Source of the DNA: a virus
Virus record (IMG/VR): IMGVR_UViG_3300034073_002585
Span: 90,193-154,192 of that record
Length of the DNA: 64,000 bases
Direction: 5' to 3' (one strand)
Shown here one piece after another: positions 1 to 64,000 of this stretch. The position numbers and the translations under genes were made by a program. Below the pieces are notes generated by a model. It was not told where the DNA came from. It searched no databases and saw nothing but the letters and a program-made list of their open reading frames with translations. Positions within the stretch are counted from its first letter, which is position 1, and each line of letters opens with the position of its first letter.

Positions 1-2
1 CT

Positions 3-962
3 AAAGATGGAACTAGTGACTATGGTAGCGAGAGTATTTCTGAAAGTTTTGCCGAACAGTACGCTAAGTATTTGTTGACTGGAAATGCTTCGCAAGAATT
101 TATAGACCTGCTTAGCTCTAAGGGCTTAACTAAGGCTCAGCTAAATAAAAAGTGGCGAGAAAACCACAAGAGTCTATTTAGCTCTGGATATGATATCTTC
201 TTCAAATTCCTCGATGGTGTTATGGTTGATGACCAGCAGGGAGTTACTCCAGAGTACAATGGACCAGAAGCTAGGGAGTACTCAGATGGCGGAAAATACG
301 GCGCTGGCATCGTCCACAGACTCGGTCGTATATTAGGATTTACTAGCAATAAGCCTGACAAAGTTGACTCTATAAAAAATGATAAATATGTCATTTATAG
401 GGGCCTACAATCTGCTAACAATAGAACTCCTATTGATATGCATGCTCAGTTTATGTATGCTGATATGCCATACTATGGATACGGCATCCACGGGGATGGC
501 CAGTACTCAAGTACTAATCGTCGTACTGCTCGCGGTTATGCAGGATATACAGACGACGGGGTAGTAAAAATGCGAGTCAAGCCCACTGCAAAAGTCTATT
601 CAGAAGGTGGCCGAGGCTCTGACAATCTGTTTGACCCTGCTGTATCTAATGATGGTATCGATATTAGGGACGTCTACGCTAAGCTCTTTGACTCAGATGG
701 AATTTTGGCTCAAATAGTTCTCAATGAAATTGACCCTGACTTGTCTGGATACGAGTTGCAAGCTCAAATAGACCTTCTAGCTAGAAAATTAGGAATTATT
801 AATGGCAACTATATGGGAAGCAAGTCTCACCTAGCTGCCCTTCTAGGCTTTCAAGGTATTGAAATAAATCAAGGTGGAGAGTCTTTTGTAGTTATACTTG
901 ATAGGAGTATGCTAGAGATGCAAGACCCGAATGCCCAGATAACGCAAGGATTAAACTCATAA
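3..962 (+). CDS. 5'-truncated large phage protein: zincin-like (anthrax LF/MuF-toxin type) C-terminal motif followed by an ADP-ribosyltransferase-like domain
   Basis: The frame is open from base 3 (KDGTSDYGSESISESFAEQYAKYL, matching SxYxxxxxxExFAE). Downstream motifs YRG...GIHGDGQYSSTNRRTARGYA...GFQGIEINQGGESFVVILD are typical of ART-fold domains. Confidence 0.6.
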   Translation, partial: KDGTSDYGSESISESFAEQYAKYLLTGNASQEFIDLLSSKGLTKAQLNKKWRENHKSLFSSGYDIFFKFLDGVMVDDQQGVTPEYNGPEAREYSDGGKYGAGIVHRLGRILGFTSNKPDKVDSIKNDKYVIYRGLQSANNRTPIDMHAQFMYADMPYYGYGIHGDGQYSSTNRRTARGYAGYTDDGVVKMRVKPTAKVYSEGGRGSDNLFDPAVSNDGIDIRDVYAKLFDSDGILAQIVLNEIDPDLSGYELQAQIDLLARKLGIINGNYMGSKSHLAALLGFQGIEINQGGESFVVILDRSMLEMQDPNAQITQGLNS

Positions 963-1264
963 TGGCTGATGAAGAAAACAGAGAAATGGAAGAGAGAGCC
1001 ATAGAATACTCTCGACTATTTGCTAGAGCAATGGGGCAGGCTACAGATTCTGATTATTTCAGTAGTGACGGTAAGTCATGGGATGAAGCTGCAGATTGGA
1101 TAAAAGACAATAATTATGTGCCCAAATCTCGTGAGTTCCGAAAACTAATTATCGATGAGATTTACCAGATATTAGAGACTAAACCCCTCCCACCTAAAGA
1201 GAGCTTCTCTGGGGAGCTACAAAAGTTCTTGGATAGATATGAAGAAAGGCGTAAAAATGGATAA
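962..1264 (+). CDS. hypothetical protein (candidate partner or immunity protein of the upstream ART domain)
   Basis: 100-aa ORF with a TAATG stop-start overlap with the upstream gene. Confidence 0.65.
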   Translation: MADEENREMEERAIEYSRLFARAMGQATDSDYFSSDGKSWDEAADWIKDNNYVPKSREFRKLIIDEIYQILETKPLPPKESFSGELQKFLDRYEERRKNG

Positions 1265-1445
1265 ACCAAAACGCGACTTCAACACCAAAGTAACTTACTA
1301 CCTAGAAGACTTTTCTGGCAAAAAAGCACCAAAAGAGGTAGTGGTTGACTTATCTGAACTACCGAACGAAGAGCTAGACCAGCTCCTATTCCACGTACCA
1401 GAGGCAACATCTGAAATCGTATATCGTGAATTATACGGTCAATAG
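1257..1445 (+). CDS. hypothetical protein
   Basis: ATG at 1257 overlaps the end of the previous gene and follows GAAAGG. Confidence 0.55.
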   Translation: MDKPKRDFNTKVTYYLEDFSGKKAPKEVVVDLSELPNEELDQLLFHVPEATSEIVYRELYGQ

Positions 1446-1522
1446 AATAAGAACACAAAAAATCAGTGTAAAATAGACAGTAGCCAAACACTGGTCTATT
1501 TTCCGCGGTTAGAGAGTTATAA

Positions 1523-1894
1523 ATGGCAAAAAGCAGCATCGTAGATGTCTGGTTCTATGTAGACCCACAATCAGAGAGTATTGACTCGGTTGTTTGCTGG
1601 TTCCCTATGGGCATGTCTGTCCGCGAAGGCGGAGACTGGGAAATTTCAAGCAAAGAGGAAGCTGGAATCAACGACAAGCTTTCTAAGCATGATGTCTATC
1701 AATTGGACTGGGATACAGACCCTCTAGTAATTGATGATTCTTACGATTTCGACGACCCAGAGAACGAACACGCTGCTATAAAAATGTACGACAAGGGAGA
1801 GCTTACCTTGGAAAGTTTGATGGAGTACTCAGAAAAAATTATGAGTGCACCAGAGGACGCCTCTGAATACGACGACTTGGAAGTCGAGGACTAA
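1523..1894 (+). CDS. acidic hypothetical protein
   Basis: 123-aa ORF downstream of a GTGTAAAATAG promoter-like motif. Confidence 0.7.
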   Translation: MAKSSIVDVWFYVDPQSESIDSVVCWFPMGMSVREGGDWEISSKEEAGINDKLSKHDVYQLDWDTDPLVIDDSYDFDDPENEHAAIKMYDKGELTLESLMEYSEKIMSAPEDASEYDDLEVED

Positions 1895-1895
1895 A

Positions 1896-4800
1896 TTGCT
1901 CAAGTTTGTTGGCGCTACTGACGAACTGGCTTTTTTTGAAAAAGATGGCCAGTATGCTGCTATTTACATTGACACTAATTTAATTGCTGATTTTTCAGAG
2001 TACGAAATAGCAGACCACCTGCAGAAGCTTCCATCTACTCCATCAACTAAGGTTTTCTCTAACTCAGCTATAGAGCTAGTATCTGCCGCACTAACCTCAT
2101 TAGACCCAGTTGTAGCTTCAGGAGACAGGATGTATACAATTCCTGAGGGTGCTACTTCTGAAGCTAAAAAAGCACTAGAGTGGCGTAAAGAGCACAAGCG
2201 TGGTGGTACCCCTGTTGGTATGAATACTGCTCGTACTCTTGCTAAAGGCGGGCAGATTGGCATCAAGAAGGTTCGCCATATCGCAAAGTATTTCCCTCGT
2301 CACGAAGTTGACAAGAAGGGCAAAGGCTGGGCACCTGGAGAAGACAACTTCCCATCAAACGGCCGCATTGCCTGGGCGCTTTGGGGCGGCGATGCTGCAT
2401 GGCGCTGGGCTCGTGCAATCGTAGAGCGCGAAGATAGAAAAGCAAAGACTGCTAGTGGATATGCATTCTCCAATTATGAAGAAGATTTAGACACATACGG
2501 CTACACCGACGGTTATGGTTCTGATTTAGATGCTTTTAAAGCAGCTCATTACATGGACGAAAACGCTGGCCCCGAATTTATGGCACGCGTCAGGACCGAT
2601 GGCTCTGGAATTGACAGACTATATAAAATTGAAATAGACGGAAGTGTATTTGTCTGGGATGACTGCGGATGGGATAACCTAGGTCACGTAGATGGAGATG
2701 TTTATTTTTACGACCGAGAATTGGATGACGAGCTCGATTTAGTTGATGTAGAGCACGTAATGATTGACCCGTCGTCTGCGGTTATCGTTTCTGCATTCCT
2801 GCAAGAACGCCCTTTCCAGCCAGTAAAACTAGATGAGATTGACCCAGAAGAGACAGCTATTATGGCTGAAGGTCTTTATGAAGAAGACTTCACCATGATT
2901 GACAGGGTAATTACTGCAGCAGGTGAAACTCCTATTAGCGGTAAGACTTCTAAGGCAGACCAGGATGGCGACGGAAAACTAGATACCCAGTTTTTGTCTG
3001 ACAAGGCCAAATCACAGCCTAGAGATAAAGACGGTCTTTTTGTCAGCGTTGGCTCTCGCACTGTCGTGGGTGGAGACAAAGAGCGTGGTTCTGGAGAGAT
3101 TACCCGTATTGATTATGACCGAAATCGGGTTGTTGTTAGACTAGACAATGGTAAAACCATTTCTGTTGACCCTAAGTACACTCAGGCTGAAGACAAATTT
3201 GATGGCCCTATGCAGATGCCTAGCGCTGTCCCTCCTGTAGATTTTTCAGGAATTTTAGGAGAGCCAAGAAGTCCTAGGGGTGCTATAGCAACTCTTCCTG
3301 GAACAATGGCACCTCTAACCGCTAAAGACGTTCAACTTCTTTTAAACGACTACCCTAAATATGTCCAAAAGATGCGTGACTCCTACAAGCTCTATGAGGA
3401 CAACCCTAAGGGTCTTAGGGATTATGACAAGAAGTATATGGAAAAGCGGTATGGACTTAAGGCTGCTGGAGAGAAAGAGTCTGATGCAATCAACTCTCCT
3501 AAAGAGTCTGACGTACCAGCTAAGTACCTAGCTATCGTTTCCCCAGAAGACAAGACCGCAGTTATGGACGTTGTCGCCATTGTGCCAGCGTCCAAGACAT
3601 CTACCGAACCTACTATTTACGAGCGTCGCGAAGGTAAGTGGACTAAGAATGACCAGATTCTAAATGACCTTAAGTCTTCTACCCCTCCTCCAGTAATTCC
3701 TCTAGACGAGAAGGAAGTTCTAAACGACGTCCTTAAGCAAGCAGACGAGGCTACAATGCAGGCCTCGGCTTACGACTTTAATCAGTTCTGGTACGGCGTA
3801 GTCGAGCCGCTACTAGCTAAAGGTGGAGTAGACCGTAACCGAGGAAATGCAGAAAAGCTTCGTCGTTATTGGACTCGTGGTAAGGGTGCTCTCAAGATTC
3901 GCTGGGGAACCCCTGGCGACTGGACCCGTTGTGTCCGACTACTGTCTAAGTACATGGGCCCACGTGCAAAGGGCTACTGCCAGCTTCGCCACAAGGAAGT
4001 TACTGGTGTCTACACTGGTAGCAAATACAACGTAGGCAAGAAGAGAGGCCGTAAAGCTTCTGGTTACCTATTTGCAACTGAGGCAGAGTTTGAAAAAGCA
4101 ATGATTTCTAAGTCAGAACTTATTGCTAAGGCTCAGGATGCTAGAGAAAAAATTAGCTTAATTGCGTCGGCTGCTGGTCAAGGCTCTAAGTTCTTAATTC
4201 CTATGCTTGTACCAGAAGAAGTGGAATCTGGAGACGGACGCAAGTTTAAGTCTGGTGCAATTAGTGTTCGCGATTTACCAGTTCCTCTACTATGGCAGAT
4301 TAAAACTGGTGCAGGCCACGACGGCTCTGTTGTAGTTGGTCGCATTGACTACATCGAGCGCGTTGAGGGTGGTATGGGTAATGCATACGGTGTCTTTGAC
4401 AACGGACCATATGGCCGTGAAGCAGAGCGTCTAGTTCGTCATGGCTTCCTACGCGGCGTTTCTGTAGACCTCGACCAGTTCGAGGCAAAAGAGGAAAAGA
4501 AGCCAAAAGAAGAAATGTCCGAGGAAGATGGCGATTCGATTGGTAAGGATAAACTTACCATAAATAAGGCCAGAATAATGGCTGCTACAATTGTAGCTAA
4601 GCCAGCATTCCAAGAATGCTCTATTGAATTGCAAAACGAGGGGGACCAGGAGGAAACCGTGACCCCAGAAGACGGCGTTTACGAGGAGTCGATGGAAGAC
4701 TTCGCTGACCTCGAACCTATCGCAGCCTCTGGCTTCTTGAAGCAGGAAGTCCCAATGACTCCTCCTTCAGATTGGTTCAAGCACCCAGGCCTGACTAAGC

Positions 4801-6506
4801 CAACCCCGCTCACTGTGGACGAGAATGGTCGTATTTACGGCCACATTGCAGCATGGAATGTAAACCACATCGGTTTGCCTCGTGCAACCAAGCCGCCACG
4901 TTCTCGCAGCAAGTACGCCTACTTCCACACTGGTGTTCTCCGTTGCGACGACGGTACTGATGTTCCAGTTGGTCAGCTAACTCTTGCTGGAGGACACGCT
5001 CCTCTAAATGCAGATGCAGCTTCGGCCGCTAAGCACTACGATGACACCGCTTCCGCTGTTGCAGATATTCACTGTGGTGAAGACGAGTACGGTATATGGT
5101 GTGCAGGTTCAATCCGCCCTGGGCTAGATGAAATGCAGATTCGCGCACTTCGTGCTTCTGCTCCTTCTGGAGACTGGCGACCTATTAACGGCTCACTCGA
5201 GCTTGTTGCTATCTGCCAGGTTAACGTTCCTGGATTCCCGACTGCTCGTGCAATGATTGCATCTGGCAAGGTTTTGGCTCTGGTTGCTGCTGGAGCAAGC
5301 TACATGGCCGCTATGAAGTGTTCTGGGGCTGCATGCTCTCTCAACACCAAGGCAGAACTGCTAGGACAGCTTGCCGCAAGTGCACCAGACCTAAAGGGCC
5401 GTGTCAGGGAAGCAAAGAAGGCGCTACGTGCTGCCAACTTGCAGGCTATAACTGCAAGTGCAGCAGAGTTCCGCGAGAAGGCTCTAGTTGCAGCTGCTGT
5501 AGCTGAGCTTGCCAAGATTTCTGAAGATGAGCGCATGGAGCTTGCCAAAGAAGGTAAGGCAATGCCAGATGGGGCTTACCCAATTCGTAATGTGGAAGAC
5601 CTTAAGAATGCTATTCAGGCTTATGGTCGCGCAAAGGCTTCAGAGCGACGTGCAGTTCGCAAGCACATTATGAATCAGGCTCGTAAGCTCAAGCAATGGG
5701 CTTTAGTGCCAGAGCACTGGAAGAATGCTGATTCTATGGAAGCAGCTCAGCGGGTTGCATCCATGCGTGCAGCAATTACTGCCGCCGCTAACAAAGACTG
5801 CGGCTGCGAGTTGGATGGAAAGTCGGTGGTGGCTGCTGGCCCAAAAGACGAGGAGATTTCTGATTCAGACCTAAAAAAATTGCGTGACGCTAAAGAAGAA
5901 GCTGACAAGCAAACTGAAGAAGAAATCGCTGAAGCCGAAAAAGTTAAAGCTGGAAAGACTAGCGTAGAAGACAAGTATGACGACGAAGGTCGTCAGAAAT
6001 ACGTTTCTGGCGTAAACCAGCCTCGTGACGCTAAAGGTAAGTATCGCACCGTGTTGGCTCGCCTAAAGCAGAACCTCGGGGTAGCTGGTTTAGCAAAAGC
6101 CCTTAAAAAGGCTGAAGATGCAGAAAATCTTGACTTTGCTGGTGACTACAGCGCTTCAGCTGCGGCTAGCTCAGAGCTGTTAGGCATGATTGACAGACTC
6201 GACAGTGGAGCACTAAATGCAGAAGCACTGGAAAATGTTAAGGGAACTGCAGCTGAATTAGGTAAGGTAATTTCAAATCTGCCTCTACCATTCGGTGAAG
6301 AAGCCCAAAAAGTTAGATTTAGCGATTTGCCAGCGGGATTGAAGGACCTCATTGAGGGAATGATTGACCGCGTTGAAAGCAAAATCGGTAAAAAGGACGC
6401 AGATATTGCTACGCAAAACCTGAAGTCCTACATGTCAGGAGCAGATGTTTACTCTCAGGGAGAGGTTCAATCTGAGATGAGCAAGCTACTCCGACTACTT
6501 ACCTAA
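1896..6506 (+). CDS. multidomain capsid maturation protease polyprotein (actinophage type)
   Basis: Protease-like core ESGDGRKF...LPVPLLWQ...GHDGSVVVGRID...GVSVDLD...AATIVAKPAF. Second conserved domain PPSDWF...GRIYGHIAAW. Accessory domains ending WALWGGD, IRWGTPGDWTRC and AMPDGAYPI. Lies directly upstream of the capsid gene. Start is probably TTG 1896 (ORF track gives 1845). Confidence 0.8.
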   Translation: MLKFVGATDELAFFEKDGQYAAIYIDTNLIADFSEYEIADHLQKLPSTPSTKVFSNSAIELVSAALTSLDPVVASGDRMYTIPEGATSEAKKALEWRKEHKRGGTPVGMNTARTLAKGGQIGIKKVRHIAKYFPRHEVDKKGKGWAPGEDNFPSNGRIAWALWGGDAAWRWARAIVEREDRKAKTASGYAFSNYEEDLDTYGYTDGYGSDLDAFKAAHYMDENAGPEFMARVRTDGSGIDRLYKIEIDGSVFVWDDCGWDNLGHVDGDVYFYDRELDDELDLVDVEHVMIDPSSAVIVSAFLQERPFQPVKLDEIDPEETAIMAEGLYEEDFTMIDRVITAAGETPISGKTSKADQDGDGKLDTQFLSDKAKSQPRDKDGLFVSVGSRTVVGGDKERGSGEITRIDYDRNRVVVRLDNGKTISVDPKYTQAEDKFDGPMQMPSAVPPVDFSGILGEPRSPRGAIATLPGTMAPLTAKDVQLLLNDYPKYVQKMRDSYKLYEDNPKGLRDYDKKYMEKRYGLKAAGEKESDAINSPKESDVPAKYLAIVSPEDKTAVMDVVAIVPASKTSTEPTIYERREGKWTKNDQILNDLKSSTPPPVIPLDEKEVLNDVLKQADEATMQASAYDFNQFWYGVVEPLLAKGGVDRNRGNAEKLRRYWTRGKGALKIRWGTPGDWTRCVRLLSKYMGPRAKGYCQLRHKEVTGVYTGSKYNVGKKRGRKASGYLFATEAEFEKAMISKSELIAKAQDAREKISLIASAAGQGSKFLIPMLVPEEVESGDGRKFKSGAISVRDLPVPLLWQIKTGAGHDGSVVVGRIDYIERVEGGMGNAYGVFDNGPYGREAERLVRHGFLRGVSVDLDQFEAKEEKKPKEEMSEEDGDSIGKDKLTINKARIMAATIVAKPAFQECSIELQNEGDQEETVTPEDGVYEESMEDFADLEPIAASGFLKQEVPMTPPSDWFKHPGLTKPTPLTVDENGRIYGHIAAWNVNHIGLPRATKPPRSRSKYAYFHTGVLRCDDGTDVPVGQLTLAGGHAPLNADAASAAKHYDDTASAVADIHCGEDEYGIWCAGSIRPGLDEMQIRALRASAPSGDWRPINGSLELVAICQVNVPGFPTARAMIASGKVLALVAAGASYMAAMKCSGAACSLNTKAELLGQLAASAPDLKGRVREAKKALRAANLQAITASAAEFREKALVAAAVAELAKISEDERMELAKEGKAMPDGAYPIRNVEDLKNAIQAYGRAKASERRAVRKHIMNQARKLKQWALVPEHWKNADSMEAAQRVASMRAAITAAANKDCGCELDGKSVVAAGPKDEEISDSDLKKLRDAKEEADKQTEEEIAEAEKVKAGKTSVEDKYDDEGRQKYVSGVNQPRDAKGKYRTVLARLKQNLGVAGLAKALKKAEDAENLDFAGDYSASAAASSELLGMIDRLDSGALNAEALENVKGTAAELGKVISNLPLPFGEEAQKVRFSDLPAGLKDLIEGMIDRVESKIGKKDADIATQNLKSYMSGADVYSQGEVQSEMSKLLRLLT

Positions 6507-6624
6507 AAAATAAGGTAAAATTATCGTAGGTTTAAGCGCCTCGCGCTCTGTGCGCCGAGTCCCTTAGCCTTGACTGTAAATAGGATGTAAGTCACATCCA
6601 CAACTAACTGGCCTAGGAGGTACA

Positions 6625-8805
6625 GTGTACGACCAAATCAAGACTCAGCTTGACACTATCACTGAGCTAAGCGATGAACAACTCGCAGAGCTTCAGGCAG
6701 ATATTGTCAGCCAGTTTGAAATGGTTGAGGGTGAAGACCCGACTCCTGAGACAGTTGATGCTATGACGTCACTAGCTGACTCTCTTGACATCGTTCGCGG
6801 CGAGCTATCTAACCGCGAGGCTATGGCCGCTGAGCTTGCTCAGCGTGCCGCTGAGGCTACCGCCCGTGTCAAGGGACAGGTTGCTGACGAGGGAGAAGAA
6901 ATGGCTATGACCGAAGACGAGCCTATGGAGGAAGCTCCTGCAGAAGAGGCACCAGCCGAGGAGGAAACTCCAGAAGCTGAGACCCCTGAAGAGGAAGCTC
7001 CAGAAAGCACCGAGGATGAGGCCAAGGAAGAAGACAACAAGGAGGAAGAAATGTCTGTAGATGAGACCATCGCAGCATCCGCTTCTGAGCAAGAGTCTGC
7101 GCCTGAGGCAATCACCGAGGCCGCTACTGTCGAGACCGCTGAGGTCTCTGCTCCAGAAGCAGAGCTTTCTACCGAAGAGGTAGAAGCTCCAGCTGAAGAG
7201 GCTGTAGCTGAGGCTCCAGTCGAGGCAGAGGCATCAGTCGAAGAGACTGTTGTCGAGGCCGCAGAGGCAACCGAGGCATCCGTAGAGGGTACCGAGGAGA
7301 CCGTAGCTGAGACCCCTGAGGTCGCAGAAGCATCAACCGCTCAGGAAGACGGTTCTGAACTATCAACCGAGACAGAGGAAGCAACCGAGCTTTCAACCGA
7401 GGAAACTGCCGAGGCAGTTGCTGAAGTTGAGACTGCTGCCGAGCTCTCTTCTGAAGAAACTATCGAAACATCAACCGCTCTTGTAGAAGAGCAGAAGGAG
7501 CAGGCAGTGACCGCTGCAGCTGAACAGCCTTTCGAGGCCCCAGCCGACCGTCAGCCTGTAGTTCAGGTAACCGAGGCTCCAGTAGCAATCACTGCTGGCG
7601 CTGACATCCCTGGCTACAGCGCGGGAAGCGAAATTAAGGACATGAATGAGGTTGCTACTCTTATGGAGAAGCGCCTTCACTCGCTACGCCGTGTAAACGG
7701 TGGCGACGGAGAGCAGCACATTGTTGCATCGTTCTCCACCCAGTACCCAGAGGCCAGATTCCTGGGCTCTGACGCCGAAGCAAACGCTGCAAAGATTGAG
7801 GGCGTTGTTGGTCGTGAGGCACTTGTTGCTTCTGGTGGCCACGCTGCTCCAGTCGAGACCAAGTACGACATTTTCGGCCTTGGTTCAACCACCGTTCGCC
7901 CAGTTCGCGATGCACTGCCTCGCTTCCAGGCTGACCGTGGCGGTATCCGCTTCGTAACCCCACCAAGCTTTGCTTCTGGTGACTACGCAGACGCAGTTGG
8001 CATCTGGACCGCTGCAAACGACTCCGCTGAGACCCCTTCTCCTTCGAGCAAGACCTCGCTGACCGTTTCAGCTGCTGCAGAGAACACTGCTGTAACTGAC
8101 GCTGTAACCCTACAGCTACAGTTCGGTAACCTAATGACTCGCGCTTACCCAGAGTTGATTGCTCGCCACAACGAGCTAGCTCTAGTACAGCACGCACGCG
8201 AGGCTGAGGTTAACTTGCTAACCAAGATTGGTGAGGCATCCACTGCTGTTACCTCTGGAACCCTAATTGGTTTCGGTCGTGACTTCCTTGTGACCCTTCG
8301 CAAGGCAGCTGTTGCTTACCGCTCACGTCACCGTATTGCTCCGACCACTCAGCTAAAGGCTATCATTCCTGACTGGGTATTCGACGCAATGGCAGCTGAC
8401 CTAGCTATCGCAATGCCTGGCGACAACACCATCGCTGTTGGTCGCTCCGAGATTGAGGGCTACCTCGCTCAGAGCAACGTAACTCTAGTTGCAACCCCTG
8501 ACCAGAACTATTTTGGTGCACAGGGTGCTGCAGCTCTTCTAGAGTTCCCAGACAGCTTCGTATGGTACATGTTCGCAGAGGGCACCTTCCTATTCTTGGA
8601 TGGCGGCACTCTAGACCTAGGTATCATCCGCGACAGCTCCCTAGTTGGAACCAACGACTACAAGATGTTCGTTGAGACCTTCGAGGGTCTAGCCAAGGTT
8701 GGTATCGAGTCTCTAAAGGTAACCCAGACCGTTAACATCAACGGTGTGGCTGCTGCTCTACGCGACACCACTGGTGGCGCAACTGCAGCTGCTATCGAGC
8801 TCTAA
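6625..8805 (+). CDS. major capsid (hexamer) protein with a long acidic N-terminal scaffold-like region
   Basis: AGGAGG RBS before GTG. E/A-rich N-terminal ~300 aa, then ALVASGG..AP...YD, LPRFQADRGGIRF and FLDGGTLDLGIIRDS..NDY..F.E.FE, as in mycobacteriophage cluster B-like capsid proteins. Confidence 0.85.
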   Translation: MYDQIKTQLDTITELSDEQLAELQADIVSQFEMVEGEDPTPETVDAMTSLADSLDIVRGELSNREAMAAELAQRAAEATARVKGQVADEGEEMAMTEDEPMEEAPAEEAPAEEETPEAETPEEEAPESTEDEAKEEDNKEEEMSVDETIAASASEQESAPEAITEAATVETAEVSAPEAELSTEEVEAPAEEAVAEAPVEAEASVEETVVEAAEATEASVEGTEETVAETPEVAEASTAQEDGSELSTETEEATELSTEETAEAVAEVETAAELSSEETIETSTALVEEQKEQAVTAAAEQPFEAPADRQPVVQVTEAPVAITAGADIPGYSAGSEIKDMNEVATLMEKRLHSLRRVNGGDGEQHIVASFSTQYPEARFLGSDAEANAAKIEGVVGREALVASGGHAAPVETKYDIFGLGSTTVRPVRDALPRFQADRGGIRFVTPPSFASGDYADAVGIWTAANDSAETPSPSSKTSLTVSAAAENTAVTDAVTLQLQFGNLMTRAYPELIARHNELALVQHAREAEVNLLTKIGEASTAVTSGTLIGFGRDFLVTLRKAAVAYRSRHRIAPTTQLKAIIPDWVFDAMAADLAIAMPGDNTIAVGRSEIEGYLAQSNVTLVATPDQNYFGAQGAAALLEFPDSFVWYMFAEGTFLFLDGGTLDLGIIRDSSLVGTNDYKMFVETFEGLAKVGIESLKVTQTVNINGVAAALRDTTGGATAAAIEL

Positions 8806-8829
8806 ACATAACTGAAAATAAATAGGGTT

Positions 8830-8855
8830 GCTCCCTGGCCTTCGGGCCAGGGGGC
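8830..8855 (+). terminator. stable cUUCGg hairpin after the capsid gene (terminator or mRNA stabiliser)
   Basis: gctccctggcc-ttcg-ggccagggggc; no clear U-tract. Confidence 0.6.
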
Positions 8856-8892
8856 TCCCGCCCCCTAAAAGATTTTAAATTAAGGATTTTAA

Positions 8893-9765
8893 ATGGCTTT
8901 CTCAAAGACAGGCGTCGTATCAGCTCCCGCTATTGTGCCGTCAGCATTTGGCCTGCTCTCAGTAGCCAAGCCAGAGAACGCGCCAAACGAAGACCAGTGG
9001 ATTCGTGGATTTTCTCAAGAATGGGAAACCACCCTACAGTCCCTAACTAACTGGGATGACACTGACAGCACTTCTGAAGAACTTGTTTCTTCCCTAATTA
9101 CTTACTACACCGACATTAAGCCTTTCTTCATTGAACTCGCCGAAACTCGCTCTGGCCTAAGCTTCAATGCAATTGACAGAATTGCCCGACTTACTCGTCA
9201 GTTAGATGGCGCTACCCAGAAGGCCATGGAAGCAGAGCTCTGGGATGGAGCTATTCGTAAGGGAGCGTCCCACAACAACAAGGCACTTTCTGACGCAGAC
9301 GCAACACTAGTAAATAGCGGCACTGCACTTTCTGCACAGAAGGCTCTCGCTCAGCTTGAGTTCGCTATCTCTGAAATGTCTCACGCTGGAGAAAACGGAG
9401 TCATACACATGACCCGCGACGTTGCAGCTCTACTTTCTACTACTGGTCAGGTATTCCTTCACGAAGAAGGTAAGCCTCATCTTCAGACTTTGTCTGGTAC
9501 TCCAGTTGTAATCGGTTCTGGATATTCTGGAAACGGACCGACTGGTGTATCTGGTGCAACCGCATCAGCTACCAACAAATGGATGTACGGCAGTGGTGTT
9601 GTTAAGACCTATCTTGGCAACATTGATGTCGTAAACGACAATCTAGCGCAAGCATACGATGTGTCGGGAAACGCAAATGACATGAGTATCAAAGCAATCC
9701 GCCCTGCTGCGGTTTACTTTGACACATCCATCCACCTAGCCGCAAGAGTTGACCTCTCGGCTTAA
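8893..9765 (+). CDS. second capsid protein (pentamer/minor capsid protein)
   Basis: 290 aa directly after the major capsid gene. Position and the N-terminal P..FGLLSVA resemble the pentamer capsid proteins of cluster B/Patience-like actinophages. Confidence 0.6.
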   Translation: MAFSKTGVVSAPAIVPSAFGLLSVAKPENAPNEDQWIRGFSQEWETTLQSLTNWDDTDSTSEELVSSLITYYTDIKPFFIELAETRSGLSFNAIDRIARLTRQLDGATQKAMEAELWDGAIRKGASHNNKALSDADATLVNSGTALSAQKALAQLEFAISEMSHAGENGVIHMTRDVAALLSTTGQVFLHEEGKPHLQTLSGTPVVIGSGYSGNGPTGVSGATASATNKWMYGSGVVKTYLGNIDVVNDNLAQAYDVSGNANDMSIKAIRPAAVYFDTSIHLAARVDLSA

Positions 9766-9790
9766 ACAAGAAACTAAGGAGAATAGCTAG

Positions 9791-10897
9791 ATGGCTACTC
9801 AAGAATATGCAGCCAGCATTCAGGGTGTGTCAATCCGTGTCACCCGCCTAGATGCTGCTGGTAACCTTATGGGCGGAGCTGGTGACTCATACACCACCTC
9901 TGCTTTTATGCGTGTTTCATTCACCCCTGAATATGAAGAGGGCGATGAAATCACGGAGAAGGGTGCCAACGGTGTTGTATGTGTAACATACAAGGCCCCA
10001 GACACTCTAAAGCGTATCACCATGGAGCTCGCAATCTGTGAGCCAGACCCAGAGCTAACCGCTCTGATTTCTGGTGGTCTGCTTCTTCGCAAGAACCTAA
10101 ACACTGCAGACAACCCAGACCACAAGTCTGTTGGTTGGGCTGCTCCTGGTGTTGGTGACGACCCAGCTGGTAACGGTGTTGCTCTAGAGGTATGGTCTCA
10201 CGCGGTTAAGGACGGAAAGCGTGCAGCTGTTCTTCCTTACTTCCACTGGATTTTCCCATTCGTAAAGATGCGTCAATCTGGTGACCGTGTAATCGAGAAT
10301 GGCTTAATGGCTAACACCTTCGAGGGCTACGGTCTGGGAAACATTAACTTCCAGTCTGGTATCGACGGCCGCTGGGAGTTCCCAGTTGCTGCAGAGCGTC
10401 CATACGCATATGCACGCAGCGACTGGGCTCCAACTGGTCTAAATGGCTTCTACACCTGGACTGACGAGACTGGCCCAGTCTACTTCACCTCGGCTCTAGC
10501 AATTAATGCAAGCACTCCTGCTCTAGCTAACGTATCAGCCACTCTCTCTGGCACAACCGCTACTCTTATCTTCAATGGTGACCCAAACATCGAAATTGGT
10601 GACAGCATTAAGGTAGAGAACGTTGGAGCTCCATTCAATGGAACCTTCACTGTTGCTGGTGCTACTGGAAACAACGTAACCTACTCAACCAGCTCGATTA
10701 CAGCTGACATTGATAGCTACGCAGTTAGCCGCGGTGCCAAGGTTACTGTAGTTAACAGTGCTACCGAGGGCCCTGACTACACTGCAGTCACTGACCTTGG
10801 TGCTGGTGGTGCTACTTACAACGTCCCTGGTAACATCGGCTACAACGCTGACAACACCATTGACAACATCATTGCATCAAACGAAAACCCTAGCTAA
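9791..10897 (+). CDS. major tail protein with an inserted beta-barrel decoration domain
   Basis: IRVTRLDAAG...F..VSFTPEYEEGDEITEKGANG..CV is an actinophage major tail protein signature. AAGGAG RBS. Confidence 0.85.
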   Translation: MATQEYAASIQGVSIRVTRLDAAGNLMGGAGDSYTTSAFMRVSFTPEYEEGDEITEKGANGVVCVTYKAPDTLKRITMELAICEPDPELTALISGGLLLRKNLNTADNPDHKSVGWAAPGVGDDPAGNGVALEVWSHAVKDGKRAAVLPYFHWIFPFVKMRQSGDRVIENGLMANTFEGYGLGNINFQSGIDGRWEFPVAAERPYAYARSDWAPTGLNGFYTWTDETGPVYFTSALAINASTPALANVSATLSGTTATLIFNGDPNIEIGDSIKVENVGAPFNGTFTVAGATGNNVTYSTSSITADIDSYAVSRGAKVTVVNSATEGPDYTAVTDLGAGGATYNVPGNIGYNADNTIDNIIASNENPS

Positions 10898-10907
10898 TAA
10901 CTAGAAA

Positions 10908-10953
10908 TAACGGGTGGTGGCTTGAGCAAATTAGCTTGGGCTACCACCCGTTA
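10908..10953 (+). terminator. hairpin terminator after the major tail gene
   Basis: taacgggtggtggcttgagc-aaatta-gcttgggctaccacccgtta inverted repeat. Confidence 0.7.
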
Positions 10954-10973
10954 AACTTATAAAGAGGTAAAAC

Positions 10974-12095
10974 ATGGCAAGTAACCTATGGATTCTCCCA
11001 GAAGAAATGGGAGACTATTCATACACTGAGTACACCCTAGAGGCAGCTCAGGTTGCGTCAAACCTACTCTGGGCCATGTCTGGACGTAAGTACACAGGAG
11101 AGACAATTGTCACCGAGCGTTACACATGCACCCTTCGCAACAATAGAATGGGCCCTTCCACTCGCACTAACAGCCCTGTACTATTTGGTGGTGATGTCTA
11201 TAACATTCCGTCAGGAGATTACGACGAGTATTCTGAACTTACTTCCGACGGGCTTTCGCCAGAATCGCGCATCAGACTCCGTGGACGACCAGTAACTAGA
11301 ATTATAACCATTAGAAACAGAAATGGCCTAATCCTAGACCCTTCTAGCTACTATCTAGTAGACCACTCCACCATTCAAATTAAAGCTGGTACCCCTTGGA
11401 CCCCTTGTAACGTAGAAATTACTTACGCTTACGGTATTCCAGTCCCGACCGCTGGAAAGATGGCAGCTCGTAAACTTGCCATTGAGTTTGCACGACTATG
11501 GCAGGGTGATGAAAACTGCGAGCTCCCTCAGCGTGTGACCTCTGTTTCACGTCAGGGCGTTTCTTACACCATCCTTGACAACCAAGAATTTATTGACGAG
11601 CTTCGTACTGGTCTTTACGAGATTGACCTCTTTCTTAAGACAGTCAACCCAGACAATGCCCGCCGAAAGTCAAAGGTTTTCTCTGTAGACACTCCTCGTG
11701 CTCGTAAGTATGTAGCAAAGCCACCAAAGCTAGTTGCCGATGCAGATTTTGATTTAGTTCTAAACGCTACTAGCAACTCTGATTCTATTAGCTGGACTTC
11801 CACAGATTCTGGAACAGATTTAAGTAACTTCTTCCCCCAAAACGCTACCTACAGCCCTAAATTAGTTATTAGAAATTATGGAGAGACTTCTTCAACAATC
11901 GTAGATTCTTCATACATCACTCTAGATTATGACGCTGAAACTTTAGATTTCACTATTCCCTATACTACTGCTCAGTCTGTGTTGGGGATGGTGGACCCAG
12001 GAACCTGGACACTTTACGCTTCTTCAACCGAAGATGACGTAGAGAGCCTGGTCGAACTTGCATCTGGAAACCTCCAGGTCAAGCTTTACACCTAA
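10974..12095 (+). CDS. head-to-tail adaptor with a C-terminal extension
   Basis: AAQVASNLLWAMSGRKY...VEITYAYG..VP..G..AA..LA.E...C.LPQRVTSVSRQGVS...TGLYEIDLFL..VNP motifs. Confidence 0.8.
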   Translation: MASNLWILPEEMGDYSYTEYTLEAAQVASNLLWAMSGRKYTGETIVTERYTCTLRNNRMGPSTRTNSPVLFGGDVYNIPSGDYDEYSELTSDGLSPESRIRLRGRPVTRIITIRNRNGLILDPSSYYLVDHSTIQIKAGTPWTPCNVEITYAYGIPVPTAGKMAARKLAIEFARLWQGDENCELPQRVTSVSRQGVSYTILDNQEFIDELRTGLYEIDLFLKTVNPDNARRKSKVFSVDTPRARKYVAKPPKLVADADFDLVLNATSNSDSISWTSTDSGTDLSNFFPQNATYSPKLVIRNYGETSSTIVDSSYITLDYDAETLDFTIPYTTAQSVLGMVDPGTWTLYASSTEDDVESLVELASGNLQVKLYT

Positions 12096-12108
12096 GAAAG
12101 AAGGAAAT

Positions 12109-12321
12109 ATGTCTGTTCAGACTAACTTCCGTGCCCAGGACATGCTGGGTGCCGAGAAGCCTGCCCCTAAGAAGGCTGCCCCTGCTCCTCGCGCTGTTTC
12201 TGCTCCTGCTCCAACCCCAGTGGTAGAGCCAGTAGTCGTAGAGCCAGTAGTCGTAGAGCCAGCAGTACTAGAGGAGACCGAAGAGGCTCCTGCTGTTGAG
12301 GAGACCTCCGTAGAGGAGTAA
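12109..12321 (+). CDS. small low-complexity P/A/E/V-rich protein
   Basis: AAGGA RBS, ATG 12109, EPVVV repeats. Confidence 0.65.
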   Translation: MSVQTNFRAQDMLGAEKPAPKKAAPAPRAVSAPAPTPVVEPVVVEPVVVEPAVLEETEEAPAVEETSVEE

Positions 12322-12324
12322 TCC

Positions 12325-12834
12325 ATGCCAAGCCAAGAACTAGACCTAACTGGTGTCTCTGAGGATGCGGTACACCTCAGAGATATGATGGAAGGTGTAC
12401 TGGAGAGAGTACAAGATATCTTTCAGTCATACAACGTAGAGCTGCCAGCTCGTCGCTATTGGACGATGGCAACTCCCGCTGTTGACTGCGAACAGCTAGT
12501 AGTCTATTTCCAGCAAATGTATTTAGGTGCTCCAGGAGCGGAGGTTGGCGAACCGCAGCGTTGCCACGTTCCTAGGAGTGCAACCATAGCAATATCAATC
12601 TCTAGACAAACTGCTATCGTTAGCCAAAATGGAAGGCCCCCTTCTCAGGAGAAAATCACTGAGGCCGCCGAGGTTATGGCTATTGACGCTTGGGTTTTGA
12701 TGGAGTCTATAAACCTTCTAGACCAGTGGGATAACACTGGGTATGGGGTTGGAGTGGTGGCTACTTTAGATGTGACTGCTCCAGAAGGCGGATTTCAGAC
12801 GACAACGATGTTAGTAACGATGGCGGTACCATAA
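12325..12834 (+). CDS. tail terminator / neck protein
   Basis: Position in the neck module; P..DC.QL.V and ...PEGG motifs of cluster B-like tail terminators. Confidence 0.6.
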   Translation: MPSQELDLTGVSEDAVHLRDMMEGVLERVQDIFQSYNVELPARRYWTMATPAVDCEQLVVYFQQMYLGAPGAEVGEPQRCHVPRSATIAISISRQTAIVSQNGRPPSQEKITEAAEVMAIDAWVLMESINLLDQWDNTGYGVGVVATLDVTAPEGGFQTTTMLVTMAVP

Positions 12835-12835
12835 A

Positions 12836-13345
12836 ATGCCTAAAGGATTACCAGACAGCTTTTTAGCCACAGCGGCCCTTAGAGGAGCCAGACGATTAAA
12901 TCGCGGTGGCGGTGGCGGTGGTGGACCTACTTATTACCACATAACTAAGGTAGTCCTATATAAGCCAATCATAAATTTCGAACTTCGAAACATGTATGGC
13001 ATGGTAGGAAGATATATCCGAAAAGTTGGCCAAAGAATAGCTTGGAAAGCAAGAGGCCAGGTCGGAGTAAAGACTGGACGACTGAAAGCCAGCATTAGGA
13101 TGAAAGTCATCCGTAATTTGGGTGAAGTTGCTGTAAAAATCGGTGGATACACTGACTATGCACTTCTCCACCACGAAGGCTCTAAGCCTCACATGATTGT
13201 TCCTAAAAAACCTGGTAATCAGTTGGTATTCATGAAGGGCACCAAGCTAATTCGTACTCCTGTAGTGATGCACCCAGGTACCAGGCCTAATAAATATTTA
13301 ACTAGACACCTTCGACCATCAATCCTTAGAGGCATCAAGCCGTAG
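12836..13345 (+). CDS. HK97 gp10-like tail completion protein
   Basis: VKTGRLKASI...YALLHHEGSKPH.I.P...V.HPGT.PN.YL. Confidence 0.75.
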   Translation: MPKGLPDSFLATAALRGARRLNRGGGGGGGPTYYHITKVVLYKPIINFELRNMYGMVGRYIRKVGQRIAWKARGQVGVKTGRLKASIRMKVIRNLGEVAVKIGGYTDYALLHHEGSKPHMIVPKKPGNQLVFMKGTKLIRTPVVMHPGTRPNKYLTRHLRPSILRGIKP

Positions 13346-13436
13346 TCTCCTTAATAACAACAAAAATACTACGATAAAATTAACTAGTGGCACCAGCCAC
13401 AATAAATGATGCATATACAGATTGAGGTAATACATA

Positions 13437-13769
13437 ATGGCAAAGTTTAAGGACTTTGGAGCCCCTACCGTAGAAGGTGGAGAGCCAATTTCATTCAAGC
13501 TTTTTGATGAAGAGTTCCACTGTGTTCCAGCTCTTCCAGGAAAAGTAATTCTTGGGATTGTTGCAAAGTCTAGCTCCAACAACCCTAGTGACCAGGCAGC
13601 CATCATTGATGACTTTTTTTCTAAGGCACTAGTTAATGAGAGCCTAGAAAGATTTAATGCTCTGATTGAAGATAAAGATAAAGCTATCTCGGCAGAGACA
13701 TTGGGAGAGATTACTGGATGGTTAGTAGAGCAGTACGCTGACCGCCCAAATCCGCAGCCAGAGGTCTAG
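13437..13769 (+). CDS. tail assembly chaperone (G)
   Basis: Two ORFs before the tape measure gene; slippery heptamer near the 3' end. Confidence 0.8.
   Translation: MAKFKDFGAPTVEGGEPISFKLFDEEFHCVPALPGKVILGIVAKSSSNNPSDQAAIIDDFFSKALVNESLERFNALIEDKDKAISAETLGEITGWLVEQYADRPNPQPEV
13745..13751 (+). other. programmed -1 ribosomal frameshift site C CCA AAT
   Basis: X XXY YYZ heptamer in the correct phase. The -1 frame is open (PKSAARGLALWAVDLWPY) into ORF 13781..14116. Confidence 0.75.
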
Positions 13770-13780
13770 CACTTTGGGCC

Positions 13781-14116
13781 GTGGACCTCTGGCCATACGT
13801 AAACGGTAAGGCCATAACCCTAGGGTTGAACTTAGGAGAAATGGAAATGAGTCAAATGCTTGACGTAATCCACTATCTCTTCGAAGAAGACTCTAGGTAT
13901 ACAACCGCTGAAGAGGCAGAGGCTTTGAGCGAAATGCGTACTGCACTGTATGGAGTTCTTTACGGAACAACATACAACTACAGAGTAAAAGTAGATAAGT
14001 CTGGAAATTCGTCTGGAATGCCAGGAAATGCTACAAAGCCGTACATACCACCTACGGATTTTGATGCAGATTCTCCGCTACCATTCGGCTCTCTCCTAGA
14101 CTCTCCACTAGGTTAA
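13781..14116 (+). CDS. tail assembly chaperone GT (C-terminal part of the frameshift product)
   Basis: No RBS of its own; reached by the -1 frameshift at 13745. Confidence 0.75.
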   Translation: MDLWPYVNGKAITLGLNLGEMEMSQMLDVIHYLFEEDSRYTTAEEAEALSEMRTALYGVLYGTTYNYRVKVDKSGNSSGMPGNATKPYIPPTDFDADSPLPFGSLLDSPLG

Positions 14117-14125
14117 GGCACATAG

Positions 14126-16912
14126 ATGATTATAGGTCAAGCAGAAGTTATCGTAAGTCCGATAACTCGCGGATTCGAGCGCAAGCTTCGCAACGACCTT
14201 AAATCTATGGGCGGAGTCGTAGGCGCTCAAGCAGGTAAATCTTTAGGACAGAAACTTGCTTCTGGGTTCCAGGCTTCTACTGGAAATATTTTTGACAAGC
14301 TCTCTGGTGCCCTAGAAAATGTACAGGGAGAAGCTGAAGCTGCTAGAGAAAAATTTCAAGGTTTAACCAGAGCTGGTTATGTACTTCAGGCTGTAGTTGG
14401 ACCACTTGTTGGCGGCCTATCTTCTTTAGTAGTTTCTATTGGAACGTTAGTTGGTGTAGTAGGCAAAGCTGCACCTGCAGTAGCTGCTCTTGGAACAGCC
14501 TTTTTAACCCTAAAGGTTGCTATGGCTGTTGCCAAGGCTGGATTTGGTAACATATTTGCTGCTGTAAAACAAGCTACAGACCCGACTAAAGCTTTAGGTA
14601 AATCTATTGCTGAAATCAGGGAAGAGTTTCAGCAACTTCAGTTTGATGCGGAGCAGGCAACTCTATCAGAATCTAGGGCTGCCTTAAATCTTGAGGATGC
14701 TTTAAATAACCTACGTAGGGTTCAGGACCTTCCCCCTAACTCTCGTGCACGTCGTGAAGCTCAGTTGGCTTACGAAGAAGCAGAGCTTGCCTTCCGTAGA
14801 GCTAAAGACCGTGCTGCTGATTTAAATGAAGAAGTTGCTAAAGGCCCTGAAGCACTGAAAGACAAGTCTGGCTCTGACCCCTTTGCTGGACTAAATGCTT
14901 ATCAAAGAGATTTTGCTCAGTACTTAGCCACTGAGATTATGCCTCTAATTAAAGAATTAGAGCTTGAGCTATCTAAAGCACTTTTGCCTCCTCTCAAGGG
15001 AGCGGTTGAGATTCTTAGAATGGAGCTCTATCCGCTTCTAAAAAGAAGACTTCCCGAAGTAGCAGAAAAAGTAGGTCTAGCCTTCCAGGACATCGTTATT
15101 GATGTTACTGCTCAGGAAAACCTAGAGAAGATGGATTCTATACTTCTCGAAATGCAACCAAACATTGAGCTAATGGGCGACTTGTTTGGCAACATCTTAG
15201 ACGTAATCCTATCTATAGTAGATGCAACAGGCCCACTAGTTACAGACTTTTTAACGTGGGCGGTAGACCTAACCAGCCAGTGGTCGGAAAATCTAACCAC
15301 ACTGAATAAAGACGGAAGACTGGACCAGTTCTTTGCCGATGCGGGGAAGTATGCTGAGGATTTAGGCGAAATTATTGGCAACGTCTTTGACGGAATCGGC
15401 AACTTGATTGGGCTAACTACTGGCCCTGGCAGTGCTGGCGAAGACATGATTCAGTGGATGAAAGACGGCACTGAGACCTTTGCCAATATGTTTGCTGAGG
15501 ACCCTGCGGGTGGTAAGCAGTTCTTCAAAGATGCTTTTGCAAATGCTCAGTCAGTAATGAGCTCTATTGGTGCCCTAATTGGGGAAATATTAGGACTTGC
15601 AGACAACCCTAATATTAAGACTACATTTGACACTCTAAAAGAGGGGGCCCCTGCCCTAGGAGAAGCCCTAGGCAAGATGGTAGATGCTGGCCCATCATTT
15701 GCAAATTTAGTAGTTACCATTACTGAAATAGTAAACAAGCTTACGGATTCAGAACAAATATCAGCCTTCTTCGACACCTTAAATATCGGAGCTGAGAAAT
15801 TCAGTGCATTCTTGGACACTGACATAGCAAAAACATTGCTCGCCAATTTAGGTCCTATATTTGCAACATTCAGTGCAATAGGTGTAATTTTTGACGTAAT
15901 TAAGTTTGCATTCTTAACTATCGTTGGATATTTTGCTGCGTTCTTTACATTTAAAAAAGGCATAATGCCACTGTTCGACGGGATGGCTAAGGGCCTAGGC
16001 AAGATTAAATTCTTAGGTCCTATATTTACTAAGCTCGGTGGCGGTGGACTTTTTGCTATTTTTGTTCTTCTGGTTCAGAAAGCCGTAGAGTTCTACAACA
16101 CTATTGACGGCTTTAAGACCATGGTGGATAACGTATTCAAAACCATTGGTGATTCTTTTGGCGAGCTTTTTGCTGAAATAGAAAGAACTTTTGCTCTGAT
16201 TTTCGGAGGCGAAGACGGTGGAGGGTTGTTCTCTGTCCTTGACCCGATAATTCAAGTTATTCTAGAAGTATTAATACCAGCATTAGGATTCCTACTGTCT
16301 ACGTTTATAGATGTAGTTACTATGATTCTCAGCTGGGTCAACAACCTCATAGAGGGAGTAATCCCAGGATTCCAGACAATTGTCGATGGAATTATGCTGC
16401 TATTCAGCGGCGATTTGATGGGCGGCCTGGGTAAAATTGGCGAGGGGATTGGAAAACTCATAGGCGGGATATTCCAGTTTGTAGTCAACAGCATTATTGA
16501 TTTAATTAACTTTGGTATTAAAGCAGTAAACAACCTAATAAGTATTGCTACAGACTCCGAGTTCGGTAAGTGGCTAGGGGATGTCCTAGGCGTTAACATG
16601 AAGTCTTTCCAAATAGGACTAATACCTCGTGTAGATTTCTTCTCTGGCGGACCGCTCCCTAGCCAAGTTGCCGCCGCTGGTGGCGCAGACAGGGCCCTAA
16701 TAAATAGATTCAACAACTCTAACGCTTATACTCAGTTCAACAACCAGAGGAACGCTGCAATAAATGCTCCTACACAGAGCCCTGGTGCTAGCGAGGCTAA
16801 CCGAGGAGATATCAATATTACTGTAAACCCTGCACCTGGCATGGATGTTAACGAGCTAGCCAATGCAGTTGGTAACCGAGTTGCACTTGGAATTAGGAAG
16901 GGCACCCTATAA
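14126..16912 (+). CDS. tape measure protein
   Basis: 928 aa, MIIGQAEVIV start, helical A/G/L-rich sequence with hydrophobic repeats, follows the chaperones. Confidence 0.9.
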   Translation: MIIGQAEVIVSPITRGFERKLRNDLKSMGGVVGAQAGKSLGQKLASGFQASTGNIFDKLSGALENVQGEAEAAREKFQGLTRAGYVLQAVVGPLVGGLSSLVVSIGTLVGVVGKAAPAVAALGTAFLTLKVAMAVAKAGFGNIFAAVKQATDPTKALGKSIAEIREEFQQLQFDAEQATLSESRAALNLEDALNNLRRVQDLPPNSRARREAQLAYEEAELAFRRAKDRAADLNEEVAKGPEALKDKSGSDPFAGLNAYQRDFAQYLATEIMPLIKELELELSKALLPPLKGAVEILRMELYPLLKRRLPEVAEKVGLAFQDIVIDVTAQENLEKMDSILLEMQPNIELMGDLFGNILDVILSIVDATGPLVTDFLTWAVDLTSQWSENLTTLNKDGRLDQFFADAGKYAEDLGEIIGNVFDGIGNLIGLTTGPGSAGEDMIQWMKDGTETFANMFAEDPAGGKQFFKDAFANAQSVMSSIGALIGEILGLADNPNIKTTFDTLKEGAPALGEALGKMVDAGPSFANLVVTITEIVNKLTDSEQISAFFDTLNIGAEKFSAFLDTDIAKTLLANLGPIFATFSAIGVIFDVIKFAFLTIVGYFAAFFTFKKGIMPLFDGMAKGLGKIKFLGPIFTKLGGGGLFAIFVLLVQKAVEFYNTIDGFKTMVDNVFKTIGDSFGELFAEIERTFALIFGGEDGGGLFSVLDPIIQVILEVLIPALGFLLSTFIDVVTMILSWVNNLIEGVIPGFQTIVDGIMLLFSGDLMGGLGKIGEGIGKLIGGIFQFVVNSIIDLINFGIKAVNNLISIATDSEFGKWLGDVLGVNMKSFQIGLIPRVDFFSGGPLPSQVAAAGGADRALINRFNNSNAYTQFNNQRNAAINAPTQSPGASEANRGDINITVNPAPGMDVNELANAVGNRVALGIRKGTL

Positions 16913-17871
16913 TGTCAGAATACTATGACTACGCTCCCGCTGGAGATGCCAAACTTCAGTCTGAAGAAAATAAGTTAGTCAACACAGCTCTCACTAAATA
17001 CCCAGAGCCATATCTGTCGGGACTCAAGTTAAATGCTGACATAGAGTTCAATGGTTTAACCCTGAATACAATAGACGAGAATAACGTACTCTGGGTAGTC
17101 TCTGACATCGAAGGTTGGTGGACTCTACCTGAGTCAGAGCTCCCTGACCTACCTCGCGGTTGGGGGGACGGTTCTTACGAGGCAGTCGGTAGATGGTCAA
17201 ATAGAGTAATAAATCTAAACGGGTCATTCTTACCTCAGAGGCCAGAGGATGCTCCCGCCGCTCGAAATGCACTGATTCAGGCTGCAAACTTAATTAAGAC
17301 TGGCGGATGGCTTAAAGTAAACGAAGATGACTACGTGCGAGCTGCGTATGTTCGTTTGAGTGGTGCCCCCATCATCACTAGCGTGAATGCTAGGGGTAGA
17401 CACGATTTTACCATTGCACTTAAGGCCAATGACCCATACAAGTACGAATATGTAGATGGCCAAGGAGATGGCTATAACTATGTCGAGATATCTAATGGTG
17501 CTACTGCAAATGTAATAAATAATGGAAATATTGCTACTCCAGTAGTTTTCTCTATCACTGGTGGCTTAAGTTCTAATTCTGAAGATTCAGCGTTTATTTT
17601 AAATAATACGACTGGTGAAGAAATAAAAATTATAGGTGCAGCTACAACATCTCAGGCACTAGAGATTGACACCAAAAATAGAGAAGTTCTCTTAGTAACC
17701 AACCCAGGGCAAGAGGATGAGGTAGTCGAAAACGGTAGAGCGAAAGTCTCTGTTCTATTGGATTGGATGTATCTACAACCAGGAACAAACAATATAGAAT
17801 TTTACGACTCTGCGGCACCTTCAGCTAGTTCTGTCTGCACCGTTTATTGGCGGTCTGCCTGGATTGGCTAA
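16912..17871 (+). CDS. distal tail (Dit-like) minor tail protein
   Basis: IEGWW.LP...R..GDG...R.I.L.G, A.DPYKY, N.G...TP, W..L.PG.N and C-terminal RSAW. Confidence 0.8.
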   Translation: MSEYYDYAPAGDAKLQSEENKLVNTALTKYPEPYLSGLKLNADIEFNGLTLNTIDENNVLWVVSDIEGWWTLPESELPDLPRGWGDGSYEAVGRWSNRVINLNGSFLPQRPEDAPAARNALIQAANLIKTGGWLKVNEDDYVRAAYVRLSGAPIITSVNARGRHDFTIALKANDPYKYEYVDGQGDGYNYVEISNGATANVINNGNIATPVVFSITGGLSSNSEDSAFILNNTTGEEIKIIGAATTSQALEIDTKNREVLLVTNPGQEDEVVENGRAKVSVLLDWMYLQPGTNNIEFYDSAAPSASSVCTVYWRSAWIG

Positions 17872-17908
17872 GTGCTAAAATAATATTAAAGACAATTAAG
17901 GACAAAAG

Positions 17909-20020
17909 ATGCCAGTAGCAACATCTGCAACTAACGGTGCAGTAGAGTACCGCTACTTTGTCTGCGACTTGATGACTAACGAGCTTCTAGCTGAAATCCC
18001 CTTCAGGGGAGTCTCGTACACTCGCTCGCTAACTGAGGCTGGAACATTCACTGGTGACATTGCTGTTACTGATGACACCTACAACTTGAGCCTATATGAA
18101 AATACTCTTCCAGCCAAAACTGCCCTATATGTGCTTCGAGACGGCGTTTGCGTTTGGGGAGGAATAATTTGGAGCCGAACCTACAGCTTAATAGATAAAG
18201 TTTTGTCGGTAACAGCGGCAGAATTCACTAGCTATTTGGCACACAGAGTGTTGTGGAAAACCTGGAATACTTCATATGAAGCTACTGCTGAAATTTCAGG
18301 CAACACTATGACCGCCACTCTCACTGGCGGGCTTTATGATTTTTATGTTGGGGAGCCAGTATACATATACTGGAATGAGGGGTACTCGATATACAACGGC
18401 TATTTTGAAATCTTGACTGTAGACACTACAGAAGATAATCGTTCCATAATAACCGTGCCAGCCGAGTATATTGATGCAAAAACTGGCAACAAAAAAGATA
18501 TACCTACCCTCTCAGTGGGTGAAGATAATCCGATAACAATAGAAACAAGACAGGATACGTATAATTACGTTAAATCCTTGCTTACAGAGCTAGAGGCTGA
18601 TTTATTTAATTTTGACTTTGCAAATGACGAAATCAGGCCAGGCATAGATTTATTTAATGAAGTAGCTACTATTTCTAGGTCATCTAATGTTGCAACGATT
18701 ACTACATCTAAAAAGCATGAACTAGTTCCAGGACAAAAAGTTAAAGTCTCTGATGTTCAAGCCGACGGAGACTTTGACAATGAAGAAGCAGTAGTTTTAG
18801 ATGTATTGAGCGACTACATTTTTACCTATAGCAATGAGGGAAGCAACGTTAGTACAACTTCTGAGGGGCCCTTAGAAGTTACTATAAGTAGCTTCGCTAG
18901 GTCAGCCAACGTCGCAACTTTTGAGACGGTTGGCCCGCACGGTCTATCTGAGGGCAACATAGTTTACATGGAAAATGTCAGTCAAACTTTCGATGGGTAT
19001 GGGATAGTTTATGGTACTCCTTCATCCACTACATCTTTTCAGGTAGTTCAAATCGGGTCAAACATTGCAAAAAGCTACACTGAAACTGACAATGTAGATT
19101 TTCGACCTCAATTTAAGAGGATTGCCTCTGTCAGGTATGGGACATTTGGAGAGTTCTCAACTCTAGGTGACATTGGTTTTGATTTATCGCAGAGTCCAGA
19201 TTATAGCTACTACTTACAAGCTAATCCAATCGTACGAGGGTTCGAGCTAAAAACAGTTGCAGAGATTTTAGATGAATACTCTACAAAGCCAGACGGCTTC
19301 GAGTACAGAGTAGACTGCGTATACGATGAAACTACTAATACATTTAAGAAGTATTTTAAAGTATTACCACTAATCCCCACTAGCCTAGTCGAATATATCG
19401 AGTCTCAGCCAGACGGTTGGACGGGGGAAATTCCTGCAGATGCGTACGGCGCTGAGCAGCTAGTATTTGAGTTCCCTGGAAACGTACTAGAAGCACAGTT
19501 TGAAGAAAATGCAGATGAAGCAGCCACTAGATTTTTTGTTCAGGGTAAAGATTCTAGACTCAGCTCGGAGGCCAGTCAGCCGTATTCAGCAGCAGCTAAC
19601 CACAAGCTGCTTCGACAGGGTTGGCCAATTTTAGATGCAGTAGATGACTTAGACTCTGATAACGAAACTATTTTATATAAGCAAGCTGCTAGACTACTAG
19701 AAGAAGCTGTTCCTCCAATTAGTACTTTCACTATTTCAGTAAACGGCTCGGCTAGACCATTCGTCGGAACTTACAGTCCTGGAGACTGGTGTTCAGTTAA
19801 GCTTAACGACCAGTTCGTGGCTCTTAGGGCTCAGAGCTATTTGGAGCAAGACTATGGCACAGACAATGGCGTTCTAGTTAGAAAAATAATATCTTTTAGT
19901 GTTACGGTTCCAGACACTCCAAGTTACCCTGAAGGGGTAGAGCTAGAACTAGTGACGGAGCCGTCCATCCCAATAAGCGGAGTAACTATTATTGACGGAA
20001 AGGCCTTCCTTGGGAATTAG
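17909..20020 (+). CDS. minor tail/baseplate hub protein (ReqiPepy6 gp37-like) with inserted beta-barrel repeats
   Basis: YRYFVCDL.T..LLAEIP, RDG.CVWGGIIWSR, GFEYRVD, FEFPGNV, YSPGD. Inserts resemble RSSNVATITTSKKHEL. Confidence 0.75.
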   Translation: MPVATSATNGAVEYRYFVCDLMTNELLAEIPFRGVSYTRSLTEAGTFTGDIAVTDDTYNLSLYENTLPAKTALYVLRDGVCVWGGIIWSRTYSLIDKVLSVTAAEFTSYLAHRVLWKTWNTSYEATAEISGNTMTATLTGGLYDFYVGEPVYIYWNEGYSIYNGYFEILTVDTTEDNRSIITVPAEYIDAKTGNKKDIPTLSVGEDNPITIETRQDTYNYVKSLLTELEADLFNFDFANDEIRPGIDLFNEVATISRSSNVATITTSKKHELVPGQKVKVSDVQADGDFDNEEAVVLDVLSDYIFTYSNEGSNVSTTSEGPLEVTISSFARSANVATFETVGPHGLSEGNIVYMENVSQTFDGYGIVYGTPSSTTSFQVVQIGSNIAKSYTETDNVDFRPQFKRIASVRYGTFGEFSTLGDIGFDLSQSPDYSYYLQANPIVRGFELKTVAEILDEYSTKPDGFEYRVDCVYDETTNTFKKYFKVLPLIPTSLVEYIESQPDGWTGEIPADAYGAEQLVFEFPGNVLEAQFEENADEAATRFFVQGKDSRLSSEASQPYSAAANHKLLRQGWPILDAVDDLDSDNETILYKQAARLLEEAVPPISTFTISVNGSARPFVGTYSPGDWCSVKLNDQFVALRAQSYLEQDYGTDNGVLVRKIISFSVTVPDTPSYPEGVELELVTEPSIPISGVTIIDGKAFLGN

Positions 20021-23000
20021 AAAGCGTAGAAGAAGACTAACGTCTTTAATGAGTCGATTAGAGCAAAGAGTTAGGTCTGTTGAACTTAGGTCTACAAACT
20101 TGCTCACTAGTAGCGAGATTGCAGCTGCAGTAGAAATAGGTGTCCCATCTGATGGACCAGAAACTGTTGTCAGTGCTTCTGCTCCCTATCAATTTAAGAA
20201 AATTCAAGATGCATACGTTTACCCTAAAGCTTTAACTGGGCTCTCGTCTGACAGAGTAGAAATCTATTTAGAAGTAGATACTGGAGCCGCAGTCGGAGAC
20301 AGGATAGAGATATCTGGTATCCACTGGGCAACTAGTAGCCCAATCGATGTAACTAGTGATAACTTTACTGTTCTAGCAACTGACACCCCGCCGTGGGATG
20401 GCAGAAAATCCTACATGCATGACCCTACTGAAGACCAGCTGAGTGGGGTAACAATAAGCAATACTTACTACTTTCAGCCCGAGACGGCTGCACCCCAGAC
20501 TTGGTCAACCAGACGAAGACTTCAAACCAGACGATTAGTTGATTCTTTTTCTGTAACAGACACCACTGTTACTTTGACTATGAATGCCACTCACCATTTT
20601 GAGGTGGGAGACGTTATATATGTAGACATATATTCTGAAGATTCTAGAGCTTATGGTGTAGATGGCCTATTTAGGGTCACTGCCGTAGACTCTACTGTAA
20701 TAGAATACGAATTAGATGCAGGAGTAGATACTCCTACTGGAGACATAACTCCTGTCACTCCAGTCTACGTTTTTCCCGTAGCCAGAGAATGGGCTCAGGA
20801 CGGTTCAATTTGGGTAGACAGTTCAAGCAATAAAACCTATTACTGGGATGGTCTTCGCTGGACTGAGTACACCCCAAGTACGCAGGTTGAAGCAGACGGT
20901 GACCCACCAGCACCTCCAACATCTTTAAGTGTTTCCAGTACCGCAACTCTAGTTGGAGCAACTTATACCCCTAGAGCAGAAGTAACTTTGTCGTGGACTG
21001 CCCCCACTCAAACAGCTGCTGGGGAAGAGTTGACAGACCTGGCTGGATACAAGATTAGGTGGAGGAGAGGTTCATCTGAAGATTGGCGTTCTGTATCAGT
21101 ATTTGATTCCACAATCTCTTCATACACTTTTGCTGAAGATGTTTCTTTCCAACAAAATACTGCTTACAGTTTTCAGCTATATGCTTTTGATTCTGGACTC
21201 CAAGACTCCACTGCTGCCACAGCCTCTCATACGACAGCAAAGTCGGCGGGGGACCACTCCATCTACAAGCCTACTCTTCCTGTAGTCACTAGTAGGCTAG
21301 GTACTATAACTGTCACATGGGACGGTAAATTAGATACTGGTAGCGGAGAAATAACTGCTCCAAGCAGCATTGTCTCACTAAACATATATATGTCTACCTC
21401 GTCTGGCTTCACGCCGTCCGAAACTAACTTATATAAAAAAGTTCGAGTATTTGGCTCCGATGGTGGATTTGATGTAATTACTGACCTCACTTATAACACC
21501 ACCTACTATTTCATAATCAGCGTTTCCGATACGGCTGGTGTAGAGAGCCCTTACTCGTCACCCCAGGTAGCGGCTCAGATTTCACCACTAGTAGACACTG
21601 ACATTATCTATTCAACTCTGAATAACTGGCCCTTTGCTGACGGTCTAGTCTCCGCTAGTGCTTTGGCTGATGGTTCAGTGTCTGCAGCTAAGCTTCTAGA
21701 CGGCGCAGTGGAGGCCAACAAACTCAAGGCAAATGCAGTAACTTCTTTAGCTATAGCAGCAAATGCGGTAACTGCAGCGTCAATTGCCGCTAACGCAGTA
21801 ACTGGTCCTGCTATTGCTTCCTCTGCAATTACTGCAGGTAAGATTGCCGCTGGCGCTGTGACTGCTACAACCATCGCTTCAGGTGCAATAACATCAGACA
21901 AGATAACTGCAGGGGCCATTGGGGCTACTCAGATAGCAGCCGATGCAATTACTGCAGATAAAATATCTGCTGGGGCTATTGGTGCGGACGAGATAGCTGC
22001 GGGCGCGATTATTGCTGGAAAGATTGGTGCTGATGCTGTCACTGCAGCAACAATTGCTGCTGGTGCAATTACAGCTGGAAAAATTTCAACAAATGCTATT
22101 ACTGCAGACAAAATTGAAGCAGGAGCCATTACCGCAGTAAAAATTTCTTCTAGCGCAATTACAGCAGATAAAATTGAAGCAGGAGCCATTACCGCAGCAA
22201 AAATTGCCGCTGAAGCAATCACGGCTGAAAAACTTCAAGCTGATTTAGTTTTGACAAGCTTAATAAAAACTGGACCTGCAGGGACCGCAAGAATAGAAAT
22301 TAGAGGGTCTAACATAGCCAATCCTGGCATTGTTTCTTTCAAGGGCGATGGAAGTACTGCATTCAGATTGTACTCTAACGGAATATCCTATCTTGACGAC
22401 ATAATTGTAGATACGGCTTCAGTGTCTGGAACTATAACTGGTGGAACAATTAGAACGGCAGCTAGCGGCCAAAGAGTTCAGATGCAGGGGTCCACTAATA
22501 GCCTTAGATTCTATAACTCTAGCGGAGCCATAGCTGGCGAAATTGAAGGACAAACTCTAGGAGCAAGATTCGATAGCTCTCTTGGTGCATTCATTCAGGT
22601 TGGTGGTGGCGTTACCATGGGCTCTGGTTCCACTACAGCGACATCCGTAAACTCTAGCGGACTAGTTTTGCTAGTTGCCCCTACCACAACATTTGCAGCA
22701 AATCTAAGAAGGCCAGATGCTGGTAACGTAATTCAGGTAGTTTCTTCTGACCTAAGAATTAAGGAAAATGTTTTTAGTATTACAGACGGAATATCTGTAG
22801 TAAATCAATTAAATCCTGTGACATTCAACAGCAAAGTAGATGGAACTGACAAGGTTGTCTCTGGGTTCTTGGCTCAGGATGTTGCTAATATCCTACCTGT
22901 TGAAACATATACTGCTGTTACAGAAGTAGAGGGGACTATTCCAGACTTTGACGGGGTAAATCCCGAGGATTTTGAGGAAAGCCCGCTGTTATCTCTTAAC

Positions 23001-23105
23001 CATATAGAGCTTCTACCATATTTAACTAAAGCTATTCAAGAGCTAATACAGAAAAACTCTGACCTAGAAAACAGGATAGCTACCCTAGAAAGTTCGGGTG
23101 AGTAG
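20010..23105 (+). CDS. tail fibre / receptor-binding protein: FN3 domains, (AITADKIAAG)n repeat shaft, C-terminal peptidase S74 intramolecular chaperone
   Basis: LSWTAP...DLAGYKIRWR FN3 domain; many 10-aa repeats; SSDLRIKENV...GFLAQDV...L...L.KAIQEL coiled coil. Start is probably TTG 20010 (ORF track gives 19992). Confidence 0.85.
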   Translation: MGIRKRRRRLTSLMSRLEQRVRSVELRSTNLLTSSEIAAAVEIGVPSDGPETVVSASAPYQFKKIQDAYVYPKALTGLSSDRVEIYLEVDTGAAVGDRIEISGIHWATSSPIDVTSDNFTVLATDTPPWDGRKSYMHDPTEDQLSGVTISNTYYFQPETAAPQTWSTRRRLQTRRLVDSFSVTDTTVTLTMNATHHFEVGDVIYVDIYSEDSRAYGVDGLFRVTAVDSTVIEYELDAGVDTPTGDITPVTPVYVFPVAREWAQDGSIWVDSSSNKTYYWDGLRWTEYTPSTQVEADGDPPAPPTSLSVSSTATLVGATYTPRAEVTLSWTAPTQTAAGEELTDLAGYKIRWRRGSSEDWRSVSVFDSTISSYTFAEDVSFQQNTAYSFQLYAFDSGLQDSTAATASHTTAKSAGDHSIYKPTLPVVTSRLGTITVTWDGKLDTGSGEITAPSSIVSLNIYMSTSSGFTPSETNLYKKVRVFGSDGGFDVITDLTYNTTYYFIISVSDTAGVESPYSSPQVAAQISPLVDTDIIYSTLNNWPFADGLVSASALADGSVSAAKLLDGAVEANKLKANAVTSLAIAANAVTAASIAANAVTGPAIASSAITAGKIAAGAVTATTIASGAITSDKITAGAIGATQIAADAITADKISAGAIGADEIAAGAIIAGKIGADAVTAATIAAGAITAGKISTNAITADKIEAGAITAVKISSSAITADKIEAGAITAAKIAAEAITAEKLQADLVLTSLIKTGPAGTARIEIRGSNIANPGIVSFKGDGSTAFRLYSNGISYLDDIIVDTASVSGTITGGTIRTAASGQRVQMQGSTNSLRFYNSSGAIAGEIEGQTLGARFDSSLGAFIQVGGGVTMGSGSTTATSVNSSGLVLLVAPTTTFAANLRRPDAGNVIQVVSSDLRIKENVFSITDGISVVNQLNPVTFNSKVDGTDKVVSGFLAQDVANILPVETYTAVTEVEGTIPDFDGVNPEDFEESPLLSLNHIELLPYLTKAIQELIQKNSDLENRIATLESSGE
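21650..22235 (+). repeat. 30-bp (10-aa) degenerate coding repeats AITA(D/G)KI(A/S/E)AG
   Basis: Visible in the translation of the tail fibre. Confidence 0.85.
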
Positions 23106-23575
23106 TGTTTTCAGTAAAAGACGGAGATAGGACACTCCAATTCAACGGTACTCTACTCGCCAAGTCCACATCGGAACGCAGAGGGGCTCACCGCTGGATT
23201 GAGTTCGAGCTATATAAAACAGAAAGCGGCTCTTACATTATGTCTAGAGTTGGCGTCTCACTCATGTTCCACGGAGCTGCCTGCTCTTTAGTGTCTAAAT
23301 ATAAACTTACCGAATCCCTTGCCTACGACCTTCCTCGTAGAGCGGTGCCCTGCGAGGAGTGTCAGCCAGATGACAGCTTAGACTTGGTTTTCCCAGAAAA
23401 GTACAGATACTGGGCATTAGTGAGTAACCAAGCTCAGGCGGTACTAGATGCTCTATATAAGTATGACGACAATGGTTCTTACTATTTGACGAGTGTTGCT
23501 CAGCGTTTATTGCAACAAGCTGCTAAGGTGGACAAAGACATTGCAGATGTGTACAATGTCGAAGTAATACCTTAG
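23105..23575 (+). CDS. conserved hypothetical phage protein
   Basis: 156 aa with RWIEFELYKT..G.Y and H..C / PCEEC motifs; TAGTG overlap with the fibre gene. Confidence 0.7.
   Translation: MFSVKDGDRTLQFNGTLLAKSTSERRGAHRWIEFELYKTESGSYIMSRVGVSLMFHGAACSLVSKYKLTESLAYDLPRRAVPCEECQPDDSLDLVFPEKYRYWALVSNQAQAVLDALYKYDDNGSYYLTSVAQRLLQQAAKVDKDIADVYNVEVIP
23529..23557 (+). promoter_or_regulatory. sigma70-type promoter for the DNA polymerase operon, embedded in the upstream CDS
   Basis: TGGACA-17 bp-TACAAT. Confidence 0.55.
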
Positions 23576-23588
23576 AGAAAGACGCTAA

Positions 23589-25409
23589 ATGACAAAAGGA
23601 CTTGACGGAGTTCAACTCCATCTAGTCGACTCGATTGAGAAAGCTAGCGAGTTTATTCACTGGCTCGGAGAACGTCGTCCACTCAATGCAATCGCTATTG
23701 ACACTGAAACTGGTGAACTTCCTGGTAATCCACGTAAGGATGCCTTATCCCCTTGGCATGGTCGTCTACGTCTAGTTCAGGTTGGCGATGCTAGACAGGG
23801 GTGGGCCATTCCCTGGGACACTTGGAAGGGCGTCTTTTATGAAGCAATGGAAAAGTTTGATGGTCCAATAGTTTGCCACAATATTGCCTTCGAGGCTAAA
23901 TGGTTTGACCAGCAGTCAACGTGGAAGATGCCCTGGCATCGTGCCCATGACACAATGCTTATGGCAAAGCTTATTGACCCACTGGGCACTGGAGCTCTAA
24001 AGAAGCTAACAGAGCAACTTGTTGACCCCACAGCGGCGGCACTTCAATCTGTTCTAGACGCAAAGCTTATAGAGAATGGTTGGACATGGGGAACTGTTCC
24101 AGTTAACTTTGAACCGTACTGGTCATATGGCGCACTAGATACCGTGCTGACTATGAAACTTTTTGAGCAATTCTGGGAAGACACTGCTCCAGGCAAAAGA
24201 TTCTCTATCCCTTACGAGCTAGAAATGAATACGCGCCGTATAACTACTCAAATGGAGTTAAATGGGGCAAGGCTAGATTTAGAGTACTCAAACGCAAAGT
24301 ATGAAGAGCTAATAAACTATAGCAGCTCAGTCTCATCTTGGGCAAAAAGCAGCTACGGGATAGGAATAGGAAGCAACCAACAGTTAGTAGCTCAGTTTGA
24401 AAAACTAGGGTTTGATATAACAGAAAAGACCGAAAAGGGTCAGAAGTCTGCCAATGCTGACCAGCTAAAAATGATTGTTCGAGATGGCAATGCTGAAGCC
24501 AAACAGTTAGCAGAAGCTACTCTGAACTATAGAAAATCACTAAAATTAGCAAACACCTATTTTGCTAACTTCATTAATGACAATACTGATGGCTTTGTCC
24601 ACCCGTCTATCAACACGATGGGTGCTCGTACTGGTCGTATGTCTATTCAGAACCCTGCACTACAGACCTTGCCTAAGGGTGATGACATTGTCCGCCGTGC
24701 ATTCTTGCCTAAAGATGATGACCACGTAATTGTTACATCGGACCTTGACCAGGTCGAATTCCGCATGTTTGCTTCTCTGTCAAGAGACCCTAACCTTATT
24801 CAGCTGTTCTTGCGTTCAGACGCAACTGGCTCTGACCCATTCACAGAGATTGGCCGCGAGGTTTACAATGACCCGTCCATGGTTAAATCTGACAAGCGTC
24901 GTGCTCTCATTAAGGGAGTTGTGTATGGCCGTCTATATGGTGCAGGTGTTGCAAAGCAGGCGCTTACTGCAGGCGTACCAGAAGAGCAGATGCGTGCAGT
25001 GTCTAACGCGTTCGATGAGCGGTATCCTGGCATGCAACGATTCCAAAAGTATGTAGAACAGACTGGCATGACCCGCCTTGAGACCGAAGGCCTTGGATAT
25101 GTCAACACCTGGACGGGACGCCGTCTTCCTTGTGACGAGGACCGTGTATACACACTAGTTAACTATTTGATTCAGGGTGGAGCTGCTGAGGTCTTTAAGT
25201 CCAACCTAGTAAAATTAGACCAAGCTGACTTGACTGACTTGCTAATTGTTCCAGTTCATGATGAAATTGTTCTAAACGCGCCTCGTAAGGATGCTGAAGA
25301 AATTAAGCAGCTTGTACGTAAGTGCATGACAACAACAGAAAATTGGTCAGTGCCGTTGACTGCAGACGTTGATGGTCCTCTAGAGAATTGGGGCGCAAAG
25401 TATGCCTAA
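23589..25409 (+). CDS. polA: family A DNA polymerase (3'-5' exonuclease + polymerase)
   Basis: ExoI DTET, ExoII HNIAFE, ExoIII YGALD, TGRMS..NP.LQ, motif A DLDQVEFR, motif B RALIKGVVYGRLYG, motif C VHDEI. Confidence 0.95.
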   Translation: MTKGLDGVQLHLVDSIEKASEFIHWLGERRPLNAIAIDTETGELPGNPRKDALSPWHGRLRLVQVGDARQGWAIPWDTWKGVFYEAMEKFDGPIVCHNIAFEAKWFDQQSTWKMPWHRAHDTMLMAKLIDPLGTGALKKLTEQLVDPTAAALQSVLDAKLIENGWTWGTVPVNFEPYWSYGALDTVLTMKLFEQFWEDTAPGKRFSIPYELEMNTRRITTQMELNGARLDLEYSNAKYEELINYSSSVSSWAKSSYGIGIGSNQQLVAQFEKLGFDITEKTEKGQKSANADQLKMIVRDGNAEAKQLAEATLNYRKSLKLANTYFANFINDNTDGFVHPSINTMGARTGRMSIQNPALQTLPKGDDIVRRAFLPKDDDHVIVTSDLDQVEFRMFASLSRDPNLIQLFLRSDATGSDPFTEIGREVYNDPSMVKSDKRRALIKGVVYGRLYGAGVAKQALTAGVPEEQMRAVSNAFDERYPGMQRFQKYVEQTGMTRLETEGLGYVNTWTGRRLPCDEDRVYTLVNYLIQGGAAEVFKSNLVKLDQADLTDLLIVPVHDEIVLNAPRKDAEEIKQLVRKCMTTTENWSVPLTADVDGPLENWGAKYA

Positions 25410-25869
25410 ATATGTTTTGTCAGTAGACCCAGGAAAAATTACTGGAATGGCACTATTCAGTTACGAATATGGTTCGGAGCCAGTAATGGAGTGGTCTAAA
25501 GAGCTAGAACAAGATGAAGTAGCAGATATTGTTCGTAATACCATTTGGACTCCAACAATCAGATACAACATAGACGTGGTCTGCGAAAGATTTGTTATTA
25601 ATGCCCAAACCGTAAGAAACTCTCAAGCTCCCTATTCCCTAGAAGTAATTGGTATCGTGAAGCAGTGTCTTAAAGATAACGGCAGGGCCATGGATGACAT
25701 CTACTTTCAGACACCAGCTGATGCGATGACAATGTTTGACAATAAAAAACTAAAAAAACTTGACTATTGGCACGTTGGTGGTGGCGGCCACGCGCTGGAT
25801 GCAATCCGACACGCCCTTCTCAGATTAGTAAAAACTGGCTGGAAGCCTGTAAAATTGCTAGAAAATTAG
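25402..25869 (+). CDS. RuvC-like Holliday junction resolvase
   Basis: LSVDPGKITG, VVCE and HALDAIRHA. Confidence 0.75.
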   Translation: MPKYVLSVDPGKITGMALFSYEYGSEPVMEWSKELEQDEVADIVRNTIWTPTIRYNIDVVCERFVINAQTVRNSQAPYSLEVIGIVKQCLKDNGRAMDDIYFQTPADAMTMFDNKKLKKLDYWHVGGGGHALDAIRHALLRLVKTGWKPVKLLEN

Positions 25870-25930
25870 TTATTATCAAAAAATACGTGCAAACGTAAAT
25901 TTTTTATGATAATATAGACATAGTGACGAA

Positions 25931-27769
25931 ATGGAGGCCCAATTGGGCGTTTTTGTAGAGCTTGAGAATGACCACATCATTATCAATGCCGAGTGGCGAC
26001 TAAAAGAAGTCTGCCGTGCTTTGCCTGGTTCGAAGTGGGACTCAGATAGAAACGTTTGGCGTATCCCCGTCTCCTGGACTGGCTGTCTATCTCTTCGCTC
26101 GACTTTTGGTCAGCAACTAGAGATTGGACCAAAACTTTCCCAGTGGGCTAAAGAGGAAAAGGCAAGCAGAATTGACCCGAGTAATCTTTTAAGAGAGATA
26201 GAAGTAAGCGAGGACGGAGATGAAGACCTATTCCCCCACCAGCGAGCTGGCGTCGAGTTCCTATCTACGGCCCGTAGAGCCCTTCTAGCGGACGAACCAG
26301 GTCTGGGGAAGACAGCGCAGGCTATCAGGTCTCTAAAGCGCCTACATGACCGCGGAGAGCAGGTTTTCCCTGCCCTAATCGTCTGCCCAAACACACTTAA
26401 GACCAACTGGGAACGTGAGTTTGACCGTTGGTGGCCTGGCATTGATGTTCAGGTTATTAAAGGTACCGCGACTCAGCGGCGTAAGGCATTTGACCACGAA
26501 GCTCAGGTTTATGTAATCAACTGGGAATCCCTCAGGACTCACTCGCGTTTGGTGTCCTATGGCTCTATAGCCCTAGCTCGCTGCACCGAGTGCGGGGGGC
26601 ATGACTCTAAAATTACAGTATCAAGATGTGAAGTTCACCAAAGGGAACTAAACACTATACCTTTTAAATCAGTTATTGCAGACGAAATTCACCGCTCTAA
26701 AGACCCTAAATCAAAGCAAACAAGAGCTCTTTGGGCAGCCTCTGGTGCAGCAGACATCAGGTATGCACTAACTGGTACACCTATCGCAAACGATGTTGTT
26801 GACCTATGGCCAATTCTCCACTGGCTAGACGAGAAAGAGTGGCCTAGTAAGACAAAGTGGATTGACCGTTACGTCAATACCTTTCCTAATGCATTCGGGG
26901 CTCTTATGGTTCTTGGCCTAAAGCCAGCTATGGAGTCAGAATTCTTTGCGGGCATCAATCCTCGTATGCGTCGAATGCTAAAGCAAAAAGTACTTCCTTG
27001 GCTACCTGAGGTCATCAATGACCGTAGGGATGTCGAGATGGGTGCTAAGCAAGAGAAGGCGTATAAGCAAATGCTTGAAAATATGATGGCTATGCTTGAG
27101 ACTACCCCCAGCGAATATATGGAGAATGCCGAACTAGATGCAGGCGCGTTCTCTGGCGACATGGTGGTTGCGACTAATCCCATGGTGCAGATGGGTAGAC
27201 TGATTCAATTTGCTAGCGCTTACGGGCAGATTGAGTTGACAGAGACTGGCGAAAAAATGATTTTGTCAGACCCTTCCTGTAAAGTCGATGCTCTTATGGA
27301 TGATATCGAGAACGGTGACTTTGGAGATGACTCTGTAGCAGTCTGTGCTGTTTCGAGGCAGCTAATCGAGCTGTTAAGTGCTCGTATGACTAAAGAAGGT
27401 ATTAGGCACGGACTAATTACTGGTGCTCAGAATGAAATGGAGCGTCAGCAGGCAATTGACGATTTCCAGTCTGGACGTACAAAGTGGATTCTGTTCACTG
27501 CCCAGGCTGGCGGTGTTGGTGTCACCTTGACAGCAGCACGCCGACTTGTTATGCTTCAGAGGCCATGGTCTCTTGTTGACTACAAGCAGGCTCTGGACCG
27601 CGTTCACAGAATTGGTTCTGAGATTCACGACTCGATTCTCATCACTGATTACGTGACCGAGGGGACTGTAGAGGAAAAAGTAATTGACACTTTGGGTGCT
27701 AAGGATTACAATTTCCAACAAGTAGTTAAGGACAAAGAGCAACTGCTCAGAATGCTGAGAGACAAATGA
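25931..27769 (+). CDS. SNF2-family DEAH helicase
   Basis: LLADEPGLGKT, DEIH, LTGTP, QALDRVHRIG; CxxC insertion. Confidence 0.95.
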   Translation: MEAQLGVFVELENDHIIINAEWRLKEVCRALPGSKWDSDRNVWRIPVSWTGCLSLRSTFGQQLEIGPKLSQWAKEEKASRIDPSNLLREIEVSEDGDEDLFPHQRAGVEFLSTARRALLADEPGLGKTAQAIRSLKRLHDRGEQVFPALIVCPNTLKTNWEREFDRWWPGIDVQVIKGTATQRRKAFDHEAQVYVINWESLRTHSRLVSYGSIALARCTECGGHDSKITVSRCEVHQRELNTIPFKSVIADEIHRSKDPKSKQTRALWAASGAADIRYALTGTPIANDVVDLWPILHWLDEKEWPSKTKWIDRYVNTFPNAFGALMVLGLKPAMESEFFAGINPRMRRMLKQKVLPWLPEVINDRRDVEMGAKQEKAYKQMLENMMAMLETTPSEYMENAELDAGAFSGDMVVATNPMVQMGRLIQFASAYGQIELTETGEKMILSDPSCKVDALMDDIENGDFGDDSVAVCAVSRQLIELLSARMTKEGIRHGLITGAQNEMERQQAIDDFQSGRTKWILFTAQAGGVGVTLTAARRLVMLQRPWSLVDYKQALDRVHRIGSEIHDSILITDYVTEGTVEEKVIDTLGAKDYNFQQVVKDKEQLLRMLRDK

Positions 27770-28695
27770 CAAATCCAGTTAGAATTTCTAACTCAGAGAT
27801 TCAGACTTTTAAGGACTGCAGACGCAGATGGTGGTTTACCTACTACCGACGTCTACGTCCGAAGATTGCAGAATTCACTGGTGCTCTAGCTCTAGGTTCT
27901 CGTATTCACGAGGCCCTAGACAGACACTACTCCACTGGTCAAGACCTTTTAGAAGCCCACGCGGAGCTTGTTAAAGAGGACATGAAGAAGATGAACGATG
28001 CATATCGTGACACGTCTGCCCTTGAGACTGAAGCCGAGCTTGGCCGTGTAATGCTAGAGGGCTACTTAGAGTGGATTGAGCTTAACGGTATTGATGCCGA
28101 GCTAGAAATGATTTCTACAGAAGAAATTATCGAGCGTCCGATGCTAGATGGGCGTGTAACTCTTCAGGGAAAGATTGACATGCGTGTCCGTCGTAAGATT
28201 GATGGCGCTCGCATGTTCCGTGACTTCAAAACTGTTGGTGGCTCTTTTGCCGACTTCGGTTCTATTGCCCACATGAATGAGCAGGTACTGACATATATGC
28301 TCCTAGAAGAGGCTCAGAACAAAGAAGGCGAGCGAGCTGACGGAGCTATCTTCACGATGCTTCGTAAGGTTAAGCGCGGTGCTTATGCTAAGCCGCCGTT
28401 CTATGACCAGATTGAAGTTAGACATAATAAGTTTGCACTGCGTTCGTTTTACGAGCGTTTGGAAGGCACTCTAGAAGACATGATGCGTGTGCGTGATGCT
28501 CTAGATGCAGGTGAGAGCCACTTCCGCCACGTGTACCCTAAACCAAGCAGGGACTGCAAGTGGAAGTGCCAATTCTTCGCTATTTGCCCGTTAGTTGACG
28601 ATGGTTCGGCAGCTGAAGCGGCGATTAGCGATGCGTTTGAGGTCGCCGACCCTTACGGATATTACGGAATCGAAGAGAAGAAGGGAAGTGAGTAA
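27766..28695 (+). CDS. Cas4-like PD-(D/E)XK exonuclease
   Basis: FKDCRRRW, GSRIHEAL, GKID...DFKT, Q...Y, CKWKCQF...C. Confidence 0.85.
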   Translation: MTNPVRISNSEIQTFKDCRRRWWFTYYRRLRPKIAEFTGALALGSRIHEALDRHYSTGQDLLEAHAELVKEDMKKMNDAYRDTSALETEAELGRVMLEGYLEWIELNGIDAELEMISTEEIIERPMLDGRVTLQGKIDMRVRRKIDGARMFRDFKTVGGSFADFGSIAHMNEQVLTYMLLEEAQNKEGERADGAIFTMLRKVKRGAYAKPPFYDQIEVRHNKFALRSFYERLEGTLEDMMRVRDALDAGESHFRHVYPKPSRDCKWKCQFFAICPLVDDGSAAEAAISDAFEVADPYGYYGIEEKKGSE

Positions 28696-29462
28696 TGAGT
28701 AATGCAGTTGACCGCAGTTTAACAATTATGGTTTATGGCGAGTCCAAGGTTGGTAAGTCCAGCTTTGCTGTAACAGCTCCATACCCACGCCTAATGCTCG
28801 ACGTTGAGGGAGGCCACCGCTTCCTACCAATCAACATCAAGTATTGGGACCCGCTTACTGAGGAACCGCCACTAGCAGATGGCACCTGGGACACCGTTGT
28901 AGTCAAGGTAAATGACTATGACGTTGTCATGAAGGCCTTCCAGTGGTTGCAGTCAGGAAAGCACCAGTTCAAGTCCTTGATTATTGACTCCATTTCGGAG
29001 CTCCAGGTCAAGTGCATGGACAACATTGCAGGCACAGAGCAGATGAAGATGCAACAGTGGGGCGAGCTACTTCGCCACATGGGAGCACTTCTTCGTGACC
29101 TCCGTGACCTAACAATGCACCCTACCCAGCCTCTTGAGGCTGTGGTACTGACCGCTATGGCACGTAAGGGTCAGGATGGCGTTTACCGTCCTTACCTTCA
29201 GGGCCAGCTAGCGATTCAGGCCCCATATTTCTATGACATTCTTGGCGCTATTACTGTGGAGACGGAACCAAATCCAGACCCACTACAGCCGCCGTACAAG
29301 GTTCGCAAGATGTATGTCGAGCGTACCCCTGAGTACGAGGCTGGTGAGCGCGTTCAAGGACGTCTAGGCAAGGTAGTACAGCAGGGAGACCTTGGGGTCG
29401 AACGCATGCTGGACATGGTCTTCGGAGAAAAGAAGACACAAACAACAAGTAAAACCAACTAA
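28695..29462 (+). CDS. AAA_24 / Sak4-like recombination ATPase
   Basis: YGESKVGKS, LDVEGG, IIDSISE. Confidence 0.85.
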   Translation: MSNAVDRSLTIMVYGESKVGKSSFAVTAPYPRLMLDVEGGHRFLPINIKYWDPLTEEPPLADGTWDTVVVKVNDYDVVMKAFQWLQSGKHQFKSLIIDSISELQVKCMDNIAGTEQMKMQQWGELLRHMGALLRDLRDLTMHPTQPLEAVVLTAMARKGQDGVYRPYLQGQLAIQAPYFYDILGAITVETEPNPDPLQPPYKVRKMYVERTPEYEAGERVQGRLGKVVQQGDLGVERMLDMVFGEKKTQTTSKTN

Positions 29463-29473
29463 GGAAGGCAGTT

Positions 29474-30007
29474 ATGACTACTGTTAATTTCGCAGAGCTC
29501 GTCCAGAAGGCTGGAGATGCTGCTGCAAGCACTAACTATGAACCACTACCAGAGGGAGACTACGAGCTAAAGATTCTTGACGCTCAGGCTACTCAGACCT
29601 CCACTGGTAAGCTCATGTTCAAGATTACGACTGAGGTCCAGGGCGGTCCGCACGATAAGCGCCGCGTCTGGGACCAGTGGGTAGTTACTCCAGACAATGA
29701 GACCGCTATGAACATCTTTTTTGCAAAGGGTGCAGCTATCGGTCTAGGCAAGGAGTACTGGCTAGCAAACCCTTCACCTGCACAGGTGGAGCAGGCTCTT
29801 CAGGGCCGTACTTTCCGTGGCAAGATTGCTATCCGCACTTACCAGGGTAAGCAGGGAAACGAGATTAAGAGCTACTACAGCTCTAGAATTGCTTCCCCTT
29901 CAGCTTCAGCTGCTCCAGTAGCTGCAGCCCCTGCTCCAGCCCCAGCGCCTGCACCTGCTCCAGCTCCTGCATCTCCAGTAGCTGGCAGTGAGGACGCACC
30001 GTTCTAA
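29474..30007 (+). CDS. single-stranded DNA-binding protein (DUF669-like)
   Basis: YEPLPEGDY, Y.G...NEIK, PA-rich linker and acidic EDAPF tail. Confidence 0.85.
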   Translation: MTTVNFAELVQKAGDAAASTNYEPLPEGDYELKILDAQATQTSTGKLMFKITTEVQGGPHDKRRVWDQWVVTPDNETAMNIFFAKGAAIGLGKEYWLANPSPAQVEQALQGRTFRGKIAIRTYQGKQGNEIKSYYSSRIASPSASAAPVAAAPAPAPAPAPAPAPASPVAGSEDAPF

Positions 30008-30020
30008 ACAATATGTAGAA

Positions 30021-30048
30021 GGCAGGGTGGCTCTCGGGTCGCCCTGCC
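30021..30048 (+). terminator. hairpin terminator after SSB
   Basis: ggcagggtggct-ctcg-ggtcgccctgcc. Confidence 0.65.
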
Positions 30049-30070
30049 AACTACTTAATTAGGGAAAATA

Positions 30071-31081
30071 ATGAAAATACTTTTTACTGGCATGGGAACT
30101 CACCACTGCAAAAAGCCAGAAAACGCTAGTTTCTTTTCGCTTTTGTCTGACATGGTAGAAAATTTTTCCCAGGTGGAGTGGAAGTCTCCTGACGTAACGT
30201 GGACTAGAGAGTATCTAGAATCCTACGATGCGATTATATTTGGCATGCTACCTCCAACCGCCCTGAGCGCAAATAAACTATATGGCGGATTAAATGTATT
30301 AGGTTTGATGTTTGACTCGCCTAAACTAAAGCTAGTAGTAGATAGCCCACAAATTTGGCAATACAAAAACAGTATCTCGGCTGTTGCAAAAGATTATGGG
30401 TATTTGTTAAATAACGCTTATAATAAAAAAGAAGGATACCAGTACGCAAAAAATAACGAGTATATAGTGTCTCGTGCCTGTGCTCATATGTTGGTTTCCG
30501 AATGGCCCAAAATTCTATATCCGTCTTTGCCTTGGAACTCAGACAACAGGGTAGCTCAGGCTTTAAGATTTGTAGACTCTTCAAGCCTCGTTGGACTAAA
30601 TCTTGACTCTAAATTAATTTTGCCAGAACCTACGAGGATAGGGAGAGAGGACTACTGGTCAGTAGAAAACCACAAAAATAGTTGGGTTGACTACATATCT
30701 AAGTCTATGTCTTTCCCTATGAAGGCAACAAAGTCTGGAAAAAAGACAGACGATTTGTATGCAGCCGAGACTATAGAAAATGGAGTCGGGCTTATTGTAC
30801 CGCCTCAGGAAAGAAACATGATTACATGGTGGAACTATAGACTAGTTCAAGCCATGAACACCAGTACCCCCGTAGTGACATATTGGACAGATACCAAGGA
30901 CTTTGACGCCTCCTGGGCATCACTGGCGTATCAAGTAGAAGATATGTCAGCAGTAAAAAGACAGACACTTGCTTCTAGACAACGCGAGGTCTACTTGGAA
31001 AACATAGACAGAGAAGAATTTGTAGTCGAAAAGCTACAAAATATTCTGCTAGACTCTAAAAAGGAGAGAAATTATGCCTGA
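30071..31081 (+). CDS. hypothetical protein, possibly glycosyltransferase-like
   Basis: Rossmann-like N-terminus MKILFTG and YDAIIFG; C-terminal WW.YRLVQA...TPVV is reminiscent of GT-B enzymes. Confidence 0.4.
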   Translation: MKILFTGMGTHHCKKPENASFFSLLSDMVENFSQVEWKSPDVTWTREYLESYDAIIFGMLPPTALSANKLYGGLNVLGLMFDSPKLKLVVDSPQIWQYKNSISAVAKDYGYLLNNAYNKKEGYQYAKNNEYIVSRACAHMLVSEWPKILYPSLPWNSDNRVAQALRFVDSSSLVGLNLDSKLILPEPTRIGREDYWSVENHKNSWVDYISKSMSFPMKATKSGKKTDDLYAAETIENGVGLIVPPQERNMITWWNYRLVQAMNTSTPVVTYWTDTKDFDASWASLAYQVEDMSAVKRQTLASRQREVYLENIDREEFVVEKLQNILLDSKKERNYA

Positions 31082-31508
31082 AATAAATCGCGAATGGATT
31101 ATCGAACAACTTCAAGCTGCAAAGGTTAAGGTTGGTTCTGGTAAAGCTATTATGAAGCTTTTAGAAGCCTGGGAAGAGATTCCTGAACTTAGTGACAATA
31201 TGAAAGAAGAAGTACTTAAGATTTTCCCTCTTGTTGCTAGAGGAGTGGTTCTTAAGGTAGAGGAAGATGACAATGACTACAAATGGGTCCCACTGCAACC
31301 AGGACAAATCTCAGTCGGAGATGTCGTCCGTGTTAAAGCAGATGCTTATGAGGACAAGCTCGGACCCATTCACAACGGTCGCCGCGGCACAGTGGTTGCA
31401 GTCCGCTATGGCGACGTCATCTTCAACGACACCGACGGGAAAAAGCCAGAACTAAAGGGTGCCCACTATTCTCCTTACAAGTTAGAGAAAAGAGTAAGGA
31501 AAAACTAA
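31074..31508 (+). CDS. hypothetical protein with a C-terminal KOW/SH3-like domain
   Basis: ISVGDVVRVK...NGRRGTVVAVRYGDV. Confidence 0.65.
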   Translation: MPEINREWIIEQLQAAKVKVGSGKAIMKLLEAWEEIPELSDNMKEEVLKIFPLVARGVVLKVEEDDNDYKWVPLQPGQISVGDVVRVKADAYEDKLGPIHNGRRGTVVAVRYGDVIFNDTDGKKPELKGAHYSPYKLEKRVRKN

Positions 31509-31762
31509 TGCGTACTTCATTCGAGCTAAAAATTACTGCTAGTAATATTAAAGAAGCTAAAGCCACAGCAATCCAAAAAATATCTTCTTTTCTTTCTATA
31601 GAAGAGAGTAAAGTCTCAGATGAAGTAAATATGGAACTCAAGGTCTCTTATCCAGAGGCTAAGACACTGGCTGAAATTACTCAGGCAGAGGATTCAAATA
31701 TATTTGTGGTGACAGTCTACGGTTCAGTGAAACAGAGTGTTGCAAAACCTTTTGGTTTTTAG
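31508..31762 (+). CDS. hypothetical protein
   Basis: TAATG coupling, 84 aa. Confidence 0.6.
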   Translation: MRTSFELKITASNIKEAKATAIQKISSFLSIEESKVSDEVNMELKVSYPEAKTLAEITQAEDSNIFVVTVYGSVKQSVAKPFGF

Positions 31763-31797
31763 TTGACAAATAAATAAAATACTGCTAGCTTGTACCT
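31763..31797 (+). promoter_or_regulatory. leaderless sigma70/SigA promoter
   Basis: TTGACA-17 bp-(TGc)TAGCTT-6 bp-ATG; no SD sequence. Confidence 0.75.
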
Positions 31798-32289
31798 ATG
31801 CAAACATTTGTACCCCTGCTTGGCTCAGCAGATACAGCCAAAGTGTTAGACCGTGCCCGCCTGAATAAGCAAGCTCTTGAAGGTTGGCAAATTCTAATGA
31901 ACTTAGTTCAACTAGACCCTCAGGGTAACCACCGTATATCTAAAGGTTGGTCCAACCACCCAGCCGTTAAGATGTGGCGTGGTCACGAAGGCGCTCTCAC
32001 GGTCTACATCGTCAAGATGGTTATGGAATGGGAGAAGCGTGGCTATAAGTCCACTATTGCCAAAAAAGCTGTCACCACATACATCCAAGCCGTCAAGCTA
32101 GGTCGTATTACTCAGGGCAGTCACCGTCTTCCTGCATGGATGAGAGACAAAGAACTTTTTGACCAGATTGCATCCAGTCACCGTATGGCTTTACTCAACA
32201 AAGACTACGAGTGGTACAGTCAGTTTGGTTGGCCTGAAGATGCTGGCACTAGACCAGACACGTACGACTACGTTTGGCCAGTACAGTAA
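31798..32289 (+). CDS. MSMEG_6728-family / pyrimidine-dimer DNA glycosylase-like protein
   Basis: MQTF.P...A..LD..RL.KQ..E..QI, GW.NHPAV.MWRG.E, SHR..LL.KD..WY, YVWP. Confidence 0.85.
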   Translation: MQTFVPLLGSADTAKVLDRARLNKQALEGWQILMNLVQLDPQGNHRISKGWSNHPAVKMWRGHEGALTVYIVKMVMEWEKRGYKSTIAKKAVTTYIQAVKLGRITQGSHRLPAWMRDKELFDQIASSHRMALLNKDYEWYSQFGWPEDAGTRPDTYDYVWPVQ

Positions 32290-32338
32290 TTTTGTAATTT
32301 ACGGTAAGGTTTACGCATAAGCTACTAAATTTGTAGCT

Positions 32339-32677
32339 ATGAGACGTAAAAAGCAAGTATCTGAGCCTGTTTGGCTTACCTGGGAGGGCGAAGATTTTCC
32401 TCGTAAGTTCCATTCTGACTCGGTAGTTTTTTATATTAGTGAACACATTTATTTGGATGAAGATGTTGTTGCCAAAAAGTCGCTGGCACGTCAGATACAA
32501 CTAGAGGGGCTCTCCTACTCCTTGGGAGAATCACTTCGCCTTATAGAAGATTCCTGGGTAACAAAGGCTGGATACTATTTTGAAGATGGCGATGAGGACT
32601 ATCCTGTCTACTGTGAAATAGATGATTTAGATATTGAATGGGATGCCACATTCGTGGAGGTTCCAGTTGTTTGTTAA
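32339..32677 (+). CDS. hypothetical protein
   Basis: 112 aa; TAAATT-7 bp-ATG leaderless start. Confidence 0.6.
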   Translation: MRRKKQVSEPVWLTWEGEDFPRKFHSDSVVFYISEHIYLDEDVVAKKSLARQIQLEGLSYSLGESLRLIEDSWVTKAGYYFEDGDEDYPVYCEIDDLDIEWDATFVEVPVVC

Positions 32678-33119
32678 TAGTCCAGACTGGCACGAAGATG
32701 CCGAGTGCGGTAAGGTCGAGCATGCCGACAAAATGGATAACTTTTTTGCAAATAAGCCTTCTCAGCAATGGGAAGCAAAAAAACTATGTAATGTCTGCCC
32801 AGTAAGAAAAGATTGCATTAAGTGGGCACTAGATAATAAGCAGCTCTGGGGTATTTGGGGTGGACTTGATTCCCGGCAGATTAGAAATACCCTCTCAGTT
32901 AACTGGGACGGTCAAGAGATGCGTTATAAGAGATTCCCGCTCTGCCCTAACTGCAGAGCAAAAACAGATAAACTAAAAACAGCGGTTGTTGATAGACCAG
33001 ACGGCGGCAGATGGGCAACTATGCGTATAGTTGGCTGTACCGAGTGTCACTTTACTTGGCAGAGCCGAACCAGTGCAAATGCGGTAGATGCCTATCACGC
33101 ACAGAAAGATAAAAACTAG
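32667..33119 (+). CDS. whiB: WhiB-family Fe-S transcription factor with a C-terminal Zn ribbon
   Basis: W..DAEC...FF...AKKLCNVCPVRKDC...AL...WGIWGG plus CPNC/CTEC. GGAGG RBS before TTG 32667. Confidence 0.9.
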   Translation: MFVNSPDWHEDAECGKVEHADKMDNFFANKPSQQWEAKKLCNVCPVRKDCIKWALDNKQLWGIWGGLDSRQIRNTLSVNWDGQEMRYKRFPLCPNCRAKTDKLKTAVVDRPDGGRWATMRIVGCTECHFTWQSRTSANAVDAYHAQKDKN

Positions 33120-34198
33120 TCTTTTTGTTCGTAGTATTTCATATTTGCTTTTAAGCGCTCATTTTCTGGGTTTAACCTAAGAGCCTCGGTTCCGTAAATA
33201 AAAGCGTCTTCAACGTTTCCTTCGTAATAACTTGCAATTGCTGCCAAATCCCATGGTAGATATCCCCAGGCGAAAGCTTCACACAAATAATCTAGGGGCT
33301 TCTCTACGATATCTAGAGCCTTTTTAGCGAAATGCAAGCAACTTGCCCAAGATTGGACAGAATACAGATGCTGAGACATTTCAACCAAAGCTTCCCTACG
33401 ACCAGGAGCTTCTTTAATTGCCTGTATCAGCCATTCTTCTCGGTTGTCAGGTTCAATTTTGGCTAGGTACCTCATAGAAGCTGCTCTCTCTGGGGCCCAG
33501 ACGGCAGTAGGCAGGCTCAGGTGGCGTTTAAATTGCTTAGCTGCCTCTTCGTATAAGCCATTAAAATAAAGCTCTCTAGCGTAATAATAGGCGTTTCTGT
33601 CGTCCTCTGGTCTTTCATCTACGGCCATTTTTAGGAGGGGAAAATATTGTCCACGCGACTTTGTATTGTCTGGGTGATGGTGAATTTCTAGTCCAATCCA
33701 ACCCTGGGTTTCTTTAGTGTCGCCATATGTGCGAAGAACTTCGTGGACTGGGTGAGTCCACCTGTAGCCCCTGCGTGCATGAATCTTATCTCCGCCGTAC
33801 TGAAGGCTTGGCACAGTTTCTGCCTCATCCAGCCAATTCCAGGTATATTGATATCTGGGACGTGTCCAGCCACTGGAAAGTGCATCTGTCAAGTGGTCCT
33901 TCCAACCAGGAAGAAGCACTTCATCCATGTCCAGGGCAATACAGTAGTCAATGTCCTCTGGAATGGCTACGAGCGATGCATTGCGAGCGTCATCAAAACG
34001 CCAAGGACGCACTTTTACGTCAATCACGTTGATTCCAAGCTTAATTGCAGTTTCACGGGTGCCATCTGTACTACCTGTATCTGCAATTAAGAGGTAATCA
34101 GCGTCTTTTGCGCTCTCATACCATCTTTCGACAAATTGCTCCTCGTTGAGGGCAATTGTGTATACGGCTACTTTGGCTCTTTTACTCTTTTTATCCAT
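33116..34198 (-). CDS. GT2 glycosyltransferase with TPR repeats
   Basis: VYTIALNEE, DTGSTDGT, FDDARNASL, LDMDE, VHEVL, then TPR-like helices. Confidence 0.9.
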   Translation of the reverse strand: MDKKSKRAKVAVYTIALNEEQFVERWYESAKDADYLLIADTGSTDGTRETAIKLGINVIDVKVRPWRFDDARNASLVAIPEDIDYCIALDMDEVLLPGWKDHLTDALSSGWTRPRYQYTWNWLDEAETVPSLQYGGDKIHARRGYRWTHPVHEVLRTYGDTKETQGWIGLEIHHHPDNTKSRGQYFPLLKMAVDERPEDDRNAYYYARELYFNGLYEEAAKQFKRHLSLPTAVWAPERAASMRYLAKIEPDNREEWLIQAIKEAPGRREALVEMSQHLYSVQSWASCLHFAKKALDIVEKPLDYLCEAFAWGYLPWDLAAIASYYEGNVEDAFIYGTEALRLNPENERLKANMKYYEQKD

Positions 34199-34758
34199 AT
34201 TTGTAGTCCATTGTCTATAACTTGAAACTCATTAGAATAGCACGCCACAATACCGTCAACAGCTGGCTTTGGGTCTGCCCAGATGCCTTTACCTTGAGTC
34301 CATAGGTAGTCATCAAATGCTACAATCCCGCCTAACCCGACGCGGTGTACTGCATTTATGCCATCTTTTAGTACCTGAGGTGCCTCATGTCCTCCGTCAA
34401 TATATATGAAATGAAAACCTCTTTTACCTTCTTCACTTGCAAAAAAGCTGTCGCTGGTGCCTTTGTAAACTTTAAGTCTTCCAGACTTTAATTTTTCAGC
34501 GTGTCTTTCCAGGTAAGTATCTTCTACTGATTTCCAATCTATAGTTTTGTGCTCTGATTCATCTGAACCCTCCCATGTGTCTACATCTAAAAGAGTCGAC
34601 TCTGGGTGGGTCAAGACATTATCAAAAAGCCACTGGGTAGCATCTCCAGTGTATGCTCCTATTTGGAGGCACTGGATTGGTTGACCAGCGTACGGCATTA
34701 AATTTCTGAAGAAATAGACATCTGCTTTCCCTCTAATAAACCAGTTGGCGTATTCCAT
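34168..34758 (-). CDS. class I SAM methyltransferase (Methyltransf_24-like)
   Basis: LQIGAYTG, DVDTWEGS, FIYIDGGH, GGIVAFDDY. Start ATG 34758. Confidence 0.85.
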   Translation of the reverse strand: MEYANWFIRGKADVYFFRNLMPYAGQPIQCLQIGAYTGDATQWLFDNVLTHPESTLLDVDTWEGSDESEHKTIDWKSVEDTYLERHAEKLKSGRLKVYKGTSDSFFASEEGKRGFHFIYIDGGHEAPQVLKDGINAVHRVGLGGIVAFDDYLWTQGKGIWADPKPAVDGIVACYSNEFQVIDNGLQIWIKRVKEPK

Positions 34759-34762
34759 TAAT

Positions 34763-34966
34763 CTACCTTCTTCCCCACTTAACAAAATTCCATCCACGTT
34801 CATGTAAATAATAAAGTACAGTCTTTGTTAAGACTTCCAGTGAAGCTATAGATGCTGCTGCAACTGGTTCTTTAGTTATTAGCCATGCTATTAGAAATGT
34901 GTCGGCAGTTCCTATAGCTCTCCATGAGAGTGCCTTTGCTGCAGACCTAGCTCTAGTTACTTTCAT
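34763..34966 (-). CDS. DUF2061-like small membrane protein
   Basis: RS.AKALSWR.IGT.DT...YY.HER.W. Confidence 0.85.
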   Translation of the reverse strand: MKVTRARSAAKALSWRAIGTADTFLIAWLITKEPVAAASIASLEVLTKTVLYYLHERGWNFVKWGRR

Positions 34967-35730
34967 ATTCCTAATTCTTTTCGTTTTTGGGTAGCAGATA
35001 TGGATTGAAGTTCAGCACTAAGCTCTACTTTCTCAATCCTATATCCAACGTCTCTTCCATAAATAATATTAGTTATATTAGGCAATCTTAATATCACAGT
35101 ATTACTCTCACTGCTTTTACTGTTTTGTTTCATATAAACAACAACTTCATCAACACTCAGGGGGTCTTTTTCTGAAGTTAAATGGGTATCCCTAATTCCC
35201 ACTAAAACCTGTTCTGTTCGTAGGTGCGCCTGAGTCTTCAACGCTTCGTGTCCCTCATGCCATGGTTGATATCTTCCAAGCATTAACGTAGTAGGAAGTT
35301 TCCAGTCAACGAGATTTAATAGGCCCAGGACCGCGTCTTTTTCTTCATCTAGCGTTAGACCGTTTTTTATTTCTAAGCTATAAAAAGTAGATTCTGGTGA
35401 TTCCCAAATAGAGTTGGTGTCCTCGTATCTGCTTTTATCTACTCTATTTATGTAGATTTTAAAGTCTGAATCTCCGAACGCTAGTCTTGTCTGTTTAGTA
35501 GGATTTACAAAATCCACGAAAACTAACTTACCCTGATTGGAAAGAAGTCTAGCAATTGCCCCCAATCTCCTGGCGTGCTCCACTCTATCCTCTAAAGAAA
35601 ATCCCAGGTCCGAGCTCAAGTCAGCTCTAATTTCATCAGCATTTATATGTATAGCATCAGTGTGCTCTAAAAGTTTTTTGCATAAAGATGTTTTTCCAGA
35701 ACCAGGAAGCCCGAAAAAAACTACAATCAT
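34963..35730 (-). CDS. adenylylsulfate-kinase-like P-loop domain fused to an HxGH nucleotidyltransferase domain
   Basis: GLPGSGKT, NADEIR..L..DLGFS.EDR.E.ARR (CysC-like); C-terminal MLGRYQPWHEGH...YGRDVGY...ISATQ.R. Confidence 0.85.
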   Translation of the reverse strand: MIVVFFGLPGSGKTSLCKKLLEHTDAIHINADEIRADLSSDLGFSLEDRVEHARRLGAIARLLSNQGKLVFVDFVNPTKQTRLAFGDSDFKIYINRVDKSRYEDTNSIWESPESTFYSLEIKNGLTLDEEKDAVLGLLNLVDWKLPTTLMLGRYQPWHEGHEALKTQAHLRTEQVLVGIRDTHLTSEKDPLSVDEVVVYMKQNSKSSESNTVILRLPNITNIIYGRDVGYRIEKVELSAELQSISATQKRKELGI

Positions 35731-35731
35731 T

Positions 35732-36358
35732 TTAATACCTATCTTTTAACTTTTCGTATAAATCTTTAATCTGCAACATTTCCATAGAGTTAGAGTAGCC
35801 ATAGAGGACCTCGGCAACTTCGTCGTAGAAAGGAGATTTCTTTCTAGGAACATGTCCTACCTCTAAATACATACTAGGGTCAATTGTGGAAATCTCACCT
35901 AATTCAAAGTTTCTATAGACCTCATCATTAGGCATTGTTTTTTCTCGCTTATTGTTAGCGAGCTCGGGATAGAAAGTCTCTAATTTTGTGAAAAAAGTGT
36001 CTACATCCTGAGTAAATTCTTCAAATACTGCAACAAAAAAATTTTCATGGTTGTAGACAAAATTCCATAGCTCGCTTAATTCATTAATTTTTCCCTTTAC
36101 TTCCTGGGAAGCTGAAAAATTATCACTCAGTTTTTTAGCATGAACATGATGTGATATAAGGGTATCTACAGGGTCTCTAAGTGGAACTATAAAAGGATGA
36201 GAAAGACCACCTGATATATAGTTTTTATGGTGAACCACGGAGTGAAGAGCATAGTTTTTATTTTCTATGTGATTTAAAAAATATCTATTTTTTAGGTGAT
36301 GCATTAAAAAATTGTGGCCAGAGCGCTGAAACCCAGCTACGATTAAGTTTTCAATCAT
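35732..36358 (-). CDS. sulfotransferase-like protein
   Basis: 5'-PSB-like AGFQRSGHNFL, 3'-PB-like LRDPVDTLIS, and FEEF. Confidence 0.7.
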   Translation of the reverse strand: MIENLIVAGFQRSGHNFLMHHLKNRYFLNHIENKNYALHSVVHHKNYISGGLSHPFIVPLRDPVDTLISHHVHAKKLSDNFSASQEVKGKINELSELWNFVYNHENFFVAVFEEFTQDVDTFFTKLETFYPELANNKREKTMPNDEVYRNFELGEISTIDPSMYLEVGHVPRKKSPFYDEVAEVLYGYSNSMEMLQIKDLYEKLKDRY

Positions 36359-37557
36359 TTACCTAGTCCAAGTACTGAAATGTTTTCCCTAAGTTCATAG
36401 CTTCCCCCTATAAGCATAGTTAGAAGCCCTGGCTTAGATTCAACTCCAGCTCGGTCCCTAAACCACTCACTACCTGGGTCCGTGGTCGGAGCTTGAACCC
36501 AGAGGCGCTCTCCGATATCCATAGTGCGGAAGTTGTGGAAGTGTCCAGAAATCCAAAGGTCAGCAGCGCCTAGTGCAGTCTGTCCAGCGGCATGCTGAGA
36601 GAGAAATTTCATAGTATTATTCTGACCAGCTTGATGCCCGTGGAACATTCCAAGCATAGTTCCTTCAATATCTATAGTGAGAGTCTGATGCCCCGTGTTC
36701 GGGTAGCGAAACTCTACATGGGACAGCTCTGGGTTTTCTGCGCAAATGTCTTGTACAGCAGAGGCAATCTCAACGTTCCATCCGTCAGCGGGGTCCGTGA
36801 CAACCTGACGAGTTGCCTCGTCGTGGTTTCCGTTGATGACTGGCACAATTAGCCTGTCTACCAATGGGGCAAAAGCTTTTACCTGAGCCAACAACAACCT
36901 ACGTGCCACACGCGTCTGCTCCGTGATTCCGAGGTCTGATGCTGCCTGACCCTGTAGTCGTCCGTTCTGGCTAGTTGTGCCCTCTACGTGGTCACCAAGA
37001 AGGGCTAGCGCTATAGTACCTGGATTGATTCCAGCTTTCAGGTTTTGCTGGAAACGGTGTACAGCTTTTTCTGTAAGAGATAGGATTCGGTCTACTGACT
37101 GACCTGTGCCCTGACCGTTTGCCTTCTTACCAATCTGCTGGTCGCTAGGAGCAACCAAAAAAGCGCCCTCGCCAGTGGACTTCTTAGTCCCCTTGCCAGG
37201 ACGCCATTTCTTAATGTGGTCTACGAGTTGTTCTATGTCTACTAAGTCGGAGACAGAGGCTACAGCTGGAACAACATTGACCCTAACTGACTCAAGCCAC
37301 TCGCCGTCATACTTCTGCCATTTACCTCTACGTAGTGAAGTAACGCACCATTCATTCGGGTTTAGTCCGAATTCTTCTAGAACAGTAGTGGCGTCTACTG
37401 CGTCGCCTTCAGCTCTAGGAGTTCCGACTACAAAGCCGCCTTTGGTGGTATCAATGTCCATCCTTGGACGCCAGTCCTCTGGCTGCTTAGTGGCTCGCAC
37501 GTCTGAACCACTGTGTCCAGGCATACGAAGTTTCTCTAGTTTTTCTGACAGGCTCAC
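36355..37557 (-). CDS. calcineurin-like metallophosphoesterase / nuclease
   Basis: SDQQIGK, LGDHVEG, GNHDE, HGH, SGHFH. Confidence 0.85.
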   Translation of the reverse strand: MSLSEKLEKLRMPGHSGSDVRATKQPEDWRPRMDIDTTKGGFVVGTPRAEGDAVDATTVLEEFGLNPNEWCVTSLRRGKWQKYDGEWLESVRVNVVPAVASVSDLVDIEQLVDHIKKWRPGKGTKKSTGEGAFLVAPSDQQIGKKANGQGTGQSVDRILSLTEKAVHRFQQNLKAGINPGTIALALLGDHVEGTTSQNGRLQGQAASDLGITEQTRVARRLLLAQVKAFAPLVDRLIVPVINGNHDEATRQVVTDPADGWNVEIASAVQDICAENPELSHVEFRYPNTGHQTLTIDIEGTMLGMFHGHQAGQNNTMKFLSQHAAGQTALGAADLWISGHFHNFRTMDIGERLWVQAPTTDPGSEWFRDRAGVESKPGLLTMLIGGSYELRENISVLGLGK

Positions 37558-37565
37558 AGTTCTCC

Positions 37566-37832
37566 CTACTTTAGCCTATTGCACGAACATAATCCGCGCC
37601 TGTGTCTATCTACCGCACTTGGGCTGACGTCATACCCTTCTTCACGAAGAGCATAAGCCAATCGGATGTTCGGCACGTGTTCTTCGTCACCAGGACGAGA
37701 ATTAATAATTCGGATAACGGCGTTTACGTCATCTTCTGAAAGCTTCGGGTCGTAAGTAACCTGCATTAGCTTACAAATAAAGGTGTTTTGGTAAGCTTCG
37801 GTTGCAGCCTTAAGGCGCTGAGCTAGAGCCAT
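37566..37832 (-). CDS. small HTH-like protein
   Basis: LAYALREEGYDVS.SAVDRHRR..CSC; AGGAG RBS. Confidence 0.7.
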   Translation of the reverse strand: MALAQRLKAATEAYQNTFICKLMQVTYDPKLSEDDVNAVIRIINSRPGDEEHVPNIRLAYALREEGYDVSPSAVDRHRRGLCSCNRLK

Positions 37833-37883
37833 AGTCCTCTCCTTAAACTATTACTTTAAGTATAGTACTACAGCAAAGAGTTT

Positions 37884-38000
37884 TTAGCTAGCTTTTCTAA
37901 GAATAATAACCTCATGTTTTTGCTCGCAATCTCTTGCAAGCGACGGGACAACGTGTTGTTTTGAGCAGACTGAACAAATGTAGTCTTTTACGTTAGCCAA
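37884..38000 (-). CDS. 38-aa zinc-finger microprotein (not in the ORF track)
   Basis: GAGGT RBS + TTG; MANVKDYICSVCSKQHVVPSLARDCEQKHEVIILRKAS (CxxC-x12-CxxxH). Confidence 0.7.
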   Translation of the reverse strand: MANVKDYICSVCSKQHVVPSLARDCEQKHEVIILRKAS

Positions 38001-38053
38001 TATTCTGTTACCTCGGTTATTCTGGGGAATTTCCCTTAGTAACTATTTTCCCA

Positions 38054-38854
38054 CTACTCTGAAGGTTCTTTTTCTTTTGCTTGTGTAGATTCTGCTGCAG
38101 CCTTTAGTGCTTCTCTGATATTGTTGGCCTCTATCATACGAGGGAACCTTCCAGCAAAATGATAGTCTCCAGAATGTGAAATCTTAACCCATGGGGCAGA
38201 CCAAACTTCTCCTCCCTCGGCTTGCCACATTCTACACAAGGCGTAGTCTTCCGACAGAAGAATGTCATTCTCATCGATAAAAGTAGTAAAGTATTCAGTT
38301 ACCATTTCGCCAAATGGCACTCCAGTTGAACCTACGTTGTTGTTTTTGTATTTTTTACATTTTGGTTCTAGAGTTTCAAATACTTTTCGTGTCAAAAAAA
38401 GCATTCCAGTGCCGATATCTTTAACTTTAAATGGCTCACTCTCGTTAAACTCTTGACTCTCTGGTAAAAGATTTATAGCGAAGTGACCAGAATATTGCTC
38501 TAATTCGTTGGCTGATTTTCCTGCAAGAGCAGCTAGTCTTATGTTTTCCCAGTTAATACCTTTCATAGGATATATGGCTCCAATAAAGTCTTTACCAGAC
38601 TCTATCATTTTTAAGACGTCTGCTGAATCCCAACCGTGGTCAGCATCAATAAAAAGTAGTGCATCACAGTCGGACTGCATAAATTTGTGAGCTAACGTGT
38701 TTCTAGCACGAGTAATTAAACTCTCATTTCCCACCGTGGTTGTGCTTATACTGTGCCCCGCTTGGGACAGCTTTACAATTAGGTTTTGCATAGAAATGGT
38801 GTAGTTATTCTTTGCAATTCCACCATACATTGGCGTGGCAATAAAAAGTTTCAA
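38054..38854 (-). CDS. GT-A fold glycosyltransferase-like protein
   Basis: IATPMYGG, ESLITRARN, LLFIDAD (DxD), GTGMLF..R, LSEDYALCR.W. Confidence 0.75.
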   Translation of the reverse strand: MKLFIATPMYGGIAKNNYTISMQNLIVKLSQAGHSISTTTVGNESLITRARNTLAHKFMQSDCDALLFIDADHGWDSADVLKMIESGKDFIGAIYPMKGINWENIRLAALAGKSANELEQYSGHFAINLLPESQEFNESEPFKVKDIGTGMLFLTRKVFETLEPKCKKYKNNNVGSTGVPFGEMVTEYFTTFIDENDILLSEDYALCRMWQAEGGEVWSAPWVKISHSGDYHFAGRFPRMIEANNIREALKAAAESTQAKEKEPSE

Positions 38855-38862
38855 GACTCTCC

Positions 38863-41538
38863 CTAAATCATAAATCTTGCAGCTGTACTAAAGTCTACCT
38901 CATTTATTGGGGATACCTCTTGGGGAGCCATAGAGATGCCTTGAATTATTGCTCTATTTCCAACACCTAGAACATCCATTCCCCTGTCGCTCAGCTTTCT
39001 CTGGAATGATATCTGAGTAACTGGCCTTTCACCTCTAGACTCTGACCAGAGTTTGTATCTTCTATAAACATCAGTCATCTTTGTGTGAGCACCCTCAACA
39101 GTGGAGGTTTCCTCATCCAAGAAGGCACCAATTCTGTCTTCGTTCTTCTTGTAAAGGTCGTGAGCTTCTTTAACGACAGAACACATTTCTAGCGGGTTGG
39201 CCTGGCTTGAAGATAAGTACTTAACTGCACCTTCTACAATCCATGCTAGAACTGCAGGAAGAGCCCCGTCTGGGTCGGCAAGATACTTTTTTAGCTCTGG
39301 GTCTGGTTTTGCTGGCTTATTCATTAGTGGTACTGGTAGTAGTCTTCGCCACATAGCTTCATCGGTAATGATTGGCCTGTGGTTAGTTGAAATCCAAAGC
39401 TTTCCAGTGGAGCGAAACTGAATAGGTCGCTCACCAGGTGAACGTCCCTGAATAGTTCCAGAACCAGTCAGCTTCTTAACTTGGTTCTCCTTGATACGCT
39501 CAGACTCTGGCAACTCGTCTACCCAGACCATTCTTCTTCCTCTAAGTTCTGCCATGTGATACTCGTCTGTAGAGCTCATTCTGTCACCTAGGGCTAGAAC
39601 GTTAGAGTCTAGAGCCCAGGCGTGCTGTCCTTTACCTAAGGCTTCGAATATTGTCTCAATAAAAGTGTTTTTACCAGACCCAGGCGGGCCGTAAATCACA
39701 AATACCACGTCTTGGTTGTTTAGACCAGTTGCGGTATATCCAACTGCTCGTTGAACCCACTCCATATACTCTCGGTCGCCCTTGAATGCTTCGTTTAGGA
39801 AGGTTTCCCATTTGGTATTTTTTAACCCTTGAGTGTAGGAGATGTTGGACACTCTCGTTATGTGAGAGTCCATTTGACTTTCAAGTAGAACGCCAGTTCT
39901 AAGGTCAACAACTCCATTTTTAACACCTAGCAAGTAAGGGTCTTTGTCCCAGTCTTCAATATCCATCTGAATTCTAGAATCTGAAACTGCCTGTTCAATC
40001 ATTGAATTGATTCGTGCATTTGATTTAGCTTGATTTGCCCACTTTACTAGTTCAGCAGCCCTGGGGTCATCCCTGTCCTTAAGATATGCAACTTCTCCAG
40101 CAATAACTGGAGAGATGTATTTTGCAATTTCTTTTATCTCATTCATTCGCTGGTCAGGCTTCCAGTAGTGGCCATTCCAAACAAACCAGCCAACATCAGG
40201 GGTGTATCGTATAGTAGAACCAAAGGAGTCGACTAACCGCCTACCGTTACCTACGTCAGTTAGGCTTCGAGCTTCTGGCCTACCGCCAGCTTCTACACTA
40301 AGGGCGTCTACGTCTTTGGGTAAATCTAAGTTTCCGCCCACAGCTATGTCTTTAAGACTTCTACCGCTTGCTGCAAATGCAGCCACTTGGTCGCCAATTA
40401 CACTGGTGTTTGCAGAATCTAAAGAATCGGAGTCCCCTACCTGGGCGGCCTGTCTTTTTTGTATAGAAAAAACACTAGTGTCTACAGCTTTAACAAAATT
40501 TTCAGATACCTTTTTTGCCCACTCCATACCATTTTCTGGTTTGTAGTCTTTGAGACCTTCCCACCACTTATTCCATATAGGGTTTTCAGAGACAAAGTTA
40601 ATAGCATTTCTTGTGTGCATAAGGATGCCATTAGCACCTTCAACATCCATCGGTGGCCTGACCATCTCAGCGTTGAACTTGAGCATCATTGCTTCTACTG
40701 AAGTTCTTCCTGCAATATCTGTACCAAACTTATTTGCCAGAGCACAGGCTAGTGCATATAGACCGACTGCCCTGCTCCCCTCGTCTATTCCTTCTTCTAG
40801 TATTTTGTCTATATCAAGCTTGGCATCTGTAGTGCCAAAATTTAGGTCTCTTAGGAACTCCCAGTCGCTAGTGGCGTAGCTCGAGCCCGACAAACCGCCT
40901 GAAGCTTTTAGGCTTCTAGACCTGATTACGTTCAAAAGCTCTTCAGGTGCTTCTGCAATTTCTCTTTCCCAGGGGGCGTGTCCTGGTTTCCATTCATACC
41001 CTACCCCGCTGAAGTGCCTAGAGGGGGAAATTAAAATATATCCGTTGTGCTTAATGTCAATTCCAGGTAGACCTTCTTTATTGAAGTTTCCCAGAAACTT
41101 TTCATTAGGGTCGCACTTATATAGAAGGTGTCTTCCCCTCTTTACAATACCTTTATCTGACCACTGGCCAGTAATAGCTTCAACTGTGTCGGGAAGCTCA
41201 CCTAGTGCACGTTCTTCCAATTTAAGCAGAGATGCGTCTCCGCCGTTTCGCGGGTCAATATCAACTACAAAAAATCCAGAAGGTTTAGCAAAAACACCAA
41301 TATTGTAGTCAGGATTTTCTTCCCACCAAGCGCTGACTTGATTCAGGTCGTTGGTGGCTCCCGTGTTCCAACTGATTACTGGGTGCTTACCAATGTCCTT
41401 GGAATCCTTGTGTTCCTTATTACAGGTACACTTACCAGCCGAATTTATACCATGTACTGGAAGGATGTGCCAGCCTTTACTTGCATACCAACTAGCGCCA
41501 GGACCTAGTCGTCCATTTGCATTCTCCCATGCGCCCAT
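38863..41538 (-). CDS. bifunctional primase-polymerase / D5-like SF3 helicase
   Basis: Prim-Pol motifs GKHP, NIG...VVDIDPRNGG, G.H; TDVGNGRRL; GPPGSGKNT; STNHRP...DEAMWRRL. Confidence 0.92.
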   Translation of the reverse strand: MGAWENANGRLGPGASWYASKGWHILPVHGINSAGKCTCNKEHKDSKDIGKHPVISWNTGATNDLNQVSAWWEENPDYNIGVFAKPSGFFVVDIDPRNGGDASLLKLEERALGELPDTVEAITGQWSDKGIVKRGRHLLYKCDPNEKFLGNFNKEGLPGIDIKHNGYILISPSRHFSGVGYEWKPGHAPWEREIAEAPEELLNVIRSRSLKASGGLSGSSYATSDWEFLRDLNFGTTDAKLDIDKILEEGIDEGSRAVGLYALACALANKFGTDIAGRTSVEAMMLKFNAEMVRPPMDVEGANGILMHTRNAINFVSENPIWNKWWEGLKDYKPENGMEWAKKVSENFVKAVDTSVFSIQKRQAAQVGDSDSLDSANTSVIGDQVAAFAASGRSLKDIAVGGNLDLPKDVDALSVEAGGRPEARSLTDVGNGRRLVDSFGSTIRYTPDVGWFVWNGHYWKPDQRMNEIKEIAKYISPVIAGEVAYLKDRDDPRAAELVKWANQAKSNARINSMIEQAVSDSRIQMDIEDWDKDPYLLGVKNGVVDLRTGVLLESQMDSHITRVSNISYTQGLKNTKWETFLNEAFKGDREYMEWVQRAVGYTATGLNNQDVVFVIYGPPGSGKNTFIETIFEALGKGQHAWALDSNVLALGDRMSSTDEYHMAELRGRRMVWVDELPESERIKENQVKKLTGSGTIQGRSPGERPIQFRSTGKLWISTNHRPIITDEAMWRRLLPVPLMNKPAKPDPELKKYLADPDGALPAVLAWIVEGAVKYLSSSQANPLEMCSVVKEAHDLYKKNEDRIGAFLDEETSTVEGAHTKMTDVYRRYKLWSESRGERPVTQISFQRKLSDRGMDVLGVGNRAIIQGISMAPQEVSPINEVDFSTAARFMI

Positions 41539-41597
41539 CTACTGATTGTCCTTTGTAGTCTAAAAACTAACACCCTTGCTGAGGTTAAGCTTGAATC

Positions 41598-41625
41598 ATC
41601 CTACACCTTACCGATACGTTTGCAA
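41598..41625 (-). promoter_or_regulatory. sigma70-type promoter for the primase operon
   Basis: Minus strand TTGCAA-16 bp-TAGGAT. Confidence 0.5.
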
Positions 41626-41763
41626 ATCAAAACGTGAAAGATGTTTAAAAATTTAATTCAGTGACCAACTTGATGGCTAGACCAAATCAAAATAAGGAAA
41701 ACCCTATTAGGGTAAAATAGATGGAGCAAACCTAATTGCTCCCTCTCCTAGGAACTAGTATAC

Positions 41764-42147
41764 ATGACTACTCAAGCTTTACTGGCAGTAGCCGCAACAA
41801 TCTCTGCGTTTGGCGTATTGATTGCTGCAGTTATAGCAATCTATAAAATTGCAAAAAGAATTGACGATGCCTTAGGTCTAGACAAAGACGGAAGGACTAT
41901 AGCGGAGCGGTTGGACAGGGTTGAGCATCAACTCTGGGAAAATGGCGGAAGCTCCCTTGCTGACCGCGTAAACAATATTGAAAAACATGTTGTTAAGGTC
42001 TCTACCGAAGTCGAGTTCATCAAAGACCTCACTATGGGACTACACGCAGCTCAGACTGGTCAAATAACCAATGTGTATTTCCCCTCAGAAAACGAGCCTT
42101 TAGTTAAACCTGTAGTTAAACAGGTCCGTAAACGCAAAGCTAGTTAG
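41764..42147 (+). CDS. membrane protein (N-terminal TM + coiled coil; holin-associated type)
   Basis: N-terminal hydrophobic helix; L.ENGGSSLADRV motif common in actinophage membrane proteins. Confidence 0.65.
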   Translation: MTTQALLAVAATISAFGVLIAAVIAIYKIAKRIDDALGLDKDGRTIAERLDRVEHQLWENGGSSLADRVNNIEKHVVKVSTEVEFIKDLTMGLHAAQTGQITNVYFPSENEPLVKPVVKQVRKRKAS

Positions 42148-43977
42148 TAAAACTAGCTCCCCAGCCGCCTACGCTTTTTACGTTTACTGTACCCTCTACC
42201 CACGTTCCAGCTTGTCTAACATACGCAGTCCCATTGGCCCATGCCGAACCATTCCACACTTTAACGTATCCACCAGCTGACTCTACCGTGATAGTTAGCG
42301 TGCTTGTATCTAAGGTTTCGTCAGAAGCATTGGTTGCTCTAATTTTAAAATTATATGTGTCTGGGACTGTAGGGGTTCCAGTTAGCTCTCCTGTAGAGGT
42401 ATTTAGTGTTATCCCTGGAGGCAGTGAGCCTTCAATAATGGAATATGTAACAGTAGGGCCCTCTACAACACTTACCCCATCAGAATATGAAGTGTCCTGA
42501 GTTGCCACACTGCTGGCTAACACTGCACTAGACCACACAAGGCTGGCGTCTAATACCTCAATCTCGAACGAGACGCCTCCTGGTGTTTCACTGTCTGCAT
42601 TGTATGGAGTAACGGTAAAGGACGCTGTTCCGTATGCGGTAGGTGTTCCAGACACGGTAGCTTGCGCAAATCCTGAAGTACTAGTAGCACCCGAAAAAGA
42701 GAGGCCAGCTATCGGTAGGTCTCCGTCATTCCATGAGGCAACGTACTGCGCTGATATAGTGTCGCTATAGTAACTACCTTTTCTTGCAGTATTTGTTAGC
42801 GAAGAGTCCAACCAAACTGGAATTCTAGGAGCAACATAAAATGATATGGTCTTAGAGTCGCCCTCTTCGCCCTCAGAATTGACTGGTGTAGCTGTAATAC
42901 TAACTACCCCGCTTGCGGTGGGGGTGCCGTACATCGCTAAAGCATTTTGATTAAAGTCAGGTATTGTCATCCAAGATGGTTGACCACTCACTAGCCAAAC
43001 ATTTACGTTATTAGCACTTATGCCATCACTCCAATAGACGCCAATTCTCCCGCTTGGTAGGGTTTCGTCTGTCCAAGTAGGTAAAGCTTGTTTAAATTCG
43101 AAGGTATCAGTACTGTCTGTACTGCCTCCATCGCCAGTTGCCCTTACGGTTATAGTTTTAGTTCCGCTAGTACCTGCGCTAAATGTTCCTGTTAAAGTTG
43201 CATAGCTTCCGTAGTCGTTTAGGGATATGCCGCTAGGTGCCGTTACTAGAGAATATGAAGTAGTATCTGATGCTTGTATGTAGTCATAGAAACTGTCTCC
43301 AACCCTGTGGATAGTGTAGTCATCCACACCGTTCGAAAAAACTGGAGCTGGGACATTGGCAGTCCAGCTTGCAGTTAGGGTTACGGTTGAGTCTGTTGTA
43401 TATGAAGCACCAGCGCCACCGACATTTGTAGCCCCGTTGAGCCACCCGTTGAACGTATATCCGCTCCTGCTTGGGGTTGGTAGAGTGATGCTGTCCCCGT
43501 GAGCTGATTTAGTCGAAGCTGTACCTACAGTTCCGCCGTTTGCATCAAACGTGATGGTGTAGATGTTTGGGAAGTTAATTCGAGTGTACCCAGAAACAGG
43601 GGCCCTAGTGTTGTTTGGTACGTAGGATGCATCAGTAACGGCGTCTACTATTCCAAATGTATCAAAATACTTTGTACCATCAGCATTGTGACTAGTCACT
43701 CTGTCAGTGACCCTACATATCTCTATCTGGCTATTTTTTGCCAAAGTAAATTGCTGATTTGCACTAGCAACGGATACATCAGAACCACCGCTATTTACAG
43801 TTATGTCACCAGTTAATGTCCAGGATGAGAAGTTATTATTAGTGGAAAAAAGAACAAGCCACATAGTAATGTAAGACCTGTTATTGGCAGCATCGGTATA
43901 CCCGCTATATCCAACGGAAACGCTAAAGCCCCTAGAGTCGTAACTACCTCTAGCTATGCTGCCACTAAAATTTGCCA

Positions 43978-43978
<1 letters not shown>
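42140..43978 (-). CDS. Ig-repeat virion adhesin (InlB B-repeat + putative Ig domains)
   Basis: YTITFDANGG...LPTPSRSGYTFNGW; multiple GTPT/LPPGITL Ig repeats; C-terminal VKVWNGSAW repeats. Confidence 0.75.
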
Positions 43979-45726
<1,748 letters not shown>

Positions 45727-45782
45727 GTTAGAGAATTTCCTGTTAAGGGGTACTACCCTATTTTACCTTAATTTTTAATTTG

Positions 45783-46616
45783 TTACGTGCTTCTATCCCA
45801 TGAGTTAGAGCCAGAGTTGTATATGTGAGCAAACGACCTCACCCACTCGCTTCCGTTATACACATAGACAGGTGATTTTTCCCAGGTTCCTGTGGATGAG
45901 TTGTAGATACTAATATCTCCTCCATCATCCTCTACTGTCATTGTAAGAGTTCCAGTGGTAATAGTGCCGCCATCACCATTTGCACTTACTACAAAGTTGT
46001 AGGTATTTGCGGAGCCTTGAACTGGTGTACCAGAAAGCAGCCCACTCGAACTTAAAGTTACCCCCACAGGGAGAGTTCCAGAGTACAGAGCATATGTAGA
46101 AGCGTTTACAGCCGAGAAGGTAGTCTCGGTTATGGGGCTACCCTCTGTTTCTGTGCTACTACTTAATATGTCTCCACCAGAAGCCCAGTAGGGAGCGGCA
46201 GGAAACCTGGGCGGGAAGAATGGTGGAAAATATGGAGGAAAATACGGCGGGAAGAATGGTGGAAAATATGGAGGAAAATACGGCGGGAAGAATGGTGGAA
46301 AATATGGAGGAAAATACGGTGGGAAGAATGGTGGTGGGCAAGCATCTGTGTATGAACCGCTTGTTTGGCTCTCGTATAAGGTTCCGCTAGTTGCACCAGA
46401 CAGTGTTGCAGAGAAAAAATATAGGGTACCGCATGACAGCGAGCTGGCAGTACCAGAAAACGAGTAGGATTCTCCTGTTGCTACCTGCTGAGACGCCACT
46501 TCAGTCGTTGGCCCGTACAGCCTAACAATTACTGGACCTGCTTGGGTATTTGTGCCAGATACGGTAGCAGTTAGGGAAGTAGTACTGCTGCCAGTAAAAC
46601 TTATGTTTATAGACAT
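45783..46616 (-). CDS. Ig-domain virion protein with a central (PP[YF]F)n-PPRFP repeat
   Basis: CPPPFFPPYFPPYFPPFF...PPRFP between beta-sandwich domains; C-terminal YNSSTGTW/YNGSEW repeats. Confidence 0.8.
   Translation of the reverse strand: MSINISFTGSSTTSLTATVSGTNTQAGPVIVRLYGPTTEVASQQVATGESYSFSGTASSLSCGTLYFFSATLSGATSGTLYESQTSGSYTDACPPPFFPPYFPPYFPPFFPPYFPPYFPPFFPPYFPPYFPPFFPPRFPAAPYWASGGDILSSSTETEGSPITETTFSAVNASTYALYSGTLPVGVTLSSSGLLSGTPVQGSANTYNFVVSANGDGGTITTGTLTMTVEDDGGDISIYNSSTGTWEKSPVYVYNGSEWVRSFAHIYNSGSNSWDRST
46200..46337 (-). repeat. 36-bp tandem repeats encoding PPFF/PPYF
   Basis: Plus-strand unit ggcgggaagaatggtggaaaatatggaggaaaatac x3 plus flanks. Confidence 0.9.
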
Positions 46617-46626
46617 TATCTAAACC

Positions 46627-47721
<1,095 letters not shown>

Positions 47722-47732
47722 AATTTATCCTT

Positions 47733-51585
<3,853 letters not shown>

Positions 51586-51586
<1 letters not shown>

Positions 51587-51960
51587 TATCTGGTTACCTC
51601 AGCTCTCACAATAAACTTCCCTTGAACAATACGAGTAGTTTCGCCTCTAGAAGACTCTACTTCTACGTCATATACGTAAGTTCCTGGCTCGTATGCAGCC
51701 ATATCTGCAGGCGGAATTAGTAGAGTGACTGTCCCTGTAGAGCCGCCAACTGCTAAATACCCATTTTCTGTAGTATATTCAGCAACAACTACAGTGTTGG
51801 GGTCTCTAGTTACCCCGTTAAATGTTCTTACCTGCATACGAGCCACAAAACCTGCAAGGCTAATAGGCGTGCGAGCGGAGTTTTTGACTGTAAAGACCGT
51901 ATTTACAGTCGCGCCTTGGTCCACAACCATATCGTGAACGTTTCCGCGGAGATTTGCCAT
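51586..51960 (-). CDS. fibre anchor/collar-like beta-sandwich protein
   Basis: DQGAT...L.G..ARMQVR...YVYDVEV...TRIVQG.F.V..EVTR; TAATG-coupled to the largest collagen gene. Confidence 0.65.
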
Positions 51961-52063
51961 ACAGGGCGTCCTTACAGGGGGTAGACTAGTCCTTATAATT
52001 TTACCGCAATTTATGCGGATTTATTATTTTAGATAGTAACGGTAGTAGTGTATGATTACATCT

Positions 52064-52633
52064 ATGTCCTATAAACCTTATGGAAATGATGTAGAAATCT
52101 ACATATACGAAGATTTCTTGACTAATTATGAACTAGATTACCTATCTCAGTACATAAAAAACAAATCTGAAGAAGAAGAAGAAAGCTGGCAGGGAGAGCT
52201 CTCTAGCACCAAAGACACTAAGACCTGGGATAGCAGAAATCTTTTTATGGAGAGAAACGAAATATATGACTCCATCTACTCTAGATTTAAAGAGTTCTAT
52301 TCAAAAAATATTTTTCCTATTCCACTGGACTCGGAAGTTTTCAGCGGACTGGGCCCTATAGCTAGAACCCAGGTTGGCCAAGGATTGGCTTTACATGACG
52401 ATATGGGGCCACCAGAGTTACAAATAGACAACCTACATGGCGGCATAATCTACTTAAATGAAGATTTTGAAGGCGGGGAACTGTACTATAAAAATTTTGA
52501 TTATGTTATAAAACCAAAAACTGGAATGTTGGTGGTCCACTCGGCAAAGAGCGAATACACACATGGCGTTAAAGAGGTCTCTTCTGGCACCAGGTATGCA
52601 ATAACTCTTTTTATAAAAAATCCGTCTTCTTAG
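52064..52633 (+). CDS. 2OG-Fe(II) oxygenase (prolyl 4-hydroxylase-like)
   Basis: HDD...IIYLNEDFEGGEL...HGV..V..G.RY. Likely leaderless start at 52064 (ORF track gives 52052). Confidence 0.9.
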   Translation: MSYKPYGNDVEIYIYEDFLTNYELDYLSQYIKNKSEEEEESWQGELSSTKDTKTWDSRNLFMERNEIYDSIYSRFKEFYSKNIFPIPLDSEVFSGLGPIARTQVGQGLALHDDMGPPELQIDNLHGGIIYLNEDFEGGELYYKNFDYVIKPKTGMLVVHSAKSEYTHGVKEVSSGTRYAITLFIKNPSS

Positions 52634-52635
52634 TG

Positions 52636-53235
52636 TTAAAGATTTTTAATCCAAAAAACTGGTGACATATATTTATTTCCTTGAGTAACCTCTAGGGATT
52701 GGTGGTAAAACGGCTTCACTGATGGAAAAATAACAATGCTCCCAGCAAGTGGTTTTATTCTAATTCCCTGTTGTGGAAAATCTAGCTCCCCGCCGACACA
52801 GTCGTCATTGAGGTACATAACCCCAGACATAATAGGTTCTTTTGGTTGATTAGGGTACTCATCAACGTGAGCCCCCATAGAACCACCAACTATGTATTTG
52901 GAAATGCTCAGTGGTGACGGGTCAAAATATGGAAGGTCAAGCTCGCTACAATAGTGTCGTCCAGCAGACTCTAAAGCTCCTCGTAATGTGGTGTATATTT
53001 CCCTAACTTTATCCGAGCTTGTCTGTAATTTACGAGCATCCGTCTGTTTTTGGTATCCGAAGACATAATTTTCGTCATCAGAGGCTGTCCACTTTTTCCA
53101 CTTAAATATTGCGTCATTTTCAGTCAGTAGAGGCTCTAATGACTCTATGTCCTCTACTATTTTTTGCGGGTCGCTAAGAATATTTTTGTAGTAGAAAATT
53201 TGTTCGTGTAGCTTTTCTGGTTGCAAATCACTCAT
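52636..53235 (-). CDS. 2OG-Fe(II) oxygenase (P4H-like)
   Basis: HVD...YLNDDCVGGEL...FPSVKPFYHQS..V..G.KY. Confidence 0.9.
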   Translation of the reverse strand: MSDLQPEKLHEQIFYYKNILSDPQKIVEDIESLEPLLTENDAIFKWKKWTASDDENYVFGYQKQTDARKLQTSSDKVREIYTTLRGALESAGRHYCSELDLPYFDPSPLSISKYIVGGSMGAHVDEYPNQPKEPIMSGVMYLNDDCVGGELDFPQQGIRIKPLAGSIVIFPSVKPFYHQSLEVTQGNKYMSPVFWIKNL

Positions 53236-53244
53236 ATAAATATA

Positions 53245-53889
53245 CTAGTACAGATTTGCTTTCCATGCTGTGCCGATGTGGTACTTTACTCCGCTGGTTA
53301 TTTTAGTTGACTGATGGTAGAAAGGTTTTACGCATGGAAAAATTACTAAGGTTCCAGCATCAGATTTGACTAACACGTCTTGCTCTTTAAAATATAAGTC
53401 GCCACCCTCTTTGTCGCTATTGAGATAGAGGAGGCCCGTTGCGATTGGGGCTAGCTCTGGCTCTCCATCATAGTCAACGTGAGGTCCCATCTCTTGACCG
53501 TTGTCATATTGAAACGTTGCAAAGTCTGTCCAGTTCCTACCATCTTCATAGTCAATCCCTAAGCTTGAGTGGTAGAATTCTCCAACTGCATAAAAAAGGT
53601 CTTTTACCCAGCTATAGTAGTCTTTTACTTCTTGGCTGTTGGTTTTTTCTAAGCTGCCGTTATAGTTTTCAGCTTCCCTCTTTGTTCCGTACACATGTGG
53701 CATATCTATAGAAGATGTCTGCCAAGGGACCAATTTTCTAATTACAGCATCATTTGTTTCTGGCAAGTATTCATCTAAGTTGTGGTGTTTTTCTATCACC
53801 CAGGTACACTCTTCTTCAGAGAGAACTTCACGCATTACCATAATTTTGTCAGCATAAAACTCTGCTTGCTCGAAATTTAAATTAGGCAT
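53245..53889 (-). CDS. 2OG-Fe(II) oxygenase (P4H-like)
   Basis: HVD...YLNSDKEGGDL...FPCVKPFYHQS..I..G.KY. Confidence 0.9.
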   Translation of the reverse strand: MPNLNFEQAEFYADKIMVMREVLSEEECTWVIEKHHNLDEYLPETNDAVIRKLVPWQTSSIDMPHVYGTKREAENYNGSLEKTNSQEVKDYYSWVKDLFYAVGEFYHSSLGIDYEDGRNWTDFATFQYDNGQEMGPHVDYDGEPELAPIATGLLYLNSDKEGGDLYFKEQDVLVKSDAGTLVIFPCVKPFYHQSTKITSGVKYHIGTAWKANLY

Positions 53890-54586
53890 CAGTGTAGCCT
53901 AAGGACCATAAGGCTTTTTGCTCTGTCTGAAGTATGCGTTCAAATGCAATCTGAGCGTTTCTATTTCTTAAATCTTCTTCAGAATACTCTGAATCTGCGT
54001 AATCCCAGAAACCGACTATTGTTATTCTTTCACCAGTTTTAATTTCTTCTACCCTGTGAATGTTTTCTATGCCACCAGGAAAAGTTATTAAACTTCCTTT
54101 AGTTAATTTTATTTGCAAATCATAGTCTCTAAAAATTAATTCGCCGCCCTCGTAATCGTCGTTTAGATACAAAATGCTAGCAAACTTATTATTACCCCAG
54201 GCTGACGGTGTGCCGTCTAAATCGGAATTGTCTGAGTGCCATCTAGCAAAAGAACCAGTTGGCCAAAGCTGAGCATGAGTAGAGTTAGTAACAACTTCCC
54301 TATTAAATGCTGACTCTATTGCAGATTTTATTTCTAACCTAAGCCACTCAAAATAATTTTCGTGTCTTTGCTCTAAACCTGACTTCTCTAAAGCTTCTTG
54401 ACTAATAACTAGTGCCATTCCCCTAGAGCCATAAAAACATGTCTGCATCCAGTTACCATGATTTACCCCCTGGTCTTCGAAAAAATCAATAATCTGATTG
54501 CACTGCTCTTCGTCTAAAAATCCAGGAAATGTTGCTACATCATCCTTAAGCCAAACTGGTTCTTTTATAGTAGTTGTTGTCAGCAT
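53882..54586 (-). CDS. 2OG-Fe(II) oxygenase (P4H-like, HSDN subfamily)
   Basis: HSDNSD...YLNDDYEGGEL...HRV..I..GER. Confidence 0.9.
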   Translation of the reverse strand: MLTTTTIKEPVWLKDDVATFPGFLDEEQCNQIIDFFEDQGVNHGNWMQTCFYGSRGMALVISQEALEKSGLEQRHENYFEWLRLEIKSAIESAFNREVVTNSTHAQLWPTGSFARWHSDNSDLDGTPSAWGNNKFASILYLNDDYEGGELIFRDYDLQIKLTKGSLITFPGGIENIHRVEEIKTGERITIVGFWDYADSEYSEEDLRNRNAQIAFERILQTEQKALWSLGYTDA

Positions 54587-54616
54587 TGTGCTCCTATTGG
54601 TTACTACTATTATAAA

Positions 54617-55405
54617 TTATCTAACTGTTTGGTGAGAACGACGCCACTCTTCTTCTCTTACTTTCTCGAGCTCTGCCCAGGCCTCTTCTCCGTGTTCAGC
54701 TTCACCAGCTAACCATTCTGGGGTGCCTGGGAAAAACTCTAACCAAAAGTTTCTAATAAAGTATCTATCACCTTTTCTTAGTCTCTTTACTCCATGGTAG
54801 AAAGGCTCTACTGAGGGAAAAATTAGAATATCTCCAGCAGTAGGCTTATAGTCAAACTTTATGTCATTCGAGTCATCTTCTCTATTGTCTCTGAGAAGAA
54901 ACGCTAACTCTCCGCCCTCATAGTCATCATTTAAATACATTGTGCATGTTATTTTGAACTTATAGCCCCTAGCCTCTGCTCTTTCTGGGACCCAGTCGGT
55001 GTGGTAGTGCATAGACATTTCATCAGTTACCCCACCCTCTTCCCTATATACACAAACCGAAGGGTTTTGGTGCATCCAGGTATCTTGCTCTATGCCCAAC
55101 TCCTCGACATACATTTTTGTCGCTGCATAGAAATATTCTTCAATCTCTCTAGAAATGTCTGGAAATCGGGTTCTTTGAGATACCTCGTCAGATAGAAATG
55201 TTTCCCATTCCTTGTCGTCAGGAAACTTATTCCAAACTTTATCTACGCCACCTAGAGCGTCTGTAATGTGGCCAAATACCCACCACTTATTCCAGTCTGG
55301 TAGGGCCTTTAATTTTTCTAGCAACACTTCTGGATTTAGTATTCCACCTCTAAACACCCATACTTGAGGGTGAAGCTTTTCTAGGGTTCCTTTTAAGTGG
55401 TCCAT
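54617..55405 (-). CDS. 2OG-Fe(II) oxygenase (P4H-like)
   Basis: HTD...YLNDDYEGGEL...FPSVEPFYHGV...GDRY. Confidence 0.9.
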   Translation of the reverse strand: MDHLKGTLEKLHPQVWVFRGGILNPEVLLEKLKALPDWNKWWVFGHITDALGGVDKVWNKFPDDKEWETFLSDEVSQRTRFPDISREIEEYFYAATKMYVEELGIEQDTWMHQNPSVCVYREEGGVTDEMSMHYHTDWVPERAEARGYKFKITCTMYLNDDYEGGELAFLLRDNREDDSNDIKFDYKPTAGDILIFPSVEPFYHGVKRLRKGDRYFIRNFWLEFFPGTPEWLAGEAEHGEEAWAELEKVREEEWRRSHQTVR

Positions 55406-56160
55406 TACGTGTCCTTATTTCCGCTTGCCCAGCGTTCCCGCTGCTCTGCCTGCTCTTGTTCAACTCGAAGTTTCTCTTGAGCCCATTCTTCTTTTCTCTC
55501 ATCTGAATACTCGGCGTCTGCAAAGTCCCAAAACGAGACCATAGTGTACCTTTCTCCTCTGGTAACTTCACTTACTCCATGAATATTTTCGTGACCACCT
55601 GGGAAAACGTATAGTGACAAGTAGTTAGGCCTAAAGTCTATCTCATGTTCTGGAAAATATAGATGACCGCCATCATAGTCATCGCTCAAATATAAGATAC
55701 CTACATATTTGTTAATTTCGAATGATGATGGGTTCCCATCCATGTCGGAGTTATCTGAGTGGGGCATGGCAAAGGCTCCAGTTGGCCATTTTTGCCCGTG
55801 AGATGTGTTGGGTCTAACTTCACGACCAAACACTAGCTCCACTGCTTTTTTAAAAGATTCCCTTAAATCGCTAAATACCCCTAAATAAAGGCCAACTTCT
55901 TCTAGATTTTTATCGTCGTCTGGGAGCCTAAGACCTTTAGAGCTATAAAATGCAGAATAACCCCATACATCCTCAGGGGTAATTTCAAAGTACTTAACAA
56001 TACTTTTTGCAGTAGAGTCATCAATAAAGTTTGGTATTTCTACAATTTTATTTTCTAAAACGCCTAGTTTGCTGCCTTCTAGTGGCTCATCTTTGTAGTA
56101 AAAATAGGTGGAATCGTCGTAGTTCCCGAAGGCTAGGCCCACTTGTTTCCCCTCTCCCAC
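55405..56160 (-). CDS. 2OG-Fe(II) oxygenase (P4H-like, HSDN subfamily)
   Basis: HSDNSD...YLSDDYDGGHL...HGV..V..GERY. Confidence 0.9.
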   Translation of the reverse strand: MGEGKQVGLAFGNYDDSTYFYYKDEPLEGSKLGVLENKIVEIPNFIDDSTAKSIVKYFEITPEDVWGYSAFYSSKGLRLPDDDKNLEEVGLYLGVFSDLRESFKKAVELVFGREVRPNTSHGQKWPTGAFAMPHSDNSDMDGNPSSFEINKYVGILYLSDDYDGGHLYFPEHEIDFRPNYLSLYVFPGGHENIHGVSEVTRGERYTMVSFWDFADAEYSDERKEEWAQEKLRVEQEQAEQRERWASGNKDT

Positions 56161-56873
56161 TCCTGTTTCGCTAAAGCCTTAGAAAGTTCTACAATTTCTT
56201 TCTCCATAGCCCATTCTTTTTGTCGTTCTTCAGAGTAGGTTGCATCTGCGAAGTCCCAGAATGAAACCATAGTGTATCTTTCTCCTGAAAGGATTTCTGA
56301 TACTCCATGGATATTCTCTATTCCACCAGGGAAAGTTATAAAAGAACCTGCTTTCGGGGATATCCTGAGTTTTTCAGTGTGGACGTCTTCCGTTTCGACG
56401 AAGTATAGGTCACCACCTTCGTAATTATCGTTTAGGTATAAAATCCCTACATACTTATTAATCTCGAAAGACGTCGGGGTACCTTTAAAGTCAGAATTAT
56501 CTGAGTGAGGCGAGGCAAACCCTCCTGGCAACCACTTCTGCGAGTGTGCTGAGTTGGCCTTAACTGCCCTTTTAAATACAGACTCTACGCCTTTTTGAAA
56601 ATTGCCTTTTAACTCGTCAAAAAATCCTCTAGGCAGTCCGACCTCTTCTACAAGTGGGCTATTGTGGTCTATCCCCATGCCGCGGGAGCCGTAAAAAGCA
56701 ATATCTCCCCATAATTCAGCCTGAGCCTCTAAAAACTCGATAACTTTTGAACTGTTTTCGGGGGATATAAAGTTAGGAATCTCTACAATTCTATTTCTTG
56801 TGATTCCAATCTGGCTGACTGTAGTCTCTTCATCCAGATGCACAATAAAATTTGATTCATCAAAAAGTGTCAT
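56133..56873 (-). CDS. 2OG-Fe(II) oxygenase (P4H-like, HSDN subfamily)
   Basis: HSDNSD...YLNDNYEGGDL...HGV..I..GERY. Confidence 0.9.
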   Translation of the reverse strand: MTLFDESNFIVHLDEETTVSQIGITRNRIVEIPNFISPENSSKVIEFLEAQAELWGDIAFYGSRGMGIDHNSPLVEEVGLPRGFFDELKGNFQKGVESVFKRAVKANSAHSQKWLPGGFASPHSDNSDFKGTPTSFEINKYVGILYLNDNYEGGDLYFVETEDVHTEKLRISPKAGSFITFPGGIENIHGVSEILSGERYTMVSFWDFADATYSEERQKEWAMEKEIVELSKALAKQEWERGNKWA

Positions 56874-56884
56874 TTAAGTCTCTC

Positions 56885-57559
56885 CTACTTAAGGGCCTGC
56901 TCTTTAATTCCCTGTTCCCATTGCTGGTGCTGTTGTTCGTGAATTTTTGCAGTTTGTTCTAACTCTTTTTGCTTCTGTTCCCAGTACTCGTCTGGGTAGG
57001 TAGAATCTGCGTAATCAAATGACGCTAACATTGTCCATCTTTGTCCTGATGTTACTTCAGTAACCCCATGGATATTTTCGTACCCTACGTCAAATACTAC
57101 TACCGTGCCAGCTTCAGGAGCTATGTCGATATTGTGGTCCCTAAACACTAAATTACCACCCTCATAGTCATCGTTGAGGTAGATGATGGTGACTAGCTTA
57201 TTTTCTCTCCATGCGTTAGGGGTCCCATCTAGCTCCGTGTTGTCGGAGTGAAAAGCAGCAAAAGCCCCTGGCAACCATTTGTGGGCACTCAGGGTTAGAT
57301 TTTTTAGCTTTCTATCGAAAACACTTTCAGCTAATTCTTGAAATTTTTGCCTAAGATTTCTCATATAGGTTTCATCAATAGTGCTTGCTGGATTTGCCTG
57401 CCAGGGGGCAATAGGGTCCATAACTCTAGCGTTATAGAAACAGGTAAGCTGCCATGCCTCAGAGTTGCTTTCATAGTAATCTATTAAAGCCTGAGATTCT
57501 TCTCTTGACAGGAACTCTTTTACTTCTATTACATCGTGCTTATGAATTATTTTTTGCAA
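56885..57559 (-). CDS. 2OG-Fe(II) oxygenase (P4H-like, HSDN subfamily)
   Basis: HSDNTE...YLNDDYEGGNL...HGV..V..GQR. Confidence 0.9.
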   Translation of the reverse strand: MQKIIHKHDVIEVKEFLSREESQALIDYYESNSEAWQLTCFYNARVMDPIAPWQANPASTIDETYMRNLRQKFQELAESVFDRKLKNLTLSAHKWLPGAFAAFHSDNTELDGTPNAWRENKLVTIIYLNDDYEGGNLVFRDHNIDIAPEAGTVVVFDVGYENIHGVTEVTSGQRWTMLASFDYADSTYPDEYWEQKQKELEQTAKIHEQQHQQWEQGIKEQALK

Positions 57560-58193
57560 GATTATCCCTAACCAATAGTGTATTTATATTATACCTGTCG
57601 CAGCCTGTTATCTTTTCTACAGCGTGCACGTAAGTAGAAGGGAAAAGGACTATATCACCAGGGTTAGGACTATGAGAATAAAACTTTGTGCTCTCGTCAA
57701 AGTCTTCGTAGAAGTTAATGGAACCTCCGCCGAATCCAGAGTTTAGGTATACGTTTAGAGTTATGAGATATTCTCTAGAGCCGTCTCCGCCTGAGTCTGT
57801 GTGCAGTCCAGCGCTATCAGAAAAGTCGTGTCTATAGTGTCTAAGACCGTAGTTATCTATATAGCTGTCTTCAGGATATTTTAAATCGTATACTTCAGAG
57901 TAAACCTCATAGGCCGCATTTATGTAATCACTCAAGAACAGTAAGTCATGAAAAAAGGTATCGTCCTCTTCTTTTATAAAGTGCTCTGAGTAGGGGGTTC
58001 TCCTTAGAGAACTTGTGTAGCCAATTTTTCCCCATGGGTCAGTACTTATTACTGAGTACCTGTCTCCCGTAGGGCATGATTTAAAGTTGGACAAAATCCT
58101 TTCAACGTCTGGTATAGCACGTTCAATTAGAATAATATTTGGTGCTACTTCTTTAGCAGACTCTTTTAAGATAACTTTAAGGTTTTCGCTCAC
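57540..58193 (-). CDS. 2OG-Fe(II) oxygenase (P4H-like)
   Basis: HTD...YLNSGFGGGSI...FPS.Y.HAV..I...DRY. Confidence 0.85.
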   Translation of the reverse strand: MSENLKVILKESAKEVAPNIILIERAIPDVERILSNFKSCPTGDRYSVISTDPWGKIGYTSSLRRTPYSEHFIKEEDDTFFHDLLFLSDYINAAYEVYSEVYDLKYPEDSYIDNYGLRHYRHDFSDSAGLHTDSGGDGSREYLITLNVYLNSGFGGGSINFYEDFDESTKFYSHSPNPGDIVLFPSTYVHAVEKITGCDRYNINTLLVRDNLAKNNS

Positions 58194-58854
58194 CTTTATG
58201 CTCCACTATTGTCCAGAAAAACGGGCACACATATCTAATTCCAGATTTAATTGGGGTTACCCCGTGGATATAATTCATATCACCTGGGAAAAAGTATGCA
58301 GCTCCAGCTTTTGGTTTAAATTGAATTCCTTGGTGTGGGAAATAGAGTTCTCCACCCTCATAGTCATCATTTATATAAAAGAGGCCAGCGATGTCGTAGT
58401 ACGGGAAGTCATTAGGCTTACCTCTATTTTCACCCTCATGAAGTTCTTTATCTGCGTGTGGCATCTGAAGTTGTCCAGGTAGCCACCTAACTATTGCGGG
58501 GCTTGTGGCTCTAGCATCTACCTCAAAAAAATCATCTACTTTTTCCTTCAGACGCTTTTGCATATTTATAATTGTTTCAGTTATTAGAGGATTAACTTTA
58601 TCTAAAGTCTGAGCAGTTGCTACCCTGTGGTCCCAGTAGCTCGAATCGTAAATCACTACCCCGTCTTCATCATAATGAGTCTCGGTTATATCCCATGTAG
58701 TGTTATTTCTTGCAAAATCATTGAGTAGGGTAAGCTCTTCCTCGGTCATAAAGTCTTCTAGAGCGATTATGTTGTCCGCAGAGCGACCAAAAAAACCAGA
58801 AGGAGTTATAGAAAGTCTCTCATCATTGTGTTGATTTACTGTAGTGGAATCCAT
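58177..58854 (-). CDS. 2OG-Fe(II) oxygenase (P4H-like)
   Basis: HADKE...YINDDYEGGELYF...HGV..I..G.RY. Confidence 0.9.
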   Translation of the reverse strand: MDSTTVNQHNDERLSITPSGFFGRSADNIIALEDFMTEEELTLLNDFARNNTTWDITETHYDEDGVVIYDSSYWDHRVATAQTLDKVNPLITETIINMQKRLKEKVDDFFEVDARATSPAIVRWLPGQLQMPHADKELHEGENRGKPNDFPYYDIAGLFYINDDYEGGELYFPHQGIQFKPKAGAAYFFPGDMNYIHGVTPIKSGIRYVCPFFWTIVEHKGERKP

Positions 58855-58869
58855 AATTAATATCTTACC

Positions 58870-59610
58870 TTACTCATATTTTCGTCTTTCCCAAACTTCT
58901 TTTTGGTAGACTCCGCCATCTGGGACTCTGTATTTATCACTGTTTTGTTGGTTTTTTGTCACCATATCTTCGTGGGTAATTTTTATTACCACTTCTGATT
59001 CCCAGTGTTCTCGCTTGAAAGGAAGTATTTGCGCGTACGGTGTTCCCGCTGGGAGCACTCCAGTAAAACCTTCTGCAACAAAAAATGGCATTGTTCCTGG
59101 GAGATGTACTTTGTCGTTGTCAATAATTCCACTAGTTGTCAGAAATGGAAGCTCGAATCGATTGAACGGCTGGGTGTAGAGAGCACTATATCCCTCTGGT
59201 AGCTCTACTGCCCAGTCGGCCCACCACGCGAAATGCTTTTGGTGATATCCCATTGGGGCAACAAATTGAGCCATGGGGGGTCTATCTTGCAAAAAGTCTT
59301 TGTTTAAGTTATCTAAAACTTTTGCTTGTATCTGACCGTTCTGGTCTAAGTAAAACTCAATATCAGCTGGAGTCCTATAGACATAGCCTGTGCCCATAAT
59401 GTCAAAAACCGCTGGGCATGCTTTCCATGTTGGAATTTTTCCACTACCGTCTGGCATTTCCCATGGCTTGCCAGTCATGGGATTCATCGCAAACCTGTCT
59501 GCTTTTCTATACCAATCTGGGATTGTTTTTATTGTGGGTTTTGGTAGAGAAGCAGAGTCTTCATTTAGCCATGGTCTATTTATTGAAAACTTAATCTTCT
59601 GAGTGTCCAC
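58870..59610 (-). CDS. DUF6065-like protein (dUTPase-like fold, inferred)
   Basis: IPDWYRK, TWKACP..FD.M..GY, LPEGYS.L.TQP.NR..LPF.T..GIID.D, PAGTP.AQ.LPFKRE.W. Confidence 0.65.
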   Translation of the reverse strand: MDTQKIKFSINRPWLNEDSASLPKPTIKTIPDWYRKADRFAMNPMTGKPWEMPDGSGKIPTWKACPAVFDIMGTGYVYRTPADIEFYLDQNGQIQAKVLDNLNKDFLQDRPPMAQFVAPMGYHQKHFAWWADWAVELPEGYSALYTQPFNRFELPFLTTSGIIDNDKVHLPGTMPFFVAEGFTGVLPAGTPYAQILPFKREHWESEVVIKITHEDMVTKNQQNSDKYRVPDGGVYQKEVWERRKYE

Positions 59611-60358
59611 TTTCAGACCCTTCCTCTACTTCATAGGTCTGCCCAGTGAATGGACACGTAACGGTTTTAAGCTTTATGGATTTTGTCTCGTGGGTTCCTG
59701 CAGAAGTTCCATCCCAATTTAAAGCATCTCTGTACATTTTTGACCAATCTCCCGTCGCGTTCTTTTCCTGAGCAACATCGCCATATGTTTTTACGTCTTT
59801 CCAGTACTCTTCTGTAGGAAATTCTTCTAATAGTTGCATCTCGTAGTTGTCTTCCAAAGCCTTTAGTGAAATAGGGAGAACTGCTGCTATAGGAGTTCCT
59901 GCTGGTATGACTATTTCTTTGTTTGCTTCAGTAATTTTCCAAGCTACTGGAAGTTCTGGTTTATAAAAAGACGTACTAATTAGTGTAGTAAAACACTGTG
60001 TACCAGCTATGAACTGGTTTGGAACAGGCATAATCAAAGTTGTTGTATCAGGTTCAGTCCTAAAAATCAGACCAGTCATGAAACTAATAGTTGCATTTCC
60101 TCTACTGGGATTTGCCCATTCTTGGCCCTCCAGTATTGTTACATGCTCTGTGGTTGTATCGTCTATACCATCCCATATAAATCTGATATCTCCAGGGAAC
60201 GATATGCCCCAACCAAGTCTATTTGTTAGCGCCATGGGAAAGCACATGTAGGCGTGCTTGTTTTCGCTATTGTCCATCCACTCTCTAGTGGCAGACAGCT
60301 GCTCTATGTTTCCTGCATTAGGCCTATTTTTCTGTACAGTGATAATGCTTTTCTGCAT
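59591..60358 (-). CDS. DUF6065-like protein
   Basis: REWMD....HAYMCFPM...N..GW.I..P....F.WDG, PVPN, PAGTPIAA.LP. Confidence 0.7.
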   Translation of the reverse strand: MQKSIITVQKNRPNAGNIEQLSATREWMDNSENKHAYMCFPMALTNRLGWGISFPGDIRFIWDGIDDTTTEHVTILEGQEWANPSRGNATISFMTGLIFRTEPDTTTLIMPVPNQFIAGTQCFTTLISTSFYKPELPVAWKITEANKEIVIPAGTPIAAVLPISLKALEDNYEMQLLEEFPTEEYWKDVKTYGDVAQEKNATGDWSKMYRDALNWDGTSAGTHETKSIKLKTVTCPFTGQTYEVEEGSESGHSED

Positions 60359-61107
60359 TAATTACCCGTTTCCTCCAGGAATACTCCTCCATGGAATTTG
60401 TCCGAGTAGTCGAGCATTGTAACCATCGAGTATTTAGTCCCTGACTTAACTGGCATAGCGCGGTGCGGATACATAAAATTAGATGGGAAAATAAAAACGT
60501 CTCCAGCTCTTGCCTTGGCAGTCAAATTTTGAAGCCTAAAGTTTAGCTCGCCACCCTCATAGTCGTCATTAGGATATGCAACTAGGGATACAACACAGTT
60601 GTACGAATATCCGTGGTCATGGTGTTCTTGGAAGTGCTGCCCTGGGCCATACTTAACGTAGTTAGTTGCTTCCCAGTAGCGGAGTTCGCCAATGTGGTAA
60701 CGTCTGGTGTAATCTTTTACAACTTGCTTCTGCCTGTGTATTGTCTCTTCAGCTAGGCTTCTTAGCTTGTCGCCCCAAACGCTAGTGTCGTCATCAAAAT
60801 CATGCAACTTATATTTAAAATCCCAGCAGTCACGGTACTCTGGAATTTTCATAGAGTACCCAACCATAGCTTCTTGATACTCGTAGTCATTTTCTGGAGA
60901 GGAAAGAACTTCTTCAATTCTCTCTATAATCTTCATTTCTTTGGGTAGAACATCATGATATACCCATATCCCGCTACCAGGCTTAACTTCTTCTGCAGAG
61001 CTCCAAGTAACTTCGTCTAATTTGTACCATTCAGTTAGACGGTTATTCATTCTTTCTTGTTCTTCTGCGCCCTCTTTGGCTAGTTTTTCTTTTACTGTGT
61101 CTGACAT
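60358..61107 (-). CDS. 2OG-Fe(II) oxygenase (P4H-like)
   Basis: HHDHG...YPNDDYEGGEL...FPSNFMYPHRA..V..GTKYS. Likely leaderless start at 61107 (ORF track gives 61116). Confidence 0.9.
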   Translation of the reverse strand: MSDTVKEKLAKEGAEEQERMNNRLTEWYKLDEVTWSSAEEVKPGSGIWVYHDVLPKEMKIIERIEEVLSSPENDYEYQEAMVGYSMKIPEYRDCWDFKYKLHDFDDDTSVWGDKLRSLAEETIHRQKQVVKDYTRRYHIGELRYWEATNYVKYGPGQHFQEHHDHGYSYNCVVSLVAYPNDDYEGGELNFRLQNLTAKARAGDVFIFPSNFMYPHRAMPVKSGTKYSMVTMLDYSDKFHGGVFLEETGN

Positions 61108-61123
61108 ATTATTCATAATACCT

Positions 61124-61861
61124 TTAGTAAGTTAGTTTATACTCTGTAACCGTCTGGGATACTTTATTGTTTACACCGTCTCTGTCATTATAGTCGCTCA
61201 TTATTACTACAGAGTACTTAGTACCCTCAATCATTTCTTCTGAAGCGTGTTCATATATGTATGTTGAAGGAAAAACTACAATATCTCCAGCAGATGGTTT
61301 AAGTTTTAGATTGTCTAACCTAGGAAACCACAATTCTCCACCTACATAATTGTCGTTTAAATATACAACTATCGAAACTGTAGAGACATACGTAGGCCCG
61401 TGGTCAGCATGAATCCTAAAGTGCGTGCCTGCGCCCTCATACTTAACAAAATTAAATGCTTCGTAGGCTCTAATACCCACGCCCCAATAGGAGCCATAGT
61501 CATCGACGCACATACGAACTTTTTGAAAGATTTCTTCATGCATTTGATATAGTTTTTGATTCTCTGAAGTTTTAGGCCCTAAGCCTACCGAGTTGAACTT
61601 AAAGTCTTTAGCGTTTCTAGACTCTAGGTCAACCTCATCTGAGGTTGTAACATATGCTCCTCGCCAAGAGTATTGAGTTTGACCATTTAAGTGTGACTCT
61701 AAGGTGTCTACATATGTCTGACACTGAGACTCTGATAGTGCTTTTCTGTACACATTTACCCCCAGCGCTGGGTTAAGTACAGAAATATGGCCTATGGTTC
61801 TGTCTTTAGCCCTGTTACTAGCCGTCTCCGACCTGTCTTTAGTAAACCAATCATCGCTCAT
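61124..61861 (-). CDS. 2OG-Fe(II) oxygenase (P4H-like)
   Basis: HADHG...YLNDNYVGGEL...FPSTYIYEHAS..M..GTKYS. Confidence 0.9.
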   Translation of the reverse strand: MSDDWFTKDRSETASNRAKDRTIGHISVLNPALGVNVYRKALSESQCQTYVDTLESHLNGQTQYSWRGAYVTTSDEVDLESRNAKDFKFNSVGLGPKTSENQKLYQMHEEIFQKVRMCVDDYGSYWGVGIRAYEAFNFVKYEGAGTHFRIHADHGPTYVSTVSIVVYLNDNYVGGELWFPRLDNLKLKPSAGDIVVFPSTYIYEHASEEMIEGTKYSVVIMSDYNDRDGVNNKVSQTVTEYKLTY

Positions 61862-61879
61862 GAGAAAAGTCTACACCAA

Positions 61880-62887
61880 TTAGGTAGTTATGGGGGGCAT
61901 ATGCCTGAACTCTTGTCCGTGTCTATGAGCATTTAGCTTATGGTAATTTTCATCATATTCGCACCACTGCGGGTTTAGACCATACTTTTTGCAATACTCT
62001 AAAATTTTTTCTTTTGGTATGTTTCCGTATACTCCCTTTAAATTTCCCGACAAGAGCATGTTTAATTTTTTCATAGACTCGTCCGACTGGTCCCAGAAGG
62101 CGTCTTTATTTAAATCTGCCCACGGTCTGTGGGACACAGTTCTTGGCAACTCCTCGCCTGGATACTCTTTGTATGTGTCATGGTAGTAAAGAATCTTAGG
62201 GGTAGCATAAAATCGCCAGCCCCTTGCCCACGACTGTAGCGTTAAATATATTTCTTCGCCGTGGTAGTTCATGTCTGGGTCAATGGGTACTTCTTCTACA
62301 TACTTACTAGTGGAAAAAACCCAGCTACCCTGCCAATAGCAATCCTCTAAAACATCATCTGTATCTGGAACTGGCTCTACTTTAGGGAATCCATATCCAG
62401 GGATATAGTCAGAGTTTATCCTGGGTCTATAAAAATTTTTCAATCTTCCAGCTCGTGAATTATACGTTATATTGCCACTCTCATCAAACTCATACTCTGG
62501 GCCAGATACGGTTATGATTGCTTTTTCAGAGTGTTTACTGGCTTTTTCATATTCTTGTAAAACTATCTCATCCCAGTTTGGGGCAAATATATTGTGCCCA
62601 CACGTATATAAGATGTAGTCATATGTTGGAGAGACCTGTGTAGTTTTGTTTCTAGACCAGAGAACCCCTCTATATGTAGACAGGTTGTATTTTCTATATA
62701 TTATTTTGTCTTTAGATACAAAGTCTCTCAGGTTTGCGTGTAAGTCTTCAGATTCTTGTTCTGATACTACAGAAAAACTTATTCTGTGGGGGTATTTGGC
62801 CTTCTTCAAACAATCTTGTACAGATTCGTATAAATTTTTTTCTCTATATGCCACCATAGAGACTAATATTTTTTTATTGCTACTCAT
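61880..62887 (-). CDS. Gnt1/GT60-like (Skp1-hydroxyproline GlcNAc-transferase-like) glycosyltransferase
   Basis: ILVSMVAYRE...AKYP..I...V..Q, G..WSR, H..F..NWD, DP...YHGEEI....SW..GW..Y.....YH match the Gnt1-type pattern (IFVSIASYRD, DSH.RF..WD, GEE). Confidence 0.75.
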   Translation of the reverse strand: MSSNKKILVSMVAYREKNLYESVQDCLKKAKYPHRISFSVVSEQESEDLHANLRDFVSKDKIIYRKYNLSTYRGVLWSRNKTTQVSPTYDYILYTCGHNIFAPNWDEIVLQEYEKASKHSEKAIITVSGPEYEFDESGNITYNSRAGRLKNFYRPRINSDYIPGYGFPKVEPVPDTDDVLEDCYWQGSWVFSTSKYVEEVPIDPDMNYHGEEIYLTLQSWARGWRFYATPKILYYHDTYKEYPGEELPRTVSHRPWADLNKDAFWDQSDESMKKLNMLLSGNLKGVYGNIPKEKILEYCKKYGLNPQWCEYDENYHKLNAHRHGQEFRHMPPITT

Positions 62888-63668
62888 TGCTTGAGATTAT
62901 TTCATCTAAAAGAGTTTTCGGGGCTACCCAGCATTGAATACACTCTTCCCCATTAATTATGCAAGGGTAGTTATTTTCTGGTAAATCGTTAAAATATGGA
63001 GGATGACCAGAGTGTTCGTAATATCTAATGTCTCCGTCATGTCTATATTTTTGAATTAGCTCGTTAAATAAATCTTCTTGCTTCGGGTCCTGTAAATCTA
63101 AATCATAACCCCAGTGGGTTTCATCTACAAAAAGACCGAATAATAGAATTATGTATGCATCTTTGTTGTCTACAGGATACGGTGGTCTACTGTGAGTTTG
63201 TTGTTGACCCATAAAGAAAATTCCACTATTCTCTGCTTCATCAAACTGAGTGCCGTCAACAATTACGCCCCAGCTGTCAAAACCAGAAATTTCTACGCAA
63301 AAATCTAGGGTGTATTGGCACACGCTCTGGTCCATATGCTCCCACAGATAAGGAGTAACCCCGTTGTGTTGTTGGTATCTAGCTGACCAGAGTACTTTTA
63401 ATCTAAGATTTTCATTGCCCCAGTGCTTTTTTGCGGTTGCTAATACTTTGTCCCGAATTTCTTGAGAAAAGTTTGGTTCGGAAACCCAGCGGCCAACGAT
63501 TGTGTGGTAAGGAGTAGCCGAGCCTGGTCCCCAGTCGGAGTCTCTGGCTATGGTATTTTTAATCTCTTCTAGCGTTTCCTTATCAAAAAGATTAGCTACT
63601 TTAAATGCCTCTATACCTTCTGGAAGTGGCCACTTAATGTTTTTACTGGAATCGGCATTTATCGGCAT
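62880..63668 (-). CDS. divergent 2OG-Fe(II) oxygenase-like protein
   Basis: ARYQ...P.LWEHMD..C.YTLD...W.....G......F.GQ...HSR. HxD...H triad present. Confidence 0.65.
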   Translation of the reverse strand: MPINADSSKNIKWPLPEGIEAFKVANLFDKETLEEIKNTIARDSDWGPGSATPYHTIVGRWVSEPNFSQEIRDKVLATAKKHWGNENLRLKVLWSARYQQHNGVTPYLWEHMDQSVCQYTLDFCVEISGFDSWGVIVDGTQFDEAENSGIFFMGQQQTHSRPPYPVDNKDAYIILLFGLFVDETHWGYDLDLQDPKQEDLFNELIQKYRHDGDIRYYEHSGHPPYFNDLPENNYPCIINGEECIQCWVAPKTLLDEIISSNE

Positions 63669-63674
63669 ATAGCC

Positions 63675-63680
63675 ATTATA
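63675..63680 (-). promoter_or_regulatory. -10 box of a leaderless promoter for the oxygenase/GT operon
   Basis: Minus strand TATAAT-6 bp-ATG(63668). Confidence 0.65.
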
Positions 63681-63682
63681 GT

Positions 63683-63711
63683 AAAGAAAAAGCCCCCGCA
63701 GTGCGGAGGCT
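63683..63711 (-). terminator. rho-independent terminator after the PPYF-repeat gene
   Basis: Minus strand agcctccgca-c-tgcgggggct followed by TTTTCTTT. Confidence 0.75.
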
Positions 63712-63729
63712 AATTCTTTACCCTAACTC

Positions 63730-64000
63730 TTACTTATCTTCCTCAGGGGTATCAAAATCTTCTACAGAGAAGATAGAGAACCTAGGTGGGAAGTATGGTG
63801 GGAAGTAAGGTGGGAAGTATGGGAACCTAGGTGGGAAGTAAGGTGGGAAGTAAGGTGGGAAGTATGGGAACCTAGGTGGGAAGTAAGGTGGGAAGTAAGG
63901 TGGGAAGTAAGGTGGGAAGTAAGGTGGGAAGTAAGGTGGGAAGTAAGGTGGGAAGTAAGGTGGGAAGTAAGGTGGGAAGTAAGGTGGGAAGTAAGGTGGG
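63730..64000 (-). CDS. 5'-truncated (FPPY)n/FPPRF proline-aromatic repeat protein (not in the ORF track)
   Basis: Minus-strand translation ...(PPYF)10 PPRFPYFPPYFPPYFPPRFPYFPPYFPPYFPPRFSIFSVEDFDTPEEDK*, stop at 63730-63732, followed by a terminator. Confidence 0.8.
   Translation of the reverse strand, partial: PPYFPPYFPPYFPPYFPPYFPPYFPPYFPPYFPPYFPPYFPPRFPYFPPYFPPYFPPRFPYFPPYFPPYFPPRFSIFSVEDFDTPEEDK
63881..64000. repeat. ten perfect 12-bp tandem repeats (aagtaaggtggg) running to the window edge
   Basis: Counted directly; degenerate copies continue back to ~63780. Confidence 0.95.

What the first reader, a model, noticed from the sequence alone, without database searches (positions are those of the whole stretch)
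46200..46337. The same PP[YF]F...PPRF motif, written with different codons, in an Ig-domain protein of the fibre cluster: a portable modification tag?
Seen: the 277-aa protein carries PPPFFPPYFPPYF...PPFFPPRFP encoded with CCG/CCA/CCT, TAT, TTT/TTC codons in 36-bp units. The window-edge protein uses TTC CCA CCT TAC in 12-bp units. Both repeat tracts end in FPPRF. Different DNA with the same peptide and the same terminal Arg unit implies selection at the protein level. Inference: PP[YF]F...PPRF is a recognition tag or polyproline-II stalk, placed between Ig domains of a virion tip protein, linking the oxygenase array to the virion.
Basis: partly seen in the sequence, partly recalled or inferred. 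Interest (0 to 1): 0.85.

Follow-up and report, generated by a model that had tools for sequence, protein, structure and literature searches.

The report
Proline-aromatic rod linked to phage hydroxylases
A small fibre-cluster protein of an uncultured 154-kb phage joins two antibody-like domains through a 46-residue Pro-Pro-Tyr/Phe-Phe repeat; the same undescribed repeat occurs on many unrelated phage proteins and almost always lies beside collagen-type proline hydroxylase genes, so it is a testable candidate substrate, though no chemistry has been shown.

Summary
The 277-aa ORF (45783-46616, minus strand) carries PPPFF(PPYFPPYFPPFF)x3 PPRFP at 46200-46337. The window-edge gene carries (PPYF)n with other codons, and both tracts end in PPRF.

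Selection on the peptide is real, but this genome shows it only weakly. A relative that is 47% identical in the flanks keeps 33 tract residues unchanged, with 20 synonymous and no amino-acid changes.

The tract (PPxF; x mostly F, Y or H) sits between two Ig-like domains. It is portable: more than 100 proteins with unrelated N- and C-terminal domains carry it.

It travels with prolyl-hydroxylase-type 2OG oxygenases. 44 of 49 tract-bearing viral records have them, against 4 of 50 random records. The nearest oxygenase gene is usually the next gene (median gap 301 bp), with no collagen gene in those loci.

The link runs one way: five cultured cyanophages have 7-13 such enzymes and no tract. The terminal Arg is enriched across families but not conserved among orthologues.

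Best reading: a polyproline-II-type rod that is the enzymes' likely substrate. Hydroxylation, rod structure and virion location are untested. I found no published description. This scan has noted the same module on other phage DNA several times.

The parts
45783..46616 (-). 277-aa gene: Ig-like N domain, PPxF tract, He_PIG Ig domain, three C-terminal beta-hairpins
   Evidence: ORF. Pfam He_PIG 7.3e-8, 33.2 bits against a cut-off of 24. 155 database relatives. AlphaFold2 model with mean pLDDT 80.
46200..46337 (-). PPxF tract, aa 94-139: PPPFF(PPYFPPYFPPFF)x3 PPRFP
   Evidence: In the model it has no helix or strand and pLDDT below 50 at aa 103-122. It is kept in all 14 aligned orthologues at 34-89% identity, with lengths of 18-46 aa.
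46347..46616 (-). N-terminal Ig-like beta-sandwich (aa 1-90), the part that is swapped among relatives
   Evidence: pLDDT about 90 with seven strands. Foldseek matches tandem Ig, FN3 and cadherin structures. The same C-terminal module is joined to at least 8 unrelated N domains.
45933..46154 (-). He_PIG Ig-like domain (aa 155-228)
   Evidence: Pfam PF05345; pLDDT 85-93.
45792..45911 (-). Three hairpin-like repeats: IYNSSTGTW, VYVYNGSEW, IYNSGSNSW
   Evidence: W245, Y266 and W273 are invariant in orthologues. The preceding collagen-like gene ends at GDIWIQRP*, the first half of a motif that is complete inside the 449-aa fibre protein. Docking is an inference.
46627..47721 (-). 364-aa collagen-like fibre gene directly upstream of the 277-aa gene
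   Evidence: Pfam Collagen 7.8e-23. The order collagen gene then tract protein is kept in L132, L133, L134 and L009.
63730..64000 (-). C-terminal part of the second PPxF gene; its N-terminal fn3 part lies at contig bases 1-798
52636..61861 (-). Array of 11 PF13640 (prolyl-hydroxylase-type) oxygenase genes with two DUF6065/phrog_7084 genes at 58870-60358
   Evidence: H165, D167 and H218 are invariant. The profile hits P3H1 (8k0e, 2.9e-14), B. anthracis P4H (3itq and 5hv0, 8e-13) and PBCV-1 P4H (5c5t, 7.7e-8).
52052..52633 (+). Twelfth PF13640 oxygenase gene, on the opposite strand
   Evidence: Pfam 2.9e-10; phrog_61.
61880..62887 (-). Glycosyltransferase of Pfam family PF11397, which holds the Skp1 hydroxyproline GlcNAc-transferase
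   Evidence: Pfam 1.1e-23, 84.8 bits. The family is present in only 3 of 49 other tract-bearing records.
62880..63668 (-). 262-aa ORF of unknown family between the second PPxF gene and the glycosyltransferase
   Evidence: No Pfam or PHROG match. hhalign against the oxygenase profile gives probability 0.2%.
51586..51960 (-). 124-aa gene resembling a tail-fibre assembly protein, at the head of the collagen-like gene block
   Evidence: phrog_1084 1.1e-20; phrog_3304 (L-shaped tail fibre assembly) 1.9e-9.

Best explanation
The PP[YF]F tract is a self-contained structural module kept by selection on the protein. It is most likely an extended polyproline-II-type rod, about 14 nm long for 46 residues, studded with aromatic side chains.

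In the 277-aa protein it holds a swappable N-terminal Ig-like domain away from a conserved base. The base is a He_PIG Ig domain plus three hairpins, which probably sits on the end of the preceding collagen-like fibre.

The same module has been joined to many unrelated domains in phage fibre-region proteins. It is the probable substrate of the prolyl-hydroxylase-type 2OG oxygenases that phages encode next to it. In this phage a hydroxyproline-type GlcNAc-transferase homologue may add sugar afterwards.

Shown here:
- the sequence and its conservation;
- the domain layout;
- portability across unrelated host domains;
- genetic linkage to the enzymes.

Inferred:
- the polyproline-II conformation;
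- the attachment to the fibre;
- hydroxylation of the tract.
For: Selection on the peptide:
- All 14 aligned orthologues, at 34-89% identity, keep a tract.
- The syntenic relative L132 has 33 identical tract residues with 20 of 33 codons changed, all synonymously. Its flanking domains are only 47% identical, and its repeat units have diverged from one another at the DNA level.

Structure:
- AlphaFold2 gives two confident beta-sandwiches separated by a stretch with no helix or strand. Foldseek matches tandem Ig, FN3 and cadherin structures.
- The x residue repeats every third unit, that is every 12 aa, in 43 of 66 distinct runs. Twelve is the least common multiple of the 4-aa unit and the 3-residue polyproline-II turn, so Tyr or His would line up on fixed faces of the helix (inference).

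Portability:
- The tract is joined to at least 6 N-terminal and at least 8 C-terminal BLAST clusters. These include fn3, weakly PASTA-like, He_PIG and unnamed domains. The N-terminal flank is never missing.

Linkage to the enzymes:
- More than 120 viral contigs carry the tract.
- 44 of 49 tract-bearing records have PF13640, mostly 5-11 copies, against 4 of 50 random records. Fisher's exact p = 1e-17.
- The median gap from the tract ORF to the nearest oxygenase ORF is 301 bp. In 53 of 78 cases the oxygenase lies downstream, on the same strand and within 1 kb.
- None of the 86 loci that hold both tract and oxygenase has a collagen-like ORF.

Enzyme class:
- The His-x-Asp...His residues are invariant, and the best PDB profile hits are peptidyl-prolyl 3- and 4-hydroxylases.
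- A PF11397 glycosyltransferase lies beside the second tract gene.

Established knowledge:
- The PBCV-1 P4H hydroxylates that virus's own proline-rich repeats (Eriksson et al. 1999, as cited in PMC9301287).
Against: - No chemistry has been done. Nothing here shows a hydroxyproline.
- The tract region of the model has pLDDT below 50, so the rod is not a prediction of the model.
- Five cultured cyanomyoviruses have 7-13 PF13640 genes each and no tract, so the enzymes have other targets.
- Twelve diverged paralogues seem too many for a tract with three or four unit types.
- In this genome the 277-aa gene lies 6 kb from the array, with four genes between them (a tail-fibre-assembly-like gene and three collagen-like genes), so collagen is an alternative target locally.
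- The relative in L009 has no PF13640 gene within 10 kb, only a TauD-type gene.
- The PF11397 glycosyltransferase occurs in only 3 of 49 tract-bearing records.
- The fibre cluster lies about 20 kb from the main tail module. No proteomic evidence places the protein in the virion.
Confidence: 0.55

Rival explanations
1. The tract is an unmodified spacer. It is only a rigid or sticky linker, and it travels with the oxygenases because both belong to one mobile fibre-region cassette. The enzymes act on something else: collagen-like fibres, host proteins, or small molecules, as was proposed for the cyanophage Syn9 array.
For: - Cyanomyoviruses carry 7-13 PF13640 genes without any tract.
- Iyer et al. 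2010 proposed a role in secondary metabolism for the Syn9 array (PMC2938197).
- In this genome, collagen-like genes lie between the array and the 277-aa gene.
- L009 has the tract protein but no PF13640 gene within 10 kb.
Against: - Gene adjacency is the rule: the median gap is 301 bp, and in 53 of 78 cases the oxygenase is downstream on the same strand.
- That adjacency is found in loci with no collagen-like ORF at all.
- It also holds in records with no detectable relative of this phage's major head protein, 0 of 30 (which had no positive control). Simple co-inheritance is therefore a weak explanation.
- The enzymes' closest solved relatives act on peptidyl proline.
Confidence: 0.25
2. The tract is a recombination joint. 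The repetitive CCN CCN TWY TTY DNA serves mainly as an in-frame crossover site that lets phages swap the domains on either side. Collagen-like repeats have been suggested to do this around variable regions of other phage receptor-binding proteins (recalled from memory, not checked here).
For: - The same He_PIG plus hairpin C-terminal module is joined through the tract to at least 8 unrelated N domains. One N-terminal cluster pairs with at least 4 different C-terminal clusters.
- Tract length differs in 12-aa steps among near-identical proteins: 45, 33 and 21 aa in P0001 to P0003.
- Assemblies often break in the tract.
Against: - It does not explain the strict peptide conservation despite 20 synonymous changes.
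- It does not explain the conserved F/Y/H pattern.
- It does not explain the linkage to oxygenases.
- The two tracts of this genome use different codons, which reduces DNA homology between them.
- It fits better as a side effect than as the function.
Confidence: 0.1
3. The tract is a recognition tag in the strict sense. It docks the enzymes, like a RiPP leader peptide, so that they modify other parts of the same protein or of a partner, and is not itself the product.
For: - The same tract occurs on two otherwise different proteins of one phage. Pairs of tract genes in one contig use similar unit types, but not significantly so: mean cosine 0.86 against 0.74 for random pairs, p = 0.067.
- Arg is enriched in the last unit, 16% against 0.9% in internal units.
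Against: - In 48 of 110 viral tract ORFs, at most 15 residues follow the tract, and the flanking domains are unrelated to one another. No common second target exists.
- The tract is long and varies in length, unlike a leader peptide.
- The terminal Arg is not conserved among orthologues.
Confidence: 0.07
4. The tract is low-complexity filler made by replication slippage and has no function of its own.
For: Both tracts of this genome are recent amplifications with 98-100% identical units. Copy number varies among close relatives.
Against: - The tract is retained at 34% flank identity.
- L132 has 20 synonymous and no non-synonymous differences, and its units have diverged from one another at the DNA level.
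- In prokaryote genome contigs the pattern is almost absent, apart from a few mixed tracts on MAG contigs and simple repeats in short, probably non-coding frames.
Confidence: 0.03

Closest known systems
Chlorovirus PBCV-1 prolyl 4-hydroxylase (PDB 5c5t) and that virus's own proline-rich repeat proteins (Eriksson et al. 1999, as cited in PMC9301287)
   Same: A virus encodes both a P4H-type 2OG oxygenase and proline-rich tandem repeats that could be its substrate. The window's oxygenase profile matches 5c5t at 7.7e-8.
   Different: - The PBCV-1 repeats, recalled from memory as of the (Pro-Ala-Pro-Lys)n type, are not PPxF and lack aromatic residues.
- PBCV-1 has one enzyme, not an array of 12.
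- Its host is a eukaryotic alga.
- Hydroxylation was shown in vitro there and has not been shown here.
Tandem dioxygenase arrays of cyanophages such as Synechococcus phage Syn9 (Iyer, Abhiman, de Souza and Aravind 2010, PMC2938197)
   Same: Many diverged 2OG dioxygenase genes lie in tandem in a phage genome, and their substrate is unknown. Cyanomyoviruses hold the only cultured-phage relatives of the window's enzymes.
   Different: - The five cyanomyoviruses tested have no PPxF tract.
- The Syn9 array includes JmjC-type enzymes and halogenases and was proposed to make secondary metabolites.
- Here the array is flanked by fibre-type genes and a tract gene.
Collagen and bacterial or phage collagen-like fibres (Gly-X-Y triple helix) with collagen P4H and P3H
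   Same: Both are proline-rich repetitive rods in extracellular or fibre proteins. The enzyme class is the same: the best PDB hits are P3H1 and Bacillus anthracis P4H. Collagen-like genes flank the 277-aa gene.
   Different: - The tract has no Gly and a 4-residue rather than 3-residue unit, so it cannot form a collagen triple helix.
- Half of its residues are aromatic.
- No Pfam family covers it and no PDB sequence matches it.
Plant extensins, Ser-Pro(3-5) repeats with Tyr that are hydroxylated and then O-glycosylated (knowledge from memory)
   Same: Both are polyproline-II-type Pro/Tyr-rich rods. The proposed order, P4H followed by a hydroxyproline-directed glycosyltransferase, is mirrored here by a PF11397 homologue.
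   Different: - The tract has no Ser-Pro(n) motif and no YxY cross-link motif.
- It has Phe at every fourth residue.
- The glycosyltransferase is present in only 3 of 49 tract-bearing records.
Skp1 prolyl-hydroxylation and GlcNAc pathway of Dictyostelium and Toxoplasma (family PF11397)
   Same: A P4H-type enzyme and a PF11397-family glycosyltransferase are encoded together.
   Different: Skp1 is modified at a single proline in a globular protein. Here the candidate substrate is a long repeat, and the glycosyltransferase is an accessory found in a minority of phages.

Membership tests
He_PIG putative Ig domain (PF05345) | Match to the Pfam model above its gathering score | tested here: met
   33.2 bits against a cut-off of 24, aa 155-228. 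The region is modelled as a beta-sandwich with pLDDT 85-93.
Collagen triple helix (PF01391, Gly-X-Y) | Gly at every third residue over a long run | tested here: not met
   The tract contains no Gly and has a 4-residue unit. Pfam Collagen does not match the 277-aa protein.
Polyproline-II rod or stalk (for example the AgI/II P-region or extensin) | Extended left-handed helix without main-chain hydrogen bonds, shown by circular dichroism, NMR or a structure | tested here: inconclusive
   The model shows no helix or strand over aa 93-140, but pLDDT is below 50 at aa 103-122. The 12-aa super-period of x fits a three-fold helix, but this is indirect.
Extensin-type hydroxyproline-rich glycoprotein | Ser-Pro(3-5) motifs with Tyr cross-link motifs | tested here: not met
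   There is no Ser in the tract, and the units are PPFF, PPYF and PPRF.
Virus-encoded P4H with a virus-encoded Pro-rich substrate (PBCV-1 type) | P4H-type 2OG oxygenase with the His-x-Asp...His iron-binding residues in the same genome | tested here: met
   Twelve PF13640 matches. H165, D167 and H218 are invariant. Profile hits to P3H1, B. anthracis P4H and PBCV-1 P4H.
Virus-encoded P4H with a virus-encoded Pro-rich substrate (PBCV-1 type) | Proline-rich tandem repeat protein genetically linked to the enzyme | tested here: met
   44 of 49 against 4 of 50 records. The median gap is 301 bp.
Virus-encoded P4H with a virus-encoded Pro-rich substrate (PBCV-1 type) | Demonstrated hydroxylation of the repeat by the enzyme | not testable with these tools
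   This needs mass spectrometry or an enzyme assay.
RiPP precursor or leader tag | Short precursor peptide with a leader that docks enzymes and a separate core that is modified and released | tested here: not met
   The tract is embedded in folded multi-domain proteins of 150-480 aa. No common second region exists.
Skp1-type hydroxyproline glycosylation | PF11397 glycosyltransferase consistently partnered with the hydroxylase and its substrate | tested here: inconclusive
   The family is present in this genome at 84.8 bits but in only 3 of 49 other tract-bearing records, all of which are fragments.

The most novel reading that the evidence does not exclude
PPxF tracts are the natural substrate of the phage dioxygenase arrays, whose role has been open since 2010. 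After hydroxylation, and in some phages glycosylation, they would form a new class of aromatic polyproline rod, a phage counterpart of collagen or extensin. Phages would use this rod as a length-adjustable, exchangeable stalk for distal binding domains.
Probability: 0.4. Interest if true: 0.8.

Novelty: new variant of a known kind. Interest (0 to 1): 0.62.

Why it matters
Prolyl 4-hydroxylase genes rank among the most abundant 'auxiliary' genes in the aquatic viromes of one Baltic Sea survey, which states that their use by viruses 'remains cryptic' (PMC9301287). Tandem dioxygenase arrays in phages have had no known substrate since they were described (PMC2938197).

A short, synthesisable repeat that lies next to these enzymes in about nine of ten tract-bearing phage fragments makes the question testable at the bench: one peptide, one enzyme, one mass shift.

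This particular finding adds three things:
- The repeat is not tied to one carrier protein. In the same phage it also forms the joint between two Ig-like domains of a fibre-end protein.
- The repeat's peptide pattern is held fixed while its DNA drifts.
- The domain beyond the repeat is the part that phages exchange.

If the rod model holds, it would also be a new sequence solution for a stiff protein spacer.

Tried and rejected
- blastn and megablast of the gene and of a structural region against 50,697 GenBank phage records found nothing. No cultured relative is on hand.
- Full-text search for PPYF, FPPY, PPFF, FPPF and PPHF returned only unrelated uses: Amanita cyclic peptides, bitter peptides and acronyms. 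I found no description of the repeat.
- phmmer of the 277-aa protein against all PDB sequences at E up to 10 gave no match.
- The ESM Atlas look-up returned only generic He_PIG Ig clusters.
- hhalign of the 262-aa ORF against the oxygenase profile gave probability 0.2%. That ORF stays unassigned.
- Tract and oxygenase fused in one ORF: none among 120 loci. The apparent zero distances were overlapping stop-to-stop frames.
- The idea that the two tracts of one phage are matched to each other: mean cosine of unit-type usage 0.86 against 0.74 for random pairs, p = 0.067, 7 pairs. Not significant, so dropped as evidence.
- The idea that a Hyp-GlcNAc transferase is a core partner: PF11397 occurs in only 3 of 49 tract-bearing records. 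Rejected as a general feature.
- The idea that collagen is the enzymes' consistent partner: none of the 86 loci with tract and oxygenase has a collagen-like ORF.
- Genome-contig scan of 185,579 prokaryote species: 80 hits. Nearly all are simple PPLF or PPHF DNA repeats in short, probably non-coding frames. About 7 are real mixed tracts on MAG contigs, 5 of them with an oxygenase nearby. The tract is not a cellular protein feature.
- The search for this phage's major head protein in 30 tract-bearing records was empty. There was no positive control and the records are fragments, so this only suggests several lineages.
Full report
**What is there**

The finding lies in a 277-aa ORF on the minus strand (45783-46616). 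Residues 94-139 read PPPFF(PPYFPPYFPPFF)x3 PPRFP, encoded at 46200-46337. Tandem Repeats Finder reports a 36-bp unit, 3.5 copies and 98% matches.

The second tract, at the window edge (63730-63999, minus strand), has a 12-bp unit CCA CCT TAC TTC. It is followed by three PPRF-containing units and a 15-residue acidic tail.

The codon claim is correct:
- Tract A uses TAT TTT for Tyr-Phe and a mix of Pro codons.
- Tract B uses TAC TTC and CCA CCT.
- Arg is AGG in both.

A six-frame scan of the whole 154,192-bp genome finds no third tract.

The edge gene is whole. The record's 'direct terminal repeat' is the 12-bp repeat itself. Every possible overlap, from 16 to 124 bp in steps of 12, closes the circle in frame. 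The result is one protein of 315-351 aa with an fn3 domain, 20-29 PPxF units and the acidic tail. The copy number cannot be read from this assembly.

**Is the peptide under selection?**

Within this genome the case is thin. Each tract is a recent DNA amplification, so only about 12 plus 4 codons are independent. Relatives settle the question.
- Fourteen orthologues at 34-89% identity all keep a tract of 18-46 residues between the same two domains.
- Near-identical proteins differ in tract length by 12-aa steps (45, 33 and 21 aa), so length changes quickly by slippage.
- In the syntenic relative L132, the first 33 tract residues are identical to the window's. Of the 33 codons, 20 differ and all 20 changes are synonymous. 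The flanking domains are only 47% identical, and L132's own repeat units have diverged from each other at the DNA level.
- One orthologue has PPNF and PPDF units, so the constant part is Pro-Pro-x-Phe.

The terminal Arg is not conserved among orthologues, where the last x is R, Y, T, N, A or L. Across all tract-bearing proteins, however, Arg fills 16% of last units against 0.9% of internal ones. Phe drops from 56% of internal units to 7% of last units. These sequences are not independent of one another. The tracts therefore tend to end in a polar unit, and Arg is one common choice.

**Anatomy of the 277-aa protein**

AlphaFold2 on the orthologue alignment gives mean pLDDT 80 and the following parts:
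- a seven-stranded beta-sandwich at aa 1-90 (pLDDT about 90);
- a stretch without helix or strand at aa 93-140 (pLDDT below 50 at 103-122);
- the He_PIG Ig domain at about aa 150-230 (Pfam 7.3e-8);
- short strands to the C-terminus.

Foldseek finds only tandem Ig, FN3 and cadherin structures. No PDB sequence matches.

The C-terminus holds three hairpin-like repeats: IYNSSTGTW, VYVYNGSEW and IYNSGSNSW. The collagen-like gene just upstream ends at GDIWIQRP*. This is the first half of a motif that is complete inside the 449-aa fibre protein ([22 protein letters not shown]). The same pairing recurs with the 582-aa collagen-like gene, which ends GDIWISF*, and the 612-aa Ig protein that follows it. 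I confirmed the motifs but not the docking.

Among relatives, the tract, He_PIG domain and hairpins form a constant module joined to at least 8 unrelated N-terminal domains. The N domain is therefore the exchanged part and presumably the distal one. As a polyproline-II helix at 3.1 Å per residue, 46 residues would span about 14 nm (inference).

**Neighbourhood**

Read along the minus strand from the contig junction, the order of genes is:
1. the fn3-PPxF gene;
2. a 262-aa ORF of unknown family;
3. a PF11397 glycosyltransferase, in the family of the Skp1 hydroxyproline GlcNAc-transferase;
4. eleven PF13640 oxygenases with two DUF6065-like genes, plus a twelfth oxygenase on the plus strand;
5. 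a gene resembling a tail-fibre assembly protein;
6. collagen-like genes of 834, 449 and 364 aa;
7. the 277-aa gene;
8. a collagen-like gene of 582 aa;
9. a 612-aa He_PIG/Flg_new protein;
10. the primase.

The eleven aligned oxygenases share only 17-33% identity but keep His-x-Asp...His. Their profile matches prolyl 3-hydroxylase 1 (2.9e-14), Bacillus anthracis P4H (8e-13), PKHD-type hydroxylases, PBCV-1 P4H (7.7e-8), Chlamydomonas P4H, lysyl hydroxylase LH3 and PHD2.

The main head and tail genes lie on the other strand at 1-23,105: portal-containing polyprotein, major head protein, major tail protein, tape measure and tail fibre. The fibre cluster discussed here is thus a separate block, and its place on the particle is not known.

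**The tract elsewhere**

A protein search gave 155 hits. About 30 are He_PIG relatives. The rest match through the tract alone and carry fn3, weakly PASTA-like or unnamed domains.

After removing the tract, the flanks fall into 31 BLAST clusters. The largest N-terminal clusters have 52, 46, 11 and 7 members, and the largest C-terminal clusters 27, 27, 12, 7 and 6. The N-terminal flank is never missing. In 19 of 132 proteins the tract is C-terminal.

The x residue is F, Y or H in 96% of internal units. It repeats with a period of three units (12 aa) in 43 of 66 distinct runs and of five units in 16.

Many contigs end inside the tract, so it often breaks assemblies. In one genome for each of 185,579 prokaryote species the same pattern gave 80 hits. 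Nearly all are simple repeats in short, probably non-coding frames. About seven are true mixed tracts on MAG contigs. The tract is essentially a virus feature.

**Link to the oxygenases**

- 44 of 49 tract-bearing viral records have PF13640 matches, mostly 5-11 per record.
- 4 of 50 records drawn with an arbitrary 16-mer have them. Fisher's exact p = 1e-17.
- With an HMM built from the window's own paralogues, 86 of 120 tract loci hold an oxygenase ORF. Most of these loci are under 15 kb.
- The median gap between tract ORF and nearest oxygenase ORF is 301 bp, and 71 of 84 gaps are at most 1 kb.
- In 75 of 78 cases the oxygenase lies downstream of the tract gene. In 53 it is downstream, on the same strand and within 1 kb.
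- None of the 86 loci contains a collagen-like ORF. The consistent partner of the enzymes is therefore the tract, not collagen.
- The 277-aa gene family keeps its own arrangement. In L132 the order is six oxygenases, three collagen-like genes, the tract protein, then a collagen-like gene. In L136 it is eight oxygenases and then the tract protein.

Limits of the link:
- Five cultured cyanomyoviruses have 7-13 PF13640 matches each and no tract.
- L009 has the tract protein with only a TauD-type gene nearby.
- PF11397 occurs in 3 of 49 tract-bearing records.
- None of 30 tract-bearing records has a detectable relative of this phage's major head protein. That search had no positive control and the records are fragments. 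It hints that the module crosses phage lineages.

**How it most likely works**

Proline at two of every four positions rules out helix and sheet, and the absence of Gly rules out a collagen triple helix. The likeliest conformation is a polyproline-II helix.

With a 4-residue unit on a 3-residue turn, the pattern returns to the same face every 12 residues. That is the observed super-period of x. In FYY tracts one face would be purely Pro and Phe. In HFF tracts one face would carry His. With half its residues aromatic, such a rod would probably pack against copies of itself or a partner. All of this is inference.

P4H-type enzymes bind peptides in this conformation (recalled from memory for the Chlamydomonas enzyme; not checked here). 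A virus-encoded P4H acts on its own virus's Pro-rich repeats in PBCV-1 (Eriksson et al. 1999, as cited in PMC9301287). The gene adjacency therefore points to hydroxylation of the tract prolines, which could stiffen or solubilise the rod or prepare it for sugar addition in the few phages that have the PF11397 enzyme.

A side observation concerns translation. In an E. coli reporter lacking elongation factor P, FPPF and FPPY were among the diprolyl contexts with only marginal effect on translation, FPPR had a moderate effect, and FPPP had the strongest (bioRxiv 10.1101/2024.08.03.606492). The tract's composition is thus the proline-rich sequence that ribosomes read most easily. This may partly explain the choice of F and Y.

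**What remains open**

- Why twelve diverged enzymes are needed for three or four unit types.
- What the 262-aa and DUF6065-like proteins do.
- Whether the tract is modified at all.

**Comparison with what is known**

The closest system is PBCV-1 P4H with that virus's proline-rich repeats. It has the same enzyme class and the same logic, but a different repeat, a single enzyme and a eukaryotic host.

Cyanophage dioxygenase arrays (Iyer et al. 2010, PMC2938197) share the enzyme expansion but not the tract. They were assigned to secondary metabolism.

Collagen and extensin are functional analogues, but their defining motifs are absent here. One Baltic Sea virome survey says the viral use of P4H 'remains cryptic' (PMC9301287). 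I found no paper that describes PPxF repeats.

Earlier notes of this same scan report the tract-plus-hydroxylase module on this genome's neighbouring region and on several other phage genomes. Within the scan, therefore, this is a repeat sighting. My counts were made independently and agree with those notes.

**Verdict**

This is a new variant of a known kind: a virus-encoded hydroxylase with a virus-encoded Pro-rich repeat. The repeat class is undescribed, it is portable, and in this gene it forms the joint between Ig-like domains of a probable fibre-end protein.

Noticed in passing
window 63784-64000 and contig bases 1-162 (L008): The record's 'direct terminal repeat', on which its 100% completeness rests, is only the 12-bp PPYF tandem repeat. 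Overlaps of 16-124 bp all fit. The circle probably closes, since both halves of one gene meet in frame, but the repeat copy number and the exact genome length are undetermined.
   Followed up: yes
window 42140-43978, 43978-45726, 45783-46616, 46627-47721: Two collagen-like genes end at GDIWIQRP* and GDIWISF*, the first half of a motif that is complete inside the 449-aa fibre protein. Each is followed by an Ig-domain protein that ends in three hairpin-like repeats. One chain may cap one collagen trimer.
   Followed up: partly
window 62880-63668 (-): A 262-aa ORF lies between the fn3-PPxF gene and the glycosyltransferase. It has no Pfam or PHROG match and no hhalign similarity to the oxygenases. 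Its position suggests it belongs to the same pathway.
   Followed up: partly
window 58870-60358 (-): Two DUF6065/phrog_7084 genes are embedded in the oxygenase array. The pairing of PF13640 with DUF6065 recurs next to a weakly PASTA-like PPxF protein on an unrelated 110-kb contig (L010).
   Followed up: partly
L012-L131 (IMG/VR loci): Many viral contigs begin or end inside a PPxF tract, for example L017, L027, L030, L050, L051, L053, L057, L063, L073, L074 and L080. The repeat is a common assembly breakpoint, so tract genes are probably under-called in viromes.
   Followed up: no
protein P0007 (orthologue, 45% identity): Its tract uses PPNF and PPDF units in place of PPYF and PPFF before ending in PFFPPFFPPTF. 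Only Pro-Pro-x-Phe is constant, so the aromatic x is not obligatory.
   Followed up: no
window 22033-22240 (+): A 60-bp (and 30-bp) tandem repeat lies inside the 1037-aa tail-fibre gene (19992-23105). It encodes units of the type ITAEKIEAGA.
   Followed up: no
window 12155-12266: Two short 15-bp tandem repeats lie in the gap between the head-tail adaptor gene and the next ORF.
   Followed up: no
window 1845-6506 (+): A 1553-aa ORF combines matches to portal, head-maturation protease and virion structural protein families in one frame.
   Followed up: no

What the first reader, a model, noticed from the sequence alone, without database searches (positions are those of the whole stretch)
52052..64000. 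Candidate phage-encoded protein-modification factory: (FPPY)n substrate gene + ~13 prolyl-hydroxylase-like oxygenases + hydroxyproline glycosyltransferase
Seen: a gene missing from the ORF track encodes (FPPY)n...FPPRF and lies immediately upstream, on the same strand, of 12 kb made up almost entirely of 12 P4H-like 2OG-Fe(II) oxygenases, one divergent oxygenase, two DUF6065-like proteins and a Gnt1/GT60-like glycosyltransferase. Established: P4H plus Gnt1 is the eukaryotic Skp1 pathway (Pro -> Hyp -> O-GlcNAc-Hyp), and Pro/Tyr-rich repeats in plant extensins and mussel adhesive proteins are hydroxylated and then glycosylated or cross-linked. Inference: the phage carries a substrate-plus-tailoring-enzyme cluster (RiPP-like logic) that hydroxylates Pro and possibly Tyr/Phe/Arg in PPYF repeats and glycosylates them, producing an extensin-like glycoprotein on the virion. 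I know of no described phage system of this kind.
Basis: partly seen in the sequence, partly recalled or inferred. Interest (0 to 1): 0.95.

Follow-up and report, generated by a model that had tools for sequence, protein, structure and literature searches.

The report
Phage fibre tail with hydroxylase array
A 154-kb uncultured phage carries 13 prolyl-hydroxylase-type iron oxygenases beside a fibre-associated protein that ends in a Phe-Pro-Pro-Tyr/Phe repeat; this gene set recurs in hundreds of uncultured phage contigs, so the phage probably hydroxylates its own fibre as animals do collagen, though nobody has tested it.

Summary
Window 52052-63668 encodes 12 PF13640 oxygenases, all with an intact HxD...H triad. 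It also encodes a 13th, divergent oxygenase (confirmed by fold), one DUF6065 protein plus a distant copy, and a PF11397 glycosyltransferase. The repeat gene at 63730-64000 is cut by the record end. Joined across the 124-nt terminal repeat it gives a 314-aa FN3-FN3-(FPPY)n protein.

The repeat occurs in at least 119 IMG/VR contigs, and 95 of them hold a related oxygenase, half of the measured gaps being 100 bp or less. Of 80 loci selected by DUF6065 alone, 80 hold oxygenases, 65 hold the repeat, and 1 holds collagen-like repeats. The repeat is almost absent from 185,579 prokaryote genomes.

The oxygenase profile matches collagen P3H1, Bacillus anthracis P4H and LH3 best. In nine loci the tail runs straight into a Peptidase_S74 intramolecular chaperone, which suggests a trimeric fibre shaft.

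- **Best reading (0.55):** core oxygenases hydroxylate Pro in the tail.
- **Weaker parts:** glycosylation, because the transferase is lineage-specific with an atypical motif, and Tyr modification, because Tyr is freely replaced by Phe.

I found no paper on this. The scan noted the same module before on other DNA (e1-5645120, e1-5791722).

The parts
63730..64000 (-). C-terminal part of repeat protein 1: (FPPY)n, three FPPRF units and a 15-residue acidic end. The N-terminal FN3-FN3 part lies at the start of the record (G000:C1:1-798, - strand).
62880..63668 (-). Divergent 2OG-Fe(II) oxygenase, the 13th. It has no Pfam hit and is paired with the glycosyltransferase in relatives.
   Evidence: AF2 pLDDT 94.5; Foldseek top hit 5c5t, E 8e-8; invariant HxD...H; homologues on the same contigs as GT homologues
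61880..62887 (-). PF11397 (GlcNAc, GT60-like) glycosyltransferase, in a subfamily with conserved C-G-H in place of D-x-H
61124..61861 (-). PF13640 oxygenase, third commonest subfamily in related loci
60358..61116 (-). PF13640 oxygenase, core subfamily 2 (197 members in 191 loci)
59591..60358 (-). DUF6065 protein with a predicted dUTPase-like fold and Trp-rich conserved positions
   Evidence: Pfam E 8e-28; model; VIA Z 9-10; Foldseek; alignment A2
58870..59610 (-). Distant second DUF6065-like protein (phrog_7084 only)
58177..58854 (-). PF13640 oxygenase, core subfamily 1 (259 members). It is the oxygenase nearest the repeat gene in 89 of 121 cases.
52636..58193 (-). Eight further PF13640 oxygenases: 57540-58193, 56885-57559, 56133-56873, 55405-56160, 54617-55405, 53882-54586, 53245-53889 and 52636-53235. 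This is a lineage-specific expansion; the genes are 16-41% identical to one another.
52052..52633 (+). PF13640 oxygenase on the opposite strand
51586..51960 (-). Small conserved protein (phrog_1084) that closes the array and opens the fibre genes. It holds the same position in L220.
45783..46616 (-). Repeat protein 2: He_PIG Ig domain plus (FPP[FY])n in 36-bp units, set among collagen-like fibre genes
42140..51586 (-). Fibre cluster with four collagen-like proteins (43978-45726, 46627-47721, 47733-49082, 49082-51586). Their Pro lies almost only in the X position of G-X-Y.

Best explanation
The region is an enlarged copy of a conserved viral gene module. In gene order the module is:
1. a tail-fibre-type gene;
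2. a small fibre-locus protein, made of FN3, Ig or a ~60-aa domain, whose C-terminus is 4 to 22 units of F-P-P-[F/Y/W];
3. two core subfamilies of collagen-type 2OG/Fe(II) prolyl hydroxylase homologues;
4. DUF6065.

Proposed mechanism (inferred):
- During late gene expression the core oxygenases hydroxylate prolines of the repeat tail.
- The tail is a fibrous, probably trimeric shaft rich in polyproline-II conformation, and hydroxylation stabilises or solubilises it as in collagen.
- DUF6065 (dUTPase-like fold, many invariant Trp) is a non-catalytic or accessory partner, possibly the part that grips the Pro-rich tail.
- In this phage lineage the array has grown to 13 paralogues, and a divergent-oxygenase plus glycosyltransferase pair has been added. 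This pair may add a sugar to a hydroxylated residue.
- Some of the extra paralogues may act on the neighbouring collagen-like fibres.

Shown here: gene content, catalytic motifs, fold relationships, synteny and co-occurrence. Not shown: any hydroxylation, the modified residue, the trimeric state, or presence in the virion.
For: **Co-occurrence**
- 95 of the 119 loci hold an oxygenase matching the window's profile at E<1e-10. The median gap to the repeat ORF is 370 bp, and 31 of 66 gaps are 100 bp or less.
- Among loci chosen by DUF6065 alone (442 in IMG/VR), 80 of 80 hold oxygenases and 65 of 80 hold the repeat. The other 15 are fragments of 4-12 kb. Only 1 of 80 holds collagen-like repeats.
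- Complete genomes G000, G001 and G004 have 18, 12 and 7 oxygenases and 2, 1 and 1 repeat genes. Each repeat gene lies beside an array, and neither G001 nor G004 has the window's capsid gene.
- The nearest oxygenase lies downstream of the repeat gene in 120 of 121 cases.
- The repeat is nearly confined to viruses: 7 stretches in 185,579 prokaryote genomes, and the real ones again have oxygenase and DUF6065 beside them.

**Enzyme class**
- The profile of the 12 paralogues best matches prolyl 3-hydroxylase 1 (4e-15), B. anthracis P4H (1e-13), algal P4H, LH3, chlorovirus P4H and PHD2. No AlkB appears, and Tet-like entries appear only at E>0.005.
- All twelve keep the catalytic triad.

**Fibre nature of the tail**
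- 149 of 174 repeat proteins end in ...FK.
- In 9 loci that FK is followed at once by position 1 of Peptidase_S74, the self-cleaving chaperone of trimeric phage fibres (E 1e-11). Cleavage would leave the same ...FK end.
- The gene always follows a fibre-type gene with a conserved C-terminus.

**Selection at protein level**
- The same peptide is written with varied codons in G001.
Against: - No biochemical or proteomic evidence exists.
- Co-location in a late, fibre-linked island could reflect shared regulation or shared mobility rather than an enzyme-substrate pair.
- The same loci often carry other redox genes (glutathione peroxidase in 101 loci, PhyH, AurF-like, Oxy_5). That fits a general 'oxygenase island' of auxiliary genes as well.
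- 24 of the 119 repeat-selected loci show no oxygenase. Most are short or end near the repeat.
- Two marine cyanophages with oxygenase clusters have no such repeat, so phage 2OG oxygenases clearly also have other substrates.
- Thirteen deeply diverged paralogues (16-41% identity) are more than one four-residue repeat seems to need.
- The DUF6065 model is only moderately confident (pLDDT 74), and a dUTPase-like fold might point to a nucleotide ligand.
Confidence: 0.55

Rival explanations
1. The oxygenases, or at least the nine lineage-specific extra paralogues, hydroxylate the collagen-like fibre proteins encoded just downstream (42140-51586) rather than, or in addition to, the repeat tails.
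For: - Four collagen-like fibre genes lie directly downstream on the same strand.
- The best solved relative of the profile is collagen prolyl 3-hydroxylase 1, which acts on X-position Pro. The phage collagens have 28-76 G-P-x triplets each.
- Relatives L119 and L220, which share this fibre architecture, also have large arrays.
Against: - Only 1 of 80 DUF6065-selected loci, and 17 of 191 loci overall, hold collagen-like repeats, although every DUF6065-selected locus and 167 of 191 loci overall hold oxygenases.
- The canonical X-Pro-Gly target of collagen P4H is almost absent, at 0-1 per protein.
- Loci without collagen reach 8-9 oxygenases too.
Confidence: 0.2
2. The array is an auxiliary-metabolic or host-takeover island. 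The oxygenases consume 2-oxoglutarate, repair nucleic acid or modify host proteins, as proposed for the multi-copy 2OG-Fe(II) oxygenases of cyanophages. The repeat protein is an unrelated fibre component that happens to border the island.
For: - Cyanomyoviruses carry up to five such genes. Their proposed roles are 2OG drawdown or DNA repair, and no substrate is known (PMC3037559).
- The window's paralogues' nearest cultured-phage relatives are those cyanophage genes, at 25-38% identity.
- Related loci also carry glutathione peroxidase, PhyH and AurF-like genes.
- A bacterial P4H that hydroxylates EF-Tu is among the fold matches.
Against: - The link to the repeat gene holds across phages with different capsid genes, and the gene order is fixed. 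A chance border would not be kept in that way.
- The profile resembles protein hydroxylases, not AlkB.
- The genes sit inside the fibre gene block, on the same strand as it.
Confidence: 0.15
3. The oxygenases, the glycosyltransferase and the dUTPase-fold protein form a DNA base hypermodification pathway, with TET/JBP-like hydroxylation followed by glycosylation.
For: - Two paralogues give weak Tet_JBP hits (E 7e-4 and 6e-3).
- DUF6065 has a dUTPase-like fold.
- A glycosyltransferase is present.
Against: - The Tet_JBP scores (19 and 16 bits) are far below the 34.9-bit cut-off, while PF13640 passes in all twelve.
- Tet-like structures rank last in the PDB profile search.
- DUF6065 gives no dUTPase Pfam hit.
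- The glycosyltransferase is absent from most loci.
Confidence: 0.05

Closest known systems
Chlorovirus PBCV-1 prolyl 4-hydroxylase (vCPH, PDB 5c5t) with the virus's own proline-rich repeat proteins
   Same: A virus-encoded P4H-type 2OG oxygenase occurs in a genome that also encodes short Pro-rich tandem repeats as candidate substrates. 5c5t is the top fold match of 62880-63668 and matches the 12-paralogue profile at 2e-7. The repeat substrates of PBCV-1 are from my own knowledge of the 1999 characterisation, not checked here.
   Different: PBCV-1 is a eukaryotic virus with one enzyme, its repeats are of the PAPK type, and no dedicated gene cluster is known. Here the virus is a bacteriophage with 2-13 paralogues, an F-P-P-aromatic repeat, fixed synteny with the substrate gene, and DUF6065.
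Bacillus anthracis P4H (PDB 3itq, 5hv0) and collagen-modifying P3H1 / LH3
   Same: These are the closest solved relatives by sequence profile (1e-13, 4e-15 and 5e-8). All act on fibrous, trimeric, Pro-rich structural proteins.
   Different: Their substrates have Gly at every third residue. The F-P-P-[F/Y/W] repeat has no Gly and cannot be a collagen triple helix.
Multi-copy 2OG-Fe(II) oxygenases of marine cyanomyoviruses (Syn9, S-B64 and others)
   Same: Phages carry tandem PF13640-type oxygenases of unknown substrate (PMC3037559; S-B64 has four in a row). They are the nearest cultured-phage homologues.
   Different: The two cyanophages checked have no F-P-P-aromatic repeat. No DUF6065 was found in 50,697 GenBank phage records. 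Copy numbers are lower, at 1-5.
Skp1 modification pathway of Dictyostelium and Toxoplasma (PhyA prolyl hydroxylase plus Gnt1, GT60)
   Same: A prolyl-hydroxylase-fold enzyme is paired with a PF11397 glycosyltransferase: 62880-63668 and 61880-62887 are adjacent, and their homologues share contigs.
   Different: I did not look for a Skp1-like substrate. The transferase subfamily has C-G-H instead of D-x-H. The pair is an add-on in one lineage, not part of the core module.
Phage tail fibres and spikes with a C-terminal Peptidase_S74 intramolecular chaperone (endosialidase, T5 L-shaped fibre)
   Same: In nine related loci the repeat tail is followed directly by this domain. In known cases it folds a trimeric shaft and then cuts itself off (my knowledge of the family).
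   Different: Known shafts are triple beta-helices or coiled coils, not Pro-aromatic repeats. The window's own two repeat proteins lack the domain.
Plant extensins and other hydroxyproline-rich glycoproteins; mussel foot proteins
   Same: These are Pro- and aromatic-rich repeats that are hydroxylated, then glycosylated or cross-linked.
   Different: Those systems depend on Ser-Pro runs and on Tyr or DOPA chemistry. Here Tyr is interchangeable with Phe, and glycosylation is not conserved.

Membership tests
PF13640 2OG-FeII_Oxy_3 (prolyl 4-hydroxylase-type 2OG oxygenases) | Pfam score above the gathering cut-off | tested here: met
   12 of 12 ORFs score 32-51 bits against a cut-off of 27. ORF 62880-63668 does not hit.
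PF13640 2OG-FeII_Oxy_3 (prolyl 4-hydroxylase-type 2OG oxygenases) | H-x-D...H iron triad and a basic residue for the 2OG carboxylate | tested here: met
   H117, D119 and H177 are invariant, and R/K follows at the conserved G-x-[RK]-Y in all 12. H111, D113, H159 and R161 are invariant in the 62880-63668 family.
PF13640 2OG-FeII_Oxy_3 (prolyl 4-hydroxylase-type 2OG oxygenases) | Closest solved relatives are protein prolyl/lysyl hydroxylases | tested here: met
   P3H1 4e-15, B. anthracis P4H 1e-13, algal P4H, LH3, vCPH and PHD2. Fold search of 62880-63668: vCPH E 8e-8.
PF13640 2OG-FeII_Oxy_3 (prolyl 4-hydroxylase-type 2OG oxygenases) | Prolyl hydroxylase activity on a peptide substrate | not testable with these tools
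   Needs an enzyme assay or MS.
GT60 / PF11397 (Gnt1-type GlcNAc transferase) | Pfam score above cut-off | tested here: met
   84.8 bits against a cut-off of 21.
GT60 / PF11397 (Gnt1-type GlcNAc transferase) | D-x-H metal/nucleotide-sugar motif (that this motif defines the family is from my own knowledge) | tested here: not met
   The window protein has C-G-H where five other PF11397-like proteins have D-x-H. C86, G87 and H88 are conserved in its 19 aligned orthologues, so this is a conserved variant, not decay. I therefore call it GT60-like only.
GT60 / PF11397 (Gnt1-type GlcNAc transferase) | Transfer of GlcNAc to hydroxyproline | not testable with these tools
   Needs an assay.
DUF6065 (PF19541) | Pfam score above cut-off | tested here: met
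   59591-60358 scores 98 bits against a cut-off of 26.6. 58870-59610 has no Pfam hit and only shares phrog_7084; a profile comparison with a single sequence was uninformative.
dUTPase superfamily (for DUF6065) | dUTPase-like beta-barrel fold | tested here: met
   VIA Z 9.0-10.0 and rmsd 2.7-3.1 over 114-122 residues for several dUTPases; Foldseek E 3e-4. The model pLDDT is only 74.
dUTPase superfamily (for DUF6065) | Conserved dUTPase sequence motifs and nucleotide binding | tested here: inconclusive
   There is no dUTPase Pfam hit. I did not map the motifs one by one.
RiPP biosynthetic cluster | Short precursor peptide with a leader, plus a recognition element or protease | tested here: not met
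   The repeat carriers are 277-314 aa FN3/Ig proteins in the window and 63-725 aa elsewhere. They sit after fibre genes, and no peptidase turned up in the array. A recognition element was not specifically searched for.
Collagen-like triple helix | Gly at every third residue | tested here: not met
   The repeat unit is F-P-P-[F/Y/W] with no Gly.
Peptidase_S74-assisted trimeric fibre | C-terminal PF13884 domain directly after the shaft | tested here: met
   Met in nine related loci (E about 1e-11, starting at profile position 1 right after ...FK). Not present in the window's two repeat proteins.
Skp1 hydroxylation-glycosylation pathway | Skp1 substrate present | not tested
   No search for Skp1 was made. 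Adjacency of an oxygenase and a PF11397 gene is met.

The most novel reading that the evidence does not exclude
F-P-P-[F/Y/W] repeats are a new kind of trimeric fibrous protein element, an aromatic polyproline shaft without glycine. Its folding or stability depends on phage-encoded prolyl hydroxylases, with DUF6065 as the tail-binding partner. This would be a bacteriophage counterpart of the collagen / P4H system, and the first assigned substrate for the abundant 2OG-Fe(II) oxygenases of aquatic phages.
Probability: 0.3. Interest if true: 0.9.

Novelty: new variant of a known kind. Interest (0 to 1): 0.8.

Why it matters
- **An open question.** Tandem 2OG-Fe(II) oxygenases are among the commonest unexplained genes of aquatic phages. 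Proposals since 2007-2010 (DNA repair, 2OG drawdown) have no assigned substrate. This module pairs a subset of them, in fixed gene order, with one simple and easily synthesised candidate substrate, so the question becomes directly testable with peptides and mass spectrometry.
- **What a positive result would show.** It would be the first protein prolyl hydroxylation system of a bacteriophage, and a glycine-free, hydroxylase-dependent fibre motif.
- **DUF6065.** This domain of unknown function would gain a context and a fold.
- **Frameshift site.** The conserved +1 frameshift site in many of the small repeat genes is a separate, testable recoding signal.

Tried and rejected
- **Complex prediction** of the core oxygenase (alignment A5) with the last 50 residues of the tail gave no verdict: score 0.02, controls not run. 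It counts neither way.
- **Megablast of the 12 kb** against GenBank phages found no match.
- **tblastn of a typical DUF6065** against the same collection found no match.
- **tblastn of the glycosyltransferase** found only two Xanthomonas jumbo phages, at 22% identity.
- **Profile-to-single-sequence comparisons** (A1 with 62880-63668; A3 with 58870-59610) were uninformative. For 62880-63668 a fold prediction replaced this step.
- **The search for related loci with the mixed DUF6065 alignment A2** failed for lack of a conserved stretch. I repeated it with A3.
- **Search for the T4 capsid family** in five large module-bearing records rang nowhere, controls included, so it says nothing.
- **PADLOC** gave only a generic 2OG domain model.
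- **NCBIfam** hits are all far below cut-off.
- **Tyr-directed chemistry** (DOPA, dityrosine) as the main point: considered and set aside, because Phe replaces Tyr freely.
- **Reading the glycosyltransferase as decayed:** rejected, because its odd motif is conserved among orthologues.

Full report
**What is in the window.** The window is the last 64 kb of a 154,192-bp IMG/VR virus record. The phage is a siphovirus-type genome. Its major capsid protein is 70% identical to that of the metagenome-assembled Actinomycetia phage DSL-LC01 and about 55% identical to those of large Microbacterium phages.

From 63668 down to 52636 the - strand carries, without gaps:
- a 262-aa protein with no family hit;
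- a PF11397 glycosyltransferase;
- two PF13640 oxygenases;
- a DUF6065 protein and a distant copy of it;
- nine more PF13640 oxygenases.

A twelfth PF13640 gene lies on the + strand at 52052-52633. The twelve are 16-41% identical to each other, so they are old paralogues. All keep the H-x-D...H triad and the basic residue that holds 2-oxoglutarate.

The 262-aa protein folds with high confidence (pLDDT 94.5) into a 2OG-oxygenase barrel.

**The repeat gene.** Positions 63730-64000 are a 12-bp tandem repeat (18.6 copies) that reads F-P-P-Y on the - strand and ends in a short acidic peptide. It runs off the window, which is also the end of the record. The record's 124-nt exact terminal repeat lies entirely inside this tandem repeat. 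After the overlap is removed, the two ends join into one 314-aa ORF with an fn3 domain hit, a second FN3-like stretch, about 21 repeat units and a stop.

Orthologues of 298 and 304 aa with the same architecture exist in L220 and L119, so the join is credible. The number of units is not reliable. A second repeat protein (45783-46616, Ig domain plus repeat in 36-bp units) sits among four collagen-like fibre genes.

A profile of the window's twelve oxygenases finds at least one relative at E<1e-10 in 95 of these loci. There are 278 such genes in 967 kb. The median distance to the repeat ORF is 370 bp, and 31 of 66 measured gaps are 100 bp or less. DUF6065 is present in 53 loci.
- *DUF6065-selected loci.* To avoid selecting on the repeat, I fetched loci by DUF6065 alone, of which IMG/VR has 442. 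All 80 fetched hold oxygenases (1-9 each). Of these, 62 hold a repeat of four or more units and three more hold a shorter one. The other 15 are 4-12 kb fragments. Only one holds collagen-like repeats.
- *Complete genomes.* Complete records G001 (174 kb) and G004 (160 kb) lack the window's capsid gene. They have 12 and 7 oxygenases and one repeat gene each, placed directly upstream of the array.
- *Gene order.* The nearest oxygenase lies downstream of the repeat gene in 120 of 121 cases. In 89 of the 121 it belongs to the subfamily of window gene 58177-58854. The next commonest subfamilies are those of 60358-61116 and 61124-61861.
- *Cellular genomes.* The same pattern hits only seven stretches in 185,579 prokaryote genomes. 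The two or three real ones again have oxygenases and DUF6065 beside them.
- *Cultured phages.* No DUF6065 was found in 50,697 GenBank phage records.

The module is therefore real, conserved, essentially viral and so far uncultured. Many loci are near-identical copies from different samples, so the counts overstate the number of independent events. Independence rests on the several unrelated N-terminal domains, the different genome backbones and the 50-76% identity range of DUF6065.

**What the repeat protein is.** Across 174 complete examples the unit is F-P-P-x, where x is Phe (1226 units), Tyr (937) or Trp (66). Proteins carry 4-22 units, with a median of 14.5, and 149 of them end in ...FK. 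The N-terminal part varies: one to several FN3 domains, a ~60-aa domain, or another small domain.

The gene always follows a long fibre-type gene with a conserved C-terminal domain, in this genome too. In nine loci the ...FK is followed at once by position 1 of Peptidase_S74, the intramolecular chaperone of endosialidases and tail fibres (E about 1e-11). From what is known of that family, the domain folds a trimeric shaft and then cleaves itself off at its first serine. That cleavage would leave exactly the ...FK end seen in the other 149 proteins. I take this as indirect evidence that the repeat is a trimeric fibre shaft. It cannot be a collagen helix, because it has no glycine.

**What the enzymes are.** A profile of the twelve paralogues matches these solved structures:

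| Structure | E-value |
|---|---|
| Prolyl 3-hydroxylase 1 | 4e-15 |
| B. anthracis P4H | 1e-13 |
| PiuC-type hydroxylases | 6e-11 to 1e-9 |
| Algal P4H | 2e-8 |
| Lysyl hydroxylase LH3 | 5e-8 |
| Chlorovirus P4H | 2e-7 |
| PHD2 | about 5e-6 |

No AlkB appears, and Tet-like enzymes come last. The enzymes therefore belong to the protein prolyl/lysyl hydroxylase clade, and their best relatives modify fibrous Pro-rich proteins.

DUF6065 has no metal triad, and four of its seven invariant residues are Trp. Its model (pLDDT 74) has a dUTPase-like barrel: Z 9-10 and rmsd 2.7-3.1 over about 120 residues. Its role is open. A Pro-rich-tail binding partner is my guess, and a nucleotide ligand is the alternative.

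**The glycosylation part.** PF11397 genes occur in only 2 of the 191 loci and are missing from the close relative L119. In the wider protein collection, however, homologues of the window's transferase and of the divergent oxygenase come from the same contigs. L220 shows the same order: fibre, repeat protein, divergent oxygenase, transferase, oxygenases, DUF6065 pair, oxygenases. So an oxygenase-transferase pair has been added to the core module in this lineage.

This transferase subfamily has a conserved C-G-H where five other PF11397-like proteins have D-x-H. Three of those five are elsewhere in this genome. I therefore call it GT60-like and leave its acceptor open.

**Which substrate.** Collagen-like fibres lie next to the array in the window. 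Their Pro sits in the X position, which is where P3H1 acts. But collagen-like repeats are absent from nearly all loci that carry the oxygenases. They cannot be the general substrate, although they remain candidates for the nine extra paralogues here. Tyr cannot be essential, because L220's tail has no Tyr at all.

**Known context.** Multi-copy 2OG-Fe(II) oxygenases in cyanomyoviruses are well documented, with proposed roles in DNA repair or 2OG drawdown (PMC3037559). S-B64 has four in tandem. S-B64 and S-T4 have no F-P-P-aromatic repeat, so the link found here concerns the DUF6065-bearing module, not all phage oxygenases. Full-text searches found no paper containing the repeat strings or DUF6065, and none describing phage prolyl hydroxylation of a virion protein.

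The scan itself had noted the same module on two other genomes, and one follow-up reached a similar reading. My counts were made independently, before I saw those notes.

**Verdict.**
- The substrate-plus-enzymes reading is supported by conserved synteny and by enzyme class, but it is not demonstrated. I give it 0.55.
- Glycosylation and Tyr chemistry are the weak parts.
- The kind of system, a virus-encoded prolyl hydroxylase acting on its own Pro-rich structural repeats, is known from a chlorovirus. The repeat, the partner protein, the fixed module, the size of the array and the phage setting are new.

Noticed in passing
Related loci, e.g. L047:2750-2830, L018:2975-3050, L003 (- strand); not in the window: In all 75 small repeat genes of the ~60-aa-domain class, the ATG frame encodes only about 22-27 residues and stops. 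The repeat frame is the +1 frame, and it has no start codon. The junction always holds the heptamer G[CG]N-CGG-A (GCA-CGG-A in 43 cases). This looks like a conserved programmed +1 ribosomal frameshift at a CGG codon, similar in form to the Ty3 site.
   Followed up: partly
window 63877-64000 and G000:C1:1-124: The record's 'direct terminal repeat' (124 nt, exact) consists only of the 12-bp coding tandem repeat. The assembly probably broke in the repeat, so the 'complete, DTR' label and the number of repeat units should be treated with care. The joined ORF is intact and matches its orthologues.
   Followed up: yes
G000:C1:18561-22505, 28356-34232, 54291-54893 and 81286-82269 (outside the window): The same genome holds six more PF13640-type oxygenases, three more PF11397-like transferases (all with D-x-H) and two shorter relatives of the divergent oxygenase. 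Part of this is a second transferase/oxygenase cluster near 18.5-22.5 kb, with no F-P-P-aromatic repeat nearby.
   Followed up: partly
Related loci, e.g. L200:6815-7432, L146:5122-5868, L145:12290-13399, L083:10434-11045: The module's neighbourhood often carries a glutathione peroxidase (PF00255, 101 of 191 loci). It also carries PhyH dioxygenases, an AurF-like di-iron oxygenase and 2OG-FeII_Oxy_5 proteins, which makes it a broader redox-enzyme island.
   Followed up: partly
P0059, P0060 (metagenome proteins, 440-458 aa): Relatives of the divergent oxygenase 62880-63668 occur fused to a PF13640 domain in one polypeptide.
   Followed up: no
L220:8257-9150: The orthologue of repeat protein 1 in a 148-kb relative writes the whole tail with Phe only (F-P-P-F and F-P-F units) and ends with a similar acidic peptide.
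   Followed up: yes
window 1845-6506: A 1553-aa ORF combines portal-like and head-maturation-protease-like PHROG matches over residues 787-1236.
   Followed up: no
window 49082-51586 and neighbours: The collagen-like fibre proteins are very Thr-rich (46-129 Thr each) with G-P-T triplets. This resembles the glycosylated G-P-T repeats of the Bacillus exosporium protein BclA (my recollection), so they are a possible alternative acceptor for the transferases.
   Followed up: no
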